Made by a program: the position numbers and the translations under genes. From positions 1-54,448 of the IMG/VR virus record IMGVR_UViG_3300017978_000048: 54,448 nt of DNA; one strand, 5' to 3'. The DNA is from a virus. Lineage: Duplodnaviria > Caudoviricetes. The notes under the pieces were generated by a model, which was not told where the DNA came from, did not search any database, and saw nothing but the letters and a program-made list of their open reading frames with translations. Below are positions 1 to 54,448 of this stretch, in pieces. Position 1 is the first letter of the stretch, and each line of letters starts with the position of its first letter.

Positions 1-1
1 C

Positions 2-442
2 GGAGGAGTCGGGAACTTCATTGCGACTGGCACTGTCGTGGAGCAAGACGAAACCGTTAGGGATAACGCACTGACCATCAGCAGTCGCAGTAATAAGTTT
101 TGGAATTTCTTTAACAATTGATTCACCTTTTTCTTTAACAACTTCAACGTTTGTTATGTATTTCGTAACAACCTTAACAGTAGCATCGGAAGAAGCAGCG
201 TCTTTTTTAGCCATTTCTAGCTTTACTTCTGCAACTCTTGCTTCCCATTTCTCTTGATTGGAGACTCCACCTTCCATGTATACACCGAACACTAGAAGTA
301 TAACTGAAGCAACCTGAATAGGCAACTTATAATTGCTTATAAAAGGGATAAATTTAATGATCCCTGAAGCTAGAATTCCACCGATGCCGACTAAGACTAT
401 CAGGTGGAATATCCAAAATGGTAAAAAGTCAAGCATCCACAT
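2..442 (-). CDS. Rz-like inner-membrane spanin (3' truncated by window edge)
   Basis: Manual translation from ATG at 442 (overlaps the upstream stop): MWMLDFLPFWIFHLIVLVGIGG...VILLVFGVYMEGG...KWEARVAEVKLE...GQCVIPNGFVLLHDSA. N-terminal TM segments, coiled coil, and a C-x-x-P-x-G-F-V-x-L-H-D motif typical of Rz/LysB spanins. Not in the ORF track because it runs off the edge. Confidence 0.7.
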   Translation of the reverse strand, partial: MWMLDFLPFWIFHLIVLVGIGGILASGIIKFIPFISNYKLPIQVASVILLVFGVYMEGGVSNQEKWEARVAEVKLEMAKKDAASSDATVKVVTKYITNVEVVKEKGESIVKEIPKLITATADGQCVIPNGFVLLHDSASRNEVPDSS

Positions 443-999
443 TATGGTTTAACCTCGGGGATGTTAAGAGCTGGACGACGCAACGCAGTACCTTGGTACT
501 TCTTGATGTCCTTCTTTTTCACAACTGGTTCTTGCACGGAAGCTCCAGCTGTATTGTTTACAGGTGCACCGCCGACAGCTAGACCGCCAGCGCCACCTTC
601 GCCCTCTTCAGCCATAAACTTATTGACTAGGATTTCTTCTTCGGCTAGTACAATGTTCATCTCAAGTAGTTCATTGAAACGAACCTCGATACCTTGAGTG
701 GATTTGGAACCAGAAGCATAGGCTTCACGAACAGTCCAAAGTGCAGGTGATAGAGCTTTTGTTAGGGAGTAGTCGCCACGGGATTGTGTTTTCTCGATGG
801 CGTGTTTAAGGATGATAACCAAACGGTCTAGGTAAGTATAAGCCTTGCGCTCAGCCTCAGACTTCAGTTGGTATGTTTTACGAAGAACATTACCCTTATC
901 GTCGATGATACCTAAGTGATATGCTGGCATGTTCTTGTAGTCGGTAGCCAACATACGAAGTACACGCAGAGCAAAGGTATTGTCTAATAAGCGGTTCAT
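442..999 (-). CDS. Conserved T4-like phage hypothetical protein (probable virion protein)
   Basis: 185 aa, coupled to its neighbours; AYHLGIIDDKGNVLRK motif and an acidic/Gly-rich C-terminal tail. Confidence 0.6.
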   Translation of the reverse strand: MNRLLDNTFALRVLRMLATDYKNMPAYHLGIIDDKGNVLRKTYQLKSEAERKAYTYLDRLVIILKHAIEKTQSRGDYSLTKALSPALWTVREAYASGSKSTQGIEVRFNELLEMNIVLAEEEILVNKFMAEEGEGGAGGLAVGGAPVNNTAGASVQEPVVKKKDIKKYQGTALRRPALNIPEVKP

Positions 1000-1373
1000 A
1001 TTTTCCTTAATACAGAAATAATAGTTTCATCTAATTTTATGTCAGAGAGTATGATGTTAAATTCAGGTAAAGTCTCAGGCATATGTCCAAGGTAAAGTAA
1101 GAACGTTACCAACACATCCCAGTTATCTCGATCAATCTTAAAGAACAACATACGAGTTGCCGAAGGACCAAAGATATTATACAGAATAATAATATGATTT
1201 AGGATTAAACGATCGCGGAGTTCTCCGTCTTTCTTATATCGAGTAATGAGTTTCTTTAGATATAGAAATTTCTTAAGATCCTCGTCAAACTCTTCAAGGC
1301 TATGACACTGCGGGTTATCGTAGTGGTGCATGGCATACAGCAGAAAATTACTATCGTTCAACTTTTCAATCAC
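996..1373 (-). CDS. Conserved T4-like (cyanophage-type) hypothetical protein
   Basis: LNDSNFLLYAMHHYDNPQC...LILNHIIILYNIFG pattern, recognised as widespread in cyanophage-like T4 genomes. Confidence 0.65.
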   Translation of the reverse strand: MIEKLNDSNFLLYAMHHYDNPQCHSLEEFDEDLKKFLYLKKLITRYKKDGELRDRLILNHIIILYNIFGPSATRMLFFKIDRDNWDVLVTFLLYLGHMPETLPEFNIILSDIKLDETIISVLRKI

Positions 1374-1388
1374 AATACTCTCTCACAT

Positions 1389-1416
1389 AAAACAAATGGG
1401 AGCGAACTCCCATTTG
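1389..1416 (-). terminator. Rho-independent terminator / UUCG hairpin
   Basis: CAAATGGGAG-TTCG-CTCCCATTTG followed by TTTT on the minus strand. Confidence 0.65.
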
Positions 1417-1428
1417 GTACATACTTAT

Positions 1429-1995
1429 TTAGCTAACGAATGTTAGAGTGGCAACGTCTGAAGTAACTTCAGAAGCACCACCTGCAGATGTAACTTTAAC
1501 ACGGTATTGATCGCCGCTGTTGGCTTCAGTTTGTTCAGCTAGAACCAAAGAAGCAGAAGTTGCATCAACAACGTTCACGTAACGTGAAGAACCTAGAACC
1601 TTAACTTGCCATTGGTATGCTAGAGCACCACCGCCAGCAGACACAGTAGCTGCTACAGTGAAAGTAGCTGCGCCAGTATCAGTGTCTTGATCAGCAGGTT
1701 GAGTACCGATAGTGATAGTGTAAGTAGCGTCAGATGCCTTAGTATCATCAGCACGGTCACCAGCGGCTACGGCAGTTTCAGCCATGGCTACTAGACATTC
1801 GTTCTTGTAGCGAGTATTACCGTGTTGGTCAGTGTATGTGTTATACAACCACCAGCCACCGTGTGTCAAACCACGCTTCTTGTTTGTTTCTTGTTGCGCT
1901 TCAGTTTGGTCGACGAAAATACACTTAGCCAAGTCAGCTTCGTTTAGGTATTTTGGACGAGATGCATCAGCGTCAGTTTTTGCCCATAGTGACAT
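1429..1995 (-). CDS. Virion (head decoration-like) protein with C-terminal Ig-like domain
   Basis: MSLWAKTD N-terminus; C-terminal I-set-like pattern TQPADQ...ATFTVAA...YQWQ...GDQYRVKVT...TSDVATLT. Confidence 0.65.
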   Translation of the reverse strand: MSLWAKTDADASRPKYLNEADLAKCIFVDQTEAQQETNKKRGLTHGGWWLYNTYTDQHGNTRYKNECLVAMAETAVAAGDRADDTKASDATYTITIGTQPADQDTDTGAATFTVAATVSAGGGALAYQWQVKVLGSSRYVNVVDATSASLVLAEQTEANSGDQYRVKVTSAGGASEVTSDVATLTFVS

Positions 1996-2009
1996 GTTAA
2001 TCTCCTTGA

Positions 2010-2783
2010 TTATTTTGAGTTAGGAAGGCTTAGAGTGTGAGTAGCAACTCCACCGTAAGATTTGCCAGTAGTAACTTTCTGGTTTGCACCAGACTTAGAA
2101 CCAGCTGGACGACCGCGACCACGCTTCACTGCAGGTTCTGCAGCTTTCTTTGGCTTGTCTTCATCGTCATCACCGTCATCGGCGCTGTAACCACCAGCAT
2201 AAGTTCCCTTATGACGATATACACCATCCTTTGAATTATATTCATTTAGTTGCTCAACGAACTGAGCGTATGTTTTAGACATAGTAGTCTCCTCTTGTGT
2301 TAAATCAATTTCTTCTTTAGTAACTTTTTTCATCCCTTGTCGTGCCAAATCGCGAACACGTGACATAGGAGTATGCTTAGCACCAGACTTATCCACCACA
2401 GTGCTAGGATTTTTAGTATATGGTCCATCGAACGGGATTTCTTCGACGCCAGTGTGTTTGTCAAGTTTGACTTTACTAAGAGAAGTCTTTACCATAGTCT
2501 CAGCTAATTGCTTAGCTAGGGCTGTGGAAGTTTCTTCTTTCTTAAGGTCATTGTTAACAACTGGAGCTGTACCGTTGACAAACTTGATAGGGCTTTTGTT
2601 ACCCTTGGTGTCATTATCATCGCCGTCAGCAGGAGCTTCACGATTACCGTACTTATCGTTGTTGAAGTTCTGACGAGATACAACCGATGAAGTCTTGCGA
2701 GATTTACCAGACTTTGGGTCGAAGATGATGCGCTCTTTACGATCAGCGGATACCGTGTCTTCTTGTTGTAGTTCTTTATCCAT
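2010..2783 (-). CDS. Low-complexity internal-head-like protein with AT-hook motif
   Basis: Charged and likely disordered; KRGRGRP AT-hook; in-frame internal start at 2282 (GAGGAG RBS, MSKTYAQFVEQLNE). Confidence 0.55.
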   Translation of the reverse strand: MDKELQQEDTVSADRKERIIFDPKSGKSRKTSSVVSRQNFNNDKYGNREAPADGDDNDTKGNKSPIKFVNGTAPVVNNDLKKEETSTALAKQLAETMVKTSLSKVKLDKHTGVEEIPFDGPYTKNPSTVVDKSGAKHTPMSRVRDLARQGMKKVTKEEIDLTQEETTMSKTYAQFVEQLNEYNSKDGVYRHKGTYAGGYSADDGDDDEDKPKKAAEPAVKRGRGRPAGSKSGANQKVTTGKSYGGVATHTLSLPNSK

Positions 2784-2784
2784 G

Positions 2785-3225
2785 TTATCCCTTTAGATGA
2801 GAGCGGAGCATCCAACCGTGCTTAGCGTGTACGTCTAAACGTGCAGCGGCAAAATCAGCCAGTCCTTGTTTATTAGCAGCAGTTGCTACTTCGAATAATT
2901 TATTTAGGCTATTTACAACTTCGCCGTTAGCTGTTAATAAGTTCTGAAACATATCAACGGCAGTTTCTGGTTTAGCTTCGTCTTCTTCGATAGTAGCTGA
3001 CTTCAGAAGAGCCATGATACTTACTGGAGCATATTCGTCCTGAGCACGTAGTTCTTCTGCAGCTGTGTCAACTACACCGTAGAGCTCTTCGTATAGGTCG
3101 CCGAAGAAGCCATGATGTTGAGCGAAGTTAATACCTTCCACGTTCCAGTGGTAAGAGTGAGCCTTGAAATACATAACGAATGTATTAGCAAGGACGATAT
3201 TTAATGTTGCGTTGGTTTCGTTCAT
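2785..3225 (-). CDS. dps: Dps-family ferritin-like DNA protection protein
   Basis: AHSYHWNVEG, HGFFGDLYE, DTAAE and H.KH.WML motifs of Dps; start placed at the TAATG overlap at 3225. Confidence 0.9.
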   Translation of the reverse strand: MNETNATLNIVLANTFVMYFKAHSYHWNVEGINFAQHHGFFGDLYEELYGVVDTAAEELRAQDEYAPVSIMALLKSATIEEDEAKPETAVDMFQNLLTANGEVVNSLNKLFEVATAANKQGLADFAAARLDVHAKHGWMLRSHLKG

Positions 3226-3608
3226 TAGCAGTTCCACTTTCTAAGAGCCAGCGCTTTACGAGTTGGACGACCTTTATCATCTTTCATTGGACCAGCGGCA
3301 CCAGACATTCTAGCGCAGAAAGACTTGCGGCGATTAGCAGCTTTGCTACCAGCCTTTAGTTTAGATGGTGGAGTTGTAACTGGAGCTTTAAGGTGGCTAC
3401 CGTGTTCACGGTTGTACGCATCGCGACCTTTTTGTGTTAGTCCACCAGTTGCTGACTTATGACCTTTAGCGTCAGCAGTCGCACCTTCATCCAATTCAGT
3501 TTCTTCTTTTACACAAGAGCCTTCGGCGCAGGGTTTAGTTCCAGGCTTACGCTTGTAACCTTTCCAGCAGTCACAAGACTCACTTAGGTATTCTAGGAAT
3601 GATAGCAT
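3225..3608 (-). CDS. Small basic Cys-containing protein, conserved in T4-like phages; capsid-targeting-like N-terminus
   Basis: MLSFLEYLSE N-terminus; CWKGYKRK and RRKSFCARM...ALRKWNC motifs. Confidence 0.6.
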   Translation of the reverse strand: MLSFLEYLSESCDCWKGYKRKPGTKPCAEGSCVKEETELDEGATADAKGHKSATGGLTQKGRDAYNREHGSHLKAPVTTPPSKLKAGSKAANRRKSFCARMSGAAGPMKDDKGRPTRKALALRKWNC

Positions 3609-3615
3609 ACAGCCC

Positions 3616-5910
3616 TTACTTAGTAAATTTGTTATGAGACAAACGCTTCTTCTCAGTTTGGCGAACTTTCGTTACCATACGAGCAGACAAACGATCAACC
3701 ACTTTACGGTGTTGAGCGATGTAACGTTCCATGTTTTCTTTCTGCCCCACGGAAGCCTTAGATGGGTTCACACCCTTCATTAGACGCTTCTTCAATAGAG
3801 ATACAGACAAACGACGGGCGCGACGGTTAGCCACTGGAGTTGAAGAGAAGTGACGTAGAGCAACCTTCTCAGCACGTTCACGTTTAGACTTAGTACGGCG
3901 CATACGAGCTTTAGCCTTTACACGTTCCATACGAGAAAGAACTTCCATCAAAGCTGGAGTATCATACTCGGCTTCTTCAGCTACGGCTTCTAGTTCTTCG
4001 CCAGTTTCTTCATCGACGATAGCCAATTCAGAATCTTCATAGGCTTCTAGAATGTCTTCGTCAGTTAGGGATTCGATCAAAGCGTCAAACTCAGACTCGT
4101 TGATTTCTTCGAAGTCAAACTCCAATTGTTCTTCTTCAGTACCTTCTTTGACTGGCTTCTTTTCGTCTTTCCAACCTTCAACAGTTTCAATCTCCACTGC
4201 TTTAGGGTGAGTCTTAACAACGGCAGTTTTAACTTTGCCTGGCTTGTCTTCTTTTTCTAGACCAGCGTAAGCAGCTTCAGTAACTGGATCTAGTTTAGCG
4301 CCAGCTGCTTGATCCTTGAAACGCTTTAGTTGAGCAGCACGAGTACCTTGTTGTTCTTCAGTTTCTTCTTTGAAGTGAGCGATAGCAGTTGCCTTCTTAC
4401 CTTTAGCAGTAAGAGTCTTAGCGGCAGCGTGGGCTTGGTGACCATTAGAGAATTTCTTCCATGGCTTACCGTCAATGTGAACAGTGTGCGGACGATCCAT
4501 GTCAGACTTAGCCTTGAACTTTGGTTTTGGTTCGTTATGATACTCGTCGTCTTCACGAGGCTTCTTAGCGAAACCAGTGCGGTTATCGTCGTAGCCGTTA
4601 CCTTCGAGGACAGTTTCTTCTTTGACTGGCTTCTTCAAAAGTTCTTCACCAGCTTTACGTTCAGCGGCAATTCGTTCTTGCTCTCGTTGGAATGCTTTTT
4701 GTAGCTTGGCAGCGGCACTAGCTTCACCCAAATGGTGTTTAATCTTTTGGTGACGAAGACCGTGTTTGCCGTCAGATGCTAGGTGTGTATCGCCGATGAT
4801 ACCGTTCTCAACTGGAGTTTGTTCACCAGCATCAGTAACTGGCTTAGCGCCCATCTTTAGAGTCTTACGGAAATCGCCGAGGCTCATCAAAGACTTAGGG
4901 ATAGCATACTTCTTATCTTCGTTTTGAGTCTTCATATTAGTACGGGCTGTATCCATTTCGCGGGTTTGACGTTCTTTAACATCTTCGATTTGTTTAGCTT
5001 GCTTGGCTTTTAACTCAGCGACCTTACGTTGGTTTTCAGCAGTCTTAGCGCCAGCGCCAACTGTTAAACCAGCCTTTTGATCATCTTCATTAAGAAGGTT
5101 TTCTTGTGACATATATTCTCTTTCCGTTAGTTGGACGTCTTGCACCCATTTACTTACTTTTGAACCAGTTTCATCTTGAAGTAGTAGGTGGTTAGAACCA
5201 CGCTTGATAATCTTATATACAGTATTATCAGACTCTACGATTTCACCCTCTAGAAAAATCTCTCCACGAAAATACTGTTCGCGGATTGTATCCTTGACGA
5301 GGTTAATTTGTTCTTTGATAGGCTCCAAACCCATACCGATACGAATGTCGTTCATGAGACGTTTACCGTCGATATCACGAACTGTCGTAGGTAAGCCACG
5401 CTTGAATTGGAAGTAATCACCCTTGGATGCCAGTGAACGCATTTTTGTTCCAGACATTCCAGAGGCGTCATCCGCATCAGGGTCACGAGAACCTGCGGAT
5501 ACTACTTCAATTGTATCAAACTTGTACGCTTTACCGTTGTACTGTTTAAGGATCTTTTCAAACTCATGTACACGGTCAGAACCAGCTACCATGACAAGGT
5601 TTCTGTAACGCTTGTTCAGGCTTACCGCTGCTTCTAGGAATGTACGAATATCCTTGTTTGCTGGAGCGAAACGAGTGTTCGGAAACAGCAGCTCAAGGTA
5701 TTGAACTTTTTTACTTACTTCTAATGGATTCTTTTTAGCGTCTTGTGTAGCCGATGCGAAGACTACGTGGTCAGCCTTGCGCTGACTCGCTAGTTTACGA
5801 ACCACCTTGATTAGTAACTCATGACCGAGGGTCGGTGGGTTAAAACGACCGAATGCGAAAACAACGGTCTTGGTGGGTAGCTCGTTTACGAGTTCTTTAT
5901 AGTTCTTCAT
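3616..5910 (-). CDS. HIGH-superfamily nucleotidyltransferase (cytidyltransferase-like) fused to a long multi-module C-terminal region
   Basis: FAFGRFNPPTLGHE, KKNPL, VAGSDR and MSGTKMR motifs in the first ~190 aa, then charged modules separated by (L/V/I)xE sites. Confidence 0.8.
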   Translation of the reverse strand: MKNYKELVNELPTKTVVFAFGRFNPPTLGHELLIKVVRKLASQRKADHVVFASATQDAKKNPLEVSKKVQYLELLFPNTRFAPANKDIRTFLEAAVSLNKRYRNLVMVAGSDRVHEFEKILKQYNGKAYKFDTIEVVSAGSRDPDADDASGMSGTKMRSLASKGDYFQFKRGLPTTVRDIDGKRLMNDIRIGMGLEPIKEQINLVKDTIREQYFRGEIFLEGEIVESDNTVYKIIKRGSNHLLLQDETGSKVSKWVQDVQLTEREYMSQENLLNEDDQKAGLTVGAGAKTAENQRKVAELKAKQAKQIEDVKERQTREMDTARTNMKTQNEDKKYAIPKSLMSLGDFRKTLKMGAKPVTDAGEQTPVENGIIGDTHLASDGKHGLRHQKIKHHLGEASAAAKLQKAFQREQERIAAERKAGEELLKKPVKEETVLEGNGYDDNRTGFAKKPREDDEYHNEPKPKFKAKSDMDRPHTVHIDGKPWKKFSNGHQAHAAAKTLTAKGKKATAIAHFKEETEEQQGTRAAQLKRFKDQAAGAKLDPVTEAAYAGLEKEDKPGKVKTAVVKTHPKAVEIETVEGWKDEKKPVKEGTEEEQLEFDFEEINESEFDALIESLTDEDILEAYEDSELAIVDEETGEELEAVAEEAEYDTPALMEVLSRMERVKAKARMRRTKSKRERAEKVALRHFSSTPVANRRARRLSVSLLKKRLMKGVNPSKASVGQKENMERYIAQHRKVVDRLSARMVTKVRQTEKKRLSHNKFTK

Positions 5911-5939
5911 TTAATCCATTAGTAAAGTAATATCAGTAG

Positions 5940-5947
5940 TATTTAGC
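5940..5947 (-). promoter_or_regulatory. Late-promoter variant GCTAAATA
   Basis: NNTAAATA box 30 nt upstream of the 5910 start; the same variant occurs at 1426-1433 and 44891-44898. Confidence 0.5.
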
Positions 5948-5951
5948 GTTC

Positions 5952-7511
5952 TTACAAGTTCACCTGACTGACGGCTAAAGTAGCTGACGGAGTGGATGGA
6001 CAGAAAGCCGTTGATGCTGGTGCTTGTAAACGAATGTTGGTACTATCGACAGCCCACATCAACTCAAACGTATCGTCAATTAGCATGGATACCTGATAGT
6101 TCCAAGAAGGAACCAGTAATGTACCGCTACCAGAAATAGAAGTTTTACGGGCAGATAGTGGAACGTCTACGCCATTATGTCTGATCCAAATCCACACATT
6201 AGAAGCCGAAGCGTTGGAAGATTCTAGCTGCAGAGAGAACTTGAAGTTATACAAACCAGCGTTCAACGCTTTAATCGCTCCACCACCGTTGATTGTGGTA
6301 AATCCAGAAGTGATAATGTTGGTATTGAACGTGATAGTCTTAGGTGTGTTAATCGCAGTTTGAGTCTGAGTTTGGTCACTGGCGAAACTGGCGAAGTATA
6401 AACGAGGGAAGATTGTAGGGCGAACTAAAATCCAACCAGCAGTCGCATCAACGTGTAGAACAGCAGCCACTGAAATAATAACGTTCGGTGCAGTGGGTCT
6501 GACCTTTGTCATCTTACCAGCCATCGTTGGGTGAGCCCAAAGCATATCACCCTGAGCCCAAACTTCACCGACGTCAGAACCCGTGGTGTTTAAGTTTCTA
6601 ACTTTACCAAATACCGTGGCACGTCCATACTCTTCGCTTGCAATATCATTAGTTAGAATACCCATCATGTACAATGGGATAGCATCAGAGTTTGCCGTAA
6701 AAGGTGCTGCAGCTGGTTTAGGGTTTGTACTTCCATCTACAACACCAGAGAATTGAACTAGAGTACCGTTCGGTAGAAGTGAACCAGTATCATTATGAAC
6801 CTGAATGTAGTGTTCATAACCAGTCTGTAGAGTTGAACCATCTAAGTGCTTGATATCAAGACAGTCTTCAACTGGGTTCCAAGCAATCTGTCCTGGCAAC
6901 AAATCGTCTAGTGGACCATCTCGGTTGAACTCAATAGTACGGATTGGACCAATCTCGTCAGTGAACTGAACCTTCTTAGTAGCAACGTCATACTCAAGAA
7001 CCCAGTTACCGTTTGATGGAGTCATCGTTAGACGATTAACGTCATCTAGGTATCGGAAGTTTACTTCACCAGATCCTGGACCAGCGTTTTGTACTTTACT
7101 TAACCAGTGCTCAAGGAACTTGATCTTATCGTTCACTTGACGCATCTCGTTAGTTATCGGAGCGACTTCTTGTTTAGCGACGGAGCTTGGTTTAAGGTAT
7201 TTACCCAACGCTTCCATATCAGTCAGCTGAGCTTCTGGTGGAACATTACCAATTGGCGTAGGTAAGACCACTTCACTTATAGCTTGTTTGATTTCTTCTT
7301 GTATCTCTGGTAGTTCTTCTACAGGTACAGGCTCACCAGAGACTAGTCGTTCCTGAGGTGAACGTACAGTTTCCAGTTGTTGAAACAACCCAGACAAGTC
7401 AGCCTTAACGTTAGCCTTAACTTGTTCTTCGATAACCTTCGCTCTACCAGAAGGTGTATTCTTCTTAGCTTCAGCTACAAGTTTTAGGAAGTCGTTAAAT
7501 TGATTATTCAT
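5952..7511 (-). CDS. Fibre-like structural protein with C-terminal C1q/TNF (BclA-like) beta domain
   Basis: N-terminal helical region, GSGEVNFRYLDDV linker, beta-rich middle, C-terminal FASDQTQ...AGLYNFKFSLQL...W.R.NGVDV pattern. Confidence 0.55.
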   Translation of the reverse strand: MNNQFNDFLKLVAEAKKNTPSGRAKVIEEQVKANVKADLSGLFQQLETVRSPQERLVSGEPVPVEELPEIQEEIKQAISEVVLPTPIGNVPPEAQLTDMEALGKYLKPSSVAKQEVAPITNEMRQVNDKIKFLEHWLSKVQNAGPGSGEVNFRYLDDVNRLTMTPSNGNWVLEYDVATKKVQFTDEIGPIRTIEFNRDGPLDDLLPGQIAWNPVEDCLDIKHLDGSTLQTGYEHYIQVHNDTGSLLPNGTLVQFSGVVDGSTNPKPAAAPFTANSDAIPLYMMGILTNDIASEEYGRATVFGKVRNLNTTGSDVGEVWAQGDMLWAHPTMAGKMTKVRPTAPNVIISVAAVLHVDATAGWILVRPTIFPRLYFASFASDQTQTQTAINTPKTITFNTNIITSGFTTINGGGAIKALNAGLYNFKFSLQLESSNASASNVWIWIRHNGVDVPLSARKTSISGSGTLLVPSWNYQVSMLIDDTFELMWAVDSTNIRLQAPASTAFCPSTPSATLAVSQVNL

Positions 7512-9288
7512 GGGCGTTCATTGATTTGCGCAGGTCATTATAAAGAGCCGTGCGGTGTAGAGGTTTCATCTTTGACGGTAGAGCTGCGTGGAAGTCTTTT
7601 TGCTTACCCGCTGCAGCGAATTCGCGCATCTTAGTTCCAGAAACTCCAGACACACCTTCAGCGTCAGGGTCACGTTCACCAGAAGAGTGGACAGTGATAG
7701 ACTTGAATTTGTATTTACCGTGCTTGTGTTCTTGACCGTCATTGTACTTATTAAGAAGTTTCTCATACTCTTCAGTACGATCAGAACCAGCTACAACGTG
7801 CAAGTGTTTAACACCCTTTGAATACATATCAGCAGCGTGGTGCATGATAGTAGGTTTATCTTTAGAAGCACCCACGATGTTAGTTCCTGGGAAAGCGTTC
7901 TTAGCGTGCTTAACCTTAGTGTCAACATCCAATGGGTTCTTTTTAGCGTCTTGACTATGCGACAGAACAACCGAGTGTTCAGCGTTATTCTTCTTGGCTA
8001 CTTCGTGAACCTTATTGATAACTTGTTCGTGTCCAGCAGTCGGTGGATTCATACGACCGAAAGCTAACACGCCGTGTTTCTCATCGGGTTCTTTAGCTGG
8101 ACCACGAGCCTTCAATAAGTTTTGACGGGCGAACTCAGCACGGTTCACTAGCTTAGTTGGCTCAGTGACACCTTTGTGAGTGTGGTTGTAAACGAAACCT
8201 TCAGGCTTAGAAGCTTCACCGCCGATGGCGTGTTCGTAAGAACCTTCGTTGGACTCCAAAGACTTAACCAATTCGTTCTTAGCGTTAGCCAAGTGACCGT
8301 GCATCTTTAGAAGGTTATCGTAATGACCTTGGTGCTTCTTGATATTGTCTAGATGACCTTTTAGTTCATCCAGTTTAGCGTTCTGAGCTTTCTCAGTCTT
8401 CAGCTTACCCACAATCTTCTCATACTTACCAGCGATGTGAGTCTTCAAACCTTCAGCGGTAGGTGAGCTACCATCACGAACTGTTTGGTTGATATATGTG
8501 GCTAGATGTCCACCATCGCCGTGGTGCATAGATGTAGCTTTGTACATCTTGTCTTTGTTTTGCTCGTGGACAGTTTTGGCTTTAGATAGCTCATCCAAAA
8601 CTCGCTTTTGAGACTCAGCGGAGTAGTGAGCGCCTTTAGCGTCATAGTCAGCTGTGTGGTGAAATACGTCAGGGTGTTGACCAAAGTCAGAAGCATCAAC
8701 GTTATGATGAGCTGACATATTTGATAGGTTAGTACCTTCATATTTGGTATGAACGACTACACCTATCTTAGACTTCTTGATAGCTTCAGCCTTTTCACCC
8801 TTGGCTGTATATGTGATAGTGTTAGGTGTAAACGAAACCTTATCATCTTTCTTCTTCAAGTCGTCATGAGTATACATCAAGTCGCCTTGATACACGCCTT
8901 CCTTCGGAGCAACTTTAGGAAAGTGCTTCAATGCAGACTTCAGCTTATCAGCTAGTCCTGGAGCGTGACCGTGGTTCTTGTCGACGTCTTCGGGAGAATA
9001 GTTAATCTTTGGGTTCTTATTGAACGCTGACTTGGACGCCACGAAGAACTTACCATTCTCTGGGTGGTGACCGAACACAACAGAAGGCGAACCATCGTAC
9101 TTCATGGTCAACTTATTGTTTTGTTGACCTTGCTTAGTATGATAGTGAGCTCCATGTAGAGCGTCATATGCATGAGAGAAACCTTCAGCTCCATGGAGTA
9201 AAGGTCGATCTTCAGCGTGATGAATATGCTTTAGCTTAGCACCTTCTTCGGTCGCATCTTCGAATAGGTAATTTAGGAAGTTGATCAT
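7504..9288 (-). CDS. Fusion of a ligase-like covalent nucleotidyltransferase domain and a HIGH-family nucleotidyltransferase
   Basis: N-terminal KYDG (motif I), YQGDLM, EGFV, KLV; C-terminal FGRMNPPTAGHE, VAGSDR, VSGTKMR; CTS-like start MINFLNYLFE. Confidence 0.7.
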   Translation of the reverse strand: MINFLNYLFEDATEEGAKLKHIHHAEDRPLLHGAEGFSHAYDALHGAHYHTKQGQQNNKLTMKYDGSPSVVFGHHPENGKFFVASKSAFNKNPKINYSPEDVDKNHGHAPGLADKLKSALKHFPKVAPKEGVYQGDLMYTHDDLKKKDDKVSFTPNTITYTAKGEKAEAIKKSKIGVVVHTKYEGTNLSNMSAHHNVDASDFGQHPDVFHHTADYDAKGAHYSAESQKRVLDELSKAKTVHEQNKDKMYKATSMHHGDGGHLATYINQTVRDGSSPTAEGLKTHIAGKYEKIVGKLKTEKAQNAKLDELKGHLDNIKKHQGHYDNLLKMHGHLANAKNELVKSLESNEGSYEHAIGGEASKPEGFVYNHTHKGVTEPTKLVNRAEFARQNLLKARGPAKEPDEKHGVLAFGRMNPPTAGHEQVINKVHEVAKKNNAEHSVVLSHSQDAKKNPLDVDTKVKHAKNAFPGTNIVGASKDKPTIMHHAADMYSKGVKHLHVVAGSDRTEEYEKLLNKYNDGQEHKHGKYKFKSITVHSSGERDPDAEGVSGVSGTKMREFAAAGKQKDFHAALPSKMKPLHRTALYNDLRKSMNAHE

Positions 9289-9289
9289 A

Positions 9290-10531
9290 TTAGCTTAGTG
9301 AGAATGCGCCAGCCAAACTCTTATGTGGACCAGAAGAACTCTTAGTTGTAAACGCAGCGACGTTTTGAACCTTACCAGTTTGCTTATGAGTACCCTTGAT
9401 AGTAGTTTGGATACCACCACCGTGAACCACGTGAAGGTTGTCGAACTTAGACAAGTGGTTATCAGCGATCGAGTGAGATGGTTCAATATGAGACACAGCG
9501 GAGCCGTCATCCTTAACCTGAGAGTGGGCTACGATGTGAGGGATATGCGTAGGAGCTGATACGTGTTCACGTACAATGTCACGAAGCTCTTCATCAGACT
9601 TCTTAGACAAACCACCAGCGAAGTGTTTAGCAACGGCACGTTTAGCTTCTAGGGAAGAAGCCTCGGCGGAAGCGGCACGGGACTTAGCTTGTTGAATGAA
9701 AGACAAACGGTCTTTATCAGACTTCATACCATCATGAGCTTTTAGGAACACACCCAAGTGTTCGTGCATGATACCGTTTTTCTTACTTAGAGACTTACCT
9801 TGCTTAACAAGGGCTTCATACTTGGCGTGTTCAGTACGAGCCTTTTCAGCGCCCATCTTATCAATCTTGTATTGGATGTTACGTTGATCGGCGGAACCGT
9901 TGTAACCTAGCTTTTCCATATGACCGTGGTGAGCGTCAGTCAAAGCCTTCATGCTACCTTTTTCAAGACCAGCAAGCTTCTCCATGGAGTCAAGTCCTGG
10001 GTTACGGTAGTTTGGTTTGTTGGAACCGTACTTAGCGGAAACGCCCACGTGACCAGCAGTCTTGCCGTTCTTGTCATGCACACGCACGATCAAGTCAGCA
10101 TTGGAGTTTACGTCTTTAACACCAGTGGTCTTTTCGTGGTCGCCTGGCTTATTAGCTTTATCAGCGTTAGATGTCCAGAAAACGCCACCGATGTGTTGAC
10201 CTGGACCAACGTGACCTTGTTCAGTAAAATGCTTCTTGATACCTTCAGCAGTTTGTTTAGCGTGACGATCAATTTCACTATAAGCAGCTGGACCAATCTT
10301 CTTCATTAGACGGTCATGAACTTGTTGAGGTGTACCAGCGTGGTCTTCGTTCTCAGATTCAGAACGGTGGTGATCGGGCAGCTTAGTATCTGGGTGTAGA
10401 TGCTTGGCTAATAGCAACTCGTGCATCTTACCTTTGTCATCATTCTCCACGCCAGCTGTAGCAGCTGCTTCAAGAAGAAGGGATTCCTCCGTCAATACTT
10501 CTTCTTTTAGAAAACTTTTAAAACTTAACAT
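9290..10531 (-). CDS. Putative PD-(D/E)XK-fold nuclease with capsid-targeting-like N-terminus
   Basis: GKMHELLL helix, NSNAD-LIV...GVSAK (AD...SxK variant core); starts MLSFKSFLKEE. Confidence 0.5.
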   Translation of the reverse strand: MLSFKSFLKEEVLTEESLLLEAAATAGVENDDKGKMHELLLAKHLHPDTKLPDHHRSESENEDHAGTPQQVHDRLMKKIGPAAYSEIDRHAKQTAEGIKKHFTEQGHVGPGQHIGGVFWTSNADKANKPGDHEKTTGVKDVNSNADLIVRVHDKNGKTAGHVGVSAKYGSNKPNYRNPGLDSMEKLAGLEKGSMKALTDAHHGHMEKLGYNGSADQRNIQYKIDKMGAEKARTEHAKYEALVKQGKSLSKKNGIMHEHLGVFLKAHDGMKSDKDRLSFIQQAKSRAASAEASSLEAKRAVAKHFAGGLSKKSDEELRDIVREHVSAPTHIPHIVAHSQVKDDGSAVSHIEPSHSIADNHLSKFDNLHVVHGGGIQTTIKGTHKQTGKVQNVAAFTTKSSSGPHKSLAGAFSLS

Positions 10532-10553
10532 TTGTATCCTTTATCCATTGATA

Positions 10554-10561
10554 TATTTATT
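10554..10561 (-). promoter_or_regulatory. Late-promoter variant AATAAATA
   Basis: Located 23 nt upstream of the 10531 start. Confidence 0.5.
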
Positions 10562-11876
10562 TCGCCATGTAACTAGCTAAAGTGGTAAGCAACTTACCTT
10601 TTTCTATGTAATTTCTAATATAGACGCCAGCGGGTTTCATCTCACGTTTAACTCGAACTGAAACAAGCACATTACCCTTTTCGTCGGAGATAGCCAACTC
10701 AGGCGTTGCCTTATTTGAAATATATGTAGCTTTTAATTTAATGCCGCCGATTAGCTTTTCTAAGTTATCGAATTGATAGACTGAGGCTTCTTGACGTGAT
10801 AGTTGAACCAAAGTAACAGCTGGTTCGTCTAGTGTAGCAAAGTAACGAATACCCGCTGATAGTTGACCGTAGATTTTCTTACGACCTGGACCAGACACCA
10901 TCTTATTGAAGTCGTTAGCCACGCCTTTATATACTGAAGCTATTCCCATCAATACGTCGTTCTGCTTAACACCTTCATAGTAATTCTCTTCGTATCTAGA
11001 AACGTCTACGCCTAGTAATTTAGTCCATAGCATATCTTGCTTATCAAAACCAGAACCGCTTATTTGACCGAACTGTTTAACGTCATCGGCTTTCAACGAA
11101 ACGTTAATGTCTGATTGTTTACCATCAATCAAAACTCGAACGTCAACCTTAGTACCTTTTTGATCACCGATACCAGATGCAACAACTTCAATATTATTCA
11201 CACGGTTGTTTTCATACAGCATCTTTGACCACGAAGTAACAATAGCCGAGTTGGCATACTTAACACTAGACTGAATGATACCAGCTAAAGACACCTGTGT
11301 GGTTTTATCTGTAAGAGCCTGTAGGTTTGAAGGAGCCAAGCTCAACTTAAAACATACGTTGTCTTTAATTTTGGGGTTTTTATTCGGTGAAGGATACATC
11401 ATTTCTTGATGCATCTTCGAGTTGTCCAACTTATCAATAATTTTGATAACATCGGATTCAGAAACTGTTGCGTTCTTATTGATGAAGCGAGCGGTAATAG
11501 CTGCGGCAAATACACCCTCAGCCATGTCACCACGATTACCCTTTGTGGCACCCTTTGCCGCTTTACCACCCATACCGCCAAAGTCACCAGACTTCAAAAG
11601 GTCTCCAAGTGAGTGACGGTCTTTATCGTTCATGACCAGAACGTATCGCGAGTTAGTGGCTCTGGTCTTTAACCACTCGATAGCCTGAGCGAATTGACGA
11701 GGGTCTTTGGATGGATTAAACTCAAGCACTTTACCACCTTCGGTAAAAGCCACTTTCGTGAACACCTTTGTATCACCGCTGGTCATATCAAAAGGTGTCT
11801 TGTTTTTTAGTTTGTTTACGAACGTTTCAATACGTCCTGGACGCTTACGCAGCTCCAAAAGGGATAACTCAGCCAT
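10557..11876 (-). CDS. Putative PD-(D/E)XK restriction-endonuclease-like protein
   Basis: NRGDMAEGVFAAA helix and KVDVRV...INVSLK (D...SLK) catalytic-core pattern. Confidence 0.55.
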   Translation of the reverse strand: MAELSLLELRKRPGRIETFVNKLKNKTPFDMTSGDTKVFTKVAFTEGGKVLEFNPSKDPRQFAQAIEWLKTRATNSRYVLVMNDKDRHSLGDLLKSGDFGGMGGKAAKGATKGNRGDMAEGVFAAAITARFINKNATVSESDVIKIIDKLDNSKMHQEMMYPSPNKNPKIKDNVCFKLSLAPSNLQALTDKTTQVSLAGIIQSSVKYANSAIVTSWSKMLYENNRVNNIEVVASGIGDQKGTKVDVRVLIDGKQSDINVSLKADDVKQFGQISGSGFDKQDMLWTKLLGVDVSRYEENYYEGVKQNDVLMGIASVYKGVANDFNKMVSGPGRKKIYGQLSAGIRYFATLDEPAVTLVQLSRQEASVYQFDNLEKLIGGIKLKATYISNKATPELAISDEKGNVLVSVRVKREMKPAGVYIRNYIEKGKLLTTLASYMAK

Positions 11877-11898
11877 TCCATCTCCAAAGATTATCTAC

Positions 11899-11906
11899 TA
11901 TTTATA
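11899..11906 (-). promoter_or_regulatory. T4 late promoter TATAAATA
   Basis: Exact consensus 23 nt upstream of the 11876 start, which has a GGAG RBS. Confidence 0.8.
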
Positions 11907-11920
11907 ATCCATGAATGTGG

Positions 11921-11945
11921 AAAAACCCAGAACAAGTCTGGGTTT
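11921..11945 (-). terminator. Rho-independent terminator closing the DNA-modification operon
   Basis: AAACCCAGA-CTTGT-TCTGGGTTT stem running into a T tract, immediately after the 11949 stop. Confidence 0.75.
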
Positions 11946-11948
11946 CGT

Positions 11949-12554
11949 TTAGCCTAGTTGTTTATCTAGGAAGGCTAGGATCTTAGCCTGTTCATCCAAG
12001 TTCGTATTATTGAACTCGGTAGTATATGACATCAACTCAAAGTTAGACAGTAAGTTGTTGTATTTAGTTTCGCGACCTCGGAGGAACTGTTCAGATTGGT
12101 CAGAGCCTCGGTCAGCGTAACGTTCTTTCAGAGTGTCTTCAGGGGCTTTCAGATACACAACATGAAGTTCAGTATCAGGTAATTCCATGGCGAACTCTAG
12201 GAAGCTCTGGTTGAATACACGGTCACCTTCGAAAAGAACGTTACAGTTGTGTGAAGCGATCCATTCCTGAAGCGCTGGCTGAACCGCCATTGATAGTCGA
12301 TCAGTTCCAGCGAATGTTTCGCCTTCTTCGTACTTACCTAGAATGTACAAATCACGGCTTGATTCATAGTTAGCTGATACCAACTTAGCTGGCTCAACTG
12401 GATGAAAGTTCTTACCTTCCATGTACTTACGAAACAGCGTAGTCTTACCAGTTCCTGGGCGACCGCCCACGGCGATAATCTTACGAACCTTCTTAGGGTT
12501 TGTGATCAATTCAACTTTGATTGTATCAGCGATGCCGATATTAGATTTAAACAT
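11949..12554 (-). CDS. P-loop kinase; candidate 5-hydroxymethyl-pyrimidine DNA kinase
   Basis: GGRPGTGKTT Walker A, GTDRLS, FEGDR and R..RGS lid motifs; lies next to an aGPT-Pplase gene as in thymine-hypermodifying phages. Confidence 0.7.
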   Translation of the reverse strand: MFKSNIGIADTIKVELITNPKKVRKIIAVGGRPGTGKTTLFRKYMEGKNFHPVEPAKLVSANYESSRDLYILGKYEEGETFAGTDRLSMAVQPALQEWIASHNCNVLFEGDRVFNQSFLEFAMELPDTELHVVYLKAPEDTLKERYADRGSDQSEQFLRGRETKYNNLLSNFELMSYTTEFNNTNLDEQAKILAFLDKQLG

Positions 12555-12972
12555 TCTCGATTTCCTTAATCATAGCTTTCAATTCAGCTTCAGTGAAGAC
12601 CCAAACTCGCCCGATGAAGTGGTTCACGTCAGTGTCTTCATCTTTACGTTTAGTGAAGGTAGTCTTCTTTATAATATCGCGAGCCATTTCGCGAGCAATC
12701 TTTTCTTTGATTTCGTTGACGTAGTCTGGGGCGACTTCCTTCAACTTCATAATCTCAGCTTCAGTGACCTTATGGTCAACAGCCACACGGTTGAGTTCAT
12801 ATTTATCTAAAATATTATCAACGATTGAATTTTTAACCACACTTGTAGATGCCGCCGAGATGCCAGACATGGCAGTATTAGTAATTGCCGTGTTAGCGAT
12901 TGATATTGTATGACCACCGAGACCATCTGCGATTAGGTTATATGCCTTTGTCAATTCGTCTAATTCACCCAT
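12547..12972 (-). CDS. Hypothetical protein within the modification operon
   Basis: 141 aa ORF overlapping both neighbours; no motif recognised. Confidence 0.6.
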   Translation of the reverse strand: MGELDELTKAYNLIADGLGGHTISIANTAITNTAMSGISAASTSVVKNSIVDNILDKYELNRVAVDHKVTEAEIMKLKEVAPDYVNEIKEKIAREMARDIIKKTTFTKRKDEDTDVNHFIGRVWVFTEAELKAMIKEIENV

Positions 12973-13988
12973 TAAAACATCTCCAATCCAACCAACACAG
13001 GTTGTTCATCATCAAACATCCACTCAAGTCTTTCCAGCTTACCACTGCGGATGAATTTGGTAAACTGTTCTTTATCAACGCCAGTCTTATGATCTAGTCG
13101 AGTGTCAATAGTTTCTGTACGGGAGTTCCATAGAACTTCCCAATCAATACCATTCCACTCATCACCTTCAGCCTTTAGAACTTCTTCAGCTTGACGGTCT
13201 AGGTAATAGCTCAAATATCGTCCATGTTTCTCTCTGAAGATTTTCTTGAAAGAACACAGGCAGGTTTCCATAGTGAAGTAGTCAATCTGACTAATCAGGT
13301 CAGGAAACCTAGTCTTCATTTCGCATATAATGCTGCGGCTATGTGATTCAAGATTCGCATACTCTCTTCCATCGAGTCTTCGATCAATATCGTTATCTTG
13401 GCCAATGGTAAGAAGTAATCCATTACGATGAGAACGGGAACCATCAAAATCATCCAGCATAAGAGAAGTAGGCTCAATACGAATACCAGCAGTATGCTTG
13501 AGATGCTGTAAATAAAACCAAGTGGAATAACGCCCAAATTTATGAAGGTTTCCTTTAAGTACGTCCCACAACGCATCAAAGTTTTGAGCCTCATTGTCTC
13601 CGTAGTACGATTCGAGTTTTTCACGTTGGCTTCCTTTGCCGATAAATTTCTGATAAGACTCAAACATGGCAGGTAGATGACCCTTGTTCCACTTTGTGTC
13701 AGTTTGATAACGTAGACGTTTGTAGTTGGCAGTATTCCACTGAGTCATACGATCAACTGTGGCTAGTTCATAATCAGGAAACTCATTCATCAAAACCCAA
13801 GCAGTGGGTAATTGATACGTGTTACCGTATAACCAAGCGAGCCATAGCTTCTGTTCAGAGTTATGCTCGAATCGTTTGTTCAGATAGTTTGTAGCCCAAA
13901 CAGCGGGATCACAATCATTATACTGTAACGACCAAGCATACCAACGAATGAAGGCTTCTCGTCTGTTTTCTTTTAGCCTGTAGTCCAT
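12972..13988 (-). CDS. aGPT-Pplase (clade 2-like) / amino-acid:DNA transferase, HhH glycosylase-like fold
   Basis: DCDP, WLAWLYGNTY, QTDTKW, FGRYSTWFYLQHL, GSRSHRNGL and ETCLCSFKK motifs. Confidence 0.8.
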   Translation of the reverse strand: MDYRLKENRREAFIRWYAWSLQYNDCDPAVWATNYLNKRFEHNSEQKLWLAWLYGNTYQLPTAWVLMNEFPDYELATVDRMTQWNTANYKRLRYQTDTKWNKGHLPAMFESYQKFIGKGSQREKLESYYGDNEAQNFDALWDVLKGNLHKFGRYSTWFYLQHLKHTAGIRIEPTSLMLDDFDGSRSHRNGLLLTIGQDNDIDRRLDGREYANLESHSRSIICEMKTRFPDLISQIDYFTMETCLCSFKKIFREKHGRYLSYYLDRQAEEVLKAEGDEWNGIDWEVLWNSRTETIDTRLDHKTGVDKEQFTKFIRSGKLERLEWMFDDEQPVLVGLEMF

Positions 13989-14395
13989 TTATTCAACGCC
14001 AACTTAATAAGGTTAATCACTTCAATATGCATACTATTACCTTCAGCGAAAGCTGGGTCAGGAATCTTTTTAACTCCTGGGATTAGGTTAGACAACTTTT
14101 GAGCCTTGGACACTTCTCCGAACTGTTCAACGAAACGCTTTTCGTTTGCGTCATCCATGTAGAAAATATGATCCGCCCAATCAACTAACTCTTGTGTGAT
14201 AATTGATGAGCGAATACCTTCAGTCTTATATCCAGAATCAACTAGAACATCGCGCATTTTCTTGGCAGTGATTTTACCGTTTGTGGTTTTCAAACCACAC
14301 GACTTAACTTCCCAATCAGGGAAGTCTTGCTTAGCAATAATCTCAGCAGCTGCCGAACGATTCACGTTACCGTGACAAACGAACAAAACTTTCAT
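13973..14395 (-). CDS. Low-molecular-weight PTP/ArsC-family phosphatase
   Basis: FVCHGNVNRS CX5R P-loop and IPDP acid loop. Confidence 0.85.
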   Translation of the reverse strand: MKVLFVCHGNVNRSAAAEIIAKQDFPDWEVKSCGLKTTNGKITAKKMRDVLVDSGYKTEGIRSSIITQELVDWADHIFYMDDANEKRFVEQFGEVSKAQKLSNLIPGVKKIPDPAFAEGNSMHIEVINLIKLALNKWTTG

Positions 14396-15363
14396 TCACT
14401 GAGTTCCAAAATACGTTTATATGTTTCTGTAGAAGGAGTATCCATATCATCAATTTTAACTGATTCTCGAATTAAAGTCAAGCGATCGTTTACAACCTTG
14501 CGAGAGTTTTTATCGAAGTTTGTAAATTGATATACTTGCTCAGTCTCAAACTCATATGGTTGGAAGTCAGGGAATGTGTATTTATTACCATTCAATAATT
14601 CAACGGGAGCTGCGTCATCATCGTGAATAGCCAAGTCCAAGAAATCACGGCACCAGTTAATAGCTGAACGCATTTCGCCAGCCTTTAGTGTTCCTGGGAA
14701 GTGACGGAACTCGATTGTGTTAGTTTCTTCGAACAGTTGACGTAGGTTAATACCTGCACGTGGGCATTGGAACCAAGCAGGGTTTCCTTTGGCGTCTTTA
14801 TGGGCATGCTCATGCCAGAATTGTTCTGGTGTTGTAGCCGCCATCATAGCTTCATAACGAGCCTGAGGAAGTTTGTGTTGGTGAGAAGTCTTACGACGAT
14901 TCATACGCTTCTTAGCCCACTCGTATTGAAGCGGAGGCATAGTCTTTGGATCAGGAACTGGGATAGTCTCCACGATATCAAAGGCTTGTTGTTGGTAAGT
15001 ATGAACGTACTTCAGAACCTGCTTCAACATCTTCAGGTTTGTGTTAAGACCTGGGACTCGGATATGAATGTGAAGGTTGCTACGATAATTAACAATCGGC
15101 GATGGTCCATTATCACGGAGGAACTTATTGATCTTAGCGATGTGTTCAACTTGCTCGTCGATGTTAAATGTAGGGCGAGTGTTGATCTCGCCACCGAAGT
15201 GATACAACTTACCTTGAGGGTCGTTAGCAATACCTGTAGAACTCACACAGGTATTATCCAAAGAGTTCCATGATGCGCCATCTGGTAATTCTAGAATACG
15301 GCGATCACAGTTACCATACTCAAGCTCAACGCCATAACTCCACTTATCAGTTGAAAAACCCAT
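14392..15363 (-). CDS. COOH-NH2 ligase (amidoligase, glutamine synthetase/GCS-like fold)
   Basis: GVELE, GEINT, LHIHI and TIEFR..PGT motifs; start chosen at 15363 (GGGGAG RBS). Confidence 0.75.
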   Translation of the reverse strand: MGFSTDKWSYGVELEYGNCDRRILELPDGASWNSLDNTCVSSTGIANDPQGKLYHFGGEINTRPTFNIDEQVEHIAKINKFLRDNGPSPIVNYRSNLHIHIRVPGLNTNLKMLKQVLKYVHTYQQQAFDIVETIPVPDPKTMPPLQYEWAKKRMNRRKTSHQHKLPQARYEAMMAATTPEQFWHEHAHKDAKGNPAWFQCPRAGINLRQLFEETNTIEFRHFPGTLKAGEMRSAINWCRDFLDLAIHDDDAAPVELLNGNKYTFPDFQPYEFETEQVYQFTNFDKNSRKVVNDRLTLIRESVKIDDMDTPSTETYKRILELSE

Positions 15364-16153
15364 CGAGTGTCTCCCCATTCTTTACATTATCTTTGTGCGC
15401 CTTAGCAAAGGCGATTCTCATTTTAACACCGACTTCGAGGGATTGGTTCTTAGCACCTTCCTCTTCTTTCAAGGTTACATACTTAGGGTGTAGCTCTTGA
15501 AGTCGGAACATTGCTTCACGGTTATTGGCGGCAGTACGAGTAGTAGAGCATCCACCTTCAGCGTTGGCTTTCTTTTCGACGGCAATATGTTCACCAGTAT
15601 AGTGAAGCTGCTTACCAGATTCCAGTACAGCCAAAGGTACGTGGAAGTCTTCGAAGTATCTCATGGCGTCGTATCTGATTCCTTTTTCCGCCAGATAGTC
15701 TCTGTTGACGAAGGAAGAATGACTGGGCTTACCGTAGAAGTATTCAGAGTCATTATTGTGAGACATGAAAGAATTAGACAACCCGCAGAATACGTCACCG
15801 CTTTGGAGCCATTGTTCCATAAGGTCAAGAAACTCTCCGCAGTCGGCTTGCTTGTGGTTTTTAGTTTTAACTGTTTCATCGCGTTTGTAAAATGTCAAGT
15901 CATCATCAAATTGACCCACCAAAGAAGTCGGAGCTTGCTCCAAAATCCATTGACGGGTCTTGCCGATATTTCCGATACATTCTTCGGGAACATCTACACG
16001 ATTTGGCCAATCGTGTTTCTCATCTTTAGGGCAGACCAAGAATACTCGGTCTTTCCATCGCTCTGGAATTGACTCCAGAGTATATTGTTTCCCTTCACGC
16101 TTCAGTGTCGGGATGTAAACTATCAGTTTGTCCATGTTGTAGGTCTTTCGCAT
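15347..16153 (-). CDS. GT-A glycosyltransferase (TET/JBP-associated type)
   Basis: IPT..R, IG.TRQWIL, FDDDL (DxD), EDF and GGCS..R motifs. Confidence 0.8.
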   Translation of the reverse strand: MRKTYNMDKLIVYIPTLKREGKQYTLESIPERWKDRVFLVCPKDEKHDWPNRVDVPEECIGNIGKTRQWILEQAPTSLVGQFDDDLTFYKRDETVKTKNHKQADCGEFLDLMEQWLQSGDVFCGLSNSFMSHNNDSEYFYGKPSHSSFVNRDYLAEKGIRYDAMRYFEDFHVPLAVLESGKQLHYTGEHIAVEKKANAEGGCSTTRTAANNREAMFRLQELHPKYVTLKEEEGAKNQSLEVGVKMRIAFAKAHKDNVKNGETLDGFFN

Positions 16154-16835
16154 CAGGTATATGTACAGCCTTCATTTCCATAGTCAAATCGCTATTGAAG
16201 GTAATATATGTATTCATGGGAATTTCCATGGTTGGGAGAAACAACTCCGCACGTTTAGGAATATCTGCCGTTGAAGTAATTATACTACCATTTGCCATTG
16301 TAGTCAAATATAAAGGTCGTTTGCCATTGCGATACACTCGCAAAGTCTTATTGACGCTTAGTTCGCAAACAGCCAGTGATGCATCTTTCCAATGACTCAA
16401 AGGTGAGTGATCAGCCAATGAATGTAGAAGTAACTCAGTATCATTACGACCTTCACACTTGTAACCGTACAACTTCTCCCAGTCTTCAGGAAGGGCTTGA
16501 GTAATAACACCGTTGTGTACCACTGAAGTTTCTTCGTTGTAGATTGGTTGATTGAACTGTAGATCAGATGTCGAGTAACGGCAGTGACCGATTAGGTACA
16601 AGTTACCATCCTTGTTGAGTAGATCTTTGAAGTTGTCTTTATGTAAATGCAACTCGATAAACTCATCAGCTGGGAGAGCATCCTTGATAGTGATAATCTT
16701 ATCAGACCAGTGCGGGAGAAAAGACATACCAGTAGCGTGCATCCCTCGAATTTTAGATTCAAGGAACACACGGCGTAGGGCTTCAAAGTCCTTAAAACTA
16801 GGTTGCTTAAGGACAGCTCCGATCACGGCACACAT
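16095..16835 (-). CDS. Stand-alone class II (Ntn) glutamine amidotransferase
   Basis: Catalytic Cys2 (MCAVIG), RG..ATG, GHCRYST, HNGVI and DTE motifs. Confidence 0.85.
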   Translation of the reverse strand: MCAVIGAVLKQPSFKDFEALRRVFLESKIRGMHATGMSFLPHWSDKIITIKDALPADEFIELHLHKDNFKDLLNKDGNLYLIGHCRYSTSDLQFNQPIYNEETSVVHNGVITQALPEDWEKLYGYKCEGRNDTELLLHSLADHSPLSHWKDASLAVCELSVNKTLRVYRNGKRPLYLTTMANGSIITSTADIPKRAELFLPTMEIPMNTYITFNSDLTMEMKAVHIPDAKDLQHGQTDSLHPDTEA

Positions 16836-18193
16836 TAGGAGAAGAACTCGTCTAGTGAACCAGCAGCTGCTTCAGGGTGGTTCTTTAACAACTGCTCACG
16901 ACCAACGGCTTGTTCGCAGTAGTCGTACCATTCTTTACTTTCCCACATTCCTGGATATACACCGTTGAAACGAGGGCGATAGTGTTTGTGGTTCACGTCA
17001 TTCTTACATTGATCAACGAATGCCTTGCGAGCGTCTTCGTATTCCTTAGTACCCAAAGTCAACATACCTTCGTGGAAGAATGCGATGATAGAGATACGTT
17101 CAGCTGTAGGATCTTCGAGGATCAACTCAGTATTGCCGTGAAGACCAGCTTGATTATTAACAAACAGTAAATCACCTGGACGAACGTCAACAGCATAACC
17201 AATTTCAGGGAAAACAAGATAAGCACCTTTGTATGAATCAGAGTTACTAAACACACAGATATTGGCGAAGCCGTTATCCATGTTAGCAGGGTCATAGTGA
17301 GCCGCTGTACGGAAGTTACGGTTCACGGTGATAGTTGAGAAAGGAGTATCAGGAACCAAGAAGCGTTGGTCGATTTTATCGGCGGCAGCTTTCTGATTAC
17401 CATAACGCCATGGCAACATTTCCTTGAACGCTTTGGCTAGGTGCTTCAAGTATGGATATGACTTGGCAAACTTCTCTGGGTTCTTTTCAGTGTATGACGT
17501 AGCACGACCGTAAGGGATACGTGGATAGCGATCATACCAACCAGCGATACCTGAGTTAACAGGGTTAGCATAAGTTGTCTTGGAGATCAATTCGTTCTCG
17601 ACCCACTTAGCTTCATCAGAAGCTGCAGCTGGTTCCATACGACGAGCTTTCTCGACCCAGTCATCGAACTGGAAGTTTTGATCAGCTACAGAGTCGCGGA
17701 GCCATACTTGAGAACGGTTAGACATAATGTCTTTGTTATCAGCGAACTTAGCTTTGATGGCTTCGATAGGATCGTCACCAGTCAAGTTGGCTTTACCTTT
17801 TTGGAACGCTTCTAGAACTTCCCATTGATAAGCCGTAACCCAGTCGCGACCTAGAAGTTTCTCACCACGTGGACCAGCGGCGATGCCACGGTTCTGTGTT
17901 TCAACAGCTGCGTCACGTAGACCTTCGTAGGCAGACTTAACCATCTCAGGAGAGAAGTAGTTCTTACGGAACTTGAAGACAATGTTCTGTTCGTTCAACG
18001 CTTTAGTACAGTTACCGCATTCTTTGTCGCAGTCTTCAGCGCCAATCTCAGTGGCACACTTAGGCGGCAAGTACAAGTCCATATCGGATTGTACCAAAGT
18101 ATGGTAGTGACTCTCGTCTAGCCAAGTACCGATCAAATCGGAACGAGGTGTAACATCAGGCGCATCCAAAACAACAACTTTAACTTCACTCAT
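16835..18193 (-). CDS. TET/JBP-family Fe(II)/2-oxoglutarate dioxygenase
   Basis: NRG.AAG, FSTITVN.NFRTAAHYD (HxD), LHGNT (H) and ERISIIAF (R) motifs. Confidence 0.85.
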   Translation of the reverse strand: MSEVKVVVLDAPDVTPRSDLIGTWLDESHYHTLVQSDMDLYLPPKCATEIGAEDCDKECGNCTKALNEQNIVFKFRKNYFSPEMVKSAYEGLRDAAVETQNRGIAAGPRGEKLLGRDWVTAYQWEVLEAFQKGKANLTGDDPIEAIKAKFADNKDIMSNRSQVWLRDSVADQNFQFDDWVEKARRMEPAAASDEAKWVENELISKTTYANPVNSGIAGWYDRYPRIPYGRATSYTEKNPEKFAKSYPYLKHLAKAFKEMLPWRYGNQKAAADKIDQRFLVPDTPFSTITVNRNFRTAAHYDPANMDNGFANICVFSNSDSYKGAYLVFPEIGYAVDVRPGDLLFVNNQAGLHGNTELILEDPTAERISIIAFFHEGMLTLGTKEYEDARKAFVDQCKNDVNHKHYRPRFNGVYPGMWESKEWYDYCEQAVGREQLLKNHPEAAAGSLDEFFS

Positions 18194-18204
18194 TTCTCTT
18201 CTCC

Positions 18205-19611
18205 TTAAAACTTAAACCCTTGGAAATCACGTTGGCTTTCTTTCATACGTGATCCAAAATCGCTCTTATCGAATAACGGCTTATCATCTTTTACATGACC
18301 AGCGTCAGATAATCCTTCTTGAGCAGAGGCTTCAACATCATATAGTTTCATCTTAGCTCTATCAACACCGATAACGAATCGCTTGAAATACGATGGATCG
18401 TTATAACGGTTCTTCAATTGCTTAACAATAATCTGGTTCAACTGCTCAAGTTCCTCATTAGAAACCAACGCAAACATAAAGTCAGCGGTAGCAGGCAAAC
18501 CGAACGATTCAGAAGTATCTTCAAGTCCTGGGTCACTGTTAGTGTAACCTGAACGAGTAGTCTGAGTCGCAGATACAATCGGTACATTATATTCAACTGC
18601 CAATCCACGGAGTTCTTCAGCGATAGCTTTAACATAAGTGTAGGAGTTAACCGAACCACCTTGCTTCATACGCTGAGAGGAACAAATATTTAGATAGTCA
18701 ATAAAGATGATATCTGGAGCAAAGTCACGTTTCAGTTTTAGTTCTTCCAGCAAAGCACGGAAGTGACCAGCGTGAGCAGAAGCAGTGGGGTATTCTTTAA
18801 CAATCAGTTTACCTTGAGTCTTCTTAACCAGCTTTTGAATACGGCTCTCGTAGATATCTTTATCAACAACCTTCAATTCATCCATGGACAGGTTCAACAA
18901 GTTCGCGTCAATACGTTCAGCGATTCGTTCCTCTGCCATTTCCATAGTAATATATAGAACGTTTTTTCCCTGCACTAAACAGGAAGCGCCAACGTGACAC
19001 ATGAACAGGGACTTACCAACACCAGTACCAGCCAAACAGATATTCAGAGTCTTCTTGGACAAACCACCCTTAGTGATTTTGTTAAACATATCCAAGTCGA
19101 ACGGAATCTTCTCTTCAATACGGTGATAGTAATCATAACGTGAAGCGAAGTCATCAAGGTAATCGTGACCAACGCTAGAGTCGAACGACACAGCGAGGGC
19201 GTCAGATACTAAAGCAGGGATAGCATCAGGGGTATGAGTACCGTCTTTACCTTCGTAGATTTTAATAGCACCCATGATAGCAAGGTACACGGCACGGTCT
19301 TTACAGAACTTCTCAGTGTTCTCAACTAACCAATCTTGGTTGATTGGAGCCTGAACCAGAGTCTCTTTAATGTACGTGCCGATATCACCGACTTCTTTAT
19401 CAGTGACACCTTTAGCATTACTCACCTCAATACTCAGAATCTCTGGAGTAAGAGGCTTGTTATACTTGTTGAAGAAGTCAACGATCTGGGTCATGATCAC
19501 CGACTCTTTACGATCCGAGAAATACTCACGCTTTAGAAACGGAATTACCTTTCGGCAATACGCTTCATCAAACATAAGGTTACTCAGAATCTGTTGTTCT
19601 ATTCTCATCAA
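18205..19611 (-). CDS. 41: Replicative DNA helicase gp41
   Basis: AGTGVGKS Walker A, IDYLNI, SATQTTR, QLKNRY; DnaB-like T4 helicase. Confidence 0.95.
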   Translation of the reverse strand: MMRIEQQILSNLMFDEAYCRKVIPFLKREYFSDRKESVIMTQIVDFFNKYNKPLTPEILSIEVSNAKGVTDKEVGDIGTYIKETLVQAPINQDWLVENTEKFCKDRAVYLAIMGAIKIYEGKDGTHTPDAIPALVSDALAVSFDSSVGHDYLDDFASRYDYYHRIEEKIPFDLDMFNKITKGGLSKKTLNICLAGTGVGKSLFMCHVGASCLVQGKNVLYITMEMAEERIAERIDANLLNLSMDELKVVDKDIYESRIQKLVKKTQGKLIVKEYPTASAHAGHFRALLEELKLKRDFAPDIIFIDYLNICSSQRMKQGGSVNSYTYVKAIAEELRGLAVEYNVPIVSATQTTRSGYTNSDPGLEDTSESFGLPATADFMFALVSNEELEQLNQIIVKQLKNRYNDPSYFKRFVIGVDRAKMKLYDVEASAQEGLSDAGHVKDDKPLFDKSDFGSRMKESQRDFQGFKF

Positions 19612-19879
19612 TGCCGCCTGTATATACTATCTCGTTCTTGGCAAGTTGCTCAGTGAGAATATCAATAAGCACATTACCAATCACTTGTTCAAAATCTTTA
19701 GTGTCAACTACAATACCCGTATGGACATCGTAGTCGAATTTCATCTTGGCTTCATCGGTTCCTTCCTCAAAAGAAACCGCACCGTAAGAGTAAATTATAC
19801 CTGAAAAAACTCCAGAAGTCAACTTTATTAAGTGTTGACCTTTGGATGTTTCTTCCAAGACTTCGTAGTCTTTAAGCAT
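19580..19879 (-). CDS. Small protein in gp40 position (head vertex assembly chaperone-like)
   Basis: Lies between uvsX and gp41 as in T4; start at MLKDYEV overlapping the uvsX stop. Confidence 0.55.
   Translation of the reverse strand: MLKDYEVLEETSKGQHLIKLTSGVFSGIIYSYGAVSFEEGTDEAKMKFDYDVHTGIVVDTKDFEQVIGNVLIDILTEQLAKNEIVYTGGIDENRTTDSE
19794..19822 (-). promoter_or_regulatory. Sigma70-type promoter inside the gp40-like gene
   Basis: TTGACT-17 nt-TATAAT. Confidence 0.7.
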
Positions 19880-20948
19880 CTTCTTCGAAGTCCAATTCTT
19901 CGAGGGCTTTATCCAATTCATCGGATTGAACCATCTCGATTTGACCCACTGAGTATTTTGTTTTCACAAACTCATAGAATGACTTTTGAGTCAACAGAGG
20001 TAGCCAGAAGTCTTTGGTATCTGTATCCTTGATACGATACTTCTTGTCTTCAACTACGCCAGTCTCCATGTCTACTTTCGAATACCAACCATTGCTAGGC
20101 TTGATAACGTGTCCTGACTCGAGTGCAAGATCAAGTAGACCAGACCACTTGCTAATACCGCCATCAAAAGATACGGAAACAGGGATTTTAGATTTTTCGC
20201 GAACATAACGAGATTTTTCAACGTTGATAATAAAGTTGTAGCCGACGACTTCAGTACCGTCTTTTTCTTGTTGGCGACCCAAGATGAAGATATTGTCAGC
20301 AGAGTAATAAGCGCCAGTTCCACCGCCAACGATGGCTTTAGGGAACATACCGATTTCCATGTAGGTGTGGTTAACAACTACCATAGGAATGTCTTTGATA
20401 GTCAAGTGAGGTGTAACCATACGGAACAAAGACTTCATTTGTTTAGCACGGGTCATATCACCGACTGACTTTTGATCCAAAGCGTCTTCGACTTCTTTCT
20501 TAGAAGCCAAGTTACCGATAGAGTCAATAACGATAATCACGTGATCGCCACGGTTGATTTCTTTCAACTGAGCCATAACGTCGAACTTCAATTGCTCGAT
20601 GTCGGTGATTGGCGTATGGATAACTCGCTCGGTGTCAATACCGAATGCGTCAAAGTATGACTGTGGAGTACCGAACTCAGAGTCATAGAACAACACAACG
20701 CCGTCTTCGTACTTGTCCAAGTAAGCCTTAGCCATCAAAAGGCTGAACGCTGTTTTAAAATGCTTCGATGGACCAGCCCACATAGTAAGACCTGGAGTCA
20801 AGCCACCGTCGAAACGACCAGACAAAGCCACGTTAATGACTGGAATGGAAGTAGGAATCATATCCTTCTTAGTGAAGAACTTAGACTTAGAAAGGACAGA
20901 TGTATCCTTAATAGTTGAGTTCTTTTTAATACGATCTAGAATGCTCAT
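19872..20948 (-). CDS. uvsX: RecA-like recombinase UvsX
   Basis: AGPSKHFKT, FYDSEFG, IDSIGNLASKKE motifs. Confidence 0.96.
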   Translation of the reverse strand: MSILDRIKKNSTIKDTSVLSKSKFFTKKDMIPTSIPVINVALSGRFDGGLTPGLTMWAGPSKHFKTAFSLLMAKAYLDKYEDGVVLFYDSEFGTPQSYFDAFGIDTERVIHTPITDIEQLKFDVMAQLKEINRGDHVIIVIDSIGNLASKKEVEDALDQKSVGDMTRAKQMKSLFRMVTPHLTIKDIPMVVVNHTYMEIGMFPKAIVGGGTGAYYSADNIFILGRQQEKDGTEVVGYNFIINVEKSRYVREKSKIPVSVSFDGGISKWSGLLDLALESGHVIKPSNGWYSKVDMETGVVEDKKYRIKDTDTKDFWLPLLTQKSFYEFVKTKYSVGQIEMVQSDELDKALEELDFEEDA

Positions 20949-20950
20949 AA

Positions 20951-21202
20951 TTAACCTTTCAAAAATTCCAACAATTGCGCTTCAGTCATCATACCTGACT
21001 GGCGCTTCACTTCTTTACCTGCGTCGTCTACAATGACTAGGGTCGGGACACCACGAATACCATATTGCTTAGCAAGTGCCATATTCGCATCAATGTCGAC
21101 TTCCTCGACAGGGGTTGTAATCTTGTCAGAGGCGTCTTCGAATACACGGCTCAACATCTTACAGGGTTGGCACCAAGATGCCGCAAATTTCAAAACTTTC
21201 AT
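20951..21202 (-). CDS. Thioredoxin
   Basis: WCQPC active site and GVPT cis-Pro motif. Confidence 0.9.
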   Translation of the reverse strand: MKVLKFAASWCQPCKMLSRVFEDASDKITTPVEEVDIDANMALAKQYGIRGVPTLVIVDDAGKEVKRQSGMMTEAQLLEFLKG

Positions 21203-21210
21203 ATATTTCC

Positions 21211-23697
21211 TTATCCAAAAAAATCTTCTAGGGACGACACTTCTACCGCTGACCAGTTTAGAGGTTCCATAATTGTTTTTAACGGTTCAACAAAAACCTT
21301 CTCGAACTGTGTATCGTAATCAATAAAGTTATTTAGACCGAACTCTGGCGGGATTTCCGTGGAGAACGCCATAACGTTTTCACGGATAGGGTTCGGCATT
21401 TTAAGATACACAAACTTAATTTTATCACCCTCGCGAATCAACGGGTAACGTTGTTCGAGACCGTGTCGTTTGATGTAGTGATTATATAGCAAAGCCGCAC
21501 GTACAGCCATCGGAGTCTTCGGTGCATAGATCGGAGAACCAGCATACTGCTTCATACCAGACACGCCACGAGGAAACGCAATCGCTGAAACAGGGAATTG
21601 GTCGAACGTCTCTTTATACTTAGCGATATACTTTTGCACAGACTTTTCATCACCGTGAAGAATATGATCAACCGACTGACGCAACTCTTTACGAATAACC
21701 GCTGGAGTTGAAGAACGAACCATAGCCAAACCAAGAACCTTTTGCTTAGGAGTGGCGTATTGAACACCTTCAGAGTTATGTACGTTCAGCACATAGTTCT
21801 TTTTGGCGATCCAAATACCCTTGTCGGCTAACACTTCGCGCTTCATCTGCATCTTCTGTTCGAATGCATTCATGTAATCAGCGAGGCTTTGATACGTGTT
21901 ATCAATGAACGGCTGGAAGATCTCTTCACATACTTTATCCATGTAACGGATTTTCTGTTCGGTAGTCTTACCTTCGCAAGTACGCTCAACCAAAAGTTCC
22001 ATGGTCAAGTAGATCGAGTCAGTATCAATAGCAATGACGTAGTCTTTATCGACAGTCTTCAATGCCTTGTTCATGTACTTGTTAAGAGCGTTAGCCATCC
22101 ACTGAATGGACAACTGACCAGACAATGTAATACCTTCAGCCATACGAATATCGAAGTAACGGAAGTATGCGTTACCCATCGCACCATAAGCGGAGTTCAA
22201 AGCAATCTTCATAGCCATTTGAAGGTTATTCAATCGGCTAATCTCTTTACGAAGGTTGTTATTCTTCTTATCGTGTTCGAACTGCTGCTCAACAGCCAAC
22301 ATCTGCTTCTTGAACTTGGAACGGTTTTTGTACATCGTTTCCATCAACTCAGGCATAAACCCTTTGATGTCTTTACGATAGCACCAGCCGTTGGCAGTCA
22401 TAGAAAGGTCACGGCGGTGAGCGTATGATGTATCAACTTCTTGATTCAACAAGCCATCCACGGTACACGAGATCTTCTCATGAGTCAAAGTCTCTGGGGA
22501 GATATTGTACTGCATGATCAAGTGAGGATACAGTGAGTTCAAGTCAAACGAAGCCACCCACTTATGAGCGCCAACTTGAACGTCTTTAACATACGCACCT
22601 TCAAACTGAGCATCTTTTGTGCTGTGAGTCTTCATCGGAATAACGATACCCTTCTTACGAAGGTGGTTATAAATGATGGCGTCCCACATACGAACTTGAG
22701 AGTAAACATCTTCAGGGTTAATCTTAGCCTGATATGCCATAGTCAAGTGTAGTTCCAACAGGCGCATCTTATCTTCGAACATATCAACCAACTCAACGTC
22801 GTGGATGTTATATTCCACGAACTGTTGCCAGTAGTTTGTATAGAAGTCTTTGAAGCTAGTTCCTGGGTTCTCTTTCTTAGCATCGTTGAGTTCTTGCTCG
22901 GCGATGTAGTCCAACTTGTAGGACTCTTGCTTCTTGTAGGTGTACTTCTTATACAGCTCAAGATAGTCCAACTGAGAGATACCAGTAATGGTGTAGTGGA
23001 TTTCCTCGTTACCTTTGATGAAGGTGCGACGTTCGGAGATCATACCCCATGGAGAGAACTTCTTAGCGATTGACTCGCCGAGTTCACGTTCAACACGACG
23101 AACCAAATAAGGTACGTCGAAGAAGTCTGTATTCCATCCAGTGATAATATCTGGATAGTTACCTTGCCACCAAATCATGAACTCTTTCAAGAGGTGGAGT
23201 TCGTCATTACAGTGGATATAGACTAGGTCATCGCGGTTATGCACGAATGCGCGAGTACCGAACGTGATAATCTTTTTGGATGTATAATCCTTGACGGTGA
23301 TCAGTAGAACTTCTTCGTTGGCGGTTTTAATATCAGGGAAGCCACCTTCGGTCTTAGTCTCAATGTCAACCGTGAAGATTTTAAACTGTTCGATGTCCCA
23401 GTTGATATCGCCGTCATAGGTATCAGAGATGTACTGATACGCATAATTGGTTTGACCAAAAACAGAAAAGCCTTGGACGCCATCGTAACGTTTAACGAAG
23501 TCTCTGGTCTCACGAATTGAGCCAGGTTTTACTTCGTCAACATACGTTTCGTCCAAGGTCATAAACTTAGTTCGACTCTTAGAGTTGACATACAGAGTTG
23601 GTTGGTAGTCAATACGGCGGTTGTATGCACGACCGTTTTCATAACCACGAACCAAGATCTTGTCACCAGCGGCGTGAACGCTTGTGTAAAATTCCAT
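21211..23697 (-). CDS. 43: Family B DNA polymerase gp43
   Basis: DIET exonuclease, SFDLNSLYP, KIALNSAYG, DTDS; C-terminal SLEDFFG clamp-binding peptide. Confidence 0.97.
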   Translation of the reverse strand: MEFYTSVHAAGDKILVRGYENGRAYNRRIDYQPTLYVNSKSRTKFMTLDETYVDEVKPGSIRETRDFVKRYDGVQGFSVFGQTNYAYQYISDTYDGDINWDIEQFKIFTVDIETKTEGGFPDIKTANEEVLLITVKDYTSKKIITFGTRAFVHNRDDLVYIHCNDELHLLKEFMIWWQGNYPDIITGWNTDFFDVPYLVRRVERELGESIAKKFSPWGMISERRTFIKGNEEIHYTITGISQLDYLELYKKYTYKKQESYKLDYIAEQELNDAKKENPGTSFKDFYTNYWQQFVEYNIHDVELVDMFEDKMRLLELHLTMAYQAKINPEDVYSQVRMWDAIIYNHLRKKGIVIPMKTHSTKDAQFEGAYVKDVQVGAHKWVASFDLNSLYPHLIMQYNISPETLTHEKISCTVDGLLNQEVDTSYAHRRDLSMTANGWCYRKDIKGFMPELMETMYKNRSKFKKQMLAVEQQFEHDKKNNNLRKEISRLNNLQMAMKIALNSAYGAMGNAYFRYFDIRMAEGITLSGQLSIQWMANALNKYMNKALKTVDKDYVIAIDTDSIYLTMELLVERTCEGKTTEQKIRYMDKVCEEIFQPFIDNTYQSLADYMNAFEQKMQMKREVLADKGIWIAKKNYVLNVHNSEGVQYATPKQKVLGLAMVRSSTPAVIRKELRQSVDHILHGDEKSVQKYIAKYKETFDQFPVSAIAFPRGVSGMKQYAGSPIYAPKTPMAVRAALLYNHYIKRHGLEQRYPLIREGDKIKFVYLKMPNPIRENVMAFSTEIPPEFGLNNFIDYDTQFEKVFVEPLKTIMEPLNWSAVEVSSLEDFFG

Positions 23698-24266
23698 TAA
23701 ACTTGTTTCCCATACATTAACATCATTGCGTCATATGCGCAATCGTGAACTGGATGATGCTTGATAACTGCGGCACGGTTGAACGTTGGATGATCAACTT
23801 CACAGTAGCCATTGGATGTTCCATATAGAATATCGACAGCTGTTCTTACATCTCTCCACTTATTATAGTCGGTAATTGTTTGTAAGTCAAGTTTACCTGT
23901 AAGGTGGTCGATGACGATTTGGTCCAATGAACCACGAGCCCACATTGTTTGTTTGCGAGCTTCAGGAATCATAGCCATGTAATTCATCATATGAGCGATA
24001 CCATCGGCTGCGGACATATCCTTAGCAGAAGGTTCCAATGAAACGCCACGAATATACTCGTGCTGTTTCTTCCACCAATTTAGTGTATCAGGGTCAACCT
24101 TGCGACCCATTTTGATTTGCTCGATGGCATCGAACTTGACAAAGCAAGCATCGTCCAAGAGCTTTTGGTAATCTGGTTTTTCGTTCAGGTCAAAATGAAT
24201 CAAAGCAGCCGATAGAATGACTGCATTTGAATCAACACCCAACGTTTCAACGTCGAATAAAAACAT
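23697..24266 (-). CDS. dexA: DEDDh 3'-5' exonuclease, DexA-like
   Basis: FDVETLG, WARGSLD, WRDVRT and HHPVHDCAYD motifs. Confidence 0.8.
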   Translation of the reverse strand: MFLFDVETLGVDSNAVILSAALIHFDLNEKPDYQKLLDDACFVKFDAIEQIKMGRKVDPDTLNWWKKQHEYIRGVSLEPSAKDMSAADGIAHMMNYMAMIPEARKQTMWARGSLDQIVIDHLTGKLDLQTITDYNKWRDVRTAVDILYGTSNGYCEVDHPTFNRAAVIKHHPVHDCAYDAMMLMYGKQV

Positions 24267-24268
24267 TC

Positions 24269-24607
24269 TTAATCCTTATAATCAATGGATGTAAAGTCAG
24301 TGGCTTCATCCATTAGTTCCATAGTGTATGATGGGTTCTCTTTGACTTGGTCAAGGAACGACGAGTAAACGGCGTTCATTAAACCACGCATACAATAACT
24401 TTGTTTGTGGCAACGGTACACGCTACCACTATATCCACTGAACAAAAGGTAATCACCGTCAACTTCGACATTAGTGACACCGCTGTTCAGTTTCCAGCTT
24501 GAACCATACAAGTAACTGCCACCGAAGTTAGCCAAAACTTTGTATGTGGTTTTACCGCTATGGGTAAATTTCAAAACAACCCACGAGTCTGGATTATATG
24601 TACTCAT
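24269..24607 (-). CDS. Conserved phage hypothetical protein
   Basis: YNPDSWVVLK...GGSYL.G.SWKLNSG...SGSVY.C pattern; ATGA overlap with the ligase gene. Confidence 0.65.
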   Translation of the reverse strand: MSTYNPDSWVVLKFTHSGKTTYKVLANFGGSYLYGSSWKLNSGVTNVEVDGDYLLFSGYSGSVYRCHKQSYCMRGLMNAVYSSFLDQVKENPSYTMELMDEATDFTSIDYKD

Positions 24608-25896
24608 TTGATATCCTTAGAACTATCAGCGACAGTCTTATCATCGCGAATTTCGAGAACGATCGGGAGGAACAGAGATTCGTCACCAGCCTTGTTTTTG
24701 ATACGCATGTTATACTTGATAGCAGCGATCTTACCGATAACTTCCTTGCCTTGCTTACGCTGTTCATCAGAGAAGCCAGAGCCAGCACGAACCTTAATAA
24801 CGCCATCGTCTGATTCGAGAATCAAAGCGCCGAGCATACCAGCATACTTGCCTGTACCTTCTTCGATACCTACAATCTTCAAGTCACATTCGAGTTCGCC
24901 TTTGAACTTGATTTGACCCTTGGAGCGTTTGTCTTCCCAGATACTGGCTTTGTCTTTCAGGATGATACCTTCTTGACCAGCGGCGAGATATTCTTCGAAG
25001 AGAACGTTGGCTTCTTCGATTGTAGCAACTTCAGTGCTAGCAACTCGGTAAACCTTCTCTGGCTTATGAGTATCAATCAACAGAGACAAACTATCTAGAC
25101 GCTTGGAGTATGGAGCACCACACTCACCAGAAACAAACATGATGTAAGGGATAACATCCCAAACAGTGGCGCGAACCTTAGCAGCGTCAGCGGCAGTGAT
25201 TGTACCTTTGTTAGCTTTGTTCAGAATACCGTTACCAGTTTGACGATCAAGAGTCAACCCGTTTTCTTCTACTAGAAGTTCACCGTCAAAGACGCAATCA
25301 ACGATACCAGCCATCTTGATGAAGTCTTCGTCAAGGTTTCCGAGTAGTTGAATTTCTTTGCCATTGCGAGAGCGATACTCCACTTTGCCATCCCGAACGA
25401 TTGCGTTGAACCGCATACCGTCCATCTTCAATTGAACGTAGGCTGGGAACTTGATTTTGTCCACGAGCTTCTGTTCGAATGGGCTGCACAACATTACTGG
25501 ATATTCGTGCACCAAGCCAGTCCACACGGCGTTTGCTGTTGATACGGAGACTCCACATTTCAAATCCTTTTGAATAATACGTTCAATGACTTTAGCGTCA
25601 TCAGGGTTCACGGCTTCGAGAATGCGTGTAAGGTGATCAATTGCGGCGTGACCTGTGACGATACGTTCACGAAGGTCATAAAGGGCTGGCAACATAGATG
25701 CCAAAGATGCCGCATGGTCTGTAGTGTTTGGAGTGTAAGCTGGAATCTTACGGATATAGAATTGAGTGAACGGGTCTAGGGCTAGACGTACAACTTCACG
25801 CAGGGTTGTATCGTTACGATTGAGTTCAAGCTGTTCAGTTTTAAACAGGCGACCGTTGTTAGAAGCGAGGTCGTTCAAAAAAGCATTAATGTTCAT
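24604..25896 (-). CDS. 30: ATP-dependent DNA ligase gp30
   Basis: QLKMDGMR motif I, FDGEL, EGIILK and FLP motifs. Confidence 0.93.
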   Translation of the reverse strand: MNINAFLNDLASNNGRLFKTEQLELNRNDTTLREVVRLALDPFTQFYIRKIPAYTPNTTDHAASLASMLPALYDLRERIVTGHAAIDHLTRILEAVNPDDAKVIERIIQKDLKCGVSVSTANAVWTGLVHEYPVMLCSPFEQKLVDKIKFPAYVQLKMDGMRFNAIVRDGKVEYRSRNGKEIQLLGNLDEDFIKMAGIVDCVFDGELLVEENGLTLDRQTGNGILNKANKGTITAADAAKVRATVWDVIPYIMFVSGECGAPYSKRLDSLSLLIDTHKPEKVYRVASTEVATIEEANVLFEEYLAAGQEGIILKDKASIWEDKRSKGQIKFKGELECDLKIVGIEEGTGKYAGMLGALILESDDGVIKVRAGSGFSDEQRKQGKEVIGKIAAIKYNMRIKNKAGDESLFLPIVLEIRDDKTVADSSKDIK

Positions 25897-26078
25897 TTCA
25901 ATTCCTTAAAGGTACGATAACGAGTAGAGAAGCCGATCGCATTCTTAAACTTCGTAACCTTACCAGTGTTTACATTATAAAAAGCAACCATCTTAGACTT
26001 GTCGTCGGTCAGATAGTAGATGTGATTCGGGCAGGGGTGAAGCCAGTCTTTTGTGGTTTCTTGGAAAGCACGCATCAA
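25893..26078 (-). CDS. Small early hypothetical protein
   Basis: 61 aa with GAGGAGG RBS, directly after a consensus promoter. Confidence 0.65.
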   Translation of the reverse strand: MMRAFQETTKDWLHPCPNHIYYLTDDKSKMVAFYNVNTGKVTKFKNAIGFSTRYRTFKELK

Positions 26079-26097
26079 TTCCTCCTAGTATACAATA

Positions 26098-26126
26098 ATT
26101 ATACTACGAACCTGAATTAAAGTCAA
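26098..26126 (-). promoter_or_regulatory. Sigma70-type early promoter
   Basis: TTGACT-17-TATAAT. Confidence 0.85.
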
Positions 26127-26138
26127 GCACTTTCAATG

Positions 26139-26163
26139 AAAAAAGCCACCCGAAGGTGGCTTT
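26139..26163 (-). terminator. Rho-independent terminator
   Basis: AAAGCCACC-TTCG-GGTGGCTTT plus T tract. Confidence 0.85.
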
Positions 26164-26180
26164 GAAAGTAATACTTTAGG

Positions 26181-26480
26181 TTATAGTCCAGCAAGAGCGC
26201 CAGCGCCCATGATTTGGATACCTGAACCGAACAAACGGTTGTATTCGTTTTCCATTTGGACATCTGGAGTTGCTTCAGCGGCAATGGCAGTTTTGTAAAG
26301 GAATACCTTACCATCTGCATATGGCATATATGGAGCAATACCCACGCCCATTTTACCGTCTGGAGTTTGCTGCAACATAATGCTAGCTGGTTTGTCAATA
26401 TGGTAACCGATAGCAGATTCGCTAGTTGTTGCCCCGATCAATTCTTCACCGTTGATCATTTTAAATACTTTGATAGTCAT
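26181..26480 (-). CDS. Conserved T4-like small beta-barrel (Sm-like) hypothetical protein
   Basis: IKVFKMINGEELIG...PY.PY...YNRLFGSGI pattern. Confidence 0.6.
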   Translation of the reverse strand: MTIKVFKMINGEELIGATTSESAIGYHIDKPASIMLQQTPDGKMGVGIAPYMPYADGKVFLYKTAIAAEATPDVQMENEYNRLFGSGIQIMGAGALAGL

Positions 26481-26481
26481 A

Positions 26482-26685
26482 CTATTCCTCTATAATAAGT
26501 TGTTCAATAAAATCCGCTGCCTGATTATGTCCCATAAAGAATCTCACTCTTATATCTTCCATATCATAACAATTCATAGCCATAACCATAACCTGTTTAT
26601 TTTTAAACACGGAGACTTTTAATATCCACTCCCCTCGACGAATTGCGGGGAATGAAATCAGGTTGGTGGTTATTTTAGCTTTCAT
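26482..26685 (-). CDS. Hypothetical protein
   Basis: 67 aa ORF filling the gap between two genes on the coding strand. Confidence 0.55.
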   Translation of the reverse strand: MKAKITTNLISFPAIRRGEWILKVSVFKNKQVMVMAMNCYDMEDIRVRFFMGHNQAADFIEQLIIEE

Positions 26686-26693
26686 ACCAATAC

Positions 26694-27254
26694 TTAGGTA
26701 CGATTTCGTCTCCAGTAGAAATCAAATGCATTAAAGTTATTCTTGACGTACATATCATATAAAGCGATACGGTCAAGGTAAACATCTTCAGCTAACGTTA
26801 TCGGCGTAGCAGGTTCAATATGTACAGTGGCGTCTGACTCACCGTACTCTGAAACGACAGTCATATCATTCTTACGAGCGATATGTTTCATGGCTCCATT
26901 TTCTGAGAGGCAATGCATAAACACTTCAGTGATACCACGAGTACGAAGCCAAGTAACGGCACGGTCAAACATAGCTTGAGCGTAACCTTGGTTTCTATAA
27001 TCAGGGTCTACCGAGCAACCTAACTCAGCTTCACCGTCGGCGATTGTAGCGTGACAAGCAGCCACAAGCATACCGTCAATATGATCAACCCCGAACCATT
27101 TACAGTCTGTGTCAAACGACTTAGTGATGTAGCTAATAATGTAATCGTCAGATACTGTTCCACCGAAACGTAGTCGGCGGTCTTCTCCGCGAAGGGTTGT
27201 TAAATGATTGATAAGTTTTTGCTTATCTAATACAGATAGTTTTCTTGGTGTCAT
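26694..27254 (-). CDS. GNAT-family acetyltransferase
   Basis: SVDPDYRNQGYA acetyl-CoA binding loop; N.AM..IARK; DR.LRF N-terminal motif. Confidence 0.85.
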   Translation of the reverse strand: MTPRKLSVLDKQKLINHLTTLRGEDRRLRFGGTVSDDYIISYITKSFDTDCKWFGVDHIDGMLVAACHATIADGEAELGCSVDPDYRNQGYAQAMFDRAVTWLRTRGITEVFMHCLSENGAMKHIARKNDMTVVSEYGESDATVHIEPATPITLAEDVYLDRIALYDMYVKNNFNAFDFYWRRNRT

Positions 27255-27259
27255 AAACT

Positions 27260-27279
27260 AAAAGGGAGCCGAAGCTCCC
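27260..27279 (-). terminator. Terminator after hsp20
   Basis: GGGAGC-TTCG-GCTCCC-TTTT. Confidence 0.75.
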
Positions 27280-27284
27280 GTCTT

Positions 27285-27764
27285 TTAATCGTTCAAGAAT
27301 TGCTTCTCGCCTTTAGCTTTAACAGGAACCTTCACAGGCTTCTTAGCTTCAGGGATAAGACGCTCCAAAGCGATCTTAAGGATACCGTTCAAAAGTTCAG
27401 CGTTCTCAACTTTATACTCATCGCCGATTGCCCAAGTACGAGTGAACGCACGAGTAGCGATACCGTTGAAGATGTAGTCAGTTGGCTTCTCTGAATTAGA
27501 GTTACCCTTAACAGTCAACTTACCACCGTCAAGCTCCACGTCAATTTCGTGTGTAGCAAAACCTGCCACAGCGATTTCAATCGTGTAGTTCTTATCGTCG
27601 ATCTTACGAACGTTGAATGGGGGATAGTTGGGGATATTCTTAGCCATGTCGTCATGGAATTGTTGCATCTTGGCAACTTGTCCGTCAAAGTCCAAAAAGA
27701 ACTTATCGAACTCCTTGAATGTATCTTTGGCAAAGAACGAAGGGATGAATGGTTTTGTAGTCAT
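27285..27764 (-). CDS. Small heat-shock protein Hsp20 (IbpA-like)
   Basis: NYPPFNV, IEIAVAGF, GIATRAFTR and NGILKI.LER motifs. Confidence 0.93.
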   Translation of the reverse strand: MTTKPFIPSFFAKDTFKEFDKFFLDFDGQVAKMQQFHDDMAKNIPNYPPFNVRKIDDKNYTIEIAVAGFATHEIDVELDGGKLTVKGNSNSEKPTDYIFNGIATRAFTRTWAIGDEYKVENAELLNGILKIALERLIPEAKKPVKVPVKAKGEKQFLND

Positions 27765-27769
27765 AGTTT

Positions 27770-27784
27770 CTCCTATTAAGCGAG
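27770..27784 (-). promoter_or_regulatory. ROSE-like RNA thermometer hairpin sequestering the hsp20 SD
   Basis: CUCGCU-UAAU-AGGAG: CUC(G)CU pairs with AGGAG leaving a bulged G, 5 nt before the AUG. Confidence 0.65.
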
Positions 27785-27916
27785 TTGATTAAATTCTACC
27801 ACCCGAAGCATGGTAGGTGCTGGTTACTTTCTCCAGCGCACACTGACGGGGTGCAGTCTTATTCATCCGGACGCCTGTTCGCGTAACGTCAAACGCTCCC
27901 AAGGTAGGGACACAAG

Positions 27917-27924
27917 TATTTATT
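27917..27924 (-). promoter_or_regulatory. Late-promoter variant AATAAATA upstream of the hsp20 leader
   Basis: Overlaps the regA stop codon; defines a ~150-nt structured leader. Confidence 0.5.
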
Positions 27925-28351
27925 CCGCTTGTGGGCGAATTTTCTTACCAATGTTATATTTTGCCACCAGATTCCAGTCTTGTTTTTCCTTGAAGGAAAC
28001 GACTTTAATCTGAGACAAAGAAGCCTTGTTATCTGCTTTGGTCGCCGTAACGATCTTTAGCAAATCCCAGTCTTGAAGTAGAGAAGCAATAGCATTTCTA
28101 CGCTCAATATCTGAGGCTGTAATATTTGAATCCTTGCCATCTAGGGCAAACAATTCCTTGAAGTGAACAATGAAGTAACGTCCTTGCTTATGTAAAATAT
28201 GGCAAGACTGATACAGTGTGTTCTCTTTCTTAGACGCAATACCGATACGAGTAAGAGTTTCGCGAACCTTCAAAAAGTTATCTGGTTCAGAGAGCGTAAC
28301 CTCTAGCATAGAATCGGGTGTCCAGTCGTAGTAAATCATTTCGACAGTCAT
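27920..28351 (-). CDS. regA: Translational repressor RegA
   Basis: FLKVRETLTRIGIAS and LYQSCHILHKQGRYFIVHFKELF motifs. Confidence 0.97.
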   Translation of the reverse strand: MTVEMIYYDWTPDSMLEVTLSEPDNFLKVRETLTRIGIASKKENTLYQSCHILHKQGRYFIVHFKELFALDGKDSNITASDIERRNAIASLLQDWDLLKIVTATKADNKASLSQIKVVSFKEKQDWNLVAKYNIGKKIRPQAE

Positions 28352-28728
28352 TATCTTCCACCTTTATTTAATTTTTCTTCTATAAGTTTCAATTGTTCTG
28401 CCGATAAAAGCTCAAGAGCCTCGGCAGCCTTTTCACTGGAATACCCGTAATATTCCTGTACTAGAAGTAACTTATCAGAGGCTGTTTCTTTTTTAGCCCA
28501 TTTACTGAAACGTTTCTTCTTAGCGATACTATTTAGTAGAAACTGAAATTGCCATTCCTTGGGGATAGCACTATGAATATTCATAGCGTTAGCCTGATGA
28601 ACGGTATCGTGGAAGTAAGACAAACCCCTGTTTACCAAAAATGGTGCATAGTCTTTGTCGTTCTGAAGGTCTTTAAATAGATTCTCTTTCGTCAGGTTAA
28701 TAGCATTAATGAAGTCAAATGGGCTCAT
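28351..28728 (-). CDS. 62: Clamp loader small subunit gp62
   Basis: Y.PFLVNRGLSY and KKKRFSKWAK...YYGYS motifs; position before regA. Confidence 0.9.
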   Translation of the reverse strand: MSPFDFINAINLTKENLFKDLQNDKDYAPFLVNRGLSYFHDTVHQANAMNIHSAIPKEWQFQFLLNSIAKKKRFSKWAKKETASDKLLLVQEYYGYSSEKAAEALELLSAEQLKLIEEKLNKGGR

Positions 28729-29039
28729 AACTTGATACCAACTTCGTCTAGGTTCTCATCGGTTACCACGAAGGTCTTTCCTGGGAACTTCTCAGCGAGG
28801 ATTTCGTCCAGAGCTGTGAACGATTCGCCTTGTCCCAAGAACTTATCAGTATCAAAATCATAAGCGTACAGAACTTCTTTTTCTTTCTCTAGGCGAATGC
28901 GCATAGAGTTAGCTTGAACGTTCTGTTTGATTTCTTCACGGAGTGATTCGATTTTATTCACGGCGACTTGCTCGCGAGCATACCAGCCAATCGCGACACC
29001 AACGAACATAACAAAAACTAATGACAAGATTTCACTCAT
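28725..29039 (-). CDS. Small membrane-anchored hypothetical protein inserted between gp44 and gp62
   Basis: N-terminal hydrophobic helix. Confidence 0.6.
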   Translation of the reverse strand: MSEILSLVFVMFVGVAIGWYAREQVAVNKIESLREEIKQNVQANSMRIRLEKEKEVLYAYDFDTDKFLGQGESFTALDEILAEKFPGKTFVVTDENLDEVGIKL

Positions 29040-29046
29040 ATCAACC

Positions 29047-30000
29047 TCACTTGAACTTACATTGAACCATAACTTCGGTCATAGCAGCCATGATGTTCAA
29101 TTCATGGTCAGCGACGAAAGCAGCCTTATACTGATACTCAGCCAGAATCAAAATCAGATTCGGGATAGTAGAGGCTTCGACATAGTCGTTGGCGTTATCG
29201 TACAAGTCGCGGAACAACGCAGTTGTATCGGCGTCAGAGTTCTTAGCGACCCACTTACGAACTTCGGTGAAGTTACGCTCCTTCATATTATTGATCAGGT
29301 CTTTGAACGAGTCTTGAGACAAGTTAATCAGAATACCTGAGTCAATCTTACCAGACACCGAGTAGCGTTGAAGTTCGTTCAACACACGACGCCAGTCAGG
29401 GAAGTGCTTAGTGACAAGTTCAGCTACAACCTTTGGATCAAACTCCACGCCTTCTTGTTTAAGAATTTGTGTGGCACGTTTGAAGAACTGTGCAGCTAGG
29501 GTTTGTTTGTCTTTACCTTCGATCTTGAACTCAACCACGGCGCAACGGCTGTGAAGTGGCTCAATGATTTTGTTTTTGTAGTTACATGTAAAGATGAAGC
29601 GGCAGTTAGCACTGAACTCTTCCATGTAGTTACGAAGCGCAGGTTGTGTAGAGTTGGCTTGAAGGTAATCAGCCTCATCAAGGATAACAACCTTCTTAGA
29701 GTCAGTAAGCGATACGGTTGTAGCAAAGCCTTTGATCACAGTACGCAGCGTGTCGATATGACCGCCTGTATCTGAACCGTTCAGGATAATGTATTCAGCA
29801 CCGATTTCGTTACATAGGGCTTTGGCGATAGTGGTCTTACCAACGCCAGCTGTACCACACAAAAGCATATGTGGAAGTTGACCTTGAGCAACGTAATCCT
29901 TAAATGTCTGCTTCAGGTTAGCAGGAAGGATACACTCATCAATAGTTTTAGGACGGTATTTTTCAACCCACAAGAACTGGTTATCGTTCGATTCAATCAT
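29047..30000 (-). CDS. 44: Clamp loader large subunit gp44
   Basis: LWVEKYRP, GTAGVGKTT, DEAD and SRC motifs. Confidence 0.96.
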   Translation of the reverse strand: MIESNDNQFLWVEKYRPKTIDECILPANLKQTFKDYVAQGQLPHMLLCGTAGVGKTTIAKALCNEIGAEYIILNGSDTGGHIDTLRTVIKGFATTVSLTDSKKVVILDEADYLQANSTQPALRNYMEEFSANCRFIFTCNYKNKIIEPLHSRCAVVEFKIEGKDKQTLAAQFFKRATQILKQEGVEFDPKVVAELVTKHFPDWRRVLNELQRYSVSGKIDSGILINLSQDSFKDLINNMKERNFTEVRKWVAKNSDADTTALFRDLYDNANDYVEASTIPNLILILAEYQYKAAFVADHELNIMAAMTEVMVQCKFK

Positions 30001-30014
30001 AATATCTCCATAAT

Positions 30015-30063
30015 GAAAAAGAGGGAATAGAGTAATTATAACCCTATTCCCTCAGAAAGTCAA
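30015..30063 (-). promoter_or_regulatory. Sigma70 promoter (30035-30063) overlapping a terminator hairpin (30021-30053)
   Basis: TTGACT-17-TATAAT; GAGGGAATAG...CTATTCCCTC-TTTTT with the -10 box in the loop. Confidence 0.7.
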
Positions 30064-30069
30064 CTCAAG

Positions 30070-30735
30070 TTAGACGTCGAAAGAAGAGTCGGCTTCAACG
30101 GCAACGTAGTAAACCAAATCGGTTTGTGTTGTAGACTTGAAGCGGGAAATCTTCTTGCTAGATACGCTAACAGCGTAATCGCCAGGAATCATCTTCAAGT
30201 TTTCAACCTTCAAGTTCACCTTGAAAGTCTTATCAGTCTCACCGACTGGCTCTTGGAAAGAGTTACCAGTTGTGTTCTTCTTATCACCAACGACAAGAGT
30301 AATCTTACCATCAGAACCAACGATGGATACGTCTGACGCACGAAGCACTGAAGCTGTACGTTGGATCATAGTCAACATCTGGTTAGTCAGGTCAAAGTTC
30401 ACTTCAGCGTCTGCTGGGAAAGTGATAGCCTTTGTTGGAGCAGTAAGCACTGAAGCGTCAGCGGCAAAATACTTGATGCTCATATTACCTTGGGTAATCT
30501 TACACACTTTGTCAGTGAATGTCAATTCTGGATCATCGAACAAACTCATAGCGCCCAAGAACTCATTGAGGTCATAGATGCCGAAGTCTGGGAATGTCTC
30601 AGTCACGGTCACATCAGCCATCACGTTCTTCTGAGCGGAAATGGTTGACAATTTAGTACCCTGCTTCAAAAGAAGGTTGCTGTTAATGCCAGCGAAGTTC
30701 TTAAAAAGGGCGAGGGTATCTTTAGATAATTTCAT
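30070..30735 (-). CDS. 45: Sliding clamp gp45
   Basis: MKLSKDTL..KNFAGIN, FGIYDLNEFL, YYVAVE motifs. Confidence 0.96.
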   Translation of the reverse strand: MKLSKDTLALFKNFAGINSNLLLKQGTKLSTISAQKNVMADVTVTETFPDFGIYDLNEFLGAMSLFDDPELTFTDKVCKITQGNMSIKYFAADASVLTAPTKAITFPADAEVNFDLTNQMLTMIQRTASVLRASDVSIVGSDGKITLVVGDKKNTTGNSFQEPVGETDKTFKVNLKVENLKMIPGDYAVSVSSKKISRFKSTTQTDLVYYVAVEADSSFDV

Positions 30736-30776
30736 ATTTTCTCCTAATCAAAATGTATCATTACTATATAGAATCA

Positions 30777-30805
30777 ATTATGCCTTAAAATCGCTTCCAA
30801 GGCAA
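30777..30805 (-). promoter_or_regulatory. Sigma70-like promoter for gp45
   Basis: TTGCCT-17-CATAAT within a short inverted repeat. Confidence 0.5.
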
Positions 30806-30811
30806 ATTTAT

Positions 30812-31423
30812 TTACCAGTCCGAGCTTACCGAACTAGACGAATCTGACGAACTCCAAGAAGAGGAAGAATCGCTAGAACTTGACGAATACGAACTAGATG
30901 TATCCATCGAACTGGAGATTGACTTGCGAGAATCGCTGTCGTCAAAACCCCAAGAACTTTCAGACTTACTTACACCAACGCTGCGTTCTTCACGAACAGG
31001 TTCAGAACGACTATTATCATTCCAGTGATGGATAGTGTTAGCGATCATAGCTACATCGGCGATATCGCTAAGAATGTTAGACGATTGAACCGATTGTGTA
31101 GGCGATGGAGTATAAGTCACTGTCGTCTCTTTACCACGAGGTGGTACAGTAGACTCTTCACGCTTCACGAAGGTACGCTTCTTACGAGGCACTGAGAATG
31201 TTTCTTCCAAGTGAGCCTGAGCCAAACTTTTACGAGCCTCATCAGCTTGGCGGCGAAGCTTCTCGCGCTCACGGGTATCCGTTGCACGGGCTTCTGCGAT
31301 AGCTTGTTGGCGTTTCAGCTCGGCTTCAACTTTAGCGTTATGAGCCTTAATCATACTTCGGATAAACAAACCTGTAATGCAACAGGCGACGAAGAAGATA
31401 ATAATTGCTAGGATATCGTCCAT
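30812..31423 (-). CDS. Membrane-anchored protein with Ser/Asp-rich C-terminal tail
   Basis: N-terminal TM helix, coiled coil, SSSSDSSSSWSSSDSSSSVSSDW tail. Confidence 0.7.
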   Translation of the reverse strand: MDDILAIIIFFVACCITGLFIRSMIKAHNAKVEAELKRQQAIAEARATDTREREKLRRQADEARKSLAQAHLEETFSVPRKKRTFVKREESTVPPRGKETTVTYTPSPTQSVQSSNILSDIADVAMIANTIHHWNDNSRSEPVREERSVGVSKSESSWGFDDSDSRKSISSSMDTSSSYSSSSSDSSSSWSSSDSSSSVSSDW

Positions 31424-31424
31424 A

Positions 31425-32237
31425 TTACTTACCCACGTTCAACACAGGAGATGGACCACCAAGAACCAGAGTACCACCTTTGAAGTTAGCGATACCTTGA
31501 GCTTGAATCTTAGCAGCTTCAGAGTAGTTCATACGAGCTTGAGCGTCCATGTATTGGATAGCGCCAGCGTTAGCATTCAAAGCAGCGATACGTTCAGCTT
31601 CTTTCTTGGCAGTTTGCACTTCAACTTCTTTTTGCTTGAAGGCGTTCTTAGCACGAACCAATTCGTTAGCAGAGGCTACGATTGAGTCAGCGGGAATAAC
31701 GCTACGAACCAGAACCTGAGACACGGTGATCATACCGTCCAGCTTTTCGTCTTTGAGAGTTTCAATCAAAGTCGCACGGATATCAGCTTCCATAGCTTGA
31801 CGGTTATCAGCCATTACAAGGGCTTCGTGCTTACGAGCGGCTTTGTATGACGCATTACGAGCAGCGTTGAAGATGTAGTTAAACATCAGGTATGTGTCGC
31901 CATCGTGCAAGGCGTGGAACGATTTGTTTTTAGTGTTATACAAATCGGACACAGAGGCTTGATTGATGTTATAGATAACAGTCAAGTCAAAGTCTTTCAT
32001 GGTGCTGTTATCAGCAGCCAATGGATTCAAGTCGTCGATCTTAACAGCCACATCTTTGATGGGGAATGTCAGAACTTCACCGACCAATGTTTGGTTAAAA
32101 GAACCTGGCAACAGTTCGTTACCGCTCACCTGTTTATCGAAACCTTTACGAAGACCAACTTCGCCAGTTTCAATACGAGTACAGCCAGTCATAAGAACTG
32201 CAGCTGCCAAAATTGCCATAGAGACAAAACGTTTCAT
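31425..32237 (-). CDS. SPFH/prohibitin (band 7) domain lipoprotein
   Basis: LMTGC lipobox, I.TGEVG and SPFH-type core, C-terminal AKKEAE coiled coil. Confidence 0.85.
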   Translation of the reverse strand: MKRFVSMAILAAAVLMTGCTRIETGEVGLRKGFDKQVSGNELLPGSFNQTLVGEVLTFPIKDVAVKIDDLNPLAADNSTMKDFDLTVIYNINQASVSDLYNTKNKSFHALHDGDTYLMFNYIFNAARNASYKAARKHEALVMADNRQAMEADIRATLIETLKDEKLDGMITVSQVLVRSVIPADSIVASANELVRAKNAFKQKEVEVQTAKKEAERIAALNANAGAIQYMDAQARMNYSEAAKIQAQGIANFKGGTLVLGGPSPVLNVGK

Positions 32238-32246
32238 GATATATCC

Positions 32247-32423
32247 TTAAAATATGTAAACAATACCAACCAACAACCACAAAGCAACAGCGGCAGTCAT
32301 TAGACCATAACCACCAGCTTTGATAAAATCAACCTTATCTGAACGGGTTGCGTGCCAGAAAAGACTGATACCGAAGAACACAATAGCCCATACGGCTAGG
32401 AACGCTAAGATACCACGTATCAT
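32247..32423 (-). CDS. 58-aa two-TM membrane protein (not in ORF track)
   Basis: Manual translation MIRGILAFLAVWAIVFFGISLFWHATRSDKVDFIKAGGYGLMTAAVALWLLVGIVYIF; ATGA overlap with the upstream gene. Confidence 0.7.
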   Translation of the reverse strand: MIRGILAFLAVWAIVFFGISLFWHATRSDKVDFIKAGGYGLMTAAVALWLLVGIVYIF

Positions 32424-32737
32424 TTTGAATCCTTACTATACTTGACGTCATGTTCATACAAGAAAGCCAAACAACACATAGCGTGAGCCAAGTGATGAAT
32501 ACCAGATTCAGGGTCAACTTGTTCACCCATTTTCCAAGCCCACACATGACGCTCCATTGCAGCAAAGTAACGTCGCTTGGAATCAGGAACCAGTTGCCAA
32601 TTATCAGGCGCATACTTTTGCGCACCAAACGTCAGAACCTTGACCATCTCTGCTTGAGCTAGAGGTGGAATTAAATCGTAACGAAGTTTATCGTTATCAA
32701 ACTTGCGCCCATCGGGTGCTTCTTTTTTAGTAGCCAT
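32420..32737 (-). CDS. dATP/dGTP diphosphohydrolase-domain protein
   Basis: GRKFD..KLRYDLIP, GAQKY..DNW and DPESG.HHLAHA motifs. Confidence 0.85.
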   Translation of the reverse strand: MATKKEAPDGRKFDNDKLRYDLIPPLAQAEMVKVLTFGAQKYAPDNWQLVPDSKRRYFAAMERHVWAWKMGEQVDPESGIHHLAHAMCCLAFLYEHDVKYSKDSK

Positions 32738-32790
32738 ATTCTCTCCAATGAAAATACATAAGGGTGCTGGGACACCCTTATATGTTTCAC

Positions 32791-33048
32791 TTATCGTGTG
32801 AAAGCAGAGGCACCCATTACGGATTGAGCCAAGGCAACCATGTTACGGCTTGGTTTGCCGATACGGAACTTAGTACCGTCAGTGCCGTCAGACAAGACAA
32901 CCTTGTTAGCGTACACGCAGTGACCTTGCTCACGCAAGTAGTTCACAGCACGACTGGCGTTCTTAATACCGAAAGTGCCAGTGATTTGTTTTGCAGTCAC
33001 TTCGTGACCGTTTTTCAAGTGATTCAACAGGTTAGTGTGTTTAGACAT
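32791..33048 (-). CDS. Small winged-HTH DNA-binding protein
   Basis: LLNHLKNG.EVTAKQI...FGI.N....V..LREQG; start at the GGAGAG RBS. Confidence 0.65.
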   Translation of the reverse strand: MSKHTNLLNHLKNGHEVTAKQITGTFGIKNASRAVNYLREQGHCVYANKVVLSDGTDGTKFRIGKPSRNMVALAQSVMGASAFTR

Positions 33049-33114
33049 AAACTCTCCATTATATACCATCATGATGAAAAGCAAAGAGGTGATGGTGATC
33101 CCTCTCTGCTTGGA

Positions 33115-33597
33115 TTAAACTTCGATGCCGTTTTCGCGGAGGATAGCGTTGAAGTCTTCAACGTCCTCATCGTAGGCTGCTGATTCGTCGATGATTTGCA
33201 CCAGTCGAGAACCTTTGAGCGGAGTGTCGGCTTTTTCAGCGACAGGTTTTGTTTTAGGTGCAGCTTTGGCTTTAGCCAGCTTAGCAACCTTGACCTTGGC
33301 TTTGACCACGGGGCTGGCTGTCTTAACAGTCAATGCTTTGGCAAAGTCGGACAATTCCGATGCGGTCGGAACGGGAAGTTGGTACATACCACGTTCGATT
33401 TTATTGGCTTTGAACAGCCAGTTAGGATAACCAATCTTTTCACCCTTAACACCTTCACGTTGTTCGCGAAGAGCGTCATAGATAGCGCCACACTCTTTGA
33501 GTGTAATCTTAGCTGTCTTTTTCAGAGCAGGGGTATGCTCGATGACGGCAACGATGAAGCGTTTTTGGGCGAGGGTCAGGTCAGAGAATTTCAACAT
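33115..33597 (-). CDS. Early hypothetical protein with Lys/Ala-rich linker
   Basis: AAAGGA RBS before MLKFSDL; follows a consensus promoter. Confidence 0.65.
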   Translation of the reverse strand: MLKFSDLTLAQKRFIVAVIEHTPALKKTAKITLKECGAIYDALREQREGVKGEKIGYPNWLFKANKIERGMYQLPVPTASELSDFAKALTVKTASPVVKAKVKVAKLAKAKAAPKTKPVAEKADTPLKGSRLVQIIDESAAYDEDVEDFNAILRENGIEV

Positions 33598-33649
33598 AAT
33601 AAAGTCCTTTTCAAAGTTTTTCAACATAGCTTTCTCTAGCTATACAAGT

Positions 33650-33678
33650 ATTATACTTGAATTTGGAATTAAAGTCAA
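33650..33678 (-). promoter_or_regulatory. Sigma70-type early promoter
   Basis: TTGACT-17-TATAAT. Confidence 0.85.
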
Positions 33679-33722
33679 GCATTTTCTACAAGTTTCTTGA
33701 AGTAAACCGAAAGGTTTACTTT

Positions 33723-34859
33723 TTAGAACGGCACTTCCGTGTCTTCCACGGTTGGCGTCAGGTATGCTTTGGCTGGAGCTTGTTCAGCAACAGGATTCGC
33801 CACATTGTCATACAATCGCATGAAGGCTTCCTTAGTAGCCGAGTCGAATCGGTTACAGCACAATTCAACGGCTTTTTCACGCTTCTTGAAAATAGCGAAG
33901 GCGCGAACGATGTGAGTCATACGACGAGTTGTAATAGTTTCGTCGACGCCACCGTCATCGAAAGTCTTACGGATAGCATCAGCCCACTTAACCAAAGTCT
34001 CAGAGAACTCTTCATCGGCGCAACCGTAGTGCTCCATCAGATTGGAGATAATCTTACCTTCGATTTTAGCCGATGGATATTCTTGGTTGAATGTTACAGC
34101 GAAACGCTCCAAGAAGGCTTCGTTCAGAATGTTAGTGCCGATGTAACGACCGTCGTCTGAACCTTTACCTTTGGTGTTAGCTGTGGCAAGAATATTAAAG
34201 CCTGCAGCTGGAACGATGATTTCGTTCTTCAGTTTGAAGTAGTATGGCTTGCCTTCAAGAATAGGTTGGAGACACAATAGAGTGTTAGCAGCGCCAGCGT
34301 CAATTTCGTCCAACAGTAAAGTACAACCTGTACGCATGGCGATAAGAACTGGTCCTTCAACAATCTCAACGTTGCCGTCTTCCAGAGTCTTGGAACCGAT
34401 CAACTGCTCTTCGTCAGTCATCATGTTCAAGTTTACACGGATGAGAGCCTTCTTATGCTTGGCGCAAATCTGTTCAACCATCGTGGACTTACCGTTACCA
34501 GTTGGACCAGAGATGTAGACTGGATAGAAAATACCAGACTTGATAATGTTCTCAACATCAGCGTGGTTACCGAATGGAACATAGTTAGGATCCTTCTTAG
34601 GAACCAGCGATGTAGTGTCTTCCAAAACAACTTCTTTCTGTTTAGTTTCGGCGACTTCACCTTGGGGTGCGCCACCATCAATGGCGTACAAGCCACGGTC
34701 TAGTTTAGTCTTCATATGCCACATTGGCCATTTAGCTGTACCAAGGGTTTCCATAACAGACACAATCTGTTGACGGGAAACTTGACCCGTCTGGTAAACC
34801 TCAGGGTACATCTCGTTGAGTTTAGAGTCGAACGACTCGCGAAATTCTGTATTACTCAT
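33723..34859 (-). CDS. MoxR/CobS-like AAA+ ATPase
   Basis: GPTGNGKS, LLDEID, ATANTKG.G and NEAFLERF motifs. Confidence 0.9.
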   Translation of the reverse strand: MSNTEFRESFDSKLNEMYPEVYQTGQVSRQQIVSVMETLGTAKWPMWHMKTKLDRGLYAIDGGAPQGEVAETKQKEVVLEDTTSLVPKKDPNYVPFGNHADVENIIKSGIFYPVYISGPTGNGKSTMVEQICAKHKKALIRVNLNMMTDEEQLIGSKTLEDGNVEIVEGPVLIAMRTGCTLLLDEIDAGAANTLLCLQPILEGKPYYFKLKNEIIVPAAGFNILATANTKGKGSDDGRYIGTNILNEAFLERFAVTFNQEYPSAKIEGKIISNLMEHYGCADEEFSETLVKWADAIRKTFDDGGVDETITTRRMTHIVRAFAIFKKREKAVELCCNRFDSATKEAFMRLYDNVANPVAEQAPAKAYLTPTVEDTEVPF

Positions 34860-34883
34860 CACAATCTCCATAACAATAAATCA

Positions 34884-34912
34884 ATTATACCTGACTTCTT
34901 AATAAAAGTCAA
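34884..34912 (-). promoter_or_regulatory. Sigma70-type early promoter
   Basis: TTGACT-17-TATAAT. Confidence 0.85.
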
Positions 34913-37047
34913 GCCACGTAGTCAATGAACTTGGAAAGTAAAATCCGACTTGTCTTCTTAGTATTCAGATATTTTCCAAGGTTGCGAGACAAAGCTCGAG
35001 AGTTCATATCGGCGGTCACTTCAAGAGTACCTTCGTCAATCTGAGTAGCTTCAGCTGGAACAATAAACAAGTCATCACGACCGCTACCGTGTAGCGAATA
35101 GAAGCCTTTGTCTTTGAAGTCTTTGCGCATGATATCAATCATATCAGAGACGTCACCTCTAAACGCAGAAAGGTTATCCTTGACAGCTGAACCCAAAGCA
35201 TACTTGCGGTTTTGACAGATATAGAAACCAACAACCTTACAGCCGTGGCGGTCTTTAATCATCTTGAGGATTGATTCGGTTTGTTGTTCGATATCAATTG
35301 GATATGACTTCTTAGTTACATCATCACGTACCAAGTGACGCATATTAACCATCTTACCGTTCACATAGTTTCGCTTGGGTAGACTCATCGTTGAATTTAG
35401 ATGAGAGCCAGCGCCGTCAGACAGAGTAATGAAGTTCATCTTCTCGATACGGTTTTCGCGCATGTAGTAACCAAGGTTATGGTAAACCCACACAAGGGCT
35501 TCGTTCAAAGGTGTGCCACCTAGATCGTAACCTTTGTTCCAAAAGAATCGCTTATCCATAACACGTTTGATCATGGTATTAAATTCCGACATGGACATAC
35601 GGTTACTGAACAACTCCAACAAGTGGAAACCACGCCATGTAACCATTTGACCTTCAGTCATGCTGCGCATTCTATAATCAGTATCGCTGACCATACTGCG
35701 CTCAGCAGTGTCTAGTGGGTACTGAGAAGTGAAAGCCAGAACACGGTATGGAATTTGAACCTTGTTACAGAACATAGCCAAGTTGATAACCTGTTTCAGA
35801 GTATCCTCAATAACTGTGTCCATGGAACCAGACCAATCCAAGAGGAATAGCATACCGTGGTTCTTACCATCGGGTAATACAGTTACACGTTTGAACAGGT
35901 CATCCTTCAGTTTGTAACCCCAAACCTTCTTCATATCCAATGAACCCAACTTAGCTTGATGAGCACGTTTGAGTTGAGTGGCAGACTTCTTCATCTCGAA
36001 TTCTTTTACAAGATAGTTCACGGCTGAAGTTGAATCAGTTTTAAACTTATTGACTTCTTCGATCAGACGTTTCTGGTATGCTTGTTTATCGGATGGCATT
36101 GTACCACCGTAGATGCGGCGCTGGTAATATTCAGCAAGCTGCATCTCTTCCAGCTTAGAAGATTCTTTCAGGATGCGTTGGAACGGTACAACTGGATCGT
36201 ATGGAATACAGTTAGGCATCTTGTGGTAGATGTACTGTGTACTTTGATCAGCCAAAGTTTCGAGTTTGTTATTGAAGTTACGTTCAGTCTTAGACTCAAG
36301 TTGTTCGTCAATGTCTTGCTCTTTACCACCCGTGTCACCGCCAGCAGGCTTCTTACCTTCTTCTTGGTCACCGTCCCAATCATCGTCGGATTGGGGTGTG
36401 TTTGGATCAGCGCTAGTTGGTTCACCTTCGTCTTCGTCTGAAGAGTCGCTCTTAGGTTTACTAGCTTGTTCTTCTTGCTTTTGTTTCTTCTTCTTTTCGG
36501 CTTGCTCTTTGGACCAGTCGTAAATTTCTTGAGCAAGTTCAATAACGTCTTCGATGGTCTCTGTACGTTCGGCACGTGTAACAAAGTGCTTTTCGTCTGA
36601 GTCAAACTTGACACCGCATTGATAGCCAGCCTTGAAGTACAAGTTCATCTTGTCGATCAAGTTAAGTGTTTCAAGGGGAAGTTGTTTAACGCCGAAGAAG
36701 TCTCGGTCGTTGAGTTGCTTGTAGCCTTCGTTCATGCGCTTGCGCAATCCTGGGTACTTACGTTTGATCAGCTTCTCAATACGAACGTCTTCGATGACGT
36801 TGAGATATGACATGATTTTTGGGTTAGCCTCGATGGGCTTAACATAGTCTTCGCCTGTGTACAAGGCGTGTGCGACTTCGTGACCTACAAGCATGTCCTC
36901 GATCTCGGGAGTCATGTCTTTCCAAATAGGCAGAGTCAATACACGTGACTGAATATCGAACGAAGCCGTGGGCACTGCGGAACGTACCACGGTCAGGTTC
37001 TCAGTGGCTAGAAGTCTAGCCGATAGATCGGTTGCTTGAATTTCCAT
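34909..37047 (-). CDS. CobT-like protein: HExxH metallopeptidase-like domain + vWA domain
   Basis: GHEVAHAL, N..ED.RIE; acidic linker; DWSGS MIDAS, GGTP, LSDG. Confidence 0.85.
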   Translation of the reverse strand: MEIQATDLSARLLATENLTVVRSAVPTASFDIQSRVLTLPIWKDMTPEIEDMLVGHEVAHALYTGEDYVKPIEANPKIMSYLNVIEDVRIEKLIKRKYPGLRKRMNEGYKQLNDRDFFGVKQLPLETLNLIDKMNLYFKAGYQCGVKFDSDEKHFVTRAERTETIEDVIELAQEIYDWSKEQAEKKKKQKQEEQASKPKSDSSDEDEGEPTSADPNTPQSDDDWDGDQEEGKKPAGGDTGGKEQDIDEQLESKTERNFNNKLETLADQSTQYIYHKMPNCIPYDPVVPFQRILKESSKLEEMQLAEYYQRRIYGGTMPSDKQAYQKRLIEEVNKFKTDSTSAVNYLVKEFEMKKSATQLKRAHQAKLGSLDMKKVWGYKLKDDLFKRVTVLPDGKNHGMLFLLDWSGSMDTVIEDTLKQVINLAMFCNKVQIPYRVLAFTSQYPLDTAERSMVSDTDYRMRSMTEGQMVTWRGFHLLELFSNRMSMSEFNTMIKRVMDKRFFWNKGYDLGGTPLNEALVWVYHNLGYYMRENRIEKMNFITLSDGAGSHLNSTMSLPKRNYVNGKMVNMRHLVRDDVTKKSYPIDIEQQTESILKMIKDRHGCKVVGFYICQNRKYALGSAVKDNLSAFRGDVSDMIDIMRKDFKDKGFYSLHGSGRDDLFIVPAEATQIDEGTLEVTADMNSRALSRNLGKYLNTKKTSRILLSKFIDYVA

Positions 37048-37072
37048 CACAGTTCCATTTACAATATACTCA

Positions 37073-37101
37073 ATTATACTACGAAACTGAATAAAAGTCA
37101 A
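37073..37101 (-). promoter_or_regulatory. Sigma70-type early promoter
   Basis: TTGACT-17-TATAAT. Confidence 0.85.
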
Positions 37102-37110
37102 GCAATGTGA

Positions 37111-37145
37111 AAAACCCCTGATGACATCAGGGGTACATCAGGGGT
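37111..37145 (-). terminator. Terminator-like inverted repeat after gp46 with a duplicated arm
   Basis: ACCCCTGATG followed by two copies of CATCAGGGGT (plus strand); T tract on the minus strand. Confidence 0.55.
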
Positions 37146-37150
37146 AAAAG

Positions 37151-38869
37151 TTAGTTCTTAGCGATTACAGAGAAGTCGTTTACTTTCTCGAATTTGATAA
37201 CGCTTCGGAACTTATCGAACAGTTGGTCACCTTTGTGAGAGATAACAAACACGTTAGAGTTTTCACCGAGGGTGTTCATCAGGTTCAAGAAGTAATCAGT
37301 ACCCGCTGTGTCCAAACTTGAATCAAAAATCTCATCGAGTAGTAACAGGTTTGTGTTTACTGAGTTCTTCATCTTAGCGATTTGACGCCAAGTAAACAAG
37401 ATTGATAAGTCGATACGCATCTTTTCACCTTCAGAGAAACTCGCATAAGTAAACTCATCACGGTGACGAGACTTAACGATTTCATTGAACGACTCATCCA
37501 GATCAAAGTGGATATAAGCGTCCATGGCGTTCAGATACTTATTGATCAGCTTGTTCATGATAGGTAAGTATTCACGGATAATAGCAGTTTTGATACCAGT
37601 ATCTTTCAACAGAAGGTTAGCAGCTTCTTCCAAGTTACGGTGTTCTTGAAGAAGAGTCTTCTGATTGATTTTATCCATGGCGTCTTTAGCGAGCTCTTTC
37701 AACTTACGCTTCTCTTCATCAACGTTAGCTGTGTCCATATTAGACTCATCAACTTCGGTTTGAAGTGACTTGTTCATCTTATTCAACATAGCGATGTTAG
37801 CGTTGTAGGTTGAAACGGTAATGTTCAGATCAGTGATTTCTTTCAGAACATTATTCATGTCAGCTAGGTCAGTGTTCAACTTATTGAAGATACCTTCCAA
37901 ATCAGACAGTCGCTTATTCTCCATTTCAATCTTACCGTTCAGGTCTTCAATAATGGATTCCTTATGCTCGTGCGGAATACCTTGTGAGCAGGACGGGCAA
38001 ACGCTGTTCTCATTGAAGAACTCGGCATGATGCTCGTGTTGCTCGACGATGGAAAGAAGTTTACTTTTAAACCCCTTCGCTTTTTCAAGGTCACTATCAA
38101 CCTTACTCTTGTTAGCAGTTCGTAGTTGGAGTGTGGCAATTTGAGCAAGCGCCTCAGCCACCGTTGTTTCGCTTCGCTGTATTTCTGAGTTATTAGCTTC
38201 GATTTTAGATAGTAGCGAGCCAATAGCTTCTGACTTGGCATTTGTAAGAGTTTTAATGAGTAGCGATTGTCCATCAACCTTAGTCTTCGCAGTAGCAATC
38301 TCCCCTTCAATCCTCTTGATAGTCTCACGTGTCTCATTGGCTTTTTCTTTCAATAGCTGATTCATAGTAGAGAAGATACGAATATCAAGGATGTCCTCGA
38401 TAACCTCTCTACGTTGACCAGACGACAATTGCATGAACGGAACGAACGATGCTGAACCTAGGATAACCACTTGAGTGAACGTCTTATAGTTCAACTTCAG
38501 GATTTGTTGCTCAAGAACCTTCTGGTAATCTTTAGCAGCGGCGTCTTGGTTAAGCAATACATCGTCAGCCCAAATTTCAAACTTGTTAGGTTTGATACCA
38601 CGGATGACTTTATACTTTTTACCGTTGGTGGAGAATTCAATAGTAACTAGAGAGTTCTTACCGTTGATAGAGTTAACCAACTGACCCTTGTTAATGTTAC
38701 GGAAGGGTTTGCCGAATAAAGCAAAGCAAAGGGCGTCTAGAATCGTAGACTTACCCTCGCCGTTCTTACCGATAATCAGAGTTGTAGTTGACTTGTTCAG
38801 TAACACCTTGTTAGCGGAGTTACCAGTTGAAAGGAAGTTCTTCCATTCAATACTTTCAAAAACGATCAT
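37151..38869 (-). CDS. 46: Recombination endonuclease subunit gp46 (Rad50/SbcC-like)
   Basis: GKNGEGKST, CPSC zinc hook, FSEGE signature, LLDE. Confidence 0.96.
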   Translation of the reverse strand: MIVFESIEWKNFLSTGNSANKVLLNKSTTTLIIGKNGEGKSTILDALCFALFGKPFRNINKGQLVNSINGKNSLVTIEFSTNGKKYKVIRGIKPNKFEIWADDVLLNQDAAAKDYQKVLEQQILKLNYKTFTQVVILGSASFVPFMQLSSGQRREVIEDILDIRIFSTMNQLLKEKANETRETIKRIEGEIATAKTKVDGQSLLIKTLTNAKSEAIGSLLSKIEANNSEIQRSETTVAEALAQIATLQLRTANKSKVDSDLEKAKGFKSKLLSIVEQHEHHAEFFNENSVCPSCSQGIPHEHKESIIEDLNGKIEMENKRLSDLEGIFNKLNTDLADMNNVLKEITDLNITVSTYNANIAMLNKMNKSLQTEVDESNMDTANVDEEKRKLKELAKDAMDKINQKTLLQEHRNLEEAANLLLKDTGIKTAIIREYLPIMNKLINKYLNAMDAYIHFDLDESFNEIVKSRHRDEFTYASFSEGEKMRIDLSILFTWRQIAKMKNSVNTNLLLLDEIFDSSLDTAGTDYFLNLMNTLGENSNVFVISHKGDQLFDKFRSVIKFEKVNDFSVIAKN

Positions 38870-39924
38870 TAAACAACCTCAATGTTAACTGCTTCGGTAT
38901 ATAAACCTCGCATGTATGTTTTAATCTTTTCTTTATCCAAATCCGTTTCCACGGTATCGACATAATGGGAAAGAACAGACAACGTATCTTCTAAACTAAT
39001 TTCTTCGTTGATTTCGCCGTCGTTAAACTCGGACATATCTTCAACGATCTTAATATCAGAACAACCCTTATTATATAACTTCTTTATGAATTGGTCAAAT
39101 TTATAAAAGTCAGTTTTATTTACAACGATCAGTTTAACATACTTGTCTTTTAGATCAACTTTGTCTATGTCGATAGGCTCGACTTCTTTGTCGTCGTATT
39201 CGACTCGGGCGAACATTGTATGAGGATTTCTGATGAAGTCGATTGTTCGAGTATCTGTATCAAACAGGTGGAACCCTCGGGGATCGTTATAATCTTGCCA
39301 AGTGAGTTCATAAGGGTTTCCGAGGTAGTGGATGTGTTTGTCGCTGCTACGGTGATGATAATGCCCGCTAAAAACGAGATCAAACTTATCGAAGATTTCT
39401 TTAGAAAGTCCATCATGGGATTCCATACCTCTATACATGGCAAAGCCAGCAATTTCAAAGTGACCCATACAAATCTCAGCCTTAGTGGCTTTCATATGGT
39501 CCAAACTAGCCTGAGCGTTATCAGGACAAATCCAAGGCATCATACAAATCTGAGTACCGTCAATCGTGATAGTTTCAGGTTTGGAGATAACGTCGATGTT
39601 AGCATACTCAGTTAGAAGTAAGTCAGGGGAGTTTACTTCGTTAGTGTTTTTGTAATACGTGTCGTGATTACCAGCTAGCATATGGACGCGAATACCCATA
39701 GCTTCTAGCTTATCGAAGAACATCTTCTTAGCTCGATCAAGAGCGTAGAAGTTTACAAACTTACGACGATCAAAAGTATCACCGAGGATAAGAACAGTGG
39801 TAATGCTATTTTGTTCAAGAGTAGGAAAAAAGACTGTCTCATAAAACTTCTCGAAAAAGTCCAAGAACGCAACGCTGTCATTACGAGCGCCGAAGTGTTG
39901 GTCTGTGATAATAGCTACTTTCAT
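38869..39924 (-). CDS. 47: Recombination nuclease gp47 (Mre11/SbcD-like)
   Basis: TDQHFG, GDTFD, GNHD and SGHYH motifs. Confidence 0.96.
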   Translation of the reverse strand: MKVAIITDQHFGARNDSVAFLDFFEKFYETVFFPTLEQNSITTVLILGDTFDRRKFVNFYALDRAKKMFFDKLEAMGIRVHMLAGNHDTYYKNTNEVNSPDLLLTEYANIDVISKPETITIDGTQICMMPWICPDNAQASLDHMKATKAEICMGHFEIAGFAMYRGMESHDGLSKEIFDKFDLVFSGHYHHRSSDKHIHYLGNPYELTWQDYNDPRGFHLFDTDTRTIDFIRNPHTMFARVEYDDKEVEPIDIDKVDLKDKYVKLIVVNKTDFYKFDQFIKKLYNKGCSDIKIVEDMSEFNDGEINEEISLEDTLSVLSHYVDTVETDLDKEKIKTYMRGLYTEAVNIEVV

Positions 39925-40067
39925 TCAACACCTTGATACATTTTAAGTTCAATGAAACGTTCACCTAGATCCTTGACGTAGGCTAATGCCATATCAAGGT
40001 TTGAGAATGATTTGAAAGTCACTTCAGGCGAACCTTCAAGGGTGTGTGTTACTTTGTAATATGTCAA
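39921..40067 (-). CDS. 48-aa hypothetical protein (not in ORF track)
   Basis: TTG start overlapping the upstream stop, stop overlapping the gp47 start; MTYYKVTHTLEGSPEVTFKSFSNLDMALAYVKDLGERFIELKMYQGVE. Confidence 0.5.
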   Translation of the reverse strand: MTYYKVTHTLEGSPEVTFKSFSNLDMALAYVKDLGERFIELKMYQGVE

Positions 40068-41245
40068 ATGAAACCAACCTTTCTTGTAGTCTTAGCAGCG
40101 CTAGTTTGCTCAGACTGTTTGTTAAAGATTTCAGCGATGCTGTATGTTTCTTTATCAGCGACCAACTCAACTTCAAGTTTATCAGCTAGAGCTTGAGCTT
40201 CTGTTGGATTCAACTGGTCGAACGTAACGATATCGAAGCAACGTCCTGGACGAATCAAAGCTGAGTCGATATCACGGATACTTGGAAGGTTGGTAGAGAA
40301 GATCATCTTCTTACCCTTAGTTGTAACCAAGCCATCACCAACGTTCAAGAAGCGGTGCATCATTGTGTTACCGTCAGAGCGAGACTTCAAGAATGCGTCT
40401 GAGTCTTCCAACACCATAACGTTGGTGTCGTCTTCGATGAAACGAGCGAACAAGTAATCCTTTTCTAGGATAGCGGCGTCGTATGTAACCATGGCGCTTG
40501 AATCAGTGTGAGACAGCAAGCCACGGATGAACGTAGTCTTACCAGTTCCTGGAGGACCGATCAAAAGCAGGATGTTGGCGGAAGATGCCATGAAGCGTTC
40601 GTAGTACGAAGCCAGTGATTCACCTTTGAGGAATGGATACATCTCGTCGCATGGGAGACGGTCACGGTTCAAAGGTACGTTGACAGAGTTACCGTCAGCT
40701 GAATAGATCCACTCGATATGAGAAGTTACAATATCGAATTGACTCTCAACGAGGTCGATGATTTCTTCGCAGAAGTCTTTATCGCCGTGGACTCGAACTG
40801 AAGTTGAGTTAGAGTTTACGCTGTAAGTGATATAGTTGAGTTCTTCTTCCATGATGATGAAACCAGAAGATGAACTACCTTGAACTTGTAGGTCGCCGTC
40901 AAACTCAGTTTCAACCCAGTCTTTCCATGATTGGCGGTTAGCCAGCACAGTAGTTTCACGTTGAAGGGTTTGCTTACCAGCTTGTACACGCTTCTGAAGA
41001 ATCTCAGAAGTAATCAAGTCATCAAAATCGGATACACCGAGGAATATCTTATCAGTCATAATATCTTTCAAATTAACATTTGCTTCGTAAGCAGCTTGAG
41101 TCCAAGACTTTAGTGTTCGTCCAGAACGTTGGCTTCTACGAAACCGTCTAGAACTTCTACGTCGTACAGGTGGAGCCGCAGCTCCCGCTCCCAAACTATT
41201 CAGTAAGTCCCTTATCGCTTTGTTCGCCATAATCATTTCCATCAT
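40064..41245 (-). CDS. AAA+ ATPase with Arg-rich N-terminal extension
   Basis: GPPGTGKT, LEDSD, STN and DSALIRPGRCFD (second region of homology); start uncertain. Confidence 0.85.
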   Translation of the reverse strand: MMEMIMANKAIRDLLNSLGAGAAAPPVRRRSSRRFRRSQRSGRTLKSWTQAAYEANVNLKDIMTDKIFLGVSDFDDLITSEILQKRVQAGKQTLQRETTVLANRQSWKDWVETEFDGDLQVQGSSSSGFIIMEEELNYITYSVNSNSTSVRVHGDKDFCEEIIDLVESQFDIVTSHIEWIYSADGNSVNVPLNRDRLPCDEMYPFLKGESLASYYERFMASSANILLLIGPPGTGKTTFIRGLLSHTDSSAMVTYDAAILEKDYLFARFIEDDTNVMVLEDSDAFLKSRSDGNTMMHRFLNVGDGLVTTKGKKMIFSTNLPSIRDIDSALIRPGRCFDIVTFDQLNPTEAQALADKLEVELVADKETYSIAEIFNKQSEQTSAAKTTRKVGFI

Positions 41246-41765
41246 TTATAAATTGATCCAAAGAAATAGTTTTAGACTTTTTCTTCTTTTCGTTCTTCTT
41301 CTCAGCGAATGACGAGTCGAAGGTTCCATGCTGTTGCATGAATTCCAAATAGGCATTATGGTATTCACCATCATCACCCTCTTGAAGTTCAAAGGCTTCA
41401 AAAGGCATATCTTGAATCAACTTACCCTTAATATATGACTGCTTCTTTTCCTTCTGAATCCTACGCAAGAACGCATAGTAAATGATCTGAGTGAAGTAAG
41501 CAAACGGATTACTGGATTTGTCAGGGTCGAAATTATGCGAATACATAATGCAGTTTTCGATCCCGTCAAGTACCATGTCATCGCGATATGAGTAGTTGAT
41601 GAAGTTAGGTTTGTAAGCTAAGTGATTAGCGATCTTGAGGATACACTCTCCAACATAGTTGGGAAGTCTAGGTTTTTCCAAACCTTTCTCCTCGGCTTCT
41701 ACACACTTCTTTTTATGTTCAATAAGTGCCGCTAGAAACTCAGCGTTGTTGACGTAATGTGCCAT
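41196..41765 (-). CDS. 55: Late sigma factor gp55
   Basis: HYVNN.EF, NF.NYSYR.DM..DG.EN, NPFAYFTQI and SLDQF motifs. Confidence 0.95.
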   Translation of the reverse strand: MAHYVNNAEFLAALIEHKKKCVEAEEKGLEKPRLPNYVGECILKIANHLAYKPNFINYSYRDDMVLDGIENCIMYSHNFDPDKSSNPFAYFTQIIYYAFLRRIQKEKKQSYIKGKLIQDMPFEAFELQEGDDGEYHNAYLEFMQQHGTFDSSFAEKKNEKKKKSKTISLDQFINDGNDYGEQSDKGLTE

Positions 41766-41803
41766 TCAATATCTTTCCTCTTGTTATTCGAGGCATTATC
41801 ATA

Positions 41804-41832
41804 AGTATACGCTATCAATGAAAAAAAAGCAA
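41804..41832 (-). promoter_or_regulatory. Promoter for gp55
   Basis: TTGCTT-17-TATACT. Confidence 0.6.
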
Positions 41833-41868
41833 ATTTATCTTTCCAACTTTCGAAGGTACAAGATTTAT

Positions 41869-41897
41869 TTGCTTTTTATTTGACTTTAATGTATTAT
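41869..41897 (+). promoter_or_regulatory. Divergent plus-strand promoter-like element with no downstream sense ORF
   Basis: TTGCTT-17-TATTAT; mirror image of the gp55 promoter through the inverted repeat AAAAAGCAAAT/ATTTGCTTTTT. Confidence 0.4.
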
Positions 41898-41934
41898 TAC
41901 TGTGTTGGGGTTGATGCTGATAAGTCTATTGATT

Positions 41935-42411
41935 CTAGTGTTTAGTGTCATTACCCTTGACGAATACTCTCTTGTCTGCGTCTTCCTCGTCAACGACAGG
42001 CGCTGAAGCGATAGCTTCCAGAAGATCTAATCTCCTTTGAATCTCTTCAATGGTCAGCTCTTCCAAATCATCGAAGCCTTCCTCATCAAAGTCATCAGCC
42101 GAAGGCGCTTTATGGAAGATGATTTCGTCATAGCTTTTCAGAAAGCTCTTGTAGTTCGCAATGAACTGCTTATGCATCTTCTTGATGTACACAATATGAG
42201 ACTTTTCCAACACAAATGATGTCGTTTCACTGAACGGACAGTAGGGAGCTGCCGTTACAGATTCTTTATTAAGCTCTGGGATTATTGTGGTTCGGATTGT
42301 AATTGGATAATCAATCTTCACGAACTTCTCGTCTTCACCCTCAAAGATTGCCATTAGTTGCTCGCCCGTTATGAGCTTAAGAACTACGCAAACATCATCA
42401 TCTTTTATCAC
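41935..42411 (-). CDS. Conserved T4-like hypothetical protein (Sm-like fold) downstream of uvsW
   Basis: VLKLITGEQLMA pattern; usual syntenic position. Confidence 0.65.
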   Translation of the reverse strand: MIKDDDVCVVLKLITGEQLMAIFEGEDEKFVKIDYPITIRTTIIPELNKESVTAAPYCPFSETTSFVLEKSHIVYIKKMHKQFIANYKSFLKSYDEIIFHKAPSADDFDEEGFDDLEELTIEEIQRRLDLLEAIASAPVVDEEDADKRVFVKGNDTKH

Positions 42412-43895
42412 AAAGATACCTCTACCATTTTCAACTTAAACTGTTCTTCGACATAAGTCTTGTAACGTTCAGCTGCATGGTTCAACGTATGATTCTTCCA
42501 AGACTTCCAGTGAAGGTCATCGGCGATATCATACAAGTTACAAACTAGCTTACCGTCTTTCAGTCGTAGACCACGACCGATGGATTGTAAGTTACGAATT
42601 TTGGATTTAGATGGAGACGCAAAGATAACATTCTCAATAGACGGTATGTTAATACCCGTGGAGAACGTACCAAAGGACGCGATGATAATCGCATCGTCTT
42701 CACCTTCTGTTATATGGCGAATTGATTCCCTGTCAGCAACATCCGTGCCGCCGTGTACAAAGAAAACTTTTCTGCCATCATGAACTTTATTCTTGATTAG
42801 GTCATGTAGAACTTTACCGTGCTTTTCAACGTATTGAAAAAGAACAAGCGTATTGCCTTTAGAATTTACTGCCAGATTACGGATAAACTTGTTACGCTTT
42901 TCATAGCCTACAAGAAAATCCATTTCTTCCTGGTATGAGTTTTTATTTCGTTCTTTTCTGACCTCATCTGAATATTTCATTATCAGACACGTTATATTTA
43001 GCGTTGTTAATTTCCCTGAATCCATTAGAGCCTTGGTAGTCGTAACTCTATGTACTGGTCCAAAGATACCCTCAAGAACTAGCTGGTGAATCTTTTTGTT
43101 ATCCAACGTACCTGTAGTTCCTACACGGTAACGGATAGTGTCCATCTTTTCCATAACGCCAGTAAGTGACTTGGCTTTAAAGTTATGAGCCTCATCTCCA
43201 AACATAACATCGAATTGTTTAAACCAACTCTTGGGTTGTAAGTAGATAGACTGCCAAGTTGTAATCAATACATCCTTGGTAAACTCTTTAGGGAAGCCGC
43301 TGTATAACTTTTGGCAGTGATTGCTAACATCAAAATCATTGGCTGAAGAATAGTCTTCAAAGTCAGCATACATCTGTTCGACTAGCGAAGTAGTTGGAAC
43401 AATCAAAATACACTTGCGCCCTTCGTTCATATGCCAACGCATAGTTGTGTAGATGATGAAAGACTTACCTGACGCAGTTGGAGAGATCAGTAGTGTACGC
43501 TCTTTACTCAAAGCAGTTTGTACAGCTTCAACTTGATAATCGCGAATTTCGATGGGCTTTCCGCGACCCATAGGCTTCAGCCACTCAGCAAACTCGGTAA
43601 CTAACTCGGTTGTAATCTCGTTGTTAGCTACAATATCTGGTGTTTTGAACGTTAGCGTATAGTTGTTACGCTGACAGAATTTAACGACATAATCGAGAAG
43701 ACCTATGTAAATTGTCTTACGAACTTGGTCATAGAGGCGTACCTTACCGTCCCAGAGTCTTGCTCTGAACTGTGGAGTGTATCGGGCACCTGGATATTCA
43801 TAGGTGAAGAAGTCCGCGAGCTCTTGCTCAACGGATGCGTCACCGTAGATGCGCATATAGACTTCGTCTAGTTTCTCAATTGTTAATGTAGTCAT
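42408..43895 (-). CDS. uvsW: DNA helicase UvsW
   Basis: SPTASGKS, DEAH, TGT and QSIGR.LR motifs. Confidence 0.96.
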   Translation of the reverse strand: MTTLTIEKLDEVYMRIYGDASVEQELADFFTYEYPGARYTPQFRARLWDGKVRLYDQVRKTIYIGLLDYVVKFCQRNNYTLTFKTPDIVANNEITTELVTEFAEWLKPMGRGKPIEIRDYQVEAVQTALSKERTLLISPTASGKSFIIYTTMRWHMNEGRKCILIVPTTSLVEQMYADFEDYSSANDFDVSNHCQKLYSGFPKEFTKDVLITTWQSIYLQPKSWFKQFDVMFGDEAHNFKAKSLTGVMEKMDTIRYRVGTTGTLDNKKIHQLVLEGIFGPVHRVTTTKALMDSGKLTTLNITCLIMKYSDEVRKERNKNSYQEEMDFLVGYEKRNKFIRNLAVNSKGNTLVLFQYVEKHGKVLHDLIKNKVHDGRKVFFVHGGTDVADRESIRHITEGEDDAIIIASFGTFSTGINIPSIENVIFASPSKSKIRNLQSIGRGLRLKDGKLVCNLYDIADDLHWKSWKNHTLNHAAERYKTYVEEQFKLKMVEVSL

Positions 43896-44332
43896 CACAT
43901 ACCAGCTAAAAACTTCTTCCATTCAATTGCTGACTTTAGTTGCCAGTCACGGGCTTTGATTTGCCCCAAAATGGATTCAAGAAGATAAATCATAGTTTCA
44001 AGATAATCAATCTTAATTCGTTGTGTATTTAGGTCGGTGTCGCCTTGGAGAAATTCATCCATCTCATTCTTGAGTGGCTTGACACCTTGCCATTGTTGCC
44101 AACCAAGGTTGACGAGTTCATCCCTACCGAGTTCGCCTCGATAGTATCTGAACTTGTTTTTGCGCAGGGTGTTGTAGTCTGCAGATAGCTTAGTGTGTTT
44201 CAACTTGACGTTGACTAAAAGTCGAACGTACTTAGCGTGCAGTTTAGGAGTCTTGGTAGCGTGTTCACCGAGGAAGTTATCGTCGATTACGCTGTCCTTA
44301 TCCCATTCATTCTGAATGTCATCAAGTGTCAT
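43895..44332 (-). CDS. uvsY: Recombination mediator UvsY
   Basis: W.KDS.ID, LHAKY, YY.G, R.W..K.AIEW.KF..G; synteny. Confidence 0.9.
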   Translation of the reverse strand: MTLDDIQNEWDKDSVIDDNFLGEHATKTPKLHAKYVRLLVNVKLKHTKLSADYNTLRKNKFRYYRGELGRDELVNLGWQQWQGVKPLKNEMDEFLQGDTDLNTQRIKIDYLETMIYLLESILGQIKARDWQLKSAIEWKKFLAGM

Positions 44333-44351
44333 AATATCTCCAAAAGCCTAA

Positions 44352-44885
44352 TTAGGCGTCAATAGTAAAGTATGAGTATTTAAAAGTAGCAGAGCCGATT
44401 ACATAGTTCACGTCCATGGCAGTTGATTCAAACTGTACAGGGTCTAGTGAAACTGGGAACACGTCATAAAATTTAAACGAGTTCGTGGCGTTGTTTTGAG
44501 CGTCAAGTACACCTACAGTCGCGTCAGAATAGTTACGAGCCAACTCTGAGTATACAGAAGTCGAACCTTGACTGTTCATGAAGTTCTTGTACTGGTCATG
44601 ACTCTCTGGAAATCCTAGAGCTACCATCCAATTGAAGATAGCTTTGTAGTTAGCCATTCGTTCATCAACTAAGAATGAAACCGTCAGTTCCGAGAACGTC
44701 ATAATTTCACCTGGAATCGCTCTGTTAGAGAACGGGTTCATTTGGTCAATTGACGCTAGGGTAACGCTGGGAATCGAAACACGTTGGCAAAAGAATGACA
44801 CCTCTGGTAACTTCGTAATAGAGAAGTTAAAGCCATTGGGTGATAACGGGTTTAAATTAGAGGGTGTTAGGCATTGGTCTGTCAT
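44352..44885 (-). CDS. 3: Tail completion / tube terminator protein gp3
   Basis: N.LSPNGF.F, F.VDE...NY and F...FP.SL motifs; position after gp23. Confidence 0.85.
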   Translation of the reverse strand: MTDQCLTPSNLNPLSPNGFNFSITKLPEVSFFCQRVSIPSVTLASIDQMNPFSNRAIPGEIMTFSELTVSFLVDERMANYKAIFNWMVALGFPESHDQYKNFMNSQGSTSVYSELARNYSDATVGVLDAQNNATNSFKFYDVFPVSLDPVQFESTAMDVNYVIGSATFKYSYFTIDA

Positions 44886-44905
44886 AGTAGTATTTAGCTC
44901 CATGT

Positions 44906-44932
44906 AAAAAAGGGATCCCGAAAGATCCCTTT
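44906..44932 (-). terminator. Terminator after the major capsid gene
   Basis: AAAGGGATC-loop-GATCCCTTT plus T tract. Confidence 0.85.
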
Positions 44933-44977
44933 AAAGTACCGCTTCTATGTCGGCTTATTTAAAAACCGACTAGTCGA

Positions 44978-46282
44978 TTACATTAGGTTAGTAACCTTAA
45001 CGCGACGGTAGTAGTAGTTAGCATCAGTAGTCAAGTTGTCTTGACCAGAAGTGCCGTCATCCAAGTTAATGAATGGGTTAGCAACTAGACCGTAACGAGT
45101 CTTGAAACCAATTTTAGGTTGGAAGCTGTTAGGATCAACAGCGCGAACCATTTGCAATGGAACGTATGGGCAGTAGAACAAGCCAGCGTCGAAAGCAGAA
45201 GTACCCTTGTAACCGCAAACGAAGTATTGGTTAGCAGAGATGTTAGCTGCATATGGATCAACATAAACTTTGTACTTGCCGTTTAGAACACCAGCGAAAG
45301 TAGTAGAAGTGTCATCTACGTTCAAGCTGTTATTACCGTTCAAAGCAGGAGTGTAGTCAAGAACACCAGCCATCGCCAATGCAGACGCAACGTCAGCAGA
45401 AGTGATGATGAAGTTCGCACGACCACGACGTGTCAATTGACCAACAGCGTTCGCTTCGCGTTCGATTTGGAACAATAGACCTTTGAACTTTTCAACAGAC
45501 CAACGACCGTTAGAGTCAACGTCCAAGTCGAAAGTACCAGCAGTAGCAGTACCAACTTGAGCACCAACCTTAGCAGTACGGTACACAGTACGCACAACTT
45601 CACGGTTGATTTCAGTCAAGATTTCTGCAGACAAAATGTTAGACAATTCGCCTTCAGCGTCCAAACCATGCACAGACTTCATGTCTTGTGCTAGTTCGAT
45701 AGAGTATTCTGCCTTCAAAGCACGAGTCTTTGCAGTAACAGAAGTCTTCTCGATAGAGAAAGCCATTTGACCGAAAGTACCGTCACCAGAACCGCCTTGA
45801 CCCAAACGCTCAGCAGCGTCAGTAGCCATACCAGTACCGTTAGTTTGAGTACCTAGAGTAGAACCGTTCAAAGGAGAAGAGTGAGTACCTGTACCAGAGT
45901 AGTCAGAATCGGCTTCGTTGAACAAAGCTTCAGTACCACCCATAGAACCGTAGCGAGACTTCATAGCGAAGATCAAGCCAGTAGGTTGAGTCATTGGTTG
46001 CACACCAGCGATATCATAAGCGATAAGCTGAGGCATAGCACGGCGAACCAAGCTGATCAACACTGGATCAAACTTAGCCATACCGCCTGTGTCGCCATAA
46101 GAACCAACAGCGTTAGTTGGTGCAGTTTCGAACAAGGCTTCTTGTTGCTTGCGCATTTCGCGTTCTTGGTTTTCCAAAAGAACAGCAGTAACTTCCTTAC
46201 GGTAGTTGTCTTTAAAAGCTGGAGCAGATTCGTGGTTTAGAATCGGTGCCCACTTTTCCATTAGTTGTTGACGAGTTGTCAT
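44978..46282 (-). CDS. 23: Major capsid protein gp23
   Basis: LLENQ, GVQPMT.PTGLIFAM, RALKAEYS.ELAQD and FQPKIGFKTRYG motifs. Confidence 0.98.
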   Translation of the reverse strand: MTTRQQLMEKWAPILNHESAPAFKDNYRKEVTAVLLENQEREMRKQQEALFETAPTNAVGSYGDTGGMAKFDPVLISLVRRAMPQLIAYDIAGVQPMTQPTGLIFAMKSRYGSMGGTEALFNEADSDYSGTGTHSSPLNGSTLGTQTNGTGMATDAAERLGQGGSGDGTFGQMAFSIEKTSVTAKTRALKAEYSIELAQDMKSVHGLDAEGELSNILSAEILTEINREVVRTVYRTAKVGAQVGTATAGTFDLDVDSNGRWSVEKFKGLLFQIEREANAVGQLTRRGRANFIITSADVASALAMAGVLDYTPALNGNNSLNVDDTSTTFAGVLNGKYKVYVDPYAANISANQYFVCGYKGTSAFDAGLFYCPYVPLQMVRAVDPNSFQPKIGFKTRYGLVANPFINLDDGTSGQDNLTTDANYYYRRVKVTNLM

Positions 46283-46304
46283 TTTATTTTCCTTTAGTAA
46301 AAAA

Positions 46305-47330
46305 TTATTTTGTCATCGCATTTAGATAACGTGCCATTGAAGGGTCGACTTTCTTAGTCACTTCTTCAGACAAGTTCTCCACTGGAGCATCAGTCACTGC
46401 AGAAGAAACTTCGGCAGTAGTTTTGTTAGTGAAATAGCTTTCACGAATAGTCTTTACTTTAGTTGCGAAAGTTTCAGCATCTTCAAAAGATAGCTCTTCT
46501 ACCAAGCCTTGGAACTTTTCAGTTTCAGTAGCAGATAGACCTTCGGCAGATTCGCGAACAATTTGTGCCTTAGCAGTTGAGGCAAGAGACTTGCTCAATT
46601 CTACGTTAGTAGCAACTTGTTCGTTCAGCTTAGATTCAAGACCAGCAATAGTCTGTTCCATTTCGCCAAGTACGTCATACTTTTCTTCTGGAACGTCAAT
46701 ATAATGTTCTTCAAACAAGCCCTTCATGCCGTTGATAAAACTCTCAACGATTTCAGACTTAATACCATGCTCAAGGGCTAATTCATTTTGTGCAATCCAC
46801 TGCTCGGCGATGTAGCCAAGGTATCCATCAACTTGTTCAACAAGACCCTCAATACTCTTAGCAGCTTCTTCTTCAAGTTTAGCTGCAAATTCTTCTTCGA
46901 TACGAGCAACTTCAGTATTAACGCGAACCATAACGGCTGCTTCGAAAATAGTAGTTGCTTTCTCTTTAAATTCTTCAGATAGTTCTTCACCAGTAAATAG
47001 TGCGTCCATATCTTCTTTCACACCAGCTTTAACAGCATTGCCCTTGCGGACAGAAGATTGATCACCGTTGTGTGGGTTCATAGAACCGCCTGGTGCTTCT
47101 TCAGCTTGCTTTTGTGAGTCAACGTTGTTACGTGCATTGTCAGGGTTCTGTACAATAGCAGCAGGTGCAACAGCGTCGCCTTTAGATGGGTTAGTTTGGT
47201 CACCAGACGTTGCGTGAGCAGTTACGTCTTTAGCGCCAGATTCTGCACCATCAGGTTTAACTTTAGTTTCATCTAATTGTTGAGCACGAGACTCAGCAAG
47301 TAGTTCAGCGATTTTTTGTTCGATAGACAT
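46305..47330 (-). CDS. 22: Prohead core scaffold gp22
   Basis: LSEEFK.KA.TIFEAAV and VD.YL.Y..EQW...N motifs; synteny. Confidence 0.93.
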   Translation of the reverse strand: MSIEQKIAELLAESRAQQLDETKVKPDGAESGAKDVTAHATSGDQTNPSKGDAVAPAAIVQNPDNARNNVDSQKQAEEAPGGSMNPHNGDQSSVRKGNAVKAGVKEDMDALFTGEELSEEFKEKATTIFEAAVMVRVNTEVARIEEEFAAKLEEEAAKSIEGLVEQVDGYLGYIAEQWIAQNELALEHGIKSEIVESFINGMKGLFEEHYIDVPEEKYDVLGEMEQTIAGLESKLNEQVATNVELSKSLASTAKAQIVRESAEGLSATETEKFQGLVEELSFEDAETFATKVKTIRESYFTNKTTAEVSSAVTDAPVENLSEEVTKKVDPSMARYLNAMTK

Positions 47331-47363
47331 CGTTTTCTCCTAACTTGGATAGTTCTATTAAGT

Positions 47364-47371
47364 TATTTATA
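47364..47371 (-). promoter_or_regulatory. T4 late promoter TATAAATA
   Basis: Exact consensus upstream of gp22. Confidence 0.85.
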
Positions 47372-47373
47372 AA

Positions 47374-48027
47374 TTATTTAATTTTACTCAGGAAACTTTG
47401 AAAAGCTAAAACCTTAGCTTCTTGCAAATTACGCGAAGAGGCTTTACGAATTTGCTTTTGCATTTCCTCAATATTCTGTTCCACGAATTTTCCATCCACG
47501 AAAATCCACTCTTTACTTTCCATGATACCACGGACGAAAGCGTCAGGAGCGGAAGGGTCAGCAACGATGTCAGCAGCAGTTGACAACATGAAATCGTTCT
47601 GTACTACGTTTACACCTTCATTGTTCATTTTTAGTGAACCTAGTGCACGGCTAGAAACACCGAGGTTAGCGCCGCCGTCTAATAGACCGCGAGCGATATT
47701 ACCCATAGGGGTTTCCATAATCTTAGCCTTGCCAATCCAGTTAGTACCTTCTTTACGAAGAGACGTAATCATGTGAGAGACACGGTCAAGGTTAATTGAT
47801 GGAGAATCTGGGTGACCTAGTTCACCGTAAGCACGGTTCTTTTCAACCGTCTCTTTAATGTAACGGTTTACTTCAGCATCCATTACAGACTCTGGATACA
47901 TACGACCGTTACGGTTCTTTAGGTTTGATTGAAGGAATACACCCTCAATGAAGTAATCTTTTTTGCCGTTCTTTGTTGACTCAACGATACAGTTAGTTGT
48001 GTCAAAGACTTCTTTAATTAGATACAT
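47374..48027 (-). CDS. 21: Prohead protease gp21
   Basis: NRNGR.Y, GELGHP, GVSSR and D.VADPSAP motifs. Confidence 0.96.
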   Translation of the reverse strand: MYLIKEVFDTTNCIVESTKNGKKDYFIEGVFLQSNLKNRNGRMYPESVMDAEVNRYIKETVEKNRAYGELGHPDSPSINLDRVSHMITSLRKEGTNWIGKAKIMETPMGNIARGLLDGGANLGVSSRALGSLKMNNEGVNVVQNDFMLSTAADIVADPSAPDAFVRGIMESKEWIFVDGKFVEQNIEEMQKQIRKASSRNLQEAKVLAFQSFLSKIK

Positions 48028-48029
48028 GT

Positions 48030-48491
48030 TTATACCTTATCTGGAGAACCGCTCATAGTAGTGCTAGCGCCAACGCGAGTGACGTCATCGTATGCACCGT
48101 AAGTAGCAGTCTCAACTTTAGTGTCCCAACCAGCAGTCTTGCGCAATACCAAGAACCCTGATACGTCTTTAGCCACGCCGTTAGTTACAACGATGTCGAA
48201 AGTGTTATCATTAGTAATTGGAATACCCCAAGAGTTAGCTTCCATATATGGAGCGTTTTCTGGAGCACAAGCAATAACAATTTTACTGTTACGGTTGATA
48301 GTTACTTTAGAACCTAGCTCTCCCGAGATACTCCACTTAACGATGTTAACAATTGGTGCATCTGAGTTTCTAGCTTGAGAACCAGCAGTTAGGTTAGCAA
48401 TAGTAATAGTGCCAGACTCAGCTGCAGAAGATGTGAAATGAACCACAGTTTCTTGGTTTGTATTTTTGACAGTGGTAAATGTCATTGCCAT
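48030..48491 (-). CDS. Hypothetical virion-associated protein in the head gene cluster
   Basis: 153 aa, beta-rich; GAGGG RBS. Confidence 0.6.
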   Translation of the reverse strand: MAMTFTTVKNTNQETVVHFTSSAAESGTITIANLTAGSQARNSDAPIVNIVKWSISGELGSKVTINRNSKIVIACAPENAPYMEANSWGIPITNDNTFDIVVTNGVAKDVSGFLVLRKTAGWDTKVETATYGAYDDVTRVGASTTMSGSPDKV

Positions 48492-48494
48492 ATA

Positions 48495-48923
48495 TTATCC
48501 CTCTAGTTTTTCAAGCGCATGAAGAAAGTTATTTTTACCTTCTCTCATATACTCGATAATCTCTGTTTTTCCCTGCAATAGTTTATTTAGGCGTTCTTGC
48601 GTTGCCTCGGAAATTGCGACAATAGACTCGTCTTGCAGGATATAGTGAACCTTACCTTCAATCAAACGGTCAAGTTTGTTGTATTTGCGCAGTTCGCAAA
48701 TAACTGGATCCACTGAAAAAATATTAGAAGAAGCTAATTCCAAGTATGTCTCGATTAGAGTATCGGTGACTTTTACATCATGATACTCTTTGATAATCTC
48801 AGCGACCTTAGTATCTGGAATCTCTTCGTATGTCTCTTTTACGACTTCTTCCTTCAATGGTCTTTTGATCTCCGTAATACCATTACGGATTTGTAGAGAG
48901 TTTAGGAATTGTCCGTAGTACAT
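48495..48923 (-). CDS. Prohead core protein candidate (gp68 position)
   Basis: Position between the gp67-like gene and gp21; CTS-like start MYYGQFLNSL. Confidence 0.5.
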   Translation of the reverse strand: MYYGQFLNSLQIRNGITEIKRPLKEEVVKETYEEIPDTKVAEIIKEYHDVKVTDTLIETYLELASSNIFSVDPVICELRKYNKLDRLIEGKVHYILQDESIVAISEATQERLNKLLQGKTEIIEYMREGKNNFLHALEKLEG

Positions 48924-49120
48924 TATTCTTCTGTAGTTGGCTCAGCTGCAGCAACTTCAGGTTCTGGAGCTTGAGCGTTGAACATGTTTTGTGCGATTCG
49001 AACACGCATGTCGTCCAACTGAGAAGAAATCTTTTCAGCCATAGCTGAATTGAAAGCCGACTCAGTGGCAGTTGCGTCGCCGTTAGCGATGGCGTTGATC
49101 AATTCAAGAGTAGTAGTCAT
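48923..49120 (-). CDS. 67: Prohead core protein gp67-like
   Basis: LI.AI..GD...AF...M..KI...LD..R..IA pattern, acidic tail, directly after the portal gene. Confidence 0.7.
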   Translation of the reverse strand: MTTTLELINAIANGDATATESAFNSAMAEKISSQLDDMRVRIAQNMFNAQAPEPEVAAAEPTTEE

Positions 49121-49130
49121 TTATTCATCC

Positions 49131-50843
49131 TTAGTTTGGCCAGCTTGCTTTCTTCGCAGCAGGCTTTGATTTAGTTTTCGATTCAGATTTTGCCTCATCG
49201 GCGTCACCAGAAGTTTGAGTCTGAGCTTCTTGAGCTGCAGCGGCTTGTGGTTGGTTAGTATCTTGTTGAGGTTGTAACTTAGCTTGTTGTTCAGCAGCAG
49301 CCATTTGTTGTTGCTGTTGGAACTCCATAGTAGGTTGCTGTTGAGCTAGGTTCTGTTCACCCTTATTCTGAGCAAACGAGATATTAGTAGCCAAACTATC
49401 CTTGATTTGTTTATCCATCAACTTGATATCATCATCAGACATGCGCAATAGGTTACGCTTAACCCACTCATCAGAGTAGTAACGTCCAACGTATGGATCA
49501 ATCTGTTGAAGTAAAGTAACACGTTGAGTTAAAATCTCAGCGTCCTTTAGTTCAGAGTAATGGTTATCTTCCAAGAAGTCGAAACGAATGTTGTAACGCA
49601 TATCGTCCCACTCTTCGATCTTAATGATGTTCTTAGCGACTAGCTGAACCTTAAGAGCTTCCAAGAATAGAACGGCGAACTTCTTACGAAGGCGCACGAT
49701 GAACTTGTTAAACTTAACTTCGTCACGGGTGATTTCGTTAGAGCGTCCAATAGAGAAGCCTTGTGACTGTTGTAGTCGGCTAATTGGAACGTTCAATGAA
49801 CGATACAGTTTGTTTTGGAAGTATTCGATATCTTCAATTGCGCCGAGGTTTTGACCGCCTGGCAATGTAGAAATCTCAGTACCCTTACCACCTTCACGGC
49901 GAGGCATCCAGAAGTCTTCCATCATAGACAGGTGACGACGGTCATCGCGTGTTTCGCCAGTAGTTGCATCATAAACGATCTTGTTACGGAACTTGTTCAT
50001 GATATCGTTAACATATTGTTCAGCCTTCAACTTAGGAAGGTTGCCCACATCAACGTAGAAAATACGGCGTTCAGGTGCACGGGAAATACGATAGATGACC
50101 AACGAGTCTTCGATCATCTTTAGTTGGTTGGTAGGTTTGATAGCCTTATGTAAGTGGCTCATCATCATACCTGTATTGGAATCAACCATACCAGACGGGC
50201 AGTGTACAACTGAGTCTAGGGGCATCTTAATACCCTGTGTTGATTGTTCAGTAATACCTTTGTCATTGAAAAGGTAAAACTCTTCCATAGTCTTTACAAC
50301 GTCAACACCGTATGGTGTCTTTTCTTTCTTGATGCTCTTGATTTTACGGATCTTACGGGGATCGATATATCGGAGTTCAGCAATGCCTTGTTTGACATTG
50401 TTTTCATCGAAAAGAATCTGATAGTAAAGACGACCGTCAATATACCACTGACGGAAAGTTTCGTGAGCACGGTCATTGAATTTCAATAAACGTAGAATCT
50501 CATCGAACTCATCTTCAATTCGAGACTTGATTCCAGCAGAAACTTTAAGGTCGTCTAGGACGATCTCGATCGGGCGTTTAGCCTCGTCTGCTACAATAGC
50601 CTCATTGATAATATCCTCGATAGCCATATCGCAATCGGAATATTGAGAAACTTCACGGTATCGACGGATTAGGTCGTTCTCGTTTTTAACGGATGCGTCA
50701 AGATCCATAACCACGCCATAAATACCACCAGCATTCACGCTGGTGTTAATTACAGTCGAGCCATCTTGTGTTGATGGGGGCACCACCGAAGGCAGTGCCC
50801 TGTCATCTTTCTTACGACTTATTTCAAAGCCAAAAAGCTGCAT
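49131..50843 (-). CDS. 20: Portal vertex protein gp20
   Basis: WY.DGR, YRISRAPERRIFYVDVGNLP and EDFWMPRREGGKGTEI motifs. Confidence 0.98.
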   Translation of the reverse strand: MQLFGFEISRKKDDRALPSVVPPSTQDGSTVINTSVNAGGIYGVVMDLDASVKNENDLIRRYREVSQYSDCDMAIEDIINEAIVADEAKRPIEIVLDDLKVSAGIKSRIEDEFDEILRLLKFNDRAHETFRQWYIDGRLYYQILFDENNVKQGIAELRYIDPRKIRKIKSIKKEKTPYGVDVVKTMEEFYLFNDKGITEQSTQGIKMPLDSVVHCPSGMVDSNTGMMMSHLHKAIKPTNQLKMIEDSLVIYRISRAPERRIFYVDVGNLPKLKAEQYVNDIMNKFRNKIVYDATTGETRDDRRHLSMMEDFWMPRREGGKGTEISTLPGGQNLGAIEDIEYFQNKLYRSLNVPISRLQQSQGFSIGRSNEITRDEVKFNKFIVRLRKKFAVLFLEALKVQLVAKNIIKIEEWDDMRYNIRFDFLEDNHYSELKDAEILTQRVTLLQQIDPYVGRYYSDEWVKRNLLRMSDDDIKLMDKQIKDSLATNISFAQNKGEQNLAQQQPTMEFQQQQQMAAAEQQAKLQPQQDTNQPQAAAAQEAQTQTSGDADEAKSESKTKSKPAAKKASWPN

Positions 50844-50861
50844 TATAAAATATCCTTCTTA

Positions 50862-51449
50862 TTAAACTGGGAAGCTACCAATTGGAGTATTGATAGTAGT
50901 ACTGATACCAAAGCCAGCACCAGCGCCTTCATTAGAAGTGAAGAAGTTGTAAACGAATTCAACGTCGAATTGTTCAATTGCGTTTTGTTGTTCGTAGTCA
51001 AGAGTGATAGCGCCAATGTTAGTTGGGAACGCATCAGTAAACTTGTACGATTTGATAGTTGCACCGTTACGGTCTAATTGGTGAACAGACAAGTCAACTT
51101 GATAGTCAGTAGGGTTAGTACGACCGTTAGTAGAGTTGTATTGTTGAATACCAGATTGCCACTGTTCAAGAGCATTACGCACGTTGAAAGTAGTATCGTT
51201 ATAGATAGAAACAGTCCATGGTTGGAACGAACGTTCACCAGCAAAGTTCACAGGGCGACCACGATATGGAATTGAAATAGTTTCAATCGTAGAAGCTGGT
51301 AAAGAAGCAGCACGGCATAGGAACTGTGCACGCTGACCAGCGATAACGCCAAGTGTAACGAATGACGGGAATGTCAACTCAACACGGAATTGGTTCGGAC
51401 GAGCGCCGCCACCAATCATCTGTGCTTTAAAGTCAGCAATATTTGCCAT
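50862..51449 (-). CDS. 19: Tail tube protein gp19
   Basis: GGARPN.F.V, AGER.F.PW and V.QLDR.G...FPT motifs. Confidence 0.95.
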   Translation of the reverse strand: MANIADFKAQMIGGGARPNQFRVELTFPSFVTLGVIAGQRAQFLCRAASLPASTIETISIPYRGRPVNFAGERSFQPWTVSIYNDTTFNVRNALEQWQSGIQQYNSTNGRTNPTDYQVDLSVHQLDRNGATIKSYKFTDAFPTNIGAITLDYEQQNAIEQFDVEFVYNFFTSNEGAGAGFGISTTINTPIGSFPV

Positions 51450-51473
51450 TTAAAATCTCCTTGTTATTACTTT

Positions 51474-51511
51474 TATTTATTCGTAATAAACGAGGGGAAT
51501 TTCTTCCCCTC
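51474..51511 (-). promoter_or_regulatory. Hairpin after gp18 (51492-51511) followed by late promoter variant AATAAATA (51474-51481)
   Basis: GAGGGGAA-GAAA-TTCCCCTC; AATAAATA upstream of the gp19 AGGAG RBS. Confidence 0.6.
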
Positions 51512-51519
51512 ATCTATTA

Positions 51520-54426
51520 TTAGGCGCCAATCTCGCTGAAGGCAATGCTAGAACGAGCGGCTACGAAGTTAAGAGTAATAAAGTTGATAGAACGAGTAGG
51601 CTTAACGAAGATATCGGCAACGAATTCGTTACGATCGATAACTTCACCACTGTTGTTAGACTCATCGCACTTAACTAGGAAGTCGGTAATACCACGACGA
51701 CCTTGCACGTCACGTAGGAACGGTTCAATCAAGTTCTTGAACTGACCGCGAGTAAACGCATCGTTGAACTCGAACAACTGATACTTAGCAGCAGTTGCAA
51801 TAGCTTTTTCCAACACGATAAACAAGCGACGAACGTTAATACGGTCGAATGCAGAAGGCTTAGTCAACAATGTCTTATCACCGAACAACACAGTACCTTG
51901 ACCTGGGAAAGTAACAACTGGGTTAATAGAGTTACGATACAAGTTGTCACGGTTAGTTTGGTTAGGGTTGCAAGACAAGCGAACCACGTTCTTGATTTGA
52001 CCACGGTTTAGACCACCTGGAGACCACCATGGATCGTTAGTGTAGTCAGTACGTGCACATAGACCAGCAACGTCACCGTTCAATGGAACCCAACGATACA
52101 CGTCGTTGTAGCGGTCATATTGGTATTTGAAGCCAGAATCAAGCACAGTGTAAGAGTTAGAGCTCAACTCGTTACGATAAGCGATGATCTTGTCAACAGA
52201 AGAAGAATTATCGCCGATAATAACTTGTTCAGTTTGAACGTCTTCTGGAGATACGAACACAACAGCATCCAAACGCTCTAATGCAACGTTGTCGATGATG
52301 TAGTTTGCAACAGTTGGGTTTGCTTTACCAGCCATGATTAGGTTGATATCATACAACTCAGCGTTAGCAAAAATCTCATAAGCAGTCATACGTTGACCGT
52401 CAGTACCAGAGGCATCATCGAAGCCACCAGATAGAGATTGTGTTAGAGGCGCAGTCATTGACTTGAACGCAGTTCCAGCCATTGGTTGACCCCAGTTAGA
52501 AGCGTCATAACCACCAACAACTTGGTCAGTGTGATCAGTCCACCACAACCACTCAGAACGAGAGTTGATAACGTCTTTGTAGTAGTTGTTTGTACCGTCT
52601 GGTTTCTTGTTATCAGAAGCCTTAGATACGAAAGCGTACTTTTCTAGAACAGCGTTTTCAACGCCAGAGATATAACCCTTTTCGTCGATAACGATAATGT
52701 GCATTTCGTCGTTAGAACCACCGATACGTGCAGTAGCTTCAGAAGTTCCTGGCTGTGCATCGAATTCGTTCTTATAAGCCCAAGTATCATAAGTGTCGCG
52801 GTCAGCCATAGACACTTTTAGAGTGTTACCTAGCTTACCTGGATACTTAGCAGCCCACTCACCAGTAACACCGCCACCGTTGATGAAGTTAGCAGAGTAG
52901 TACTGACCGTTAAGGATAGTAACACCAGCAGTTTCAATAACAGCAGTAGCTAGAGCGGGTTGTGTACCTTCACCAGATGGTGGAGTTTCAATTAGAACAG
53001 AAGGTGCACCAGAAAGACCAGTACCACCGTTATCAACGATGATTTCAGATACAGAAGATGGACCAACAGTAATAGAACCAGCAGTAGCACCAGAACCGCT
53101 ACCGCCAGTGATAGTCACTGTAGGGATAGCTTTGTAGCCAGAACCAGAGTTGGAAATAGAGATAGAAGCAACAGTGCTAGTACCGATAGTTGCAGTAGCA
53201 GCAGCGCCTGTACCAGTTGAGTCAGTAATAACCACAGACGGTACAGTTAAATAACCAGCGCCTGGATCAGTAACAGTAATGCTAGAGATAACGTTATAGT
53301 CAACAACGGCGTCAGCCACGCAACCAGTACCGCCACCACCAGTAATAGTAACTGTAGGCTCAGAAGTATATCCAGAGCCACCAGAAACGATAGAGATAGA
53401 AGTGATTGTGTTACCGTTAGTTGTTGCAACAGCAGTAGCACCTAGACCGCCGCCGCCAGTGATAGCGACAGTAGGAGTTGTAGTGTAACCAGTTCCTGGG
53501 GCAACCAAAGTGATAGATTCAACAGAACCAGATAGAACAACGTCAGCTGTTGCACCAGAACCGCTACCACCAGAGAATGACACAGTAGGAGAAGTGTAGT
53601 TAGAACCACCGCTTGATAGAGTAACGCCTGTTACGCCAGCACCAGATAGAACGGCAGTAGCAGTAGCACCAGTACCAGTATCACCTTGAGCAGTAATAAT
53701 GGAAACAGTTGGAGCAGTAACGTAGTTAGAACCGCCAGAAGTCAAACCGATGGCAGTAATCTGACCACCTGATAGGATAGCGTGAGCAGTAGGAGCCACG
53801 CCGCCAGCTTCTTGAACGTTCTTAGTTGTAGCAGTAGCAGTAGCGCCTGTACCACCGCCACCAGTAATTGATACGACTGGGTTAGTGTAGCCAGAACCTG
53901 GAGTGATAATTGTCACGCCTTGGATAACACCATTAACTATGTCAGCTTCAGCAGTACATCCGATACCAGTACCGCCAGTGATAGTCACTGTAGGAGCAGT
54001 TGTGTAACCAGTACCACCGCTAGTCACTGTGACAGTACCGATCAAACCTTCAGTTCGGATGAACACGGCAGGAGCAGCAGCAGTCGACACGTAACCATAA
54101 CCAGCTGCTTCAATTTCGATAGTGTCGATAGAACCAGTTGGAGTAACAACAGCATTCTTCATGTTTGTTGTTTGTTGACGAACTGTTAGTAAGTTGTTAG
54201 AGTAAGATAGGAAGTTGGCAGCAGTGAAGAAAGACTCAAAGTTTGAGTTGTTAGGTGTACCAAAACGGCGAACTAGCTCATCTTCTGAGGTAATTGTGAT
54301 TGGTTCCAAAACAGGACCCCAGTCGAACTGACCAGCGAAAGCACCGATAGATGTCGCTACAGCAGGAACGATAGAGGTAAAGTCTTTTTCAATGACTGCA
54401 ACGCCTGGAGATAATTGAAACGGCAT
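51520..54426 (-). CDS. 18: Tail sheath protein gp18 with a large Gly/Thr-rich repeat insertion
   Basis: LSPGV...E.D, F.WGP, WWSPGG.NRG, FDRINVRRLF and KP.RSINFI.LNF motifs; 968 aa. Confidence 0.96.
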   Translation of the reverse strand: MPFQLSPGVAVIEKDFTSIVPAVATSIGAFAGQFDWGPVLEPITITSEDELVRRFGTPNNSNFESFFTAANFLSYSNNLLTVRQQTTNMKNAVVTPTGSIDTIEIEAAGYGYVSTAAAPAVFIRTEGLIGTVTVTSGGTGYTTAPTVTITGGTGIGCTAEADIVNGVIQGVTIITPGSGYTNPVVSITGGGGTGATATATTKNVQEAGGVAPTAHAILSGGQITAIGLTSGGSNYVTAPTVSIITAQGDTGTGATATAVLSGAGVTGVTLSSGGSNYTSPTVSFSGGSGSGATADVVLSGSVESITLVAPGTGYTTTPTVAITGGGGLGATAVATTNGNTITSISIVSGGSGYTSEPTVTITGGGGTGCVADAVVDYNVISSITVTDPGAGYLTVPSVVITDSTGTGAAATATIGTSTVASISISNSGSGYKAIPTVTITGGSGSGATAGSITVGPSSVSEIIVDNGGTGLSGAPSVLIETPPSGEGTQPALATAVIETAGVTILNGQYYSANFINGGGVTGEWAAKYPGKLGNTLKVSMADRDTYDTWAYKNEFDAQPGTSEATARIGGSNDEMHIIVIDEKGYISGVENAVLEKYAFVSKASDNKKPDGTNNYYKDVINSRSEWLWWTDHTDQVVGGYDASNWGQPMAGTAFKSMTAPLTQSLSGGFDDASGTDGQRMTAYEIFANAELYDINLIMAGKANPTVANYIIDNVALERLDAVVFVSPEDVQTEQVIIGDNSSSVDKIIAYRNELSSNSYTVLDSGFKYQYDRYNDVYRWVPLNGDVAGLCARTDYTNDPWWSPGGLNRGQIKNVVRLSCNPNQTNRDNLYRNSINPVVTFPGQGTVLFGDKTLLTKPSAFDRINVRRLFIVLEKAIATAAKYQLFEFNDAFTRGQFKNLIEPFLRDVQGRRGITDFLVKCDESNNSGEVIDRNEFVADIFVKPTRSINFITLNFVAARSSIAFSEIGA
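52920..54140 (-). repeat. About 10 degenerate ~35-40 aa repeats (G.GY...PTV.I.GG.G.GA.A.A) inside gp18
   Basis: Units read directly from the translation, e.g. GTGYTTAPTV, GSNYVTAPTV, GSGYTSEPTV, GSGYKAIPTV. Confidence 0.85.
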
Positions 54427-54448
54427 TGTGTTCTCCTTGTTAATAAAG

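What the first reader, a model, noticed from the sequence alone, without database searches (positions are those of the whole stretch)
11949..18193. Hybrid DNA-hypermodification operon: TET/JBP + GATase + glycosyltransferase + amidoligase + phosphatase + aGPT-Pplase + kinase
Seen: eight overlapping or abutting genes directly after the gp41 helicase, closed by a terminator, seven with recognisable catalytic motifs. Established: P-loop 5hmU-DNA kinase plus aGPT-Pplase/amino-acid:DNA transferase hypermodify thymine in phages such as ViI, M6, phiW-14 and SP10, which get 5hmU from a dUMP hydroxymethylase. Phage TETs are usually paired with a C5-cytosine methyltransferase and glycosyltransferases; JBP plus a GT makes base J. 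Here both toolkits are merged, no C5-MTase or hydroxymethylase is in the operon, and an amide-forming pair plus a phosphatase are added. Inference: post-replicative T->5hmU oxidation, then branching into glycosylation and/or phosphorylation with amine transfer, giving a possibly uncharacterised base.
Basis: partly seen in the sequence, partly recalled or inferred. Interest (0 to 1): 0.9.

Follow-up and report, generated by a model that had tools for sequence, protein, structure and literature searches.

The report
Thymine hypermodification gene island in phage
A fragment of a T4-like phage carries an eight-gene operon that most likely oxidises thymine in the phage's own DNA and then decorates it with amine-, amide- and sugar-type groups; the general scheme is already published, but this enzyme combination and its product are not described.

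Summary
Eight overlapping or abutting minus-strand genes (11949-18193) follow a DnaB/gp41-type helicase and end at a hairpin terminator. Seven match Pfam families above their curated cut-offs: TET/JBP, class-II GATase, TAGT glycosyltransferase, Amidoligase_2, LMW-PTP, amino-acid:DNA transferase (AADT, formerly aGPT-Pplase) and P-loop kinase 3. Catalytic residues are intact.

The window is a whole IMG/VR record, about 34% of a T4-like genome. In 81 related IMG/VR loci the site after the helicase is a modular island. TET-GATase-AADT-kinase is the recurring core. GNAT, amidoligase plus LMW-PTP, and three unrelated glycosyltransferases are swappable tailoring cassettes.

Islands combining a glycosyltransferase with the kinase/AADT branch occur in 8 of 81 loci. 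The TAGT version occurs in only one, a 99% identical copy of this phage.

No C5-methyltransferase or ThyA-family hydroxymethylase was found in the window or in a complete relative, which does have ThyX. This supports thymine as the substrate.

The concept of a phage T-dioxygenase feeding kinase, AADT and GATase is already in print (Lee 2021; O'Toole 2026). The glycosyltransferase/amidoligase/phosphatase cassette and the final base are not. Verdict: new variant of a known kind, moderately interesting.

The parts
18205..19611 (-). DnaB/gp41-type replicative helicase. It is the upstream neighbour and conserved anchor of the island, not a modification enzyme.
   Evidence: PF03796 3.7e-20 and phrog_19 4.6e-131. 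It lies next to the TET gene in most related loci.
16835..18193 (-). TET/JBP-family Fe(II)/2-oxoglutarate dioxygenase (5mYOX), 452 aa. Predicted thymine-to-5hmU DNA dioxygenase.
   Evidence: PF12851 1e-24 and phrog_24024 4e-140. H299-x-D301, H352 and R366 are invariant in 24 of 24 homologs. AF2 model pLDDT 78.2. Foldseek top hits are CcTet, TET2, NgTET1 and CMD1, best E 1.5e-9.
16095..16835 (-). Stand-alone class-II (N-terminal Cys) glutamine amidotransferase domain, 246 aa.
   Evidence: PF13522 4.9e-10. The profile aligns to the E. coli GlmS glutaminase domain (1xff/4amv, E 0.006-0.009), with the N-terminal Cys and the HCRYST, HNG and NDTE blocks matched and invariant in 9 of 9 homologs.
15347..16153 (-). 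TET-associated glycosyltransferase (TAGT, GT-A / JGT-like), 268 aa. The true start is possibly Met7.
   Evidence: PF20691 5.2e-9 and phrog_842 1.9e-32. [quoted passage not shown] Among related loci it is present only in L004.
14392..15378 (-). Amidoligase_2-family ATP-dependent COOH-NH2 ligase, 328 aa.
   Evidence: PF12224 6e-8. It has 64-80% identical orthologs in 10 further IMG/VR loci (variants B and G), beyond the near-identical L004. In all 11 loci, L004 included, an LMW-PTP gene follows it. It has a 40% homolog in phage Simon, again followed by an LMW-PTP.
13973..14395 (-). Low-molecular-weight phosphatase (LMW-PTP fold), 140 aa.
   Evidence: PF01451 5.9e-17. It has the C7-x5-R13-S14 loop and D113-P114. 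It overlaps the amidoligase gene by 4 nt.
12972..13988 (-). Amino-acid:DNA transferase (AADT, also called aGPT-Pplase clade 2, Pplase2 or DADT), 338 aa.
   Evidence: PF18724 1.2e-23. tblastn gives 27-29% identity to 379 phage records, including ViI-type Salmonella phages and one annotated 'aGPT-Pplase clade 2'. E241 and C245 are invariant in 10 of 10 homologs.
12547..12972 (-). Conserved 141-aa protein of unknown family. The N-terminus is variable and the C-terminal ~90 aa are conserved.
   Evidence: No Pfam, PHROG or NCBIfam match. It has 91 homologs, all unnamed. The AF2 model has pLDDT 58.3 and is unusable. The gene is absent from L092 and L093, and it lies directly after TET in L053 and L054.
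11949..12554 (-). P-loop kinase (Ploopntkinase3), 201 aa. Predicted 5hmU-DNA kinase.
   Evidence: PF18751 1.3e-10. Walker A at G31-T38. 39% identical to a Caulobacter phage Cr30 protein that lies near the TET and AADT-like genes.
11924..11944 (-). Hairpin plus T-run, an intrinsic-terminator-like site closing the operon.
   Evidence: Read. RNAfold gives -12.6 kcal/mol for the 31-nt segment. It was not listed by the consensus scan.

Best explanation
This is a post-replicative thymine-hypermodification island of a T4-like phage.

General claim (about 0.75). The TET/JBP enzyme hydroxylates thymine in phage DNA to 5-hydroxymethyluracil. The P-loop kinase phosphorylates that hydroxyl. The AADT displaces the phosphate with a nitrogen or oxygen nucleophile. 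The remaining enzymes tailor the product, giving DNA that host nucleases recognise poorly.

Specific chemistry (inferred, each step about 0.2-0.45).
- The stand-alone glutaminase supplies the nucleophile as ammonia, giving 5-aminomethyluracil. Alternatively it processes a glutamine-derived adduct.
- The amidoligase forms an amide on the appended group. It plays the role that GNAT acetyltransferases play in sister islands.
- The LMW-PTP, its fixed partner, removes a phosphate. That phosphate is carried either by the ligated moiety or by unreacted 5-phosphomethyluracil.
- The JGT-like glycosyltransferase glycosylates 5hmU sites that escaped amination, as in base J. The DNA would then carry two kinds of modified thymine.

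Shown here: gene families, intact catalytic residues, operon structure, conservation and modularity, and absence of alternative 5hmU or 5mC sources in relatives. Not shown: any enzymatic activity or any modified base.
For: Families and motifs.

Operon structure: gene overlaps and terminator.

Core conserved. All 26 of 26 related loci with a close AADT homolog also carry the GATase. The 8 loci with a divergent AADT-like gene carry none. The GATase stays next to the AADT in three different gene orders: the standard one, L064/L065, and L073.

Thymine rather than 5mC. PF00145 was found in 1 of 12 TET-bearing records (only G002). It is absent from the window, from the CheckV-100% relative G001, and from the complete genomes of Cr30, DLP_6 and C48C1. 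PF00303 was found in 0 of 9 IMG/VR records. ThyX is present in G001, G002 and G003.

Tailoring logic. Sister islands place a GNAT where this one has amidoligase plus PTP. In PaMx11 an acetyltransferase acetylates 5-aminomethyl-dU (PMC8989533). The AADT mechanism goes through an exocyclic methylene that accepts varied nucleophiles (same paper), and AADT-family enzymes also take diamines (PMC13458397 abstract).

Amidoligase-PTP pair. It recurs in phage Simon between an AADT and a bona fide 5-HMUDK, with a ThyA-family gene nearby.

Glycosyltransferase. 24 of 81 related loci have TET plus a glycosyltransferase only, so glycosylation of 5hmU is a common fate in this lineage.

Literature. Phage T-dioxygenase activity is demonstrated, and linkage to GATase, kinase and AADT is stated (PMC13229309).
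Against: There is no biochemical or sequencing evidence of a modified base.

The window is only about 34% of the genome, so a methyltransferase or hydroxymethylase elsewhere in this phage cannot be excluded. The complete relative G001 carries a different cassette (variant C).

This TET is 452 aa, while the characterised phage T-dioxygenases are about 290-300 aa. Some Clade C1 enzymes lacking a ParB partner were inactive in E. coli assays, and no ParB_N was found here.

The kinase is not in the characterised 5-HMUDK families. Burke 2021 also found kinase plus aGPT-Pplase in C5-MT/TET contigs, so these enzymes could act on 5hmC.

The ammonia-donor idea rests on co-occurrence among related phages, which are not independent samples.

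In-island glycosyltransferases occur only together with amidoligase-PTP (8 of 8 loci, probably two acquisitions). This argues somewhat for a sequential rather than a branching role for the glycosyltransferase.

The GATase has distant homologs in LUZ24/tf clusters next to amidoligases, which keeps a GATase-amidoligase partnership possible.
Confidence: 0.6

Rival explanations
1. Single sequential pathway. The glycosyltransferase does not act on 5hmU. It acts on a hydroxyl of the group built by AADT, amidoligase and LMW-PTP, for example one exposed by dephosphorylation. The result is one elaborate glycosylated amide-linked thymine adduct rather than two kinds of modified T.
For: Within GATase/AADT islands, a glycosyltransferase is found only where amidoligase plus PTP are present (8 of 8 loci: variant A has 1, variant B has 7). 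It is never found in the 26 GNAT-type islands. Two unrelated glycosyltransferases (BLASTP E 1.6) occupy the same slot between the GATase and the amidoligase. The genes overlap the amidoligase gene.
Against: The 8 loci probably represent only two acquisition events. Variant G (L092-L094) has amidoligase plus PTP without any glycosyltransferase. TAGT/JGT-like enzymes are known to act on hydroxymethyl-pyrimidines. In the same lineage, 24 loci pair TET with a glycosyltransferase alone.
Confidence: 0.25
2. Cytosine route. A C5-methyltransferase encoded in the unseen two thirds of the genome supplies 5mC. The TET makes 5hmC, and the kinase, AADT and glycosyltransferase hypermodify cytosine.
For: The window is about 34% complete. 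Burke 2021 describes C5-MT/TET contigs with a P-loop kinase and aGPT-Pplase. One relative (G002) has a C5-MTase about 80 kb from its TET genes.
Against: No PF00145 match in the window, in the CheckV-100% relative G001, or in the complete genomes of Cr30, DLP_6 and C48C1. Overall 11 of 12 TET-bearing records have none. O'Toole 2026 reports that only 6% of 5mYOX contigs co-occur with a C5-MT and assigns the GATase/kinase/AADT-linked clade to T-dioxygenases.
Confidence: 0.07
3. Part of the cluster is not DNA-directed. GATase, amidoligase and LMW-PTP act on a small metabolite or on proteins, as proposed for the LUZ24-type amidoligase/GAT-II/ATP-grasp clusters. Alternatively the phosphatase targets host phosphoproteins. 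Only TET, kinase, AADT and the glycosyltransferase touch DNA.
For: GATase homologs in LUZ24 and tf sit with amidoligases, an ATP-grasp enzyme and a gamma-glutamyl cyclotransferase, with no TET or AADT annotated. LMW-PTPs are classically protein phosphatases (NCBIfam weak hits to Wzb-type enzymes).
Against: The genes are interleaved and translationally overlapped with the DNA enzymes. The GATase co-occurs with the AADT in 26 of 26 loci. The amidoligase-PTP pair sits between the AADT and the 5-HMUDK in phage Simon. An amidoligase homolog lies beside 7-deazaguanine DNA-modification genes in Vibrio phage 2.275.O. Making a donor metabolite for the AADT would still be part of the same pathway.
Confidence: 0.08

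Closest known systems
Phage 5mYOX T-dioxygenase gene neighbourhoods (O'Toole et al., PNAS 2026, PMC13229309; I read the abstract and sections 5, 6, 11 and 12, plus passages found by term search)
   Same: A PF12851 dioxygenase without a neighbouring C5-MT, linked with GATase, P-loop kinase and AADT. Glycosyltransferases are the commonest co-occurring domain. These neighbourhoods were mined from IMG/VR, the collection this window comes from.
   Different: The characterised enzymes are about 290-300 aa, and this one is 452 aa. The GATase/kinase/AADT-linked subclass is described there as ParB-associated, and no ParB_N was found in the window. 'Amidoligase' and 'phosphatase' occur 0 times in the main text. 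Downstream chemistry was not studied.
Tet/JBP-containing thymidine-hypermodification contigs (Lee et al., NAR 2021, PMC8989533, Fig. 2 sequences 22-25; I read section 21 and passages)
   Same: Tet_JBP instead of a dUMP hydroxymethylase, next to kinase and aGPT-Pplase2. Amidoligase and glutamine-amidotransferase domains are noted as co-associated with unknown function. A modular gene pool is proposed.
   Different: Their contigs were recovered with 5-HMUDK queries (M6 gp54, ViI gp67, PhiW-14 gp37). The kinase here matches PF18751 and not the HMUDK models, so this lineage may not have been retrieved. No glycosyltransferase or phosphatase is mentioned.
PaMx11 pathway to 5-acetylaminomethyl-dU (AADT gp46, FAD lyase gp47, acetyltransferase gp48, kinase gp49; PMC8989533)
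   Same: Kinase plus AADT, then an amine-acylating step. Sister islands here (variants C and D) carry a GNAT in the tailoring slot.
   Different: In PaMx11, 5hmU comes from a nucleotide-level hydroxymethylase and the amine comes from glycine via a flavin lyase. Here there is a TET and a GATase and no flavin lyase, and an ATP-dependent amidoligase plus a phosphatase replaces the acetyltransferase. I found no detectable homology between the variant-C GNAT and any cultured phage protein.
Base J synthesis in kinetoplastids (JBP1/2 plus JGT)
   Same: A TET/JBP-family thymine hydroxylase plus a GT-A glycosyltransferase with the R...DDD...EDY/F motif.
   Different: There is no J-binding or SNF2 domain; only PF12851 matched. 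A kinase/AADT branch is added, and the setting is a phage rather than a eukaryote.
Phage C5-MT + TET + GT cytosine hypermodification (Burke et al., PNAS 2021, PMC8256090; passages read)
   Same: A TET-family enzyme, TAGT-type glycosyltransferases, and sometimes a P-loop kinase and aGPT-Pplase.
   Different: Those clusters carry an adjacent C5-methyltransferase and act on 5mC. None is present here.
Phage Simon (PQ683277, unannotated) cluster
   Same: AADT, amidoligase (40% identity), LMW-PTP (32% identity) and a DNA kinase in one block.
   Different: It uses a ThyA-family enzyme (PF00303 2.2e-22) and a canonical 5-HMUDK (PF18723 3.8e-42) instead of TET and PF18751. No homolog of the window's GATase or glycosyltransferase lies within the 18.9-kb locus.

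Membership tests
TET/JBP (5mYOX) dioxygenases, PF12851 | Profile match above the curated cut-off | tested here: met
   87.1 bits against a cut-off of 34.9, residues 223-375.
TET/JBP (5mYOX) dioxygenases, PF12851 | HxD...H iron triad and 2-oxoglutarate-binding Arg | tested here: met
   H299, D301, H352 and R366 are invariant in 24 of 24 aligned homologs.
TET/JBP (5mYOX) dioxygenases, PF12851 | TET-like double-stranded beta-helix fold | tested here: met
   AF2 pLDDT 78.2, pTM 0.68. Foldseek top hits are CcTet, TET2, NgTET1 and CMD1, probability 1.00, TM 0.3-0.5.
Phage T-dioxygenase (thymine-specific 5mYOX) | Oxidises T rather than 5mC | not testable with these tools
   Context only. There is no C5-MT in 11 of 12 TET-bearing records, and ThyX is present in relatives.
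ParB-dependent 5mYOX subclass (O'Toole 2026) | Neighbouring ParB-like activator gene | tested here: not met
   No PF02195 match in the window at E<=1 or in G001. There is a weak sub-threshold hit (18 bits) in a 455-aa ORF of the variant-C island of G003, and that gene has no homolog in the window. The window is a 34% fragment.
AADT / aGPT-Pplase clade 2, PF18724 | Profile match above the cut-off | tested here: met
   84.5 bits against a cut-off of 26.2. 27-29% identity to ViI-type and other phage homologs.
AADT / aGPT-Pplase clade 2, PF18724 | Essential active-site Cys with a neighbouring Glu (Lee 2021) | tested here: inconclusive
   E241 and C245 are invariant in 10 of 10 homologs. I did not align them to M6 gp51 or ViI gp247. 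No PDB sequence match by phmmer or by profile.
5-hmdU DNA kinase (5-HMUDK; PF18748 + PF18723) | Match to the HMUDK P-loop and helical-domain models | tested here: not met
   Neither model appears at E<=0.01. The best match is PF18751 Ploopntkinase3, 1.3e-10. Phage Simon's kinase does match PF18723 at 3.8e-42. So this kinase may work like a 5-HMUDK but is not a member of that family.
Class-II (Ntn) glutamine amidotransferase | N-terminal catalytic Cys and glutamine-binding blocks | tested here: met
   Cys2 directly after Met1. The HCRYST, HNG and NDTE blocks align to the GlmS glutaminase domain and are invariant in 9 of 9 homologs. There is no synthase domain (246 aa).
TAGT / GT-A DNA glycosyltransferase (JGT-like), PF20691 | Profile match and the R...DDD...EDY/F motif | tested here: met
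   36.8 bits against a cut-off of 27.5. R19, DDD83-85 and EDF168-170 were found by pattern search. The motif is taken from the preprint. No residue-by-residue alignment to JGT was made.
Amidoligase_2, PF12224 | Profile match above the cut-off | tested here: met
   33.3 bits against a cut-off of 22. Catalytic residues were not assessed. No PDB homolog by sequence.
LMW-PTP, PF01451 | CX5R(S/T) phosphate-binding loop and a downstream Asp-Pro | tested here: met
   62.7 bits against a cut-off of 23.2. C7-x5-R13-S14 and D113-P114. That the Asp acts as the general acid is recalled knowledge, not tested.

The most novel reading that the evidence does not exclude
The island would make a thymine derivative that has not been described. 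The stand-alone glutaminase feeds ammonia to the AADT, so that 5-phosphomethyluracil is converted directly to 5-aminomethyluracil. This is a route different from the glycine/flavin-lyase route of PaMx11. The ATP-dependent amidoligase then N-acylates that amine with a phosphorylated acid. The LMW-PTP unmasks a hydroxyl, and the JGT-like glycosyltransferase glycosylates it, giving a glycosylated N-acyl-aminomethyluracil. In addition, amidoligase plus LMW-PTP would be a portable two-gene tailoring module shared by TET-type and hydroxymethylase-type phages.
Probability: 0.12. Interest if true: 0.8.

Novelty: new variant of a known kind. Interest (0 to 1): 0.5.

Why it matters
Phage DNA hypermodifications defeat restriction and other nuclease defences, and they supply enzymes for DNA chemistry. 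It is published that phage TET/JBP enzymes can make 5hmU in situ and are linked with kinases, AADTs and GATases. What the GATases, amidoligases and other co-associated enzymes do is explicitly left open (Lee 2021; O'Toole 2026).

This lineage offers a natural dissection kit. One conserved core is combined with at least seven alternative tailoring cassettes at the same genomic site, in phages whose other genes are 50-85% identical. Two further points add to what I could find in print:
- the amidoligase is fixed to an LMW-PTP rather than to the GATase;
- the same pair occurs in a ThyA-type phage.

Cultured relatives exist (Caulobacter phage Cr30, Stenotrophomonas phage DLP_6). Their TET genes are annotated 'SNF2 DNA repair protein', so part of the prediction can be tested on real virions.

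Tried and rejected
Searches that found nothing:
- Megablast of the operon against 50,697 phage records: no match.
- The search for related loci with the glycosyltransferase: only L004.
- tblastn of the variant-C GNAT against phages: no match. I therefore could not link it to PaMx11 gp48.
- PDB sequence searches: GATase single sequence, none; amidoligase, only chance-level hits with E>0.3; AADT single sequence and profile, none.

The 141-aa protein:
- No family in Pfam, PHROGs or NCBIfam.
- 91 unnamed homologs.
- AF2 model pLDDT 58.3, so I did not use it for a fold search.
- ESM Atlas gave no usable hit.
- Complex prediction of TET with residues 48-141 of this protein returned 'no answer'. I count that neither for nor against binding.
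- I considered it a possible ParB substitute because it follows TET directly in L053 and L054. It is absent from L092 and L093 and from many TET loci, so I leave it unassigned.

Methods that proved uninformative:
- The genome-wide PF13522 search missed GATases that tblastn shows in G001 and G004, so its negative for phage Simon is uninformative.
- Two Pfam scans of pooled window ORFs give family tallies only. Most hits were not mapped to ORFs.

Ideas considered and rejected:
- 'GATase + amidoligase as an obligate amide-forming pair': rejected as obligate. Ten loci have GATase-GNAT-AADT with no amidoligase. LUZ24/tf-type clusters keep a looser partnership possible.
- Membership of the kinase in the 5-HMUDK family: rejected.

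Sources not available:
- Iyer et al. 2013 (NAR 41:7635), which I recall as the source of the TAGT, aGPT-Pplase and Ploopntkinase family names, is not held. What I say about it is from recall.
- Supplements of all papers were closed.

Literature searches behind 'not in print':
-;
- term look-ups inside PMC13229309 (amidoligase 0, phosphatase 0) and PMC8989533 (glycosyltransferase 0; phosphatase 1, unrelated).
- These cover main texts of the held library only.

Full report
OBSERVATION

They start 11 nt after a DnaB/gp41-type helicase gene (18205-19611; PF03796 3.7e-20, phrog_19 4.6e-131). Successive genes overlap by 1, 59, 32, 4, 16, 1 and 8 nt. A hairpin followed by a T-run lies directly after the last stop codon, at 11924-11944. 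I read it, and it folds at -12.6 kcal/mol. The consensus terminator scan did not list it. All 62 ORFs I called in the window are on the minus strand.

FAMILIES AND CATALYTIC RESIDUES

Seven of the eight proteins match Pfam families above the curated cut-offs:
- TET/JBP: PF12851, 1e-24
- GATase: PF13522, 4.9e-10
- TET-associated glycosyltransferase: PF20691, 5.2e-9
- Amidoligase_2: PF12224, 6e-8
- LMW-PTP: PF01451, 5.9e-17
- Amino-acid:DNA transferase: PF18724, 1.2e-23
- P-loop nucleotide kinase 3: PF18751, 1.3e-10

Per protein:
- TET. H299-x-D301, H352 and R366 are invariant in 24 of 24 homologs. An AlphaFold2 model (pLDDT 78.2) finds CcTet, TET2, NgTET1 and CMD1 as best PDB matches.
- GATase. 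It begins Met-Cys. Its profile aligns with the glutaminase domain of E. coli GlmS across the conserved blocks, which are invariant in 9 of 9 homologs. It has no synthase domain.
- Glycosyltransferase. It carries R19, DDD83-85 and EDF168-170. [quoted passage not shown]
- Phosphatase. It has the C-x5-R-S loop and an Asp-Pro.
- Kinase. It has a Walker A motif. It does not match the models of the characterised 5-hmdU DNA kinases (PF18748, PF18723) at E<=0.01.
- The 141-aa protein. It has no family, 91 unnamed homologs and an unusable model (pLDDT 58.3).

WHAT THE WINDOW IS

The window is a whole IMG/VR record that CheckV estimates at 34% of a genome. The rest of the window holds T4-like genes, seen as Pfam tallies: RegA, clamp and clamp loader, UvsY, tail tube, prohead protease, scaffold and DNA ligase. 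A RecA/UvsX-like ORF sits next to the helicase (named from its sequence and position, not searched).

There is no near-identical cultured phage. Full-length TET homologs of 42-44% identity occur in Caulobacter phage Cr30, Stenotrophomonas phage DLP_6 and phage C48C1. They are annotated there as 'SNF2 DNA repair protein' or as hypothetical.

A MODULAR ISLAND

I collected 81 distinct related IMG/VR loci (75 and 8, minus 2 duplicates). I classified them by tblastn with the window's proteins and with cassette proteins from relatives (Pfam of cassette proteins).

| Variant | Gene order after TET | Loci |
|---|---|---|
| A | GATase-TAGT-amidoligase-PTP-AADT-141aa-kinase (this window's arrangement) | 1 (L004, 98-100% identical to the window) |
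| B | As A, but with an unrelated 362-aa GT1-like gene in the glycosyltransferase slot | 7 |
| G | As A, with no glycosyltransferase | 3 |
| C | GATase, distant amidoligase-like gene, GNAT, 433/451-aa unknown, AADT, kinase | 16 (some truncated) |
| D | GATase-GNAT-like-AADT-141aa-kinase | 10 |
| E | 358-aa unknown, divergent AADT-like, kinase | 3 |
| H | Divergent AADT-like plus kinase | 6 |
| F | TET next to a 449-aa GT1 glycosyltransferase only | 24 |
| - | Two TET paralogs with GATase and AADT (L073) | 1 |
| - | Nothing recognisable next to TET (several are contig ends) | 10 |

Three points follow:
- The three glycosyltransferases are not detectably similar to each other.
- All 26 of 26 loci with a close AADT homolog carry the GATase. 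None of the 8 complete loci with a divergent AADT-like gene does.
- The 'hybrid' of a glycosyltransferase with the kinase/AADT branch is therefore real. It is a minority form (8 of 81 loci), and the TAGT version is unique to this phage in the material I could reach.

THYMINE OR 5-METHYLCYTOSINE

- A C5-methyltransferase profile (PF00145) matched 1 of 12 TET-bearing records. That record is G002, a 249-kb genome with two TET paralogs.
- PF00145 did not match the window, the CheckV-100% relative G001 (78% TET identity), five further fragments, or the complete genomes of Cr30, DLP_6 and C48C1.
- The ThyA/hydroxymethylase profile (PF00303) matched 0 of 9 IMG/VR records. Among the cultured TET phages it matched only Cr30, at 372.9 bits.
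- ThyX is present in G001, G002 and G003.
- These profiles did find positives elsewhere, so the negatives carry weight.
- Limits: the window itself is a fragment, and G001 carries cassette C rather than A.

THE AMIDOLIGASE TRAVELS WITH THE PHOSPHATASE

- In all 11 loci with a close amidoligase ortholog, the LMW-PTP gene follows it.
- The unannotated phage Simon (PQ683277) has the same pair, at 40% and 32% identity. There it is embedded in the block AADT - unknown - amidoligase - LMW-PTP - 5-HMUDK (PF18723 3.8e-42) - Nmad5 - ThyA-family gene (PF00303 2.2e-22) - PolA. This is a pre-replicative-type thymidine-hypermodification cluster with no TET.
- A 26% identical homolog lies beside 7-deazaguanine genes in Vibrio phage 2.275.O.
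- Distant homologs of the GATase (24-28% identity) sit in LUZ24- and tf-type clusters with amidoligases, an ATP-grasp enzyme and a gamma-glutamyl cyclotransferase.

MECHANISM

Established elsewhere:
- Phage 5mYOX enzymes oxidise T to 5hmU in DNA (PMC13229309).
- 5-HMUDK makes 5-phosphomethyl-dU. Clade-2 aGPT-Pplases then displace the phosphate through an exocyclic methylene that accepts amines, hydroxyls and even thiols (PMC8989533).
- The same enzyme family can transfer diamines (PMC13458397 abstract).
- PaMx11 acetylates 5-aminomethyl-dU.
- An ATP-dependent amide ligase acts on a DNA base in phage S-B43 (PMC12783734).

Inferred here, with rough probabilities:
- TET makes 5hmU from T (about 0.8).
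- The PF18751 kinase phosphorylates it (about 0.7).
- The AADT substitutes the phosphate (about 0.7).
- The GATase provides ammonia as the nucleophile, giving 5-aminomethyluracil (about 0.35). Otherwise the donor is an amino acid or polyamine and the GATase trims or amidates it.
- The amidoligase forms an amide on the appended group, in the slot where sister islands have a GNAT (about 0.5).
- The LMW-PTP removes a phosphate from the ligated moiety or from unreacted 5-phosphomethyluracil (open).
- The JGT-like glycosyltransferase glycosylates residual 5hmU (about 0.45), or a hydroxyl of the adduct (about 0.35).

COMPARISON WITH WHAT IS KNOWN, AND NOVELTY

- Lee et al. 2021 already reported contigs where a Tet_JBP protein replaces the dUMP hydroxymethylase next to thymidine-hypermodification genes. 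They also noted amidoligase and glutamine-amidotransferase domains of unknown role.
- O'Toole et al. 2026 demonstrated phage T-dioxygenases. They state that one clade is consistently linked with GATases, P-loop kinases and AADTs, and that glycosyltransferases are the commonest neighbours.
- Burke et al. 2021 described TET with kinase and aGPT-Pplase in C5-MT contexts.
- So the central idea of the finding is in print.

I did not find the following in the main texts I could search:
- a glycosyltransferase plus amidoligase plus LMW-PTP cassette;
- the fixed amidoligase-phosphatase pairing and its occurrence in a ThyA-type phage;
- the 452-aa TET form;
- the set of cassette variants at one site.

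No product has been determined for any of these. I rate it a new variant of a known kind, with interest 0.5.

LIMITS

- Everything functional is inference from sequence and context.
- Related phages are not independent samples.
- Supplements were closed, and Iyer et al. 2013 was not held.
- The complex prediction gave no answer.

Noticed in passing
window 7504-9288 (-) and 3616-5910 (-): The 594-aa protein downstream of the island is DUF6267 (1e-91). Its C-terminal ~190 aa are 45% identical to the N-terminus of the 764-aa protein, which matches Cytidylyltransferase-like PF01467 (9.4e-6). So two paralogous nucleotidyltransferase-like domains lie just past the island's terminator. Homologs of the 594-aa gene also follow the island in relatives. 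Whether they supply activated donors is unknown.
   Followed up: partly
window 26694-27254 (-): A GNAT acetyltransferase (PF00583, 1.6e-11) lies about 8.5 kb upstream of the island. In sister phages, GNATs sit inside the island. Whether this one acts on DNA is unknown.
   Followed up: no
L084 (phage Simon, PQ683277) about 5850-13530: This unannotated sewage phage carries AADT, a 456-aa unknown, an amidoligase, an LMW-PTP, a 5-hmdU DNA kinase, Nmad5 and a ThyA-family gene in a row, next to PolA. That is an uncharacterised thymidine-hypermodification cluster sharing the amidoligase-phosphatase pair.
   Followed up: partly
L001 (Caulobacter phage Cr30) 8998-17891; also L002 (DLP_6): The TET homologs are annotated 'SNF2 DNA repair protein'. 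Cr30 also has an AADT-like gene (30% identity, 12024-13253), an inositol-1-phosphate-synthase-like gene and a kinase homolog (39% identity; 'terminase small subunit' in RefSeq). I found no paper in the held library linking Cr30 to hydroxymethyluracil.
   Followed up: partly
L005 10139-11614: One variant-B island has a tryptophan-halogenase-like flavoenzyme (PF04820, 7.9e-93) inserted between the AADT and the 141-aa gene.
   Followed up: no
L073 / G002 (249-kb record): This record has two TET paralogs (45% and 43% identical to the window's) about 1.8 kb apart, followed by GATase and AADT. It is the only relative with a C5-methyltransferase, at G002:93959-94927, about 80 kb away.
   Followed up: no
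L018 12513-13868, L009 12489-13790: The 433/451-aa unknown protein of variant-C islands gives a weak sub-threshold ParB_N hit (18 bits, E 1.4e-4, in G003). It could correspond to the ParB-like activator described for some phage T-dioxygenases. It has no homolog in the window.
   Followed up: partly
L085 (Vibrio phage 2.275.O) 7878-8990: An amidoligase homolog (26% identity) lies immediately upstream of a QueF-like reductase, a QueC-like gene, an Ntn aminohydrolase and GTP cyclohydrolase I. These are 7-deazaguanine DNA-modification genes, which hints at amide tailoring of an aminomethyl-deazaguanine.
   Followed up: no
L097 (LUZ24) and L098 (phage tf): Distant homologs of the GATase domain are the N-termini of ~510-530-aa proteins. 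These lie in a cluster with two COOH-NH2 ligases, an ATP-grasp enzyme, a gamma-glutamyl cyclotransferase and MazG, just upstream of the primase/helicase. I am not aware of a known function for this cluster.
   Followed up: no
window, one ORF among 28351-51449 (not mapped): There is a dATP/dGTP diphosphohydrolase N-terminal domain hit (PF18909, 1e-35). It probably corresponds to the MazG-like gene that follows regA in Cr30 and DLP_6.
   Followed up: no
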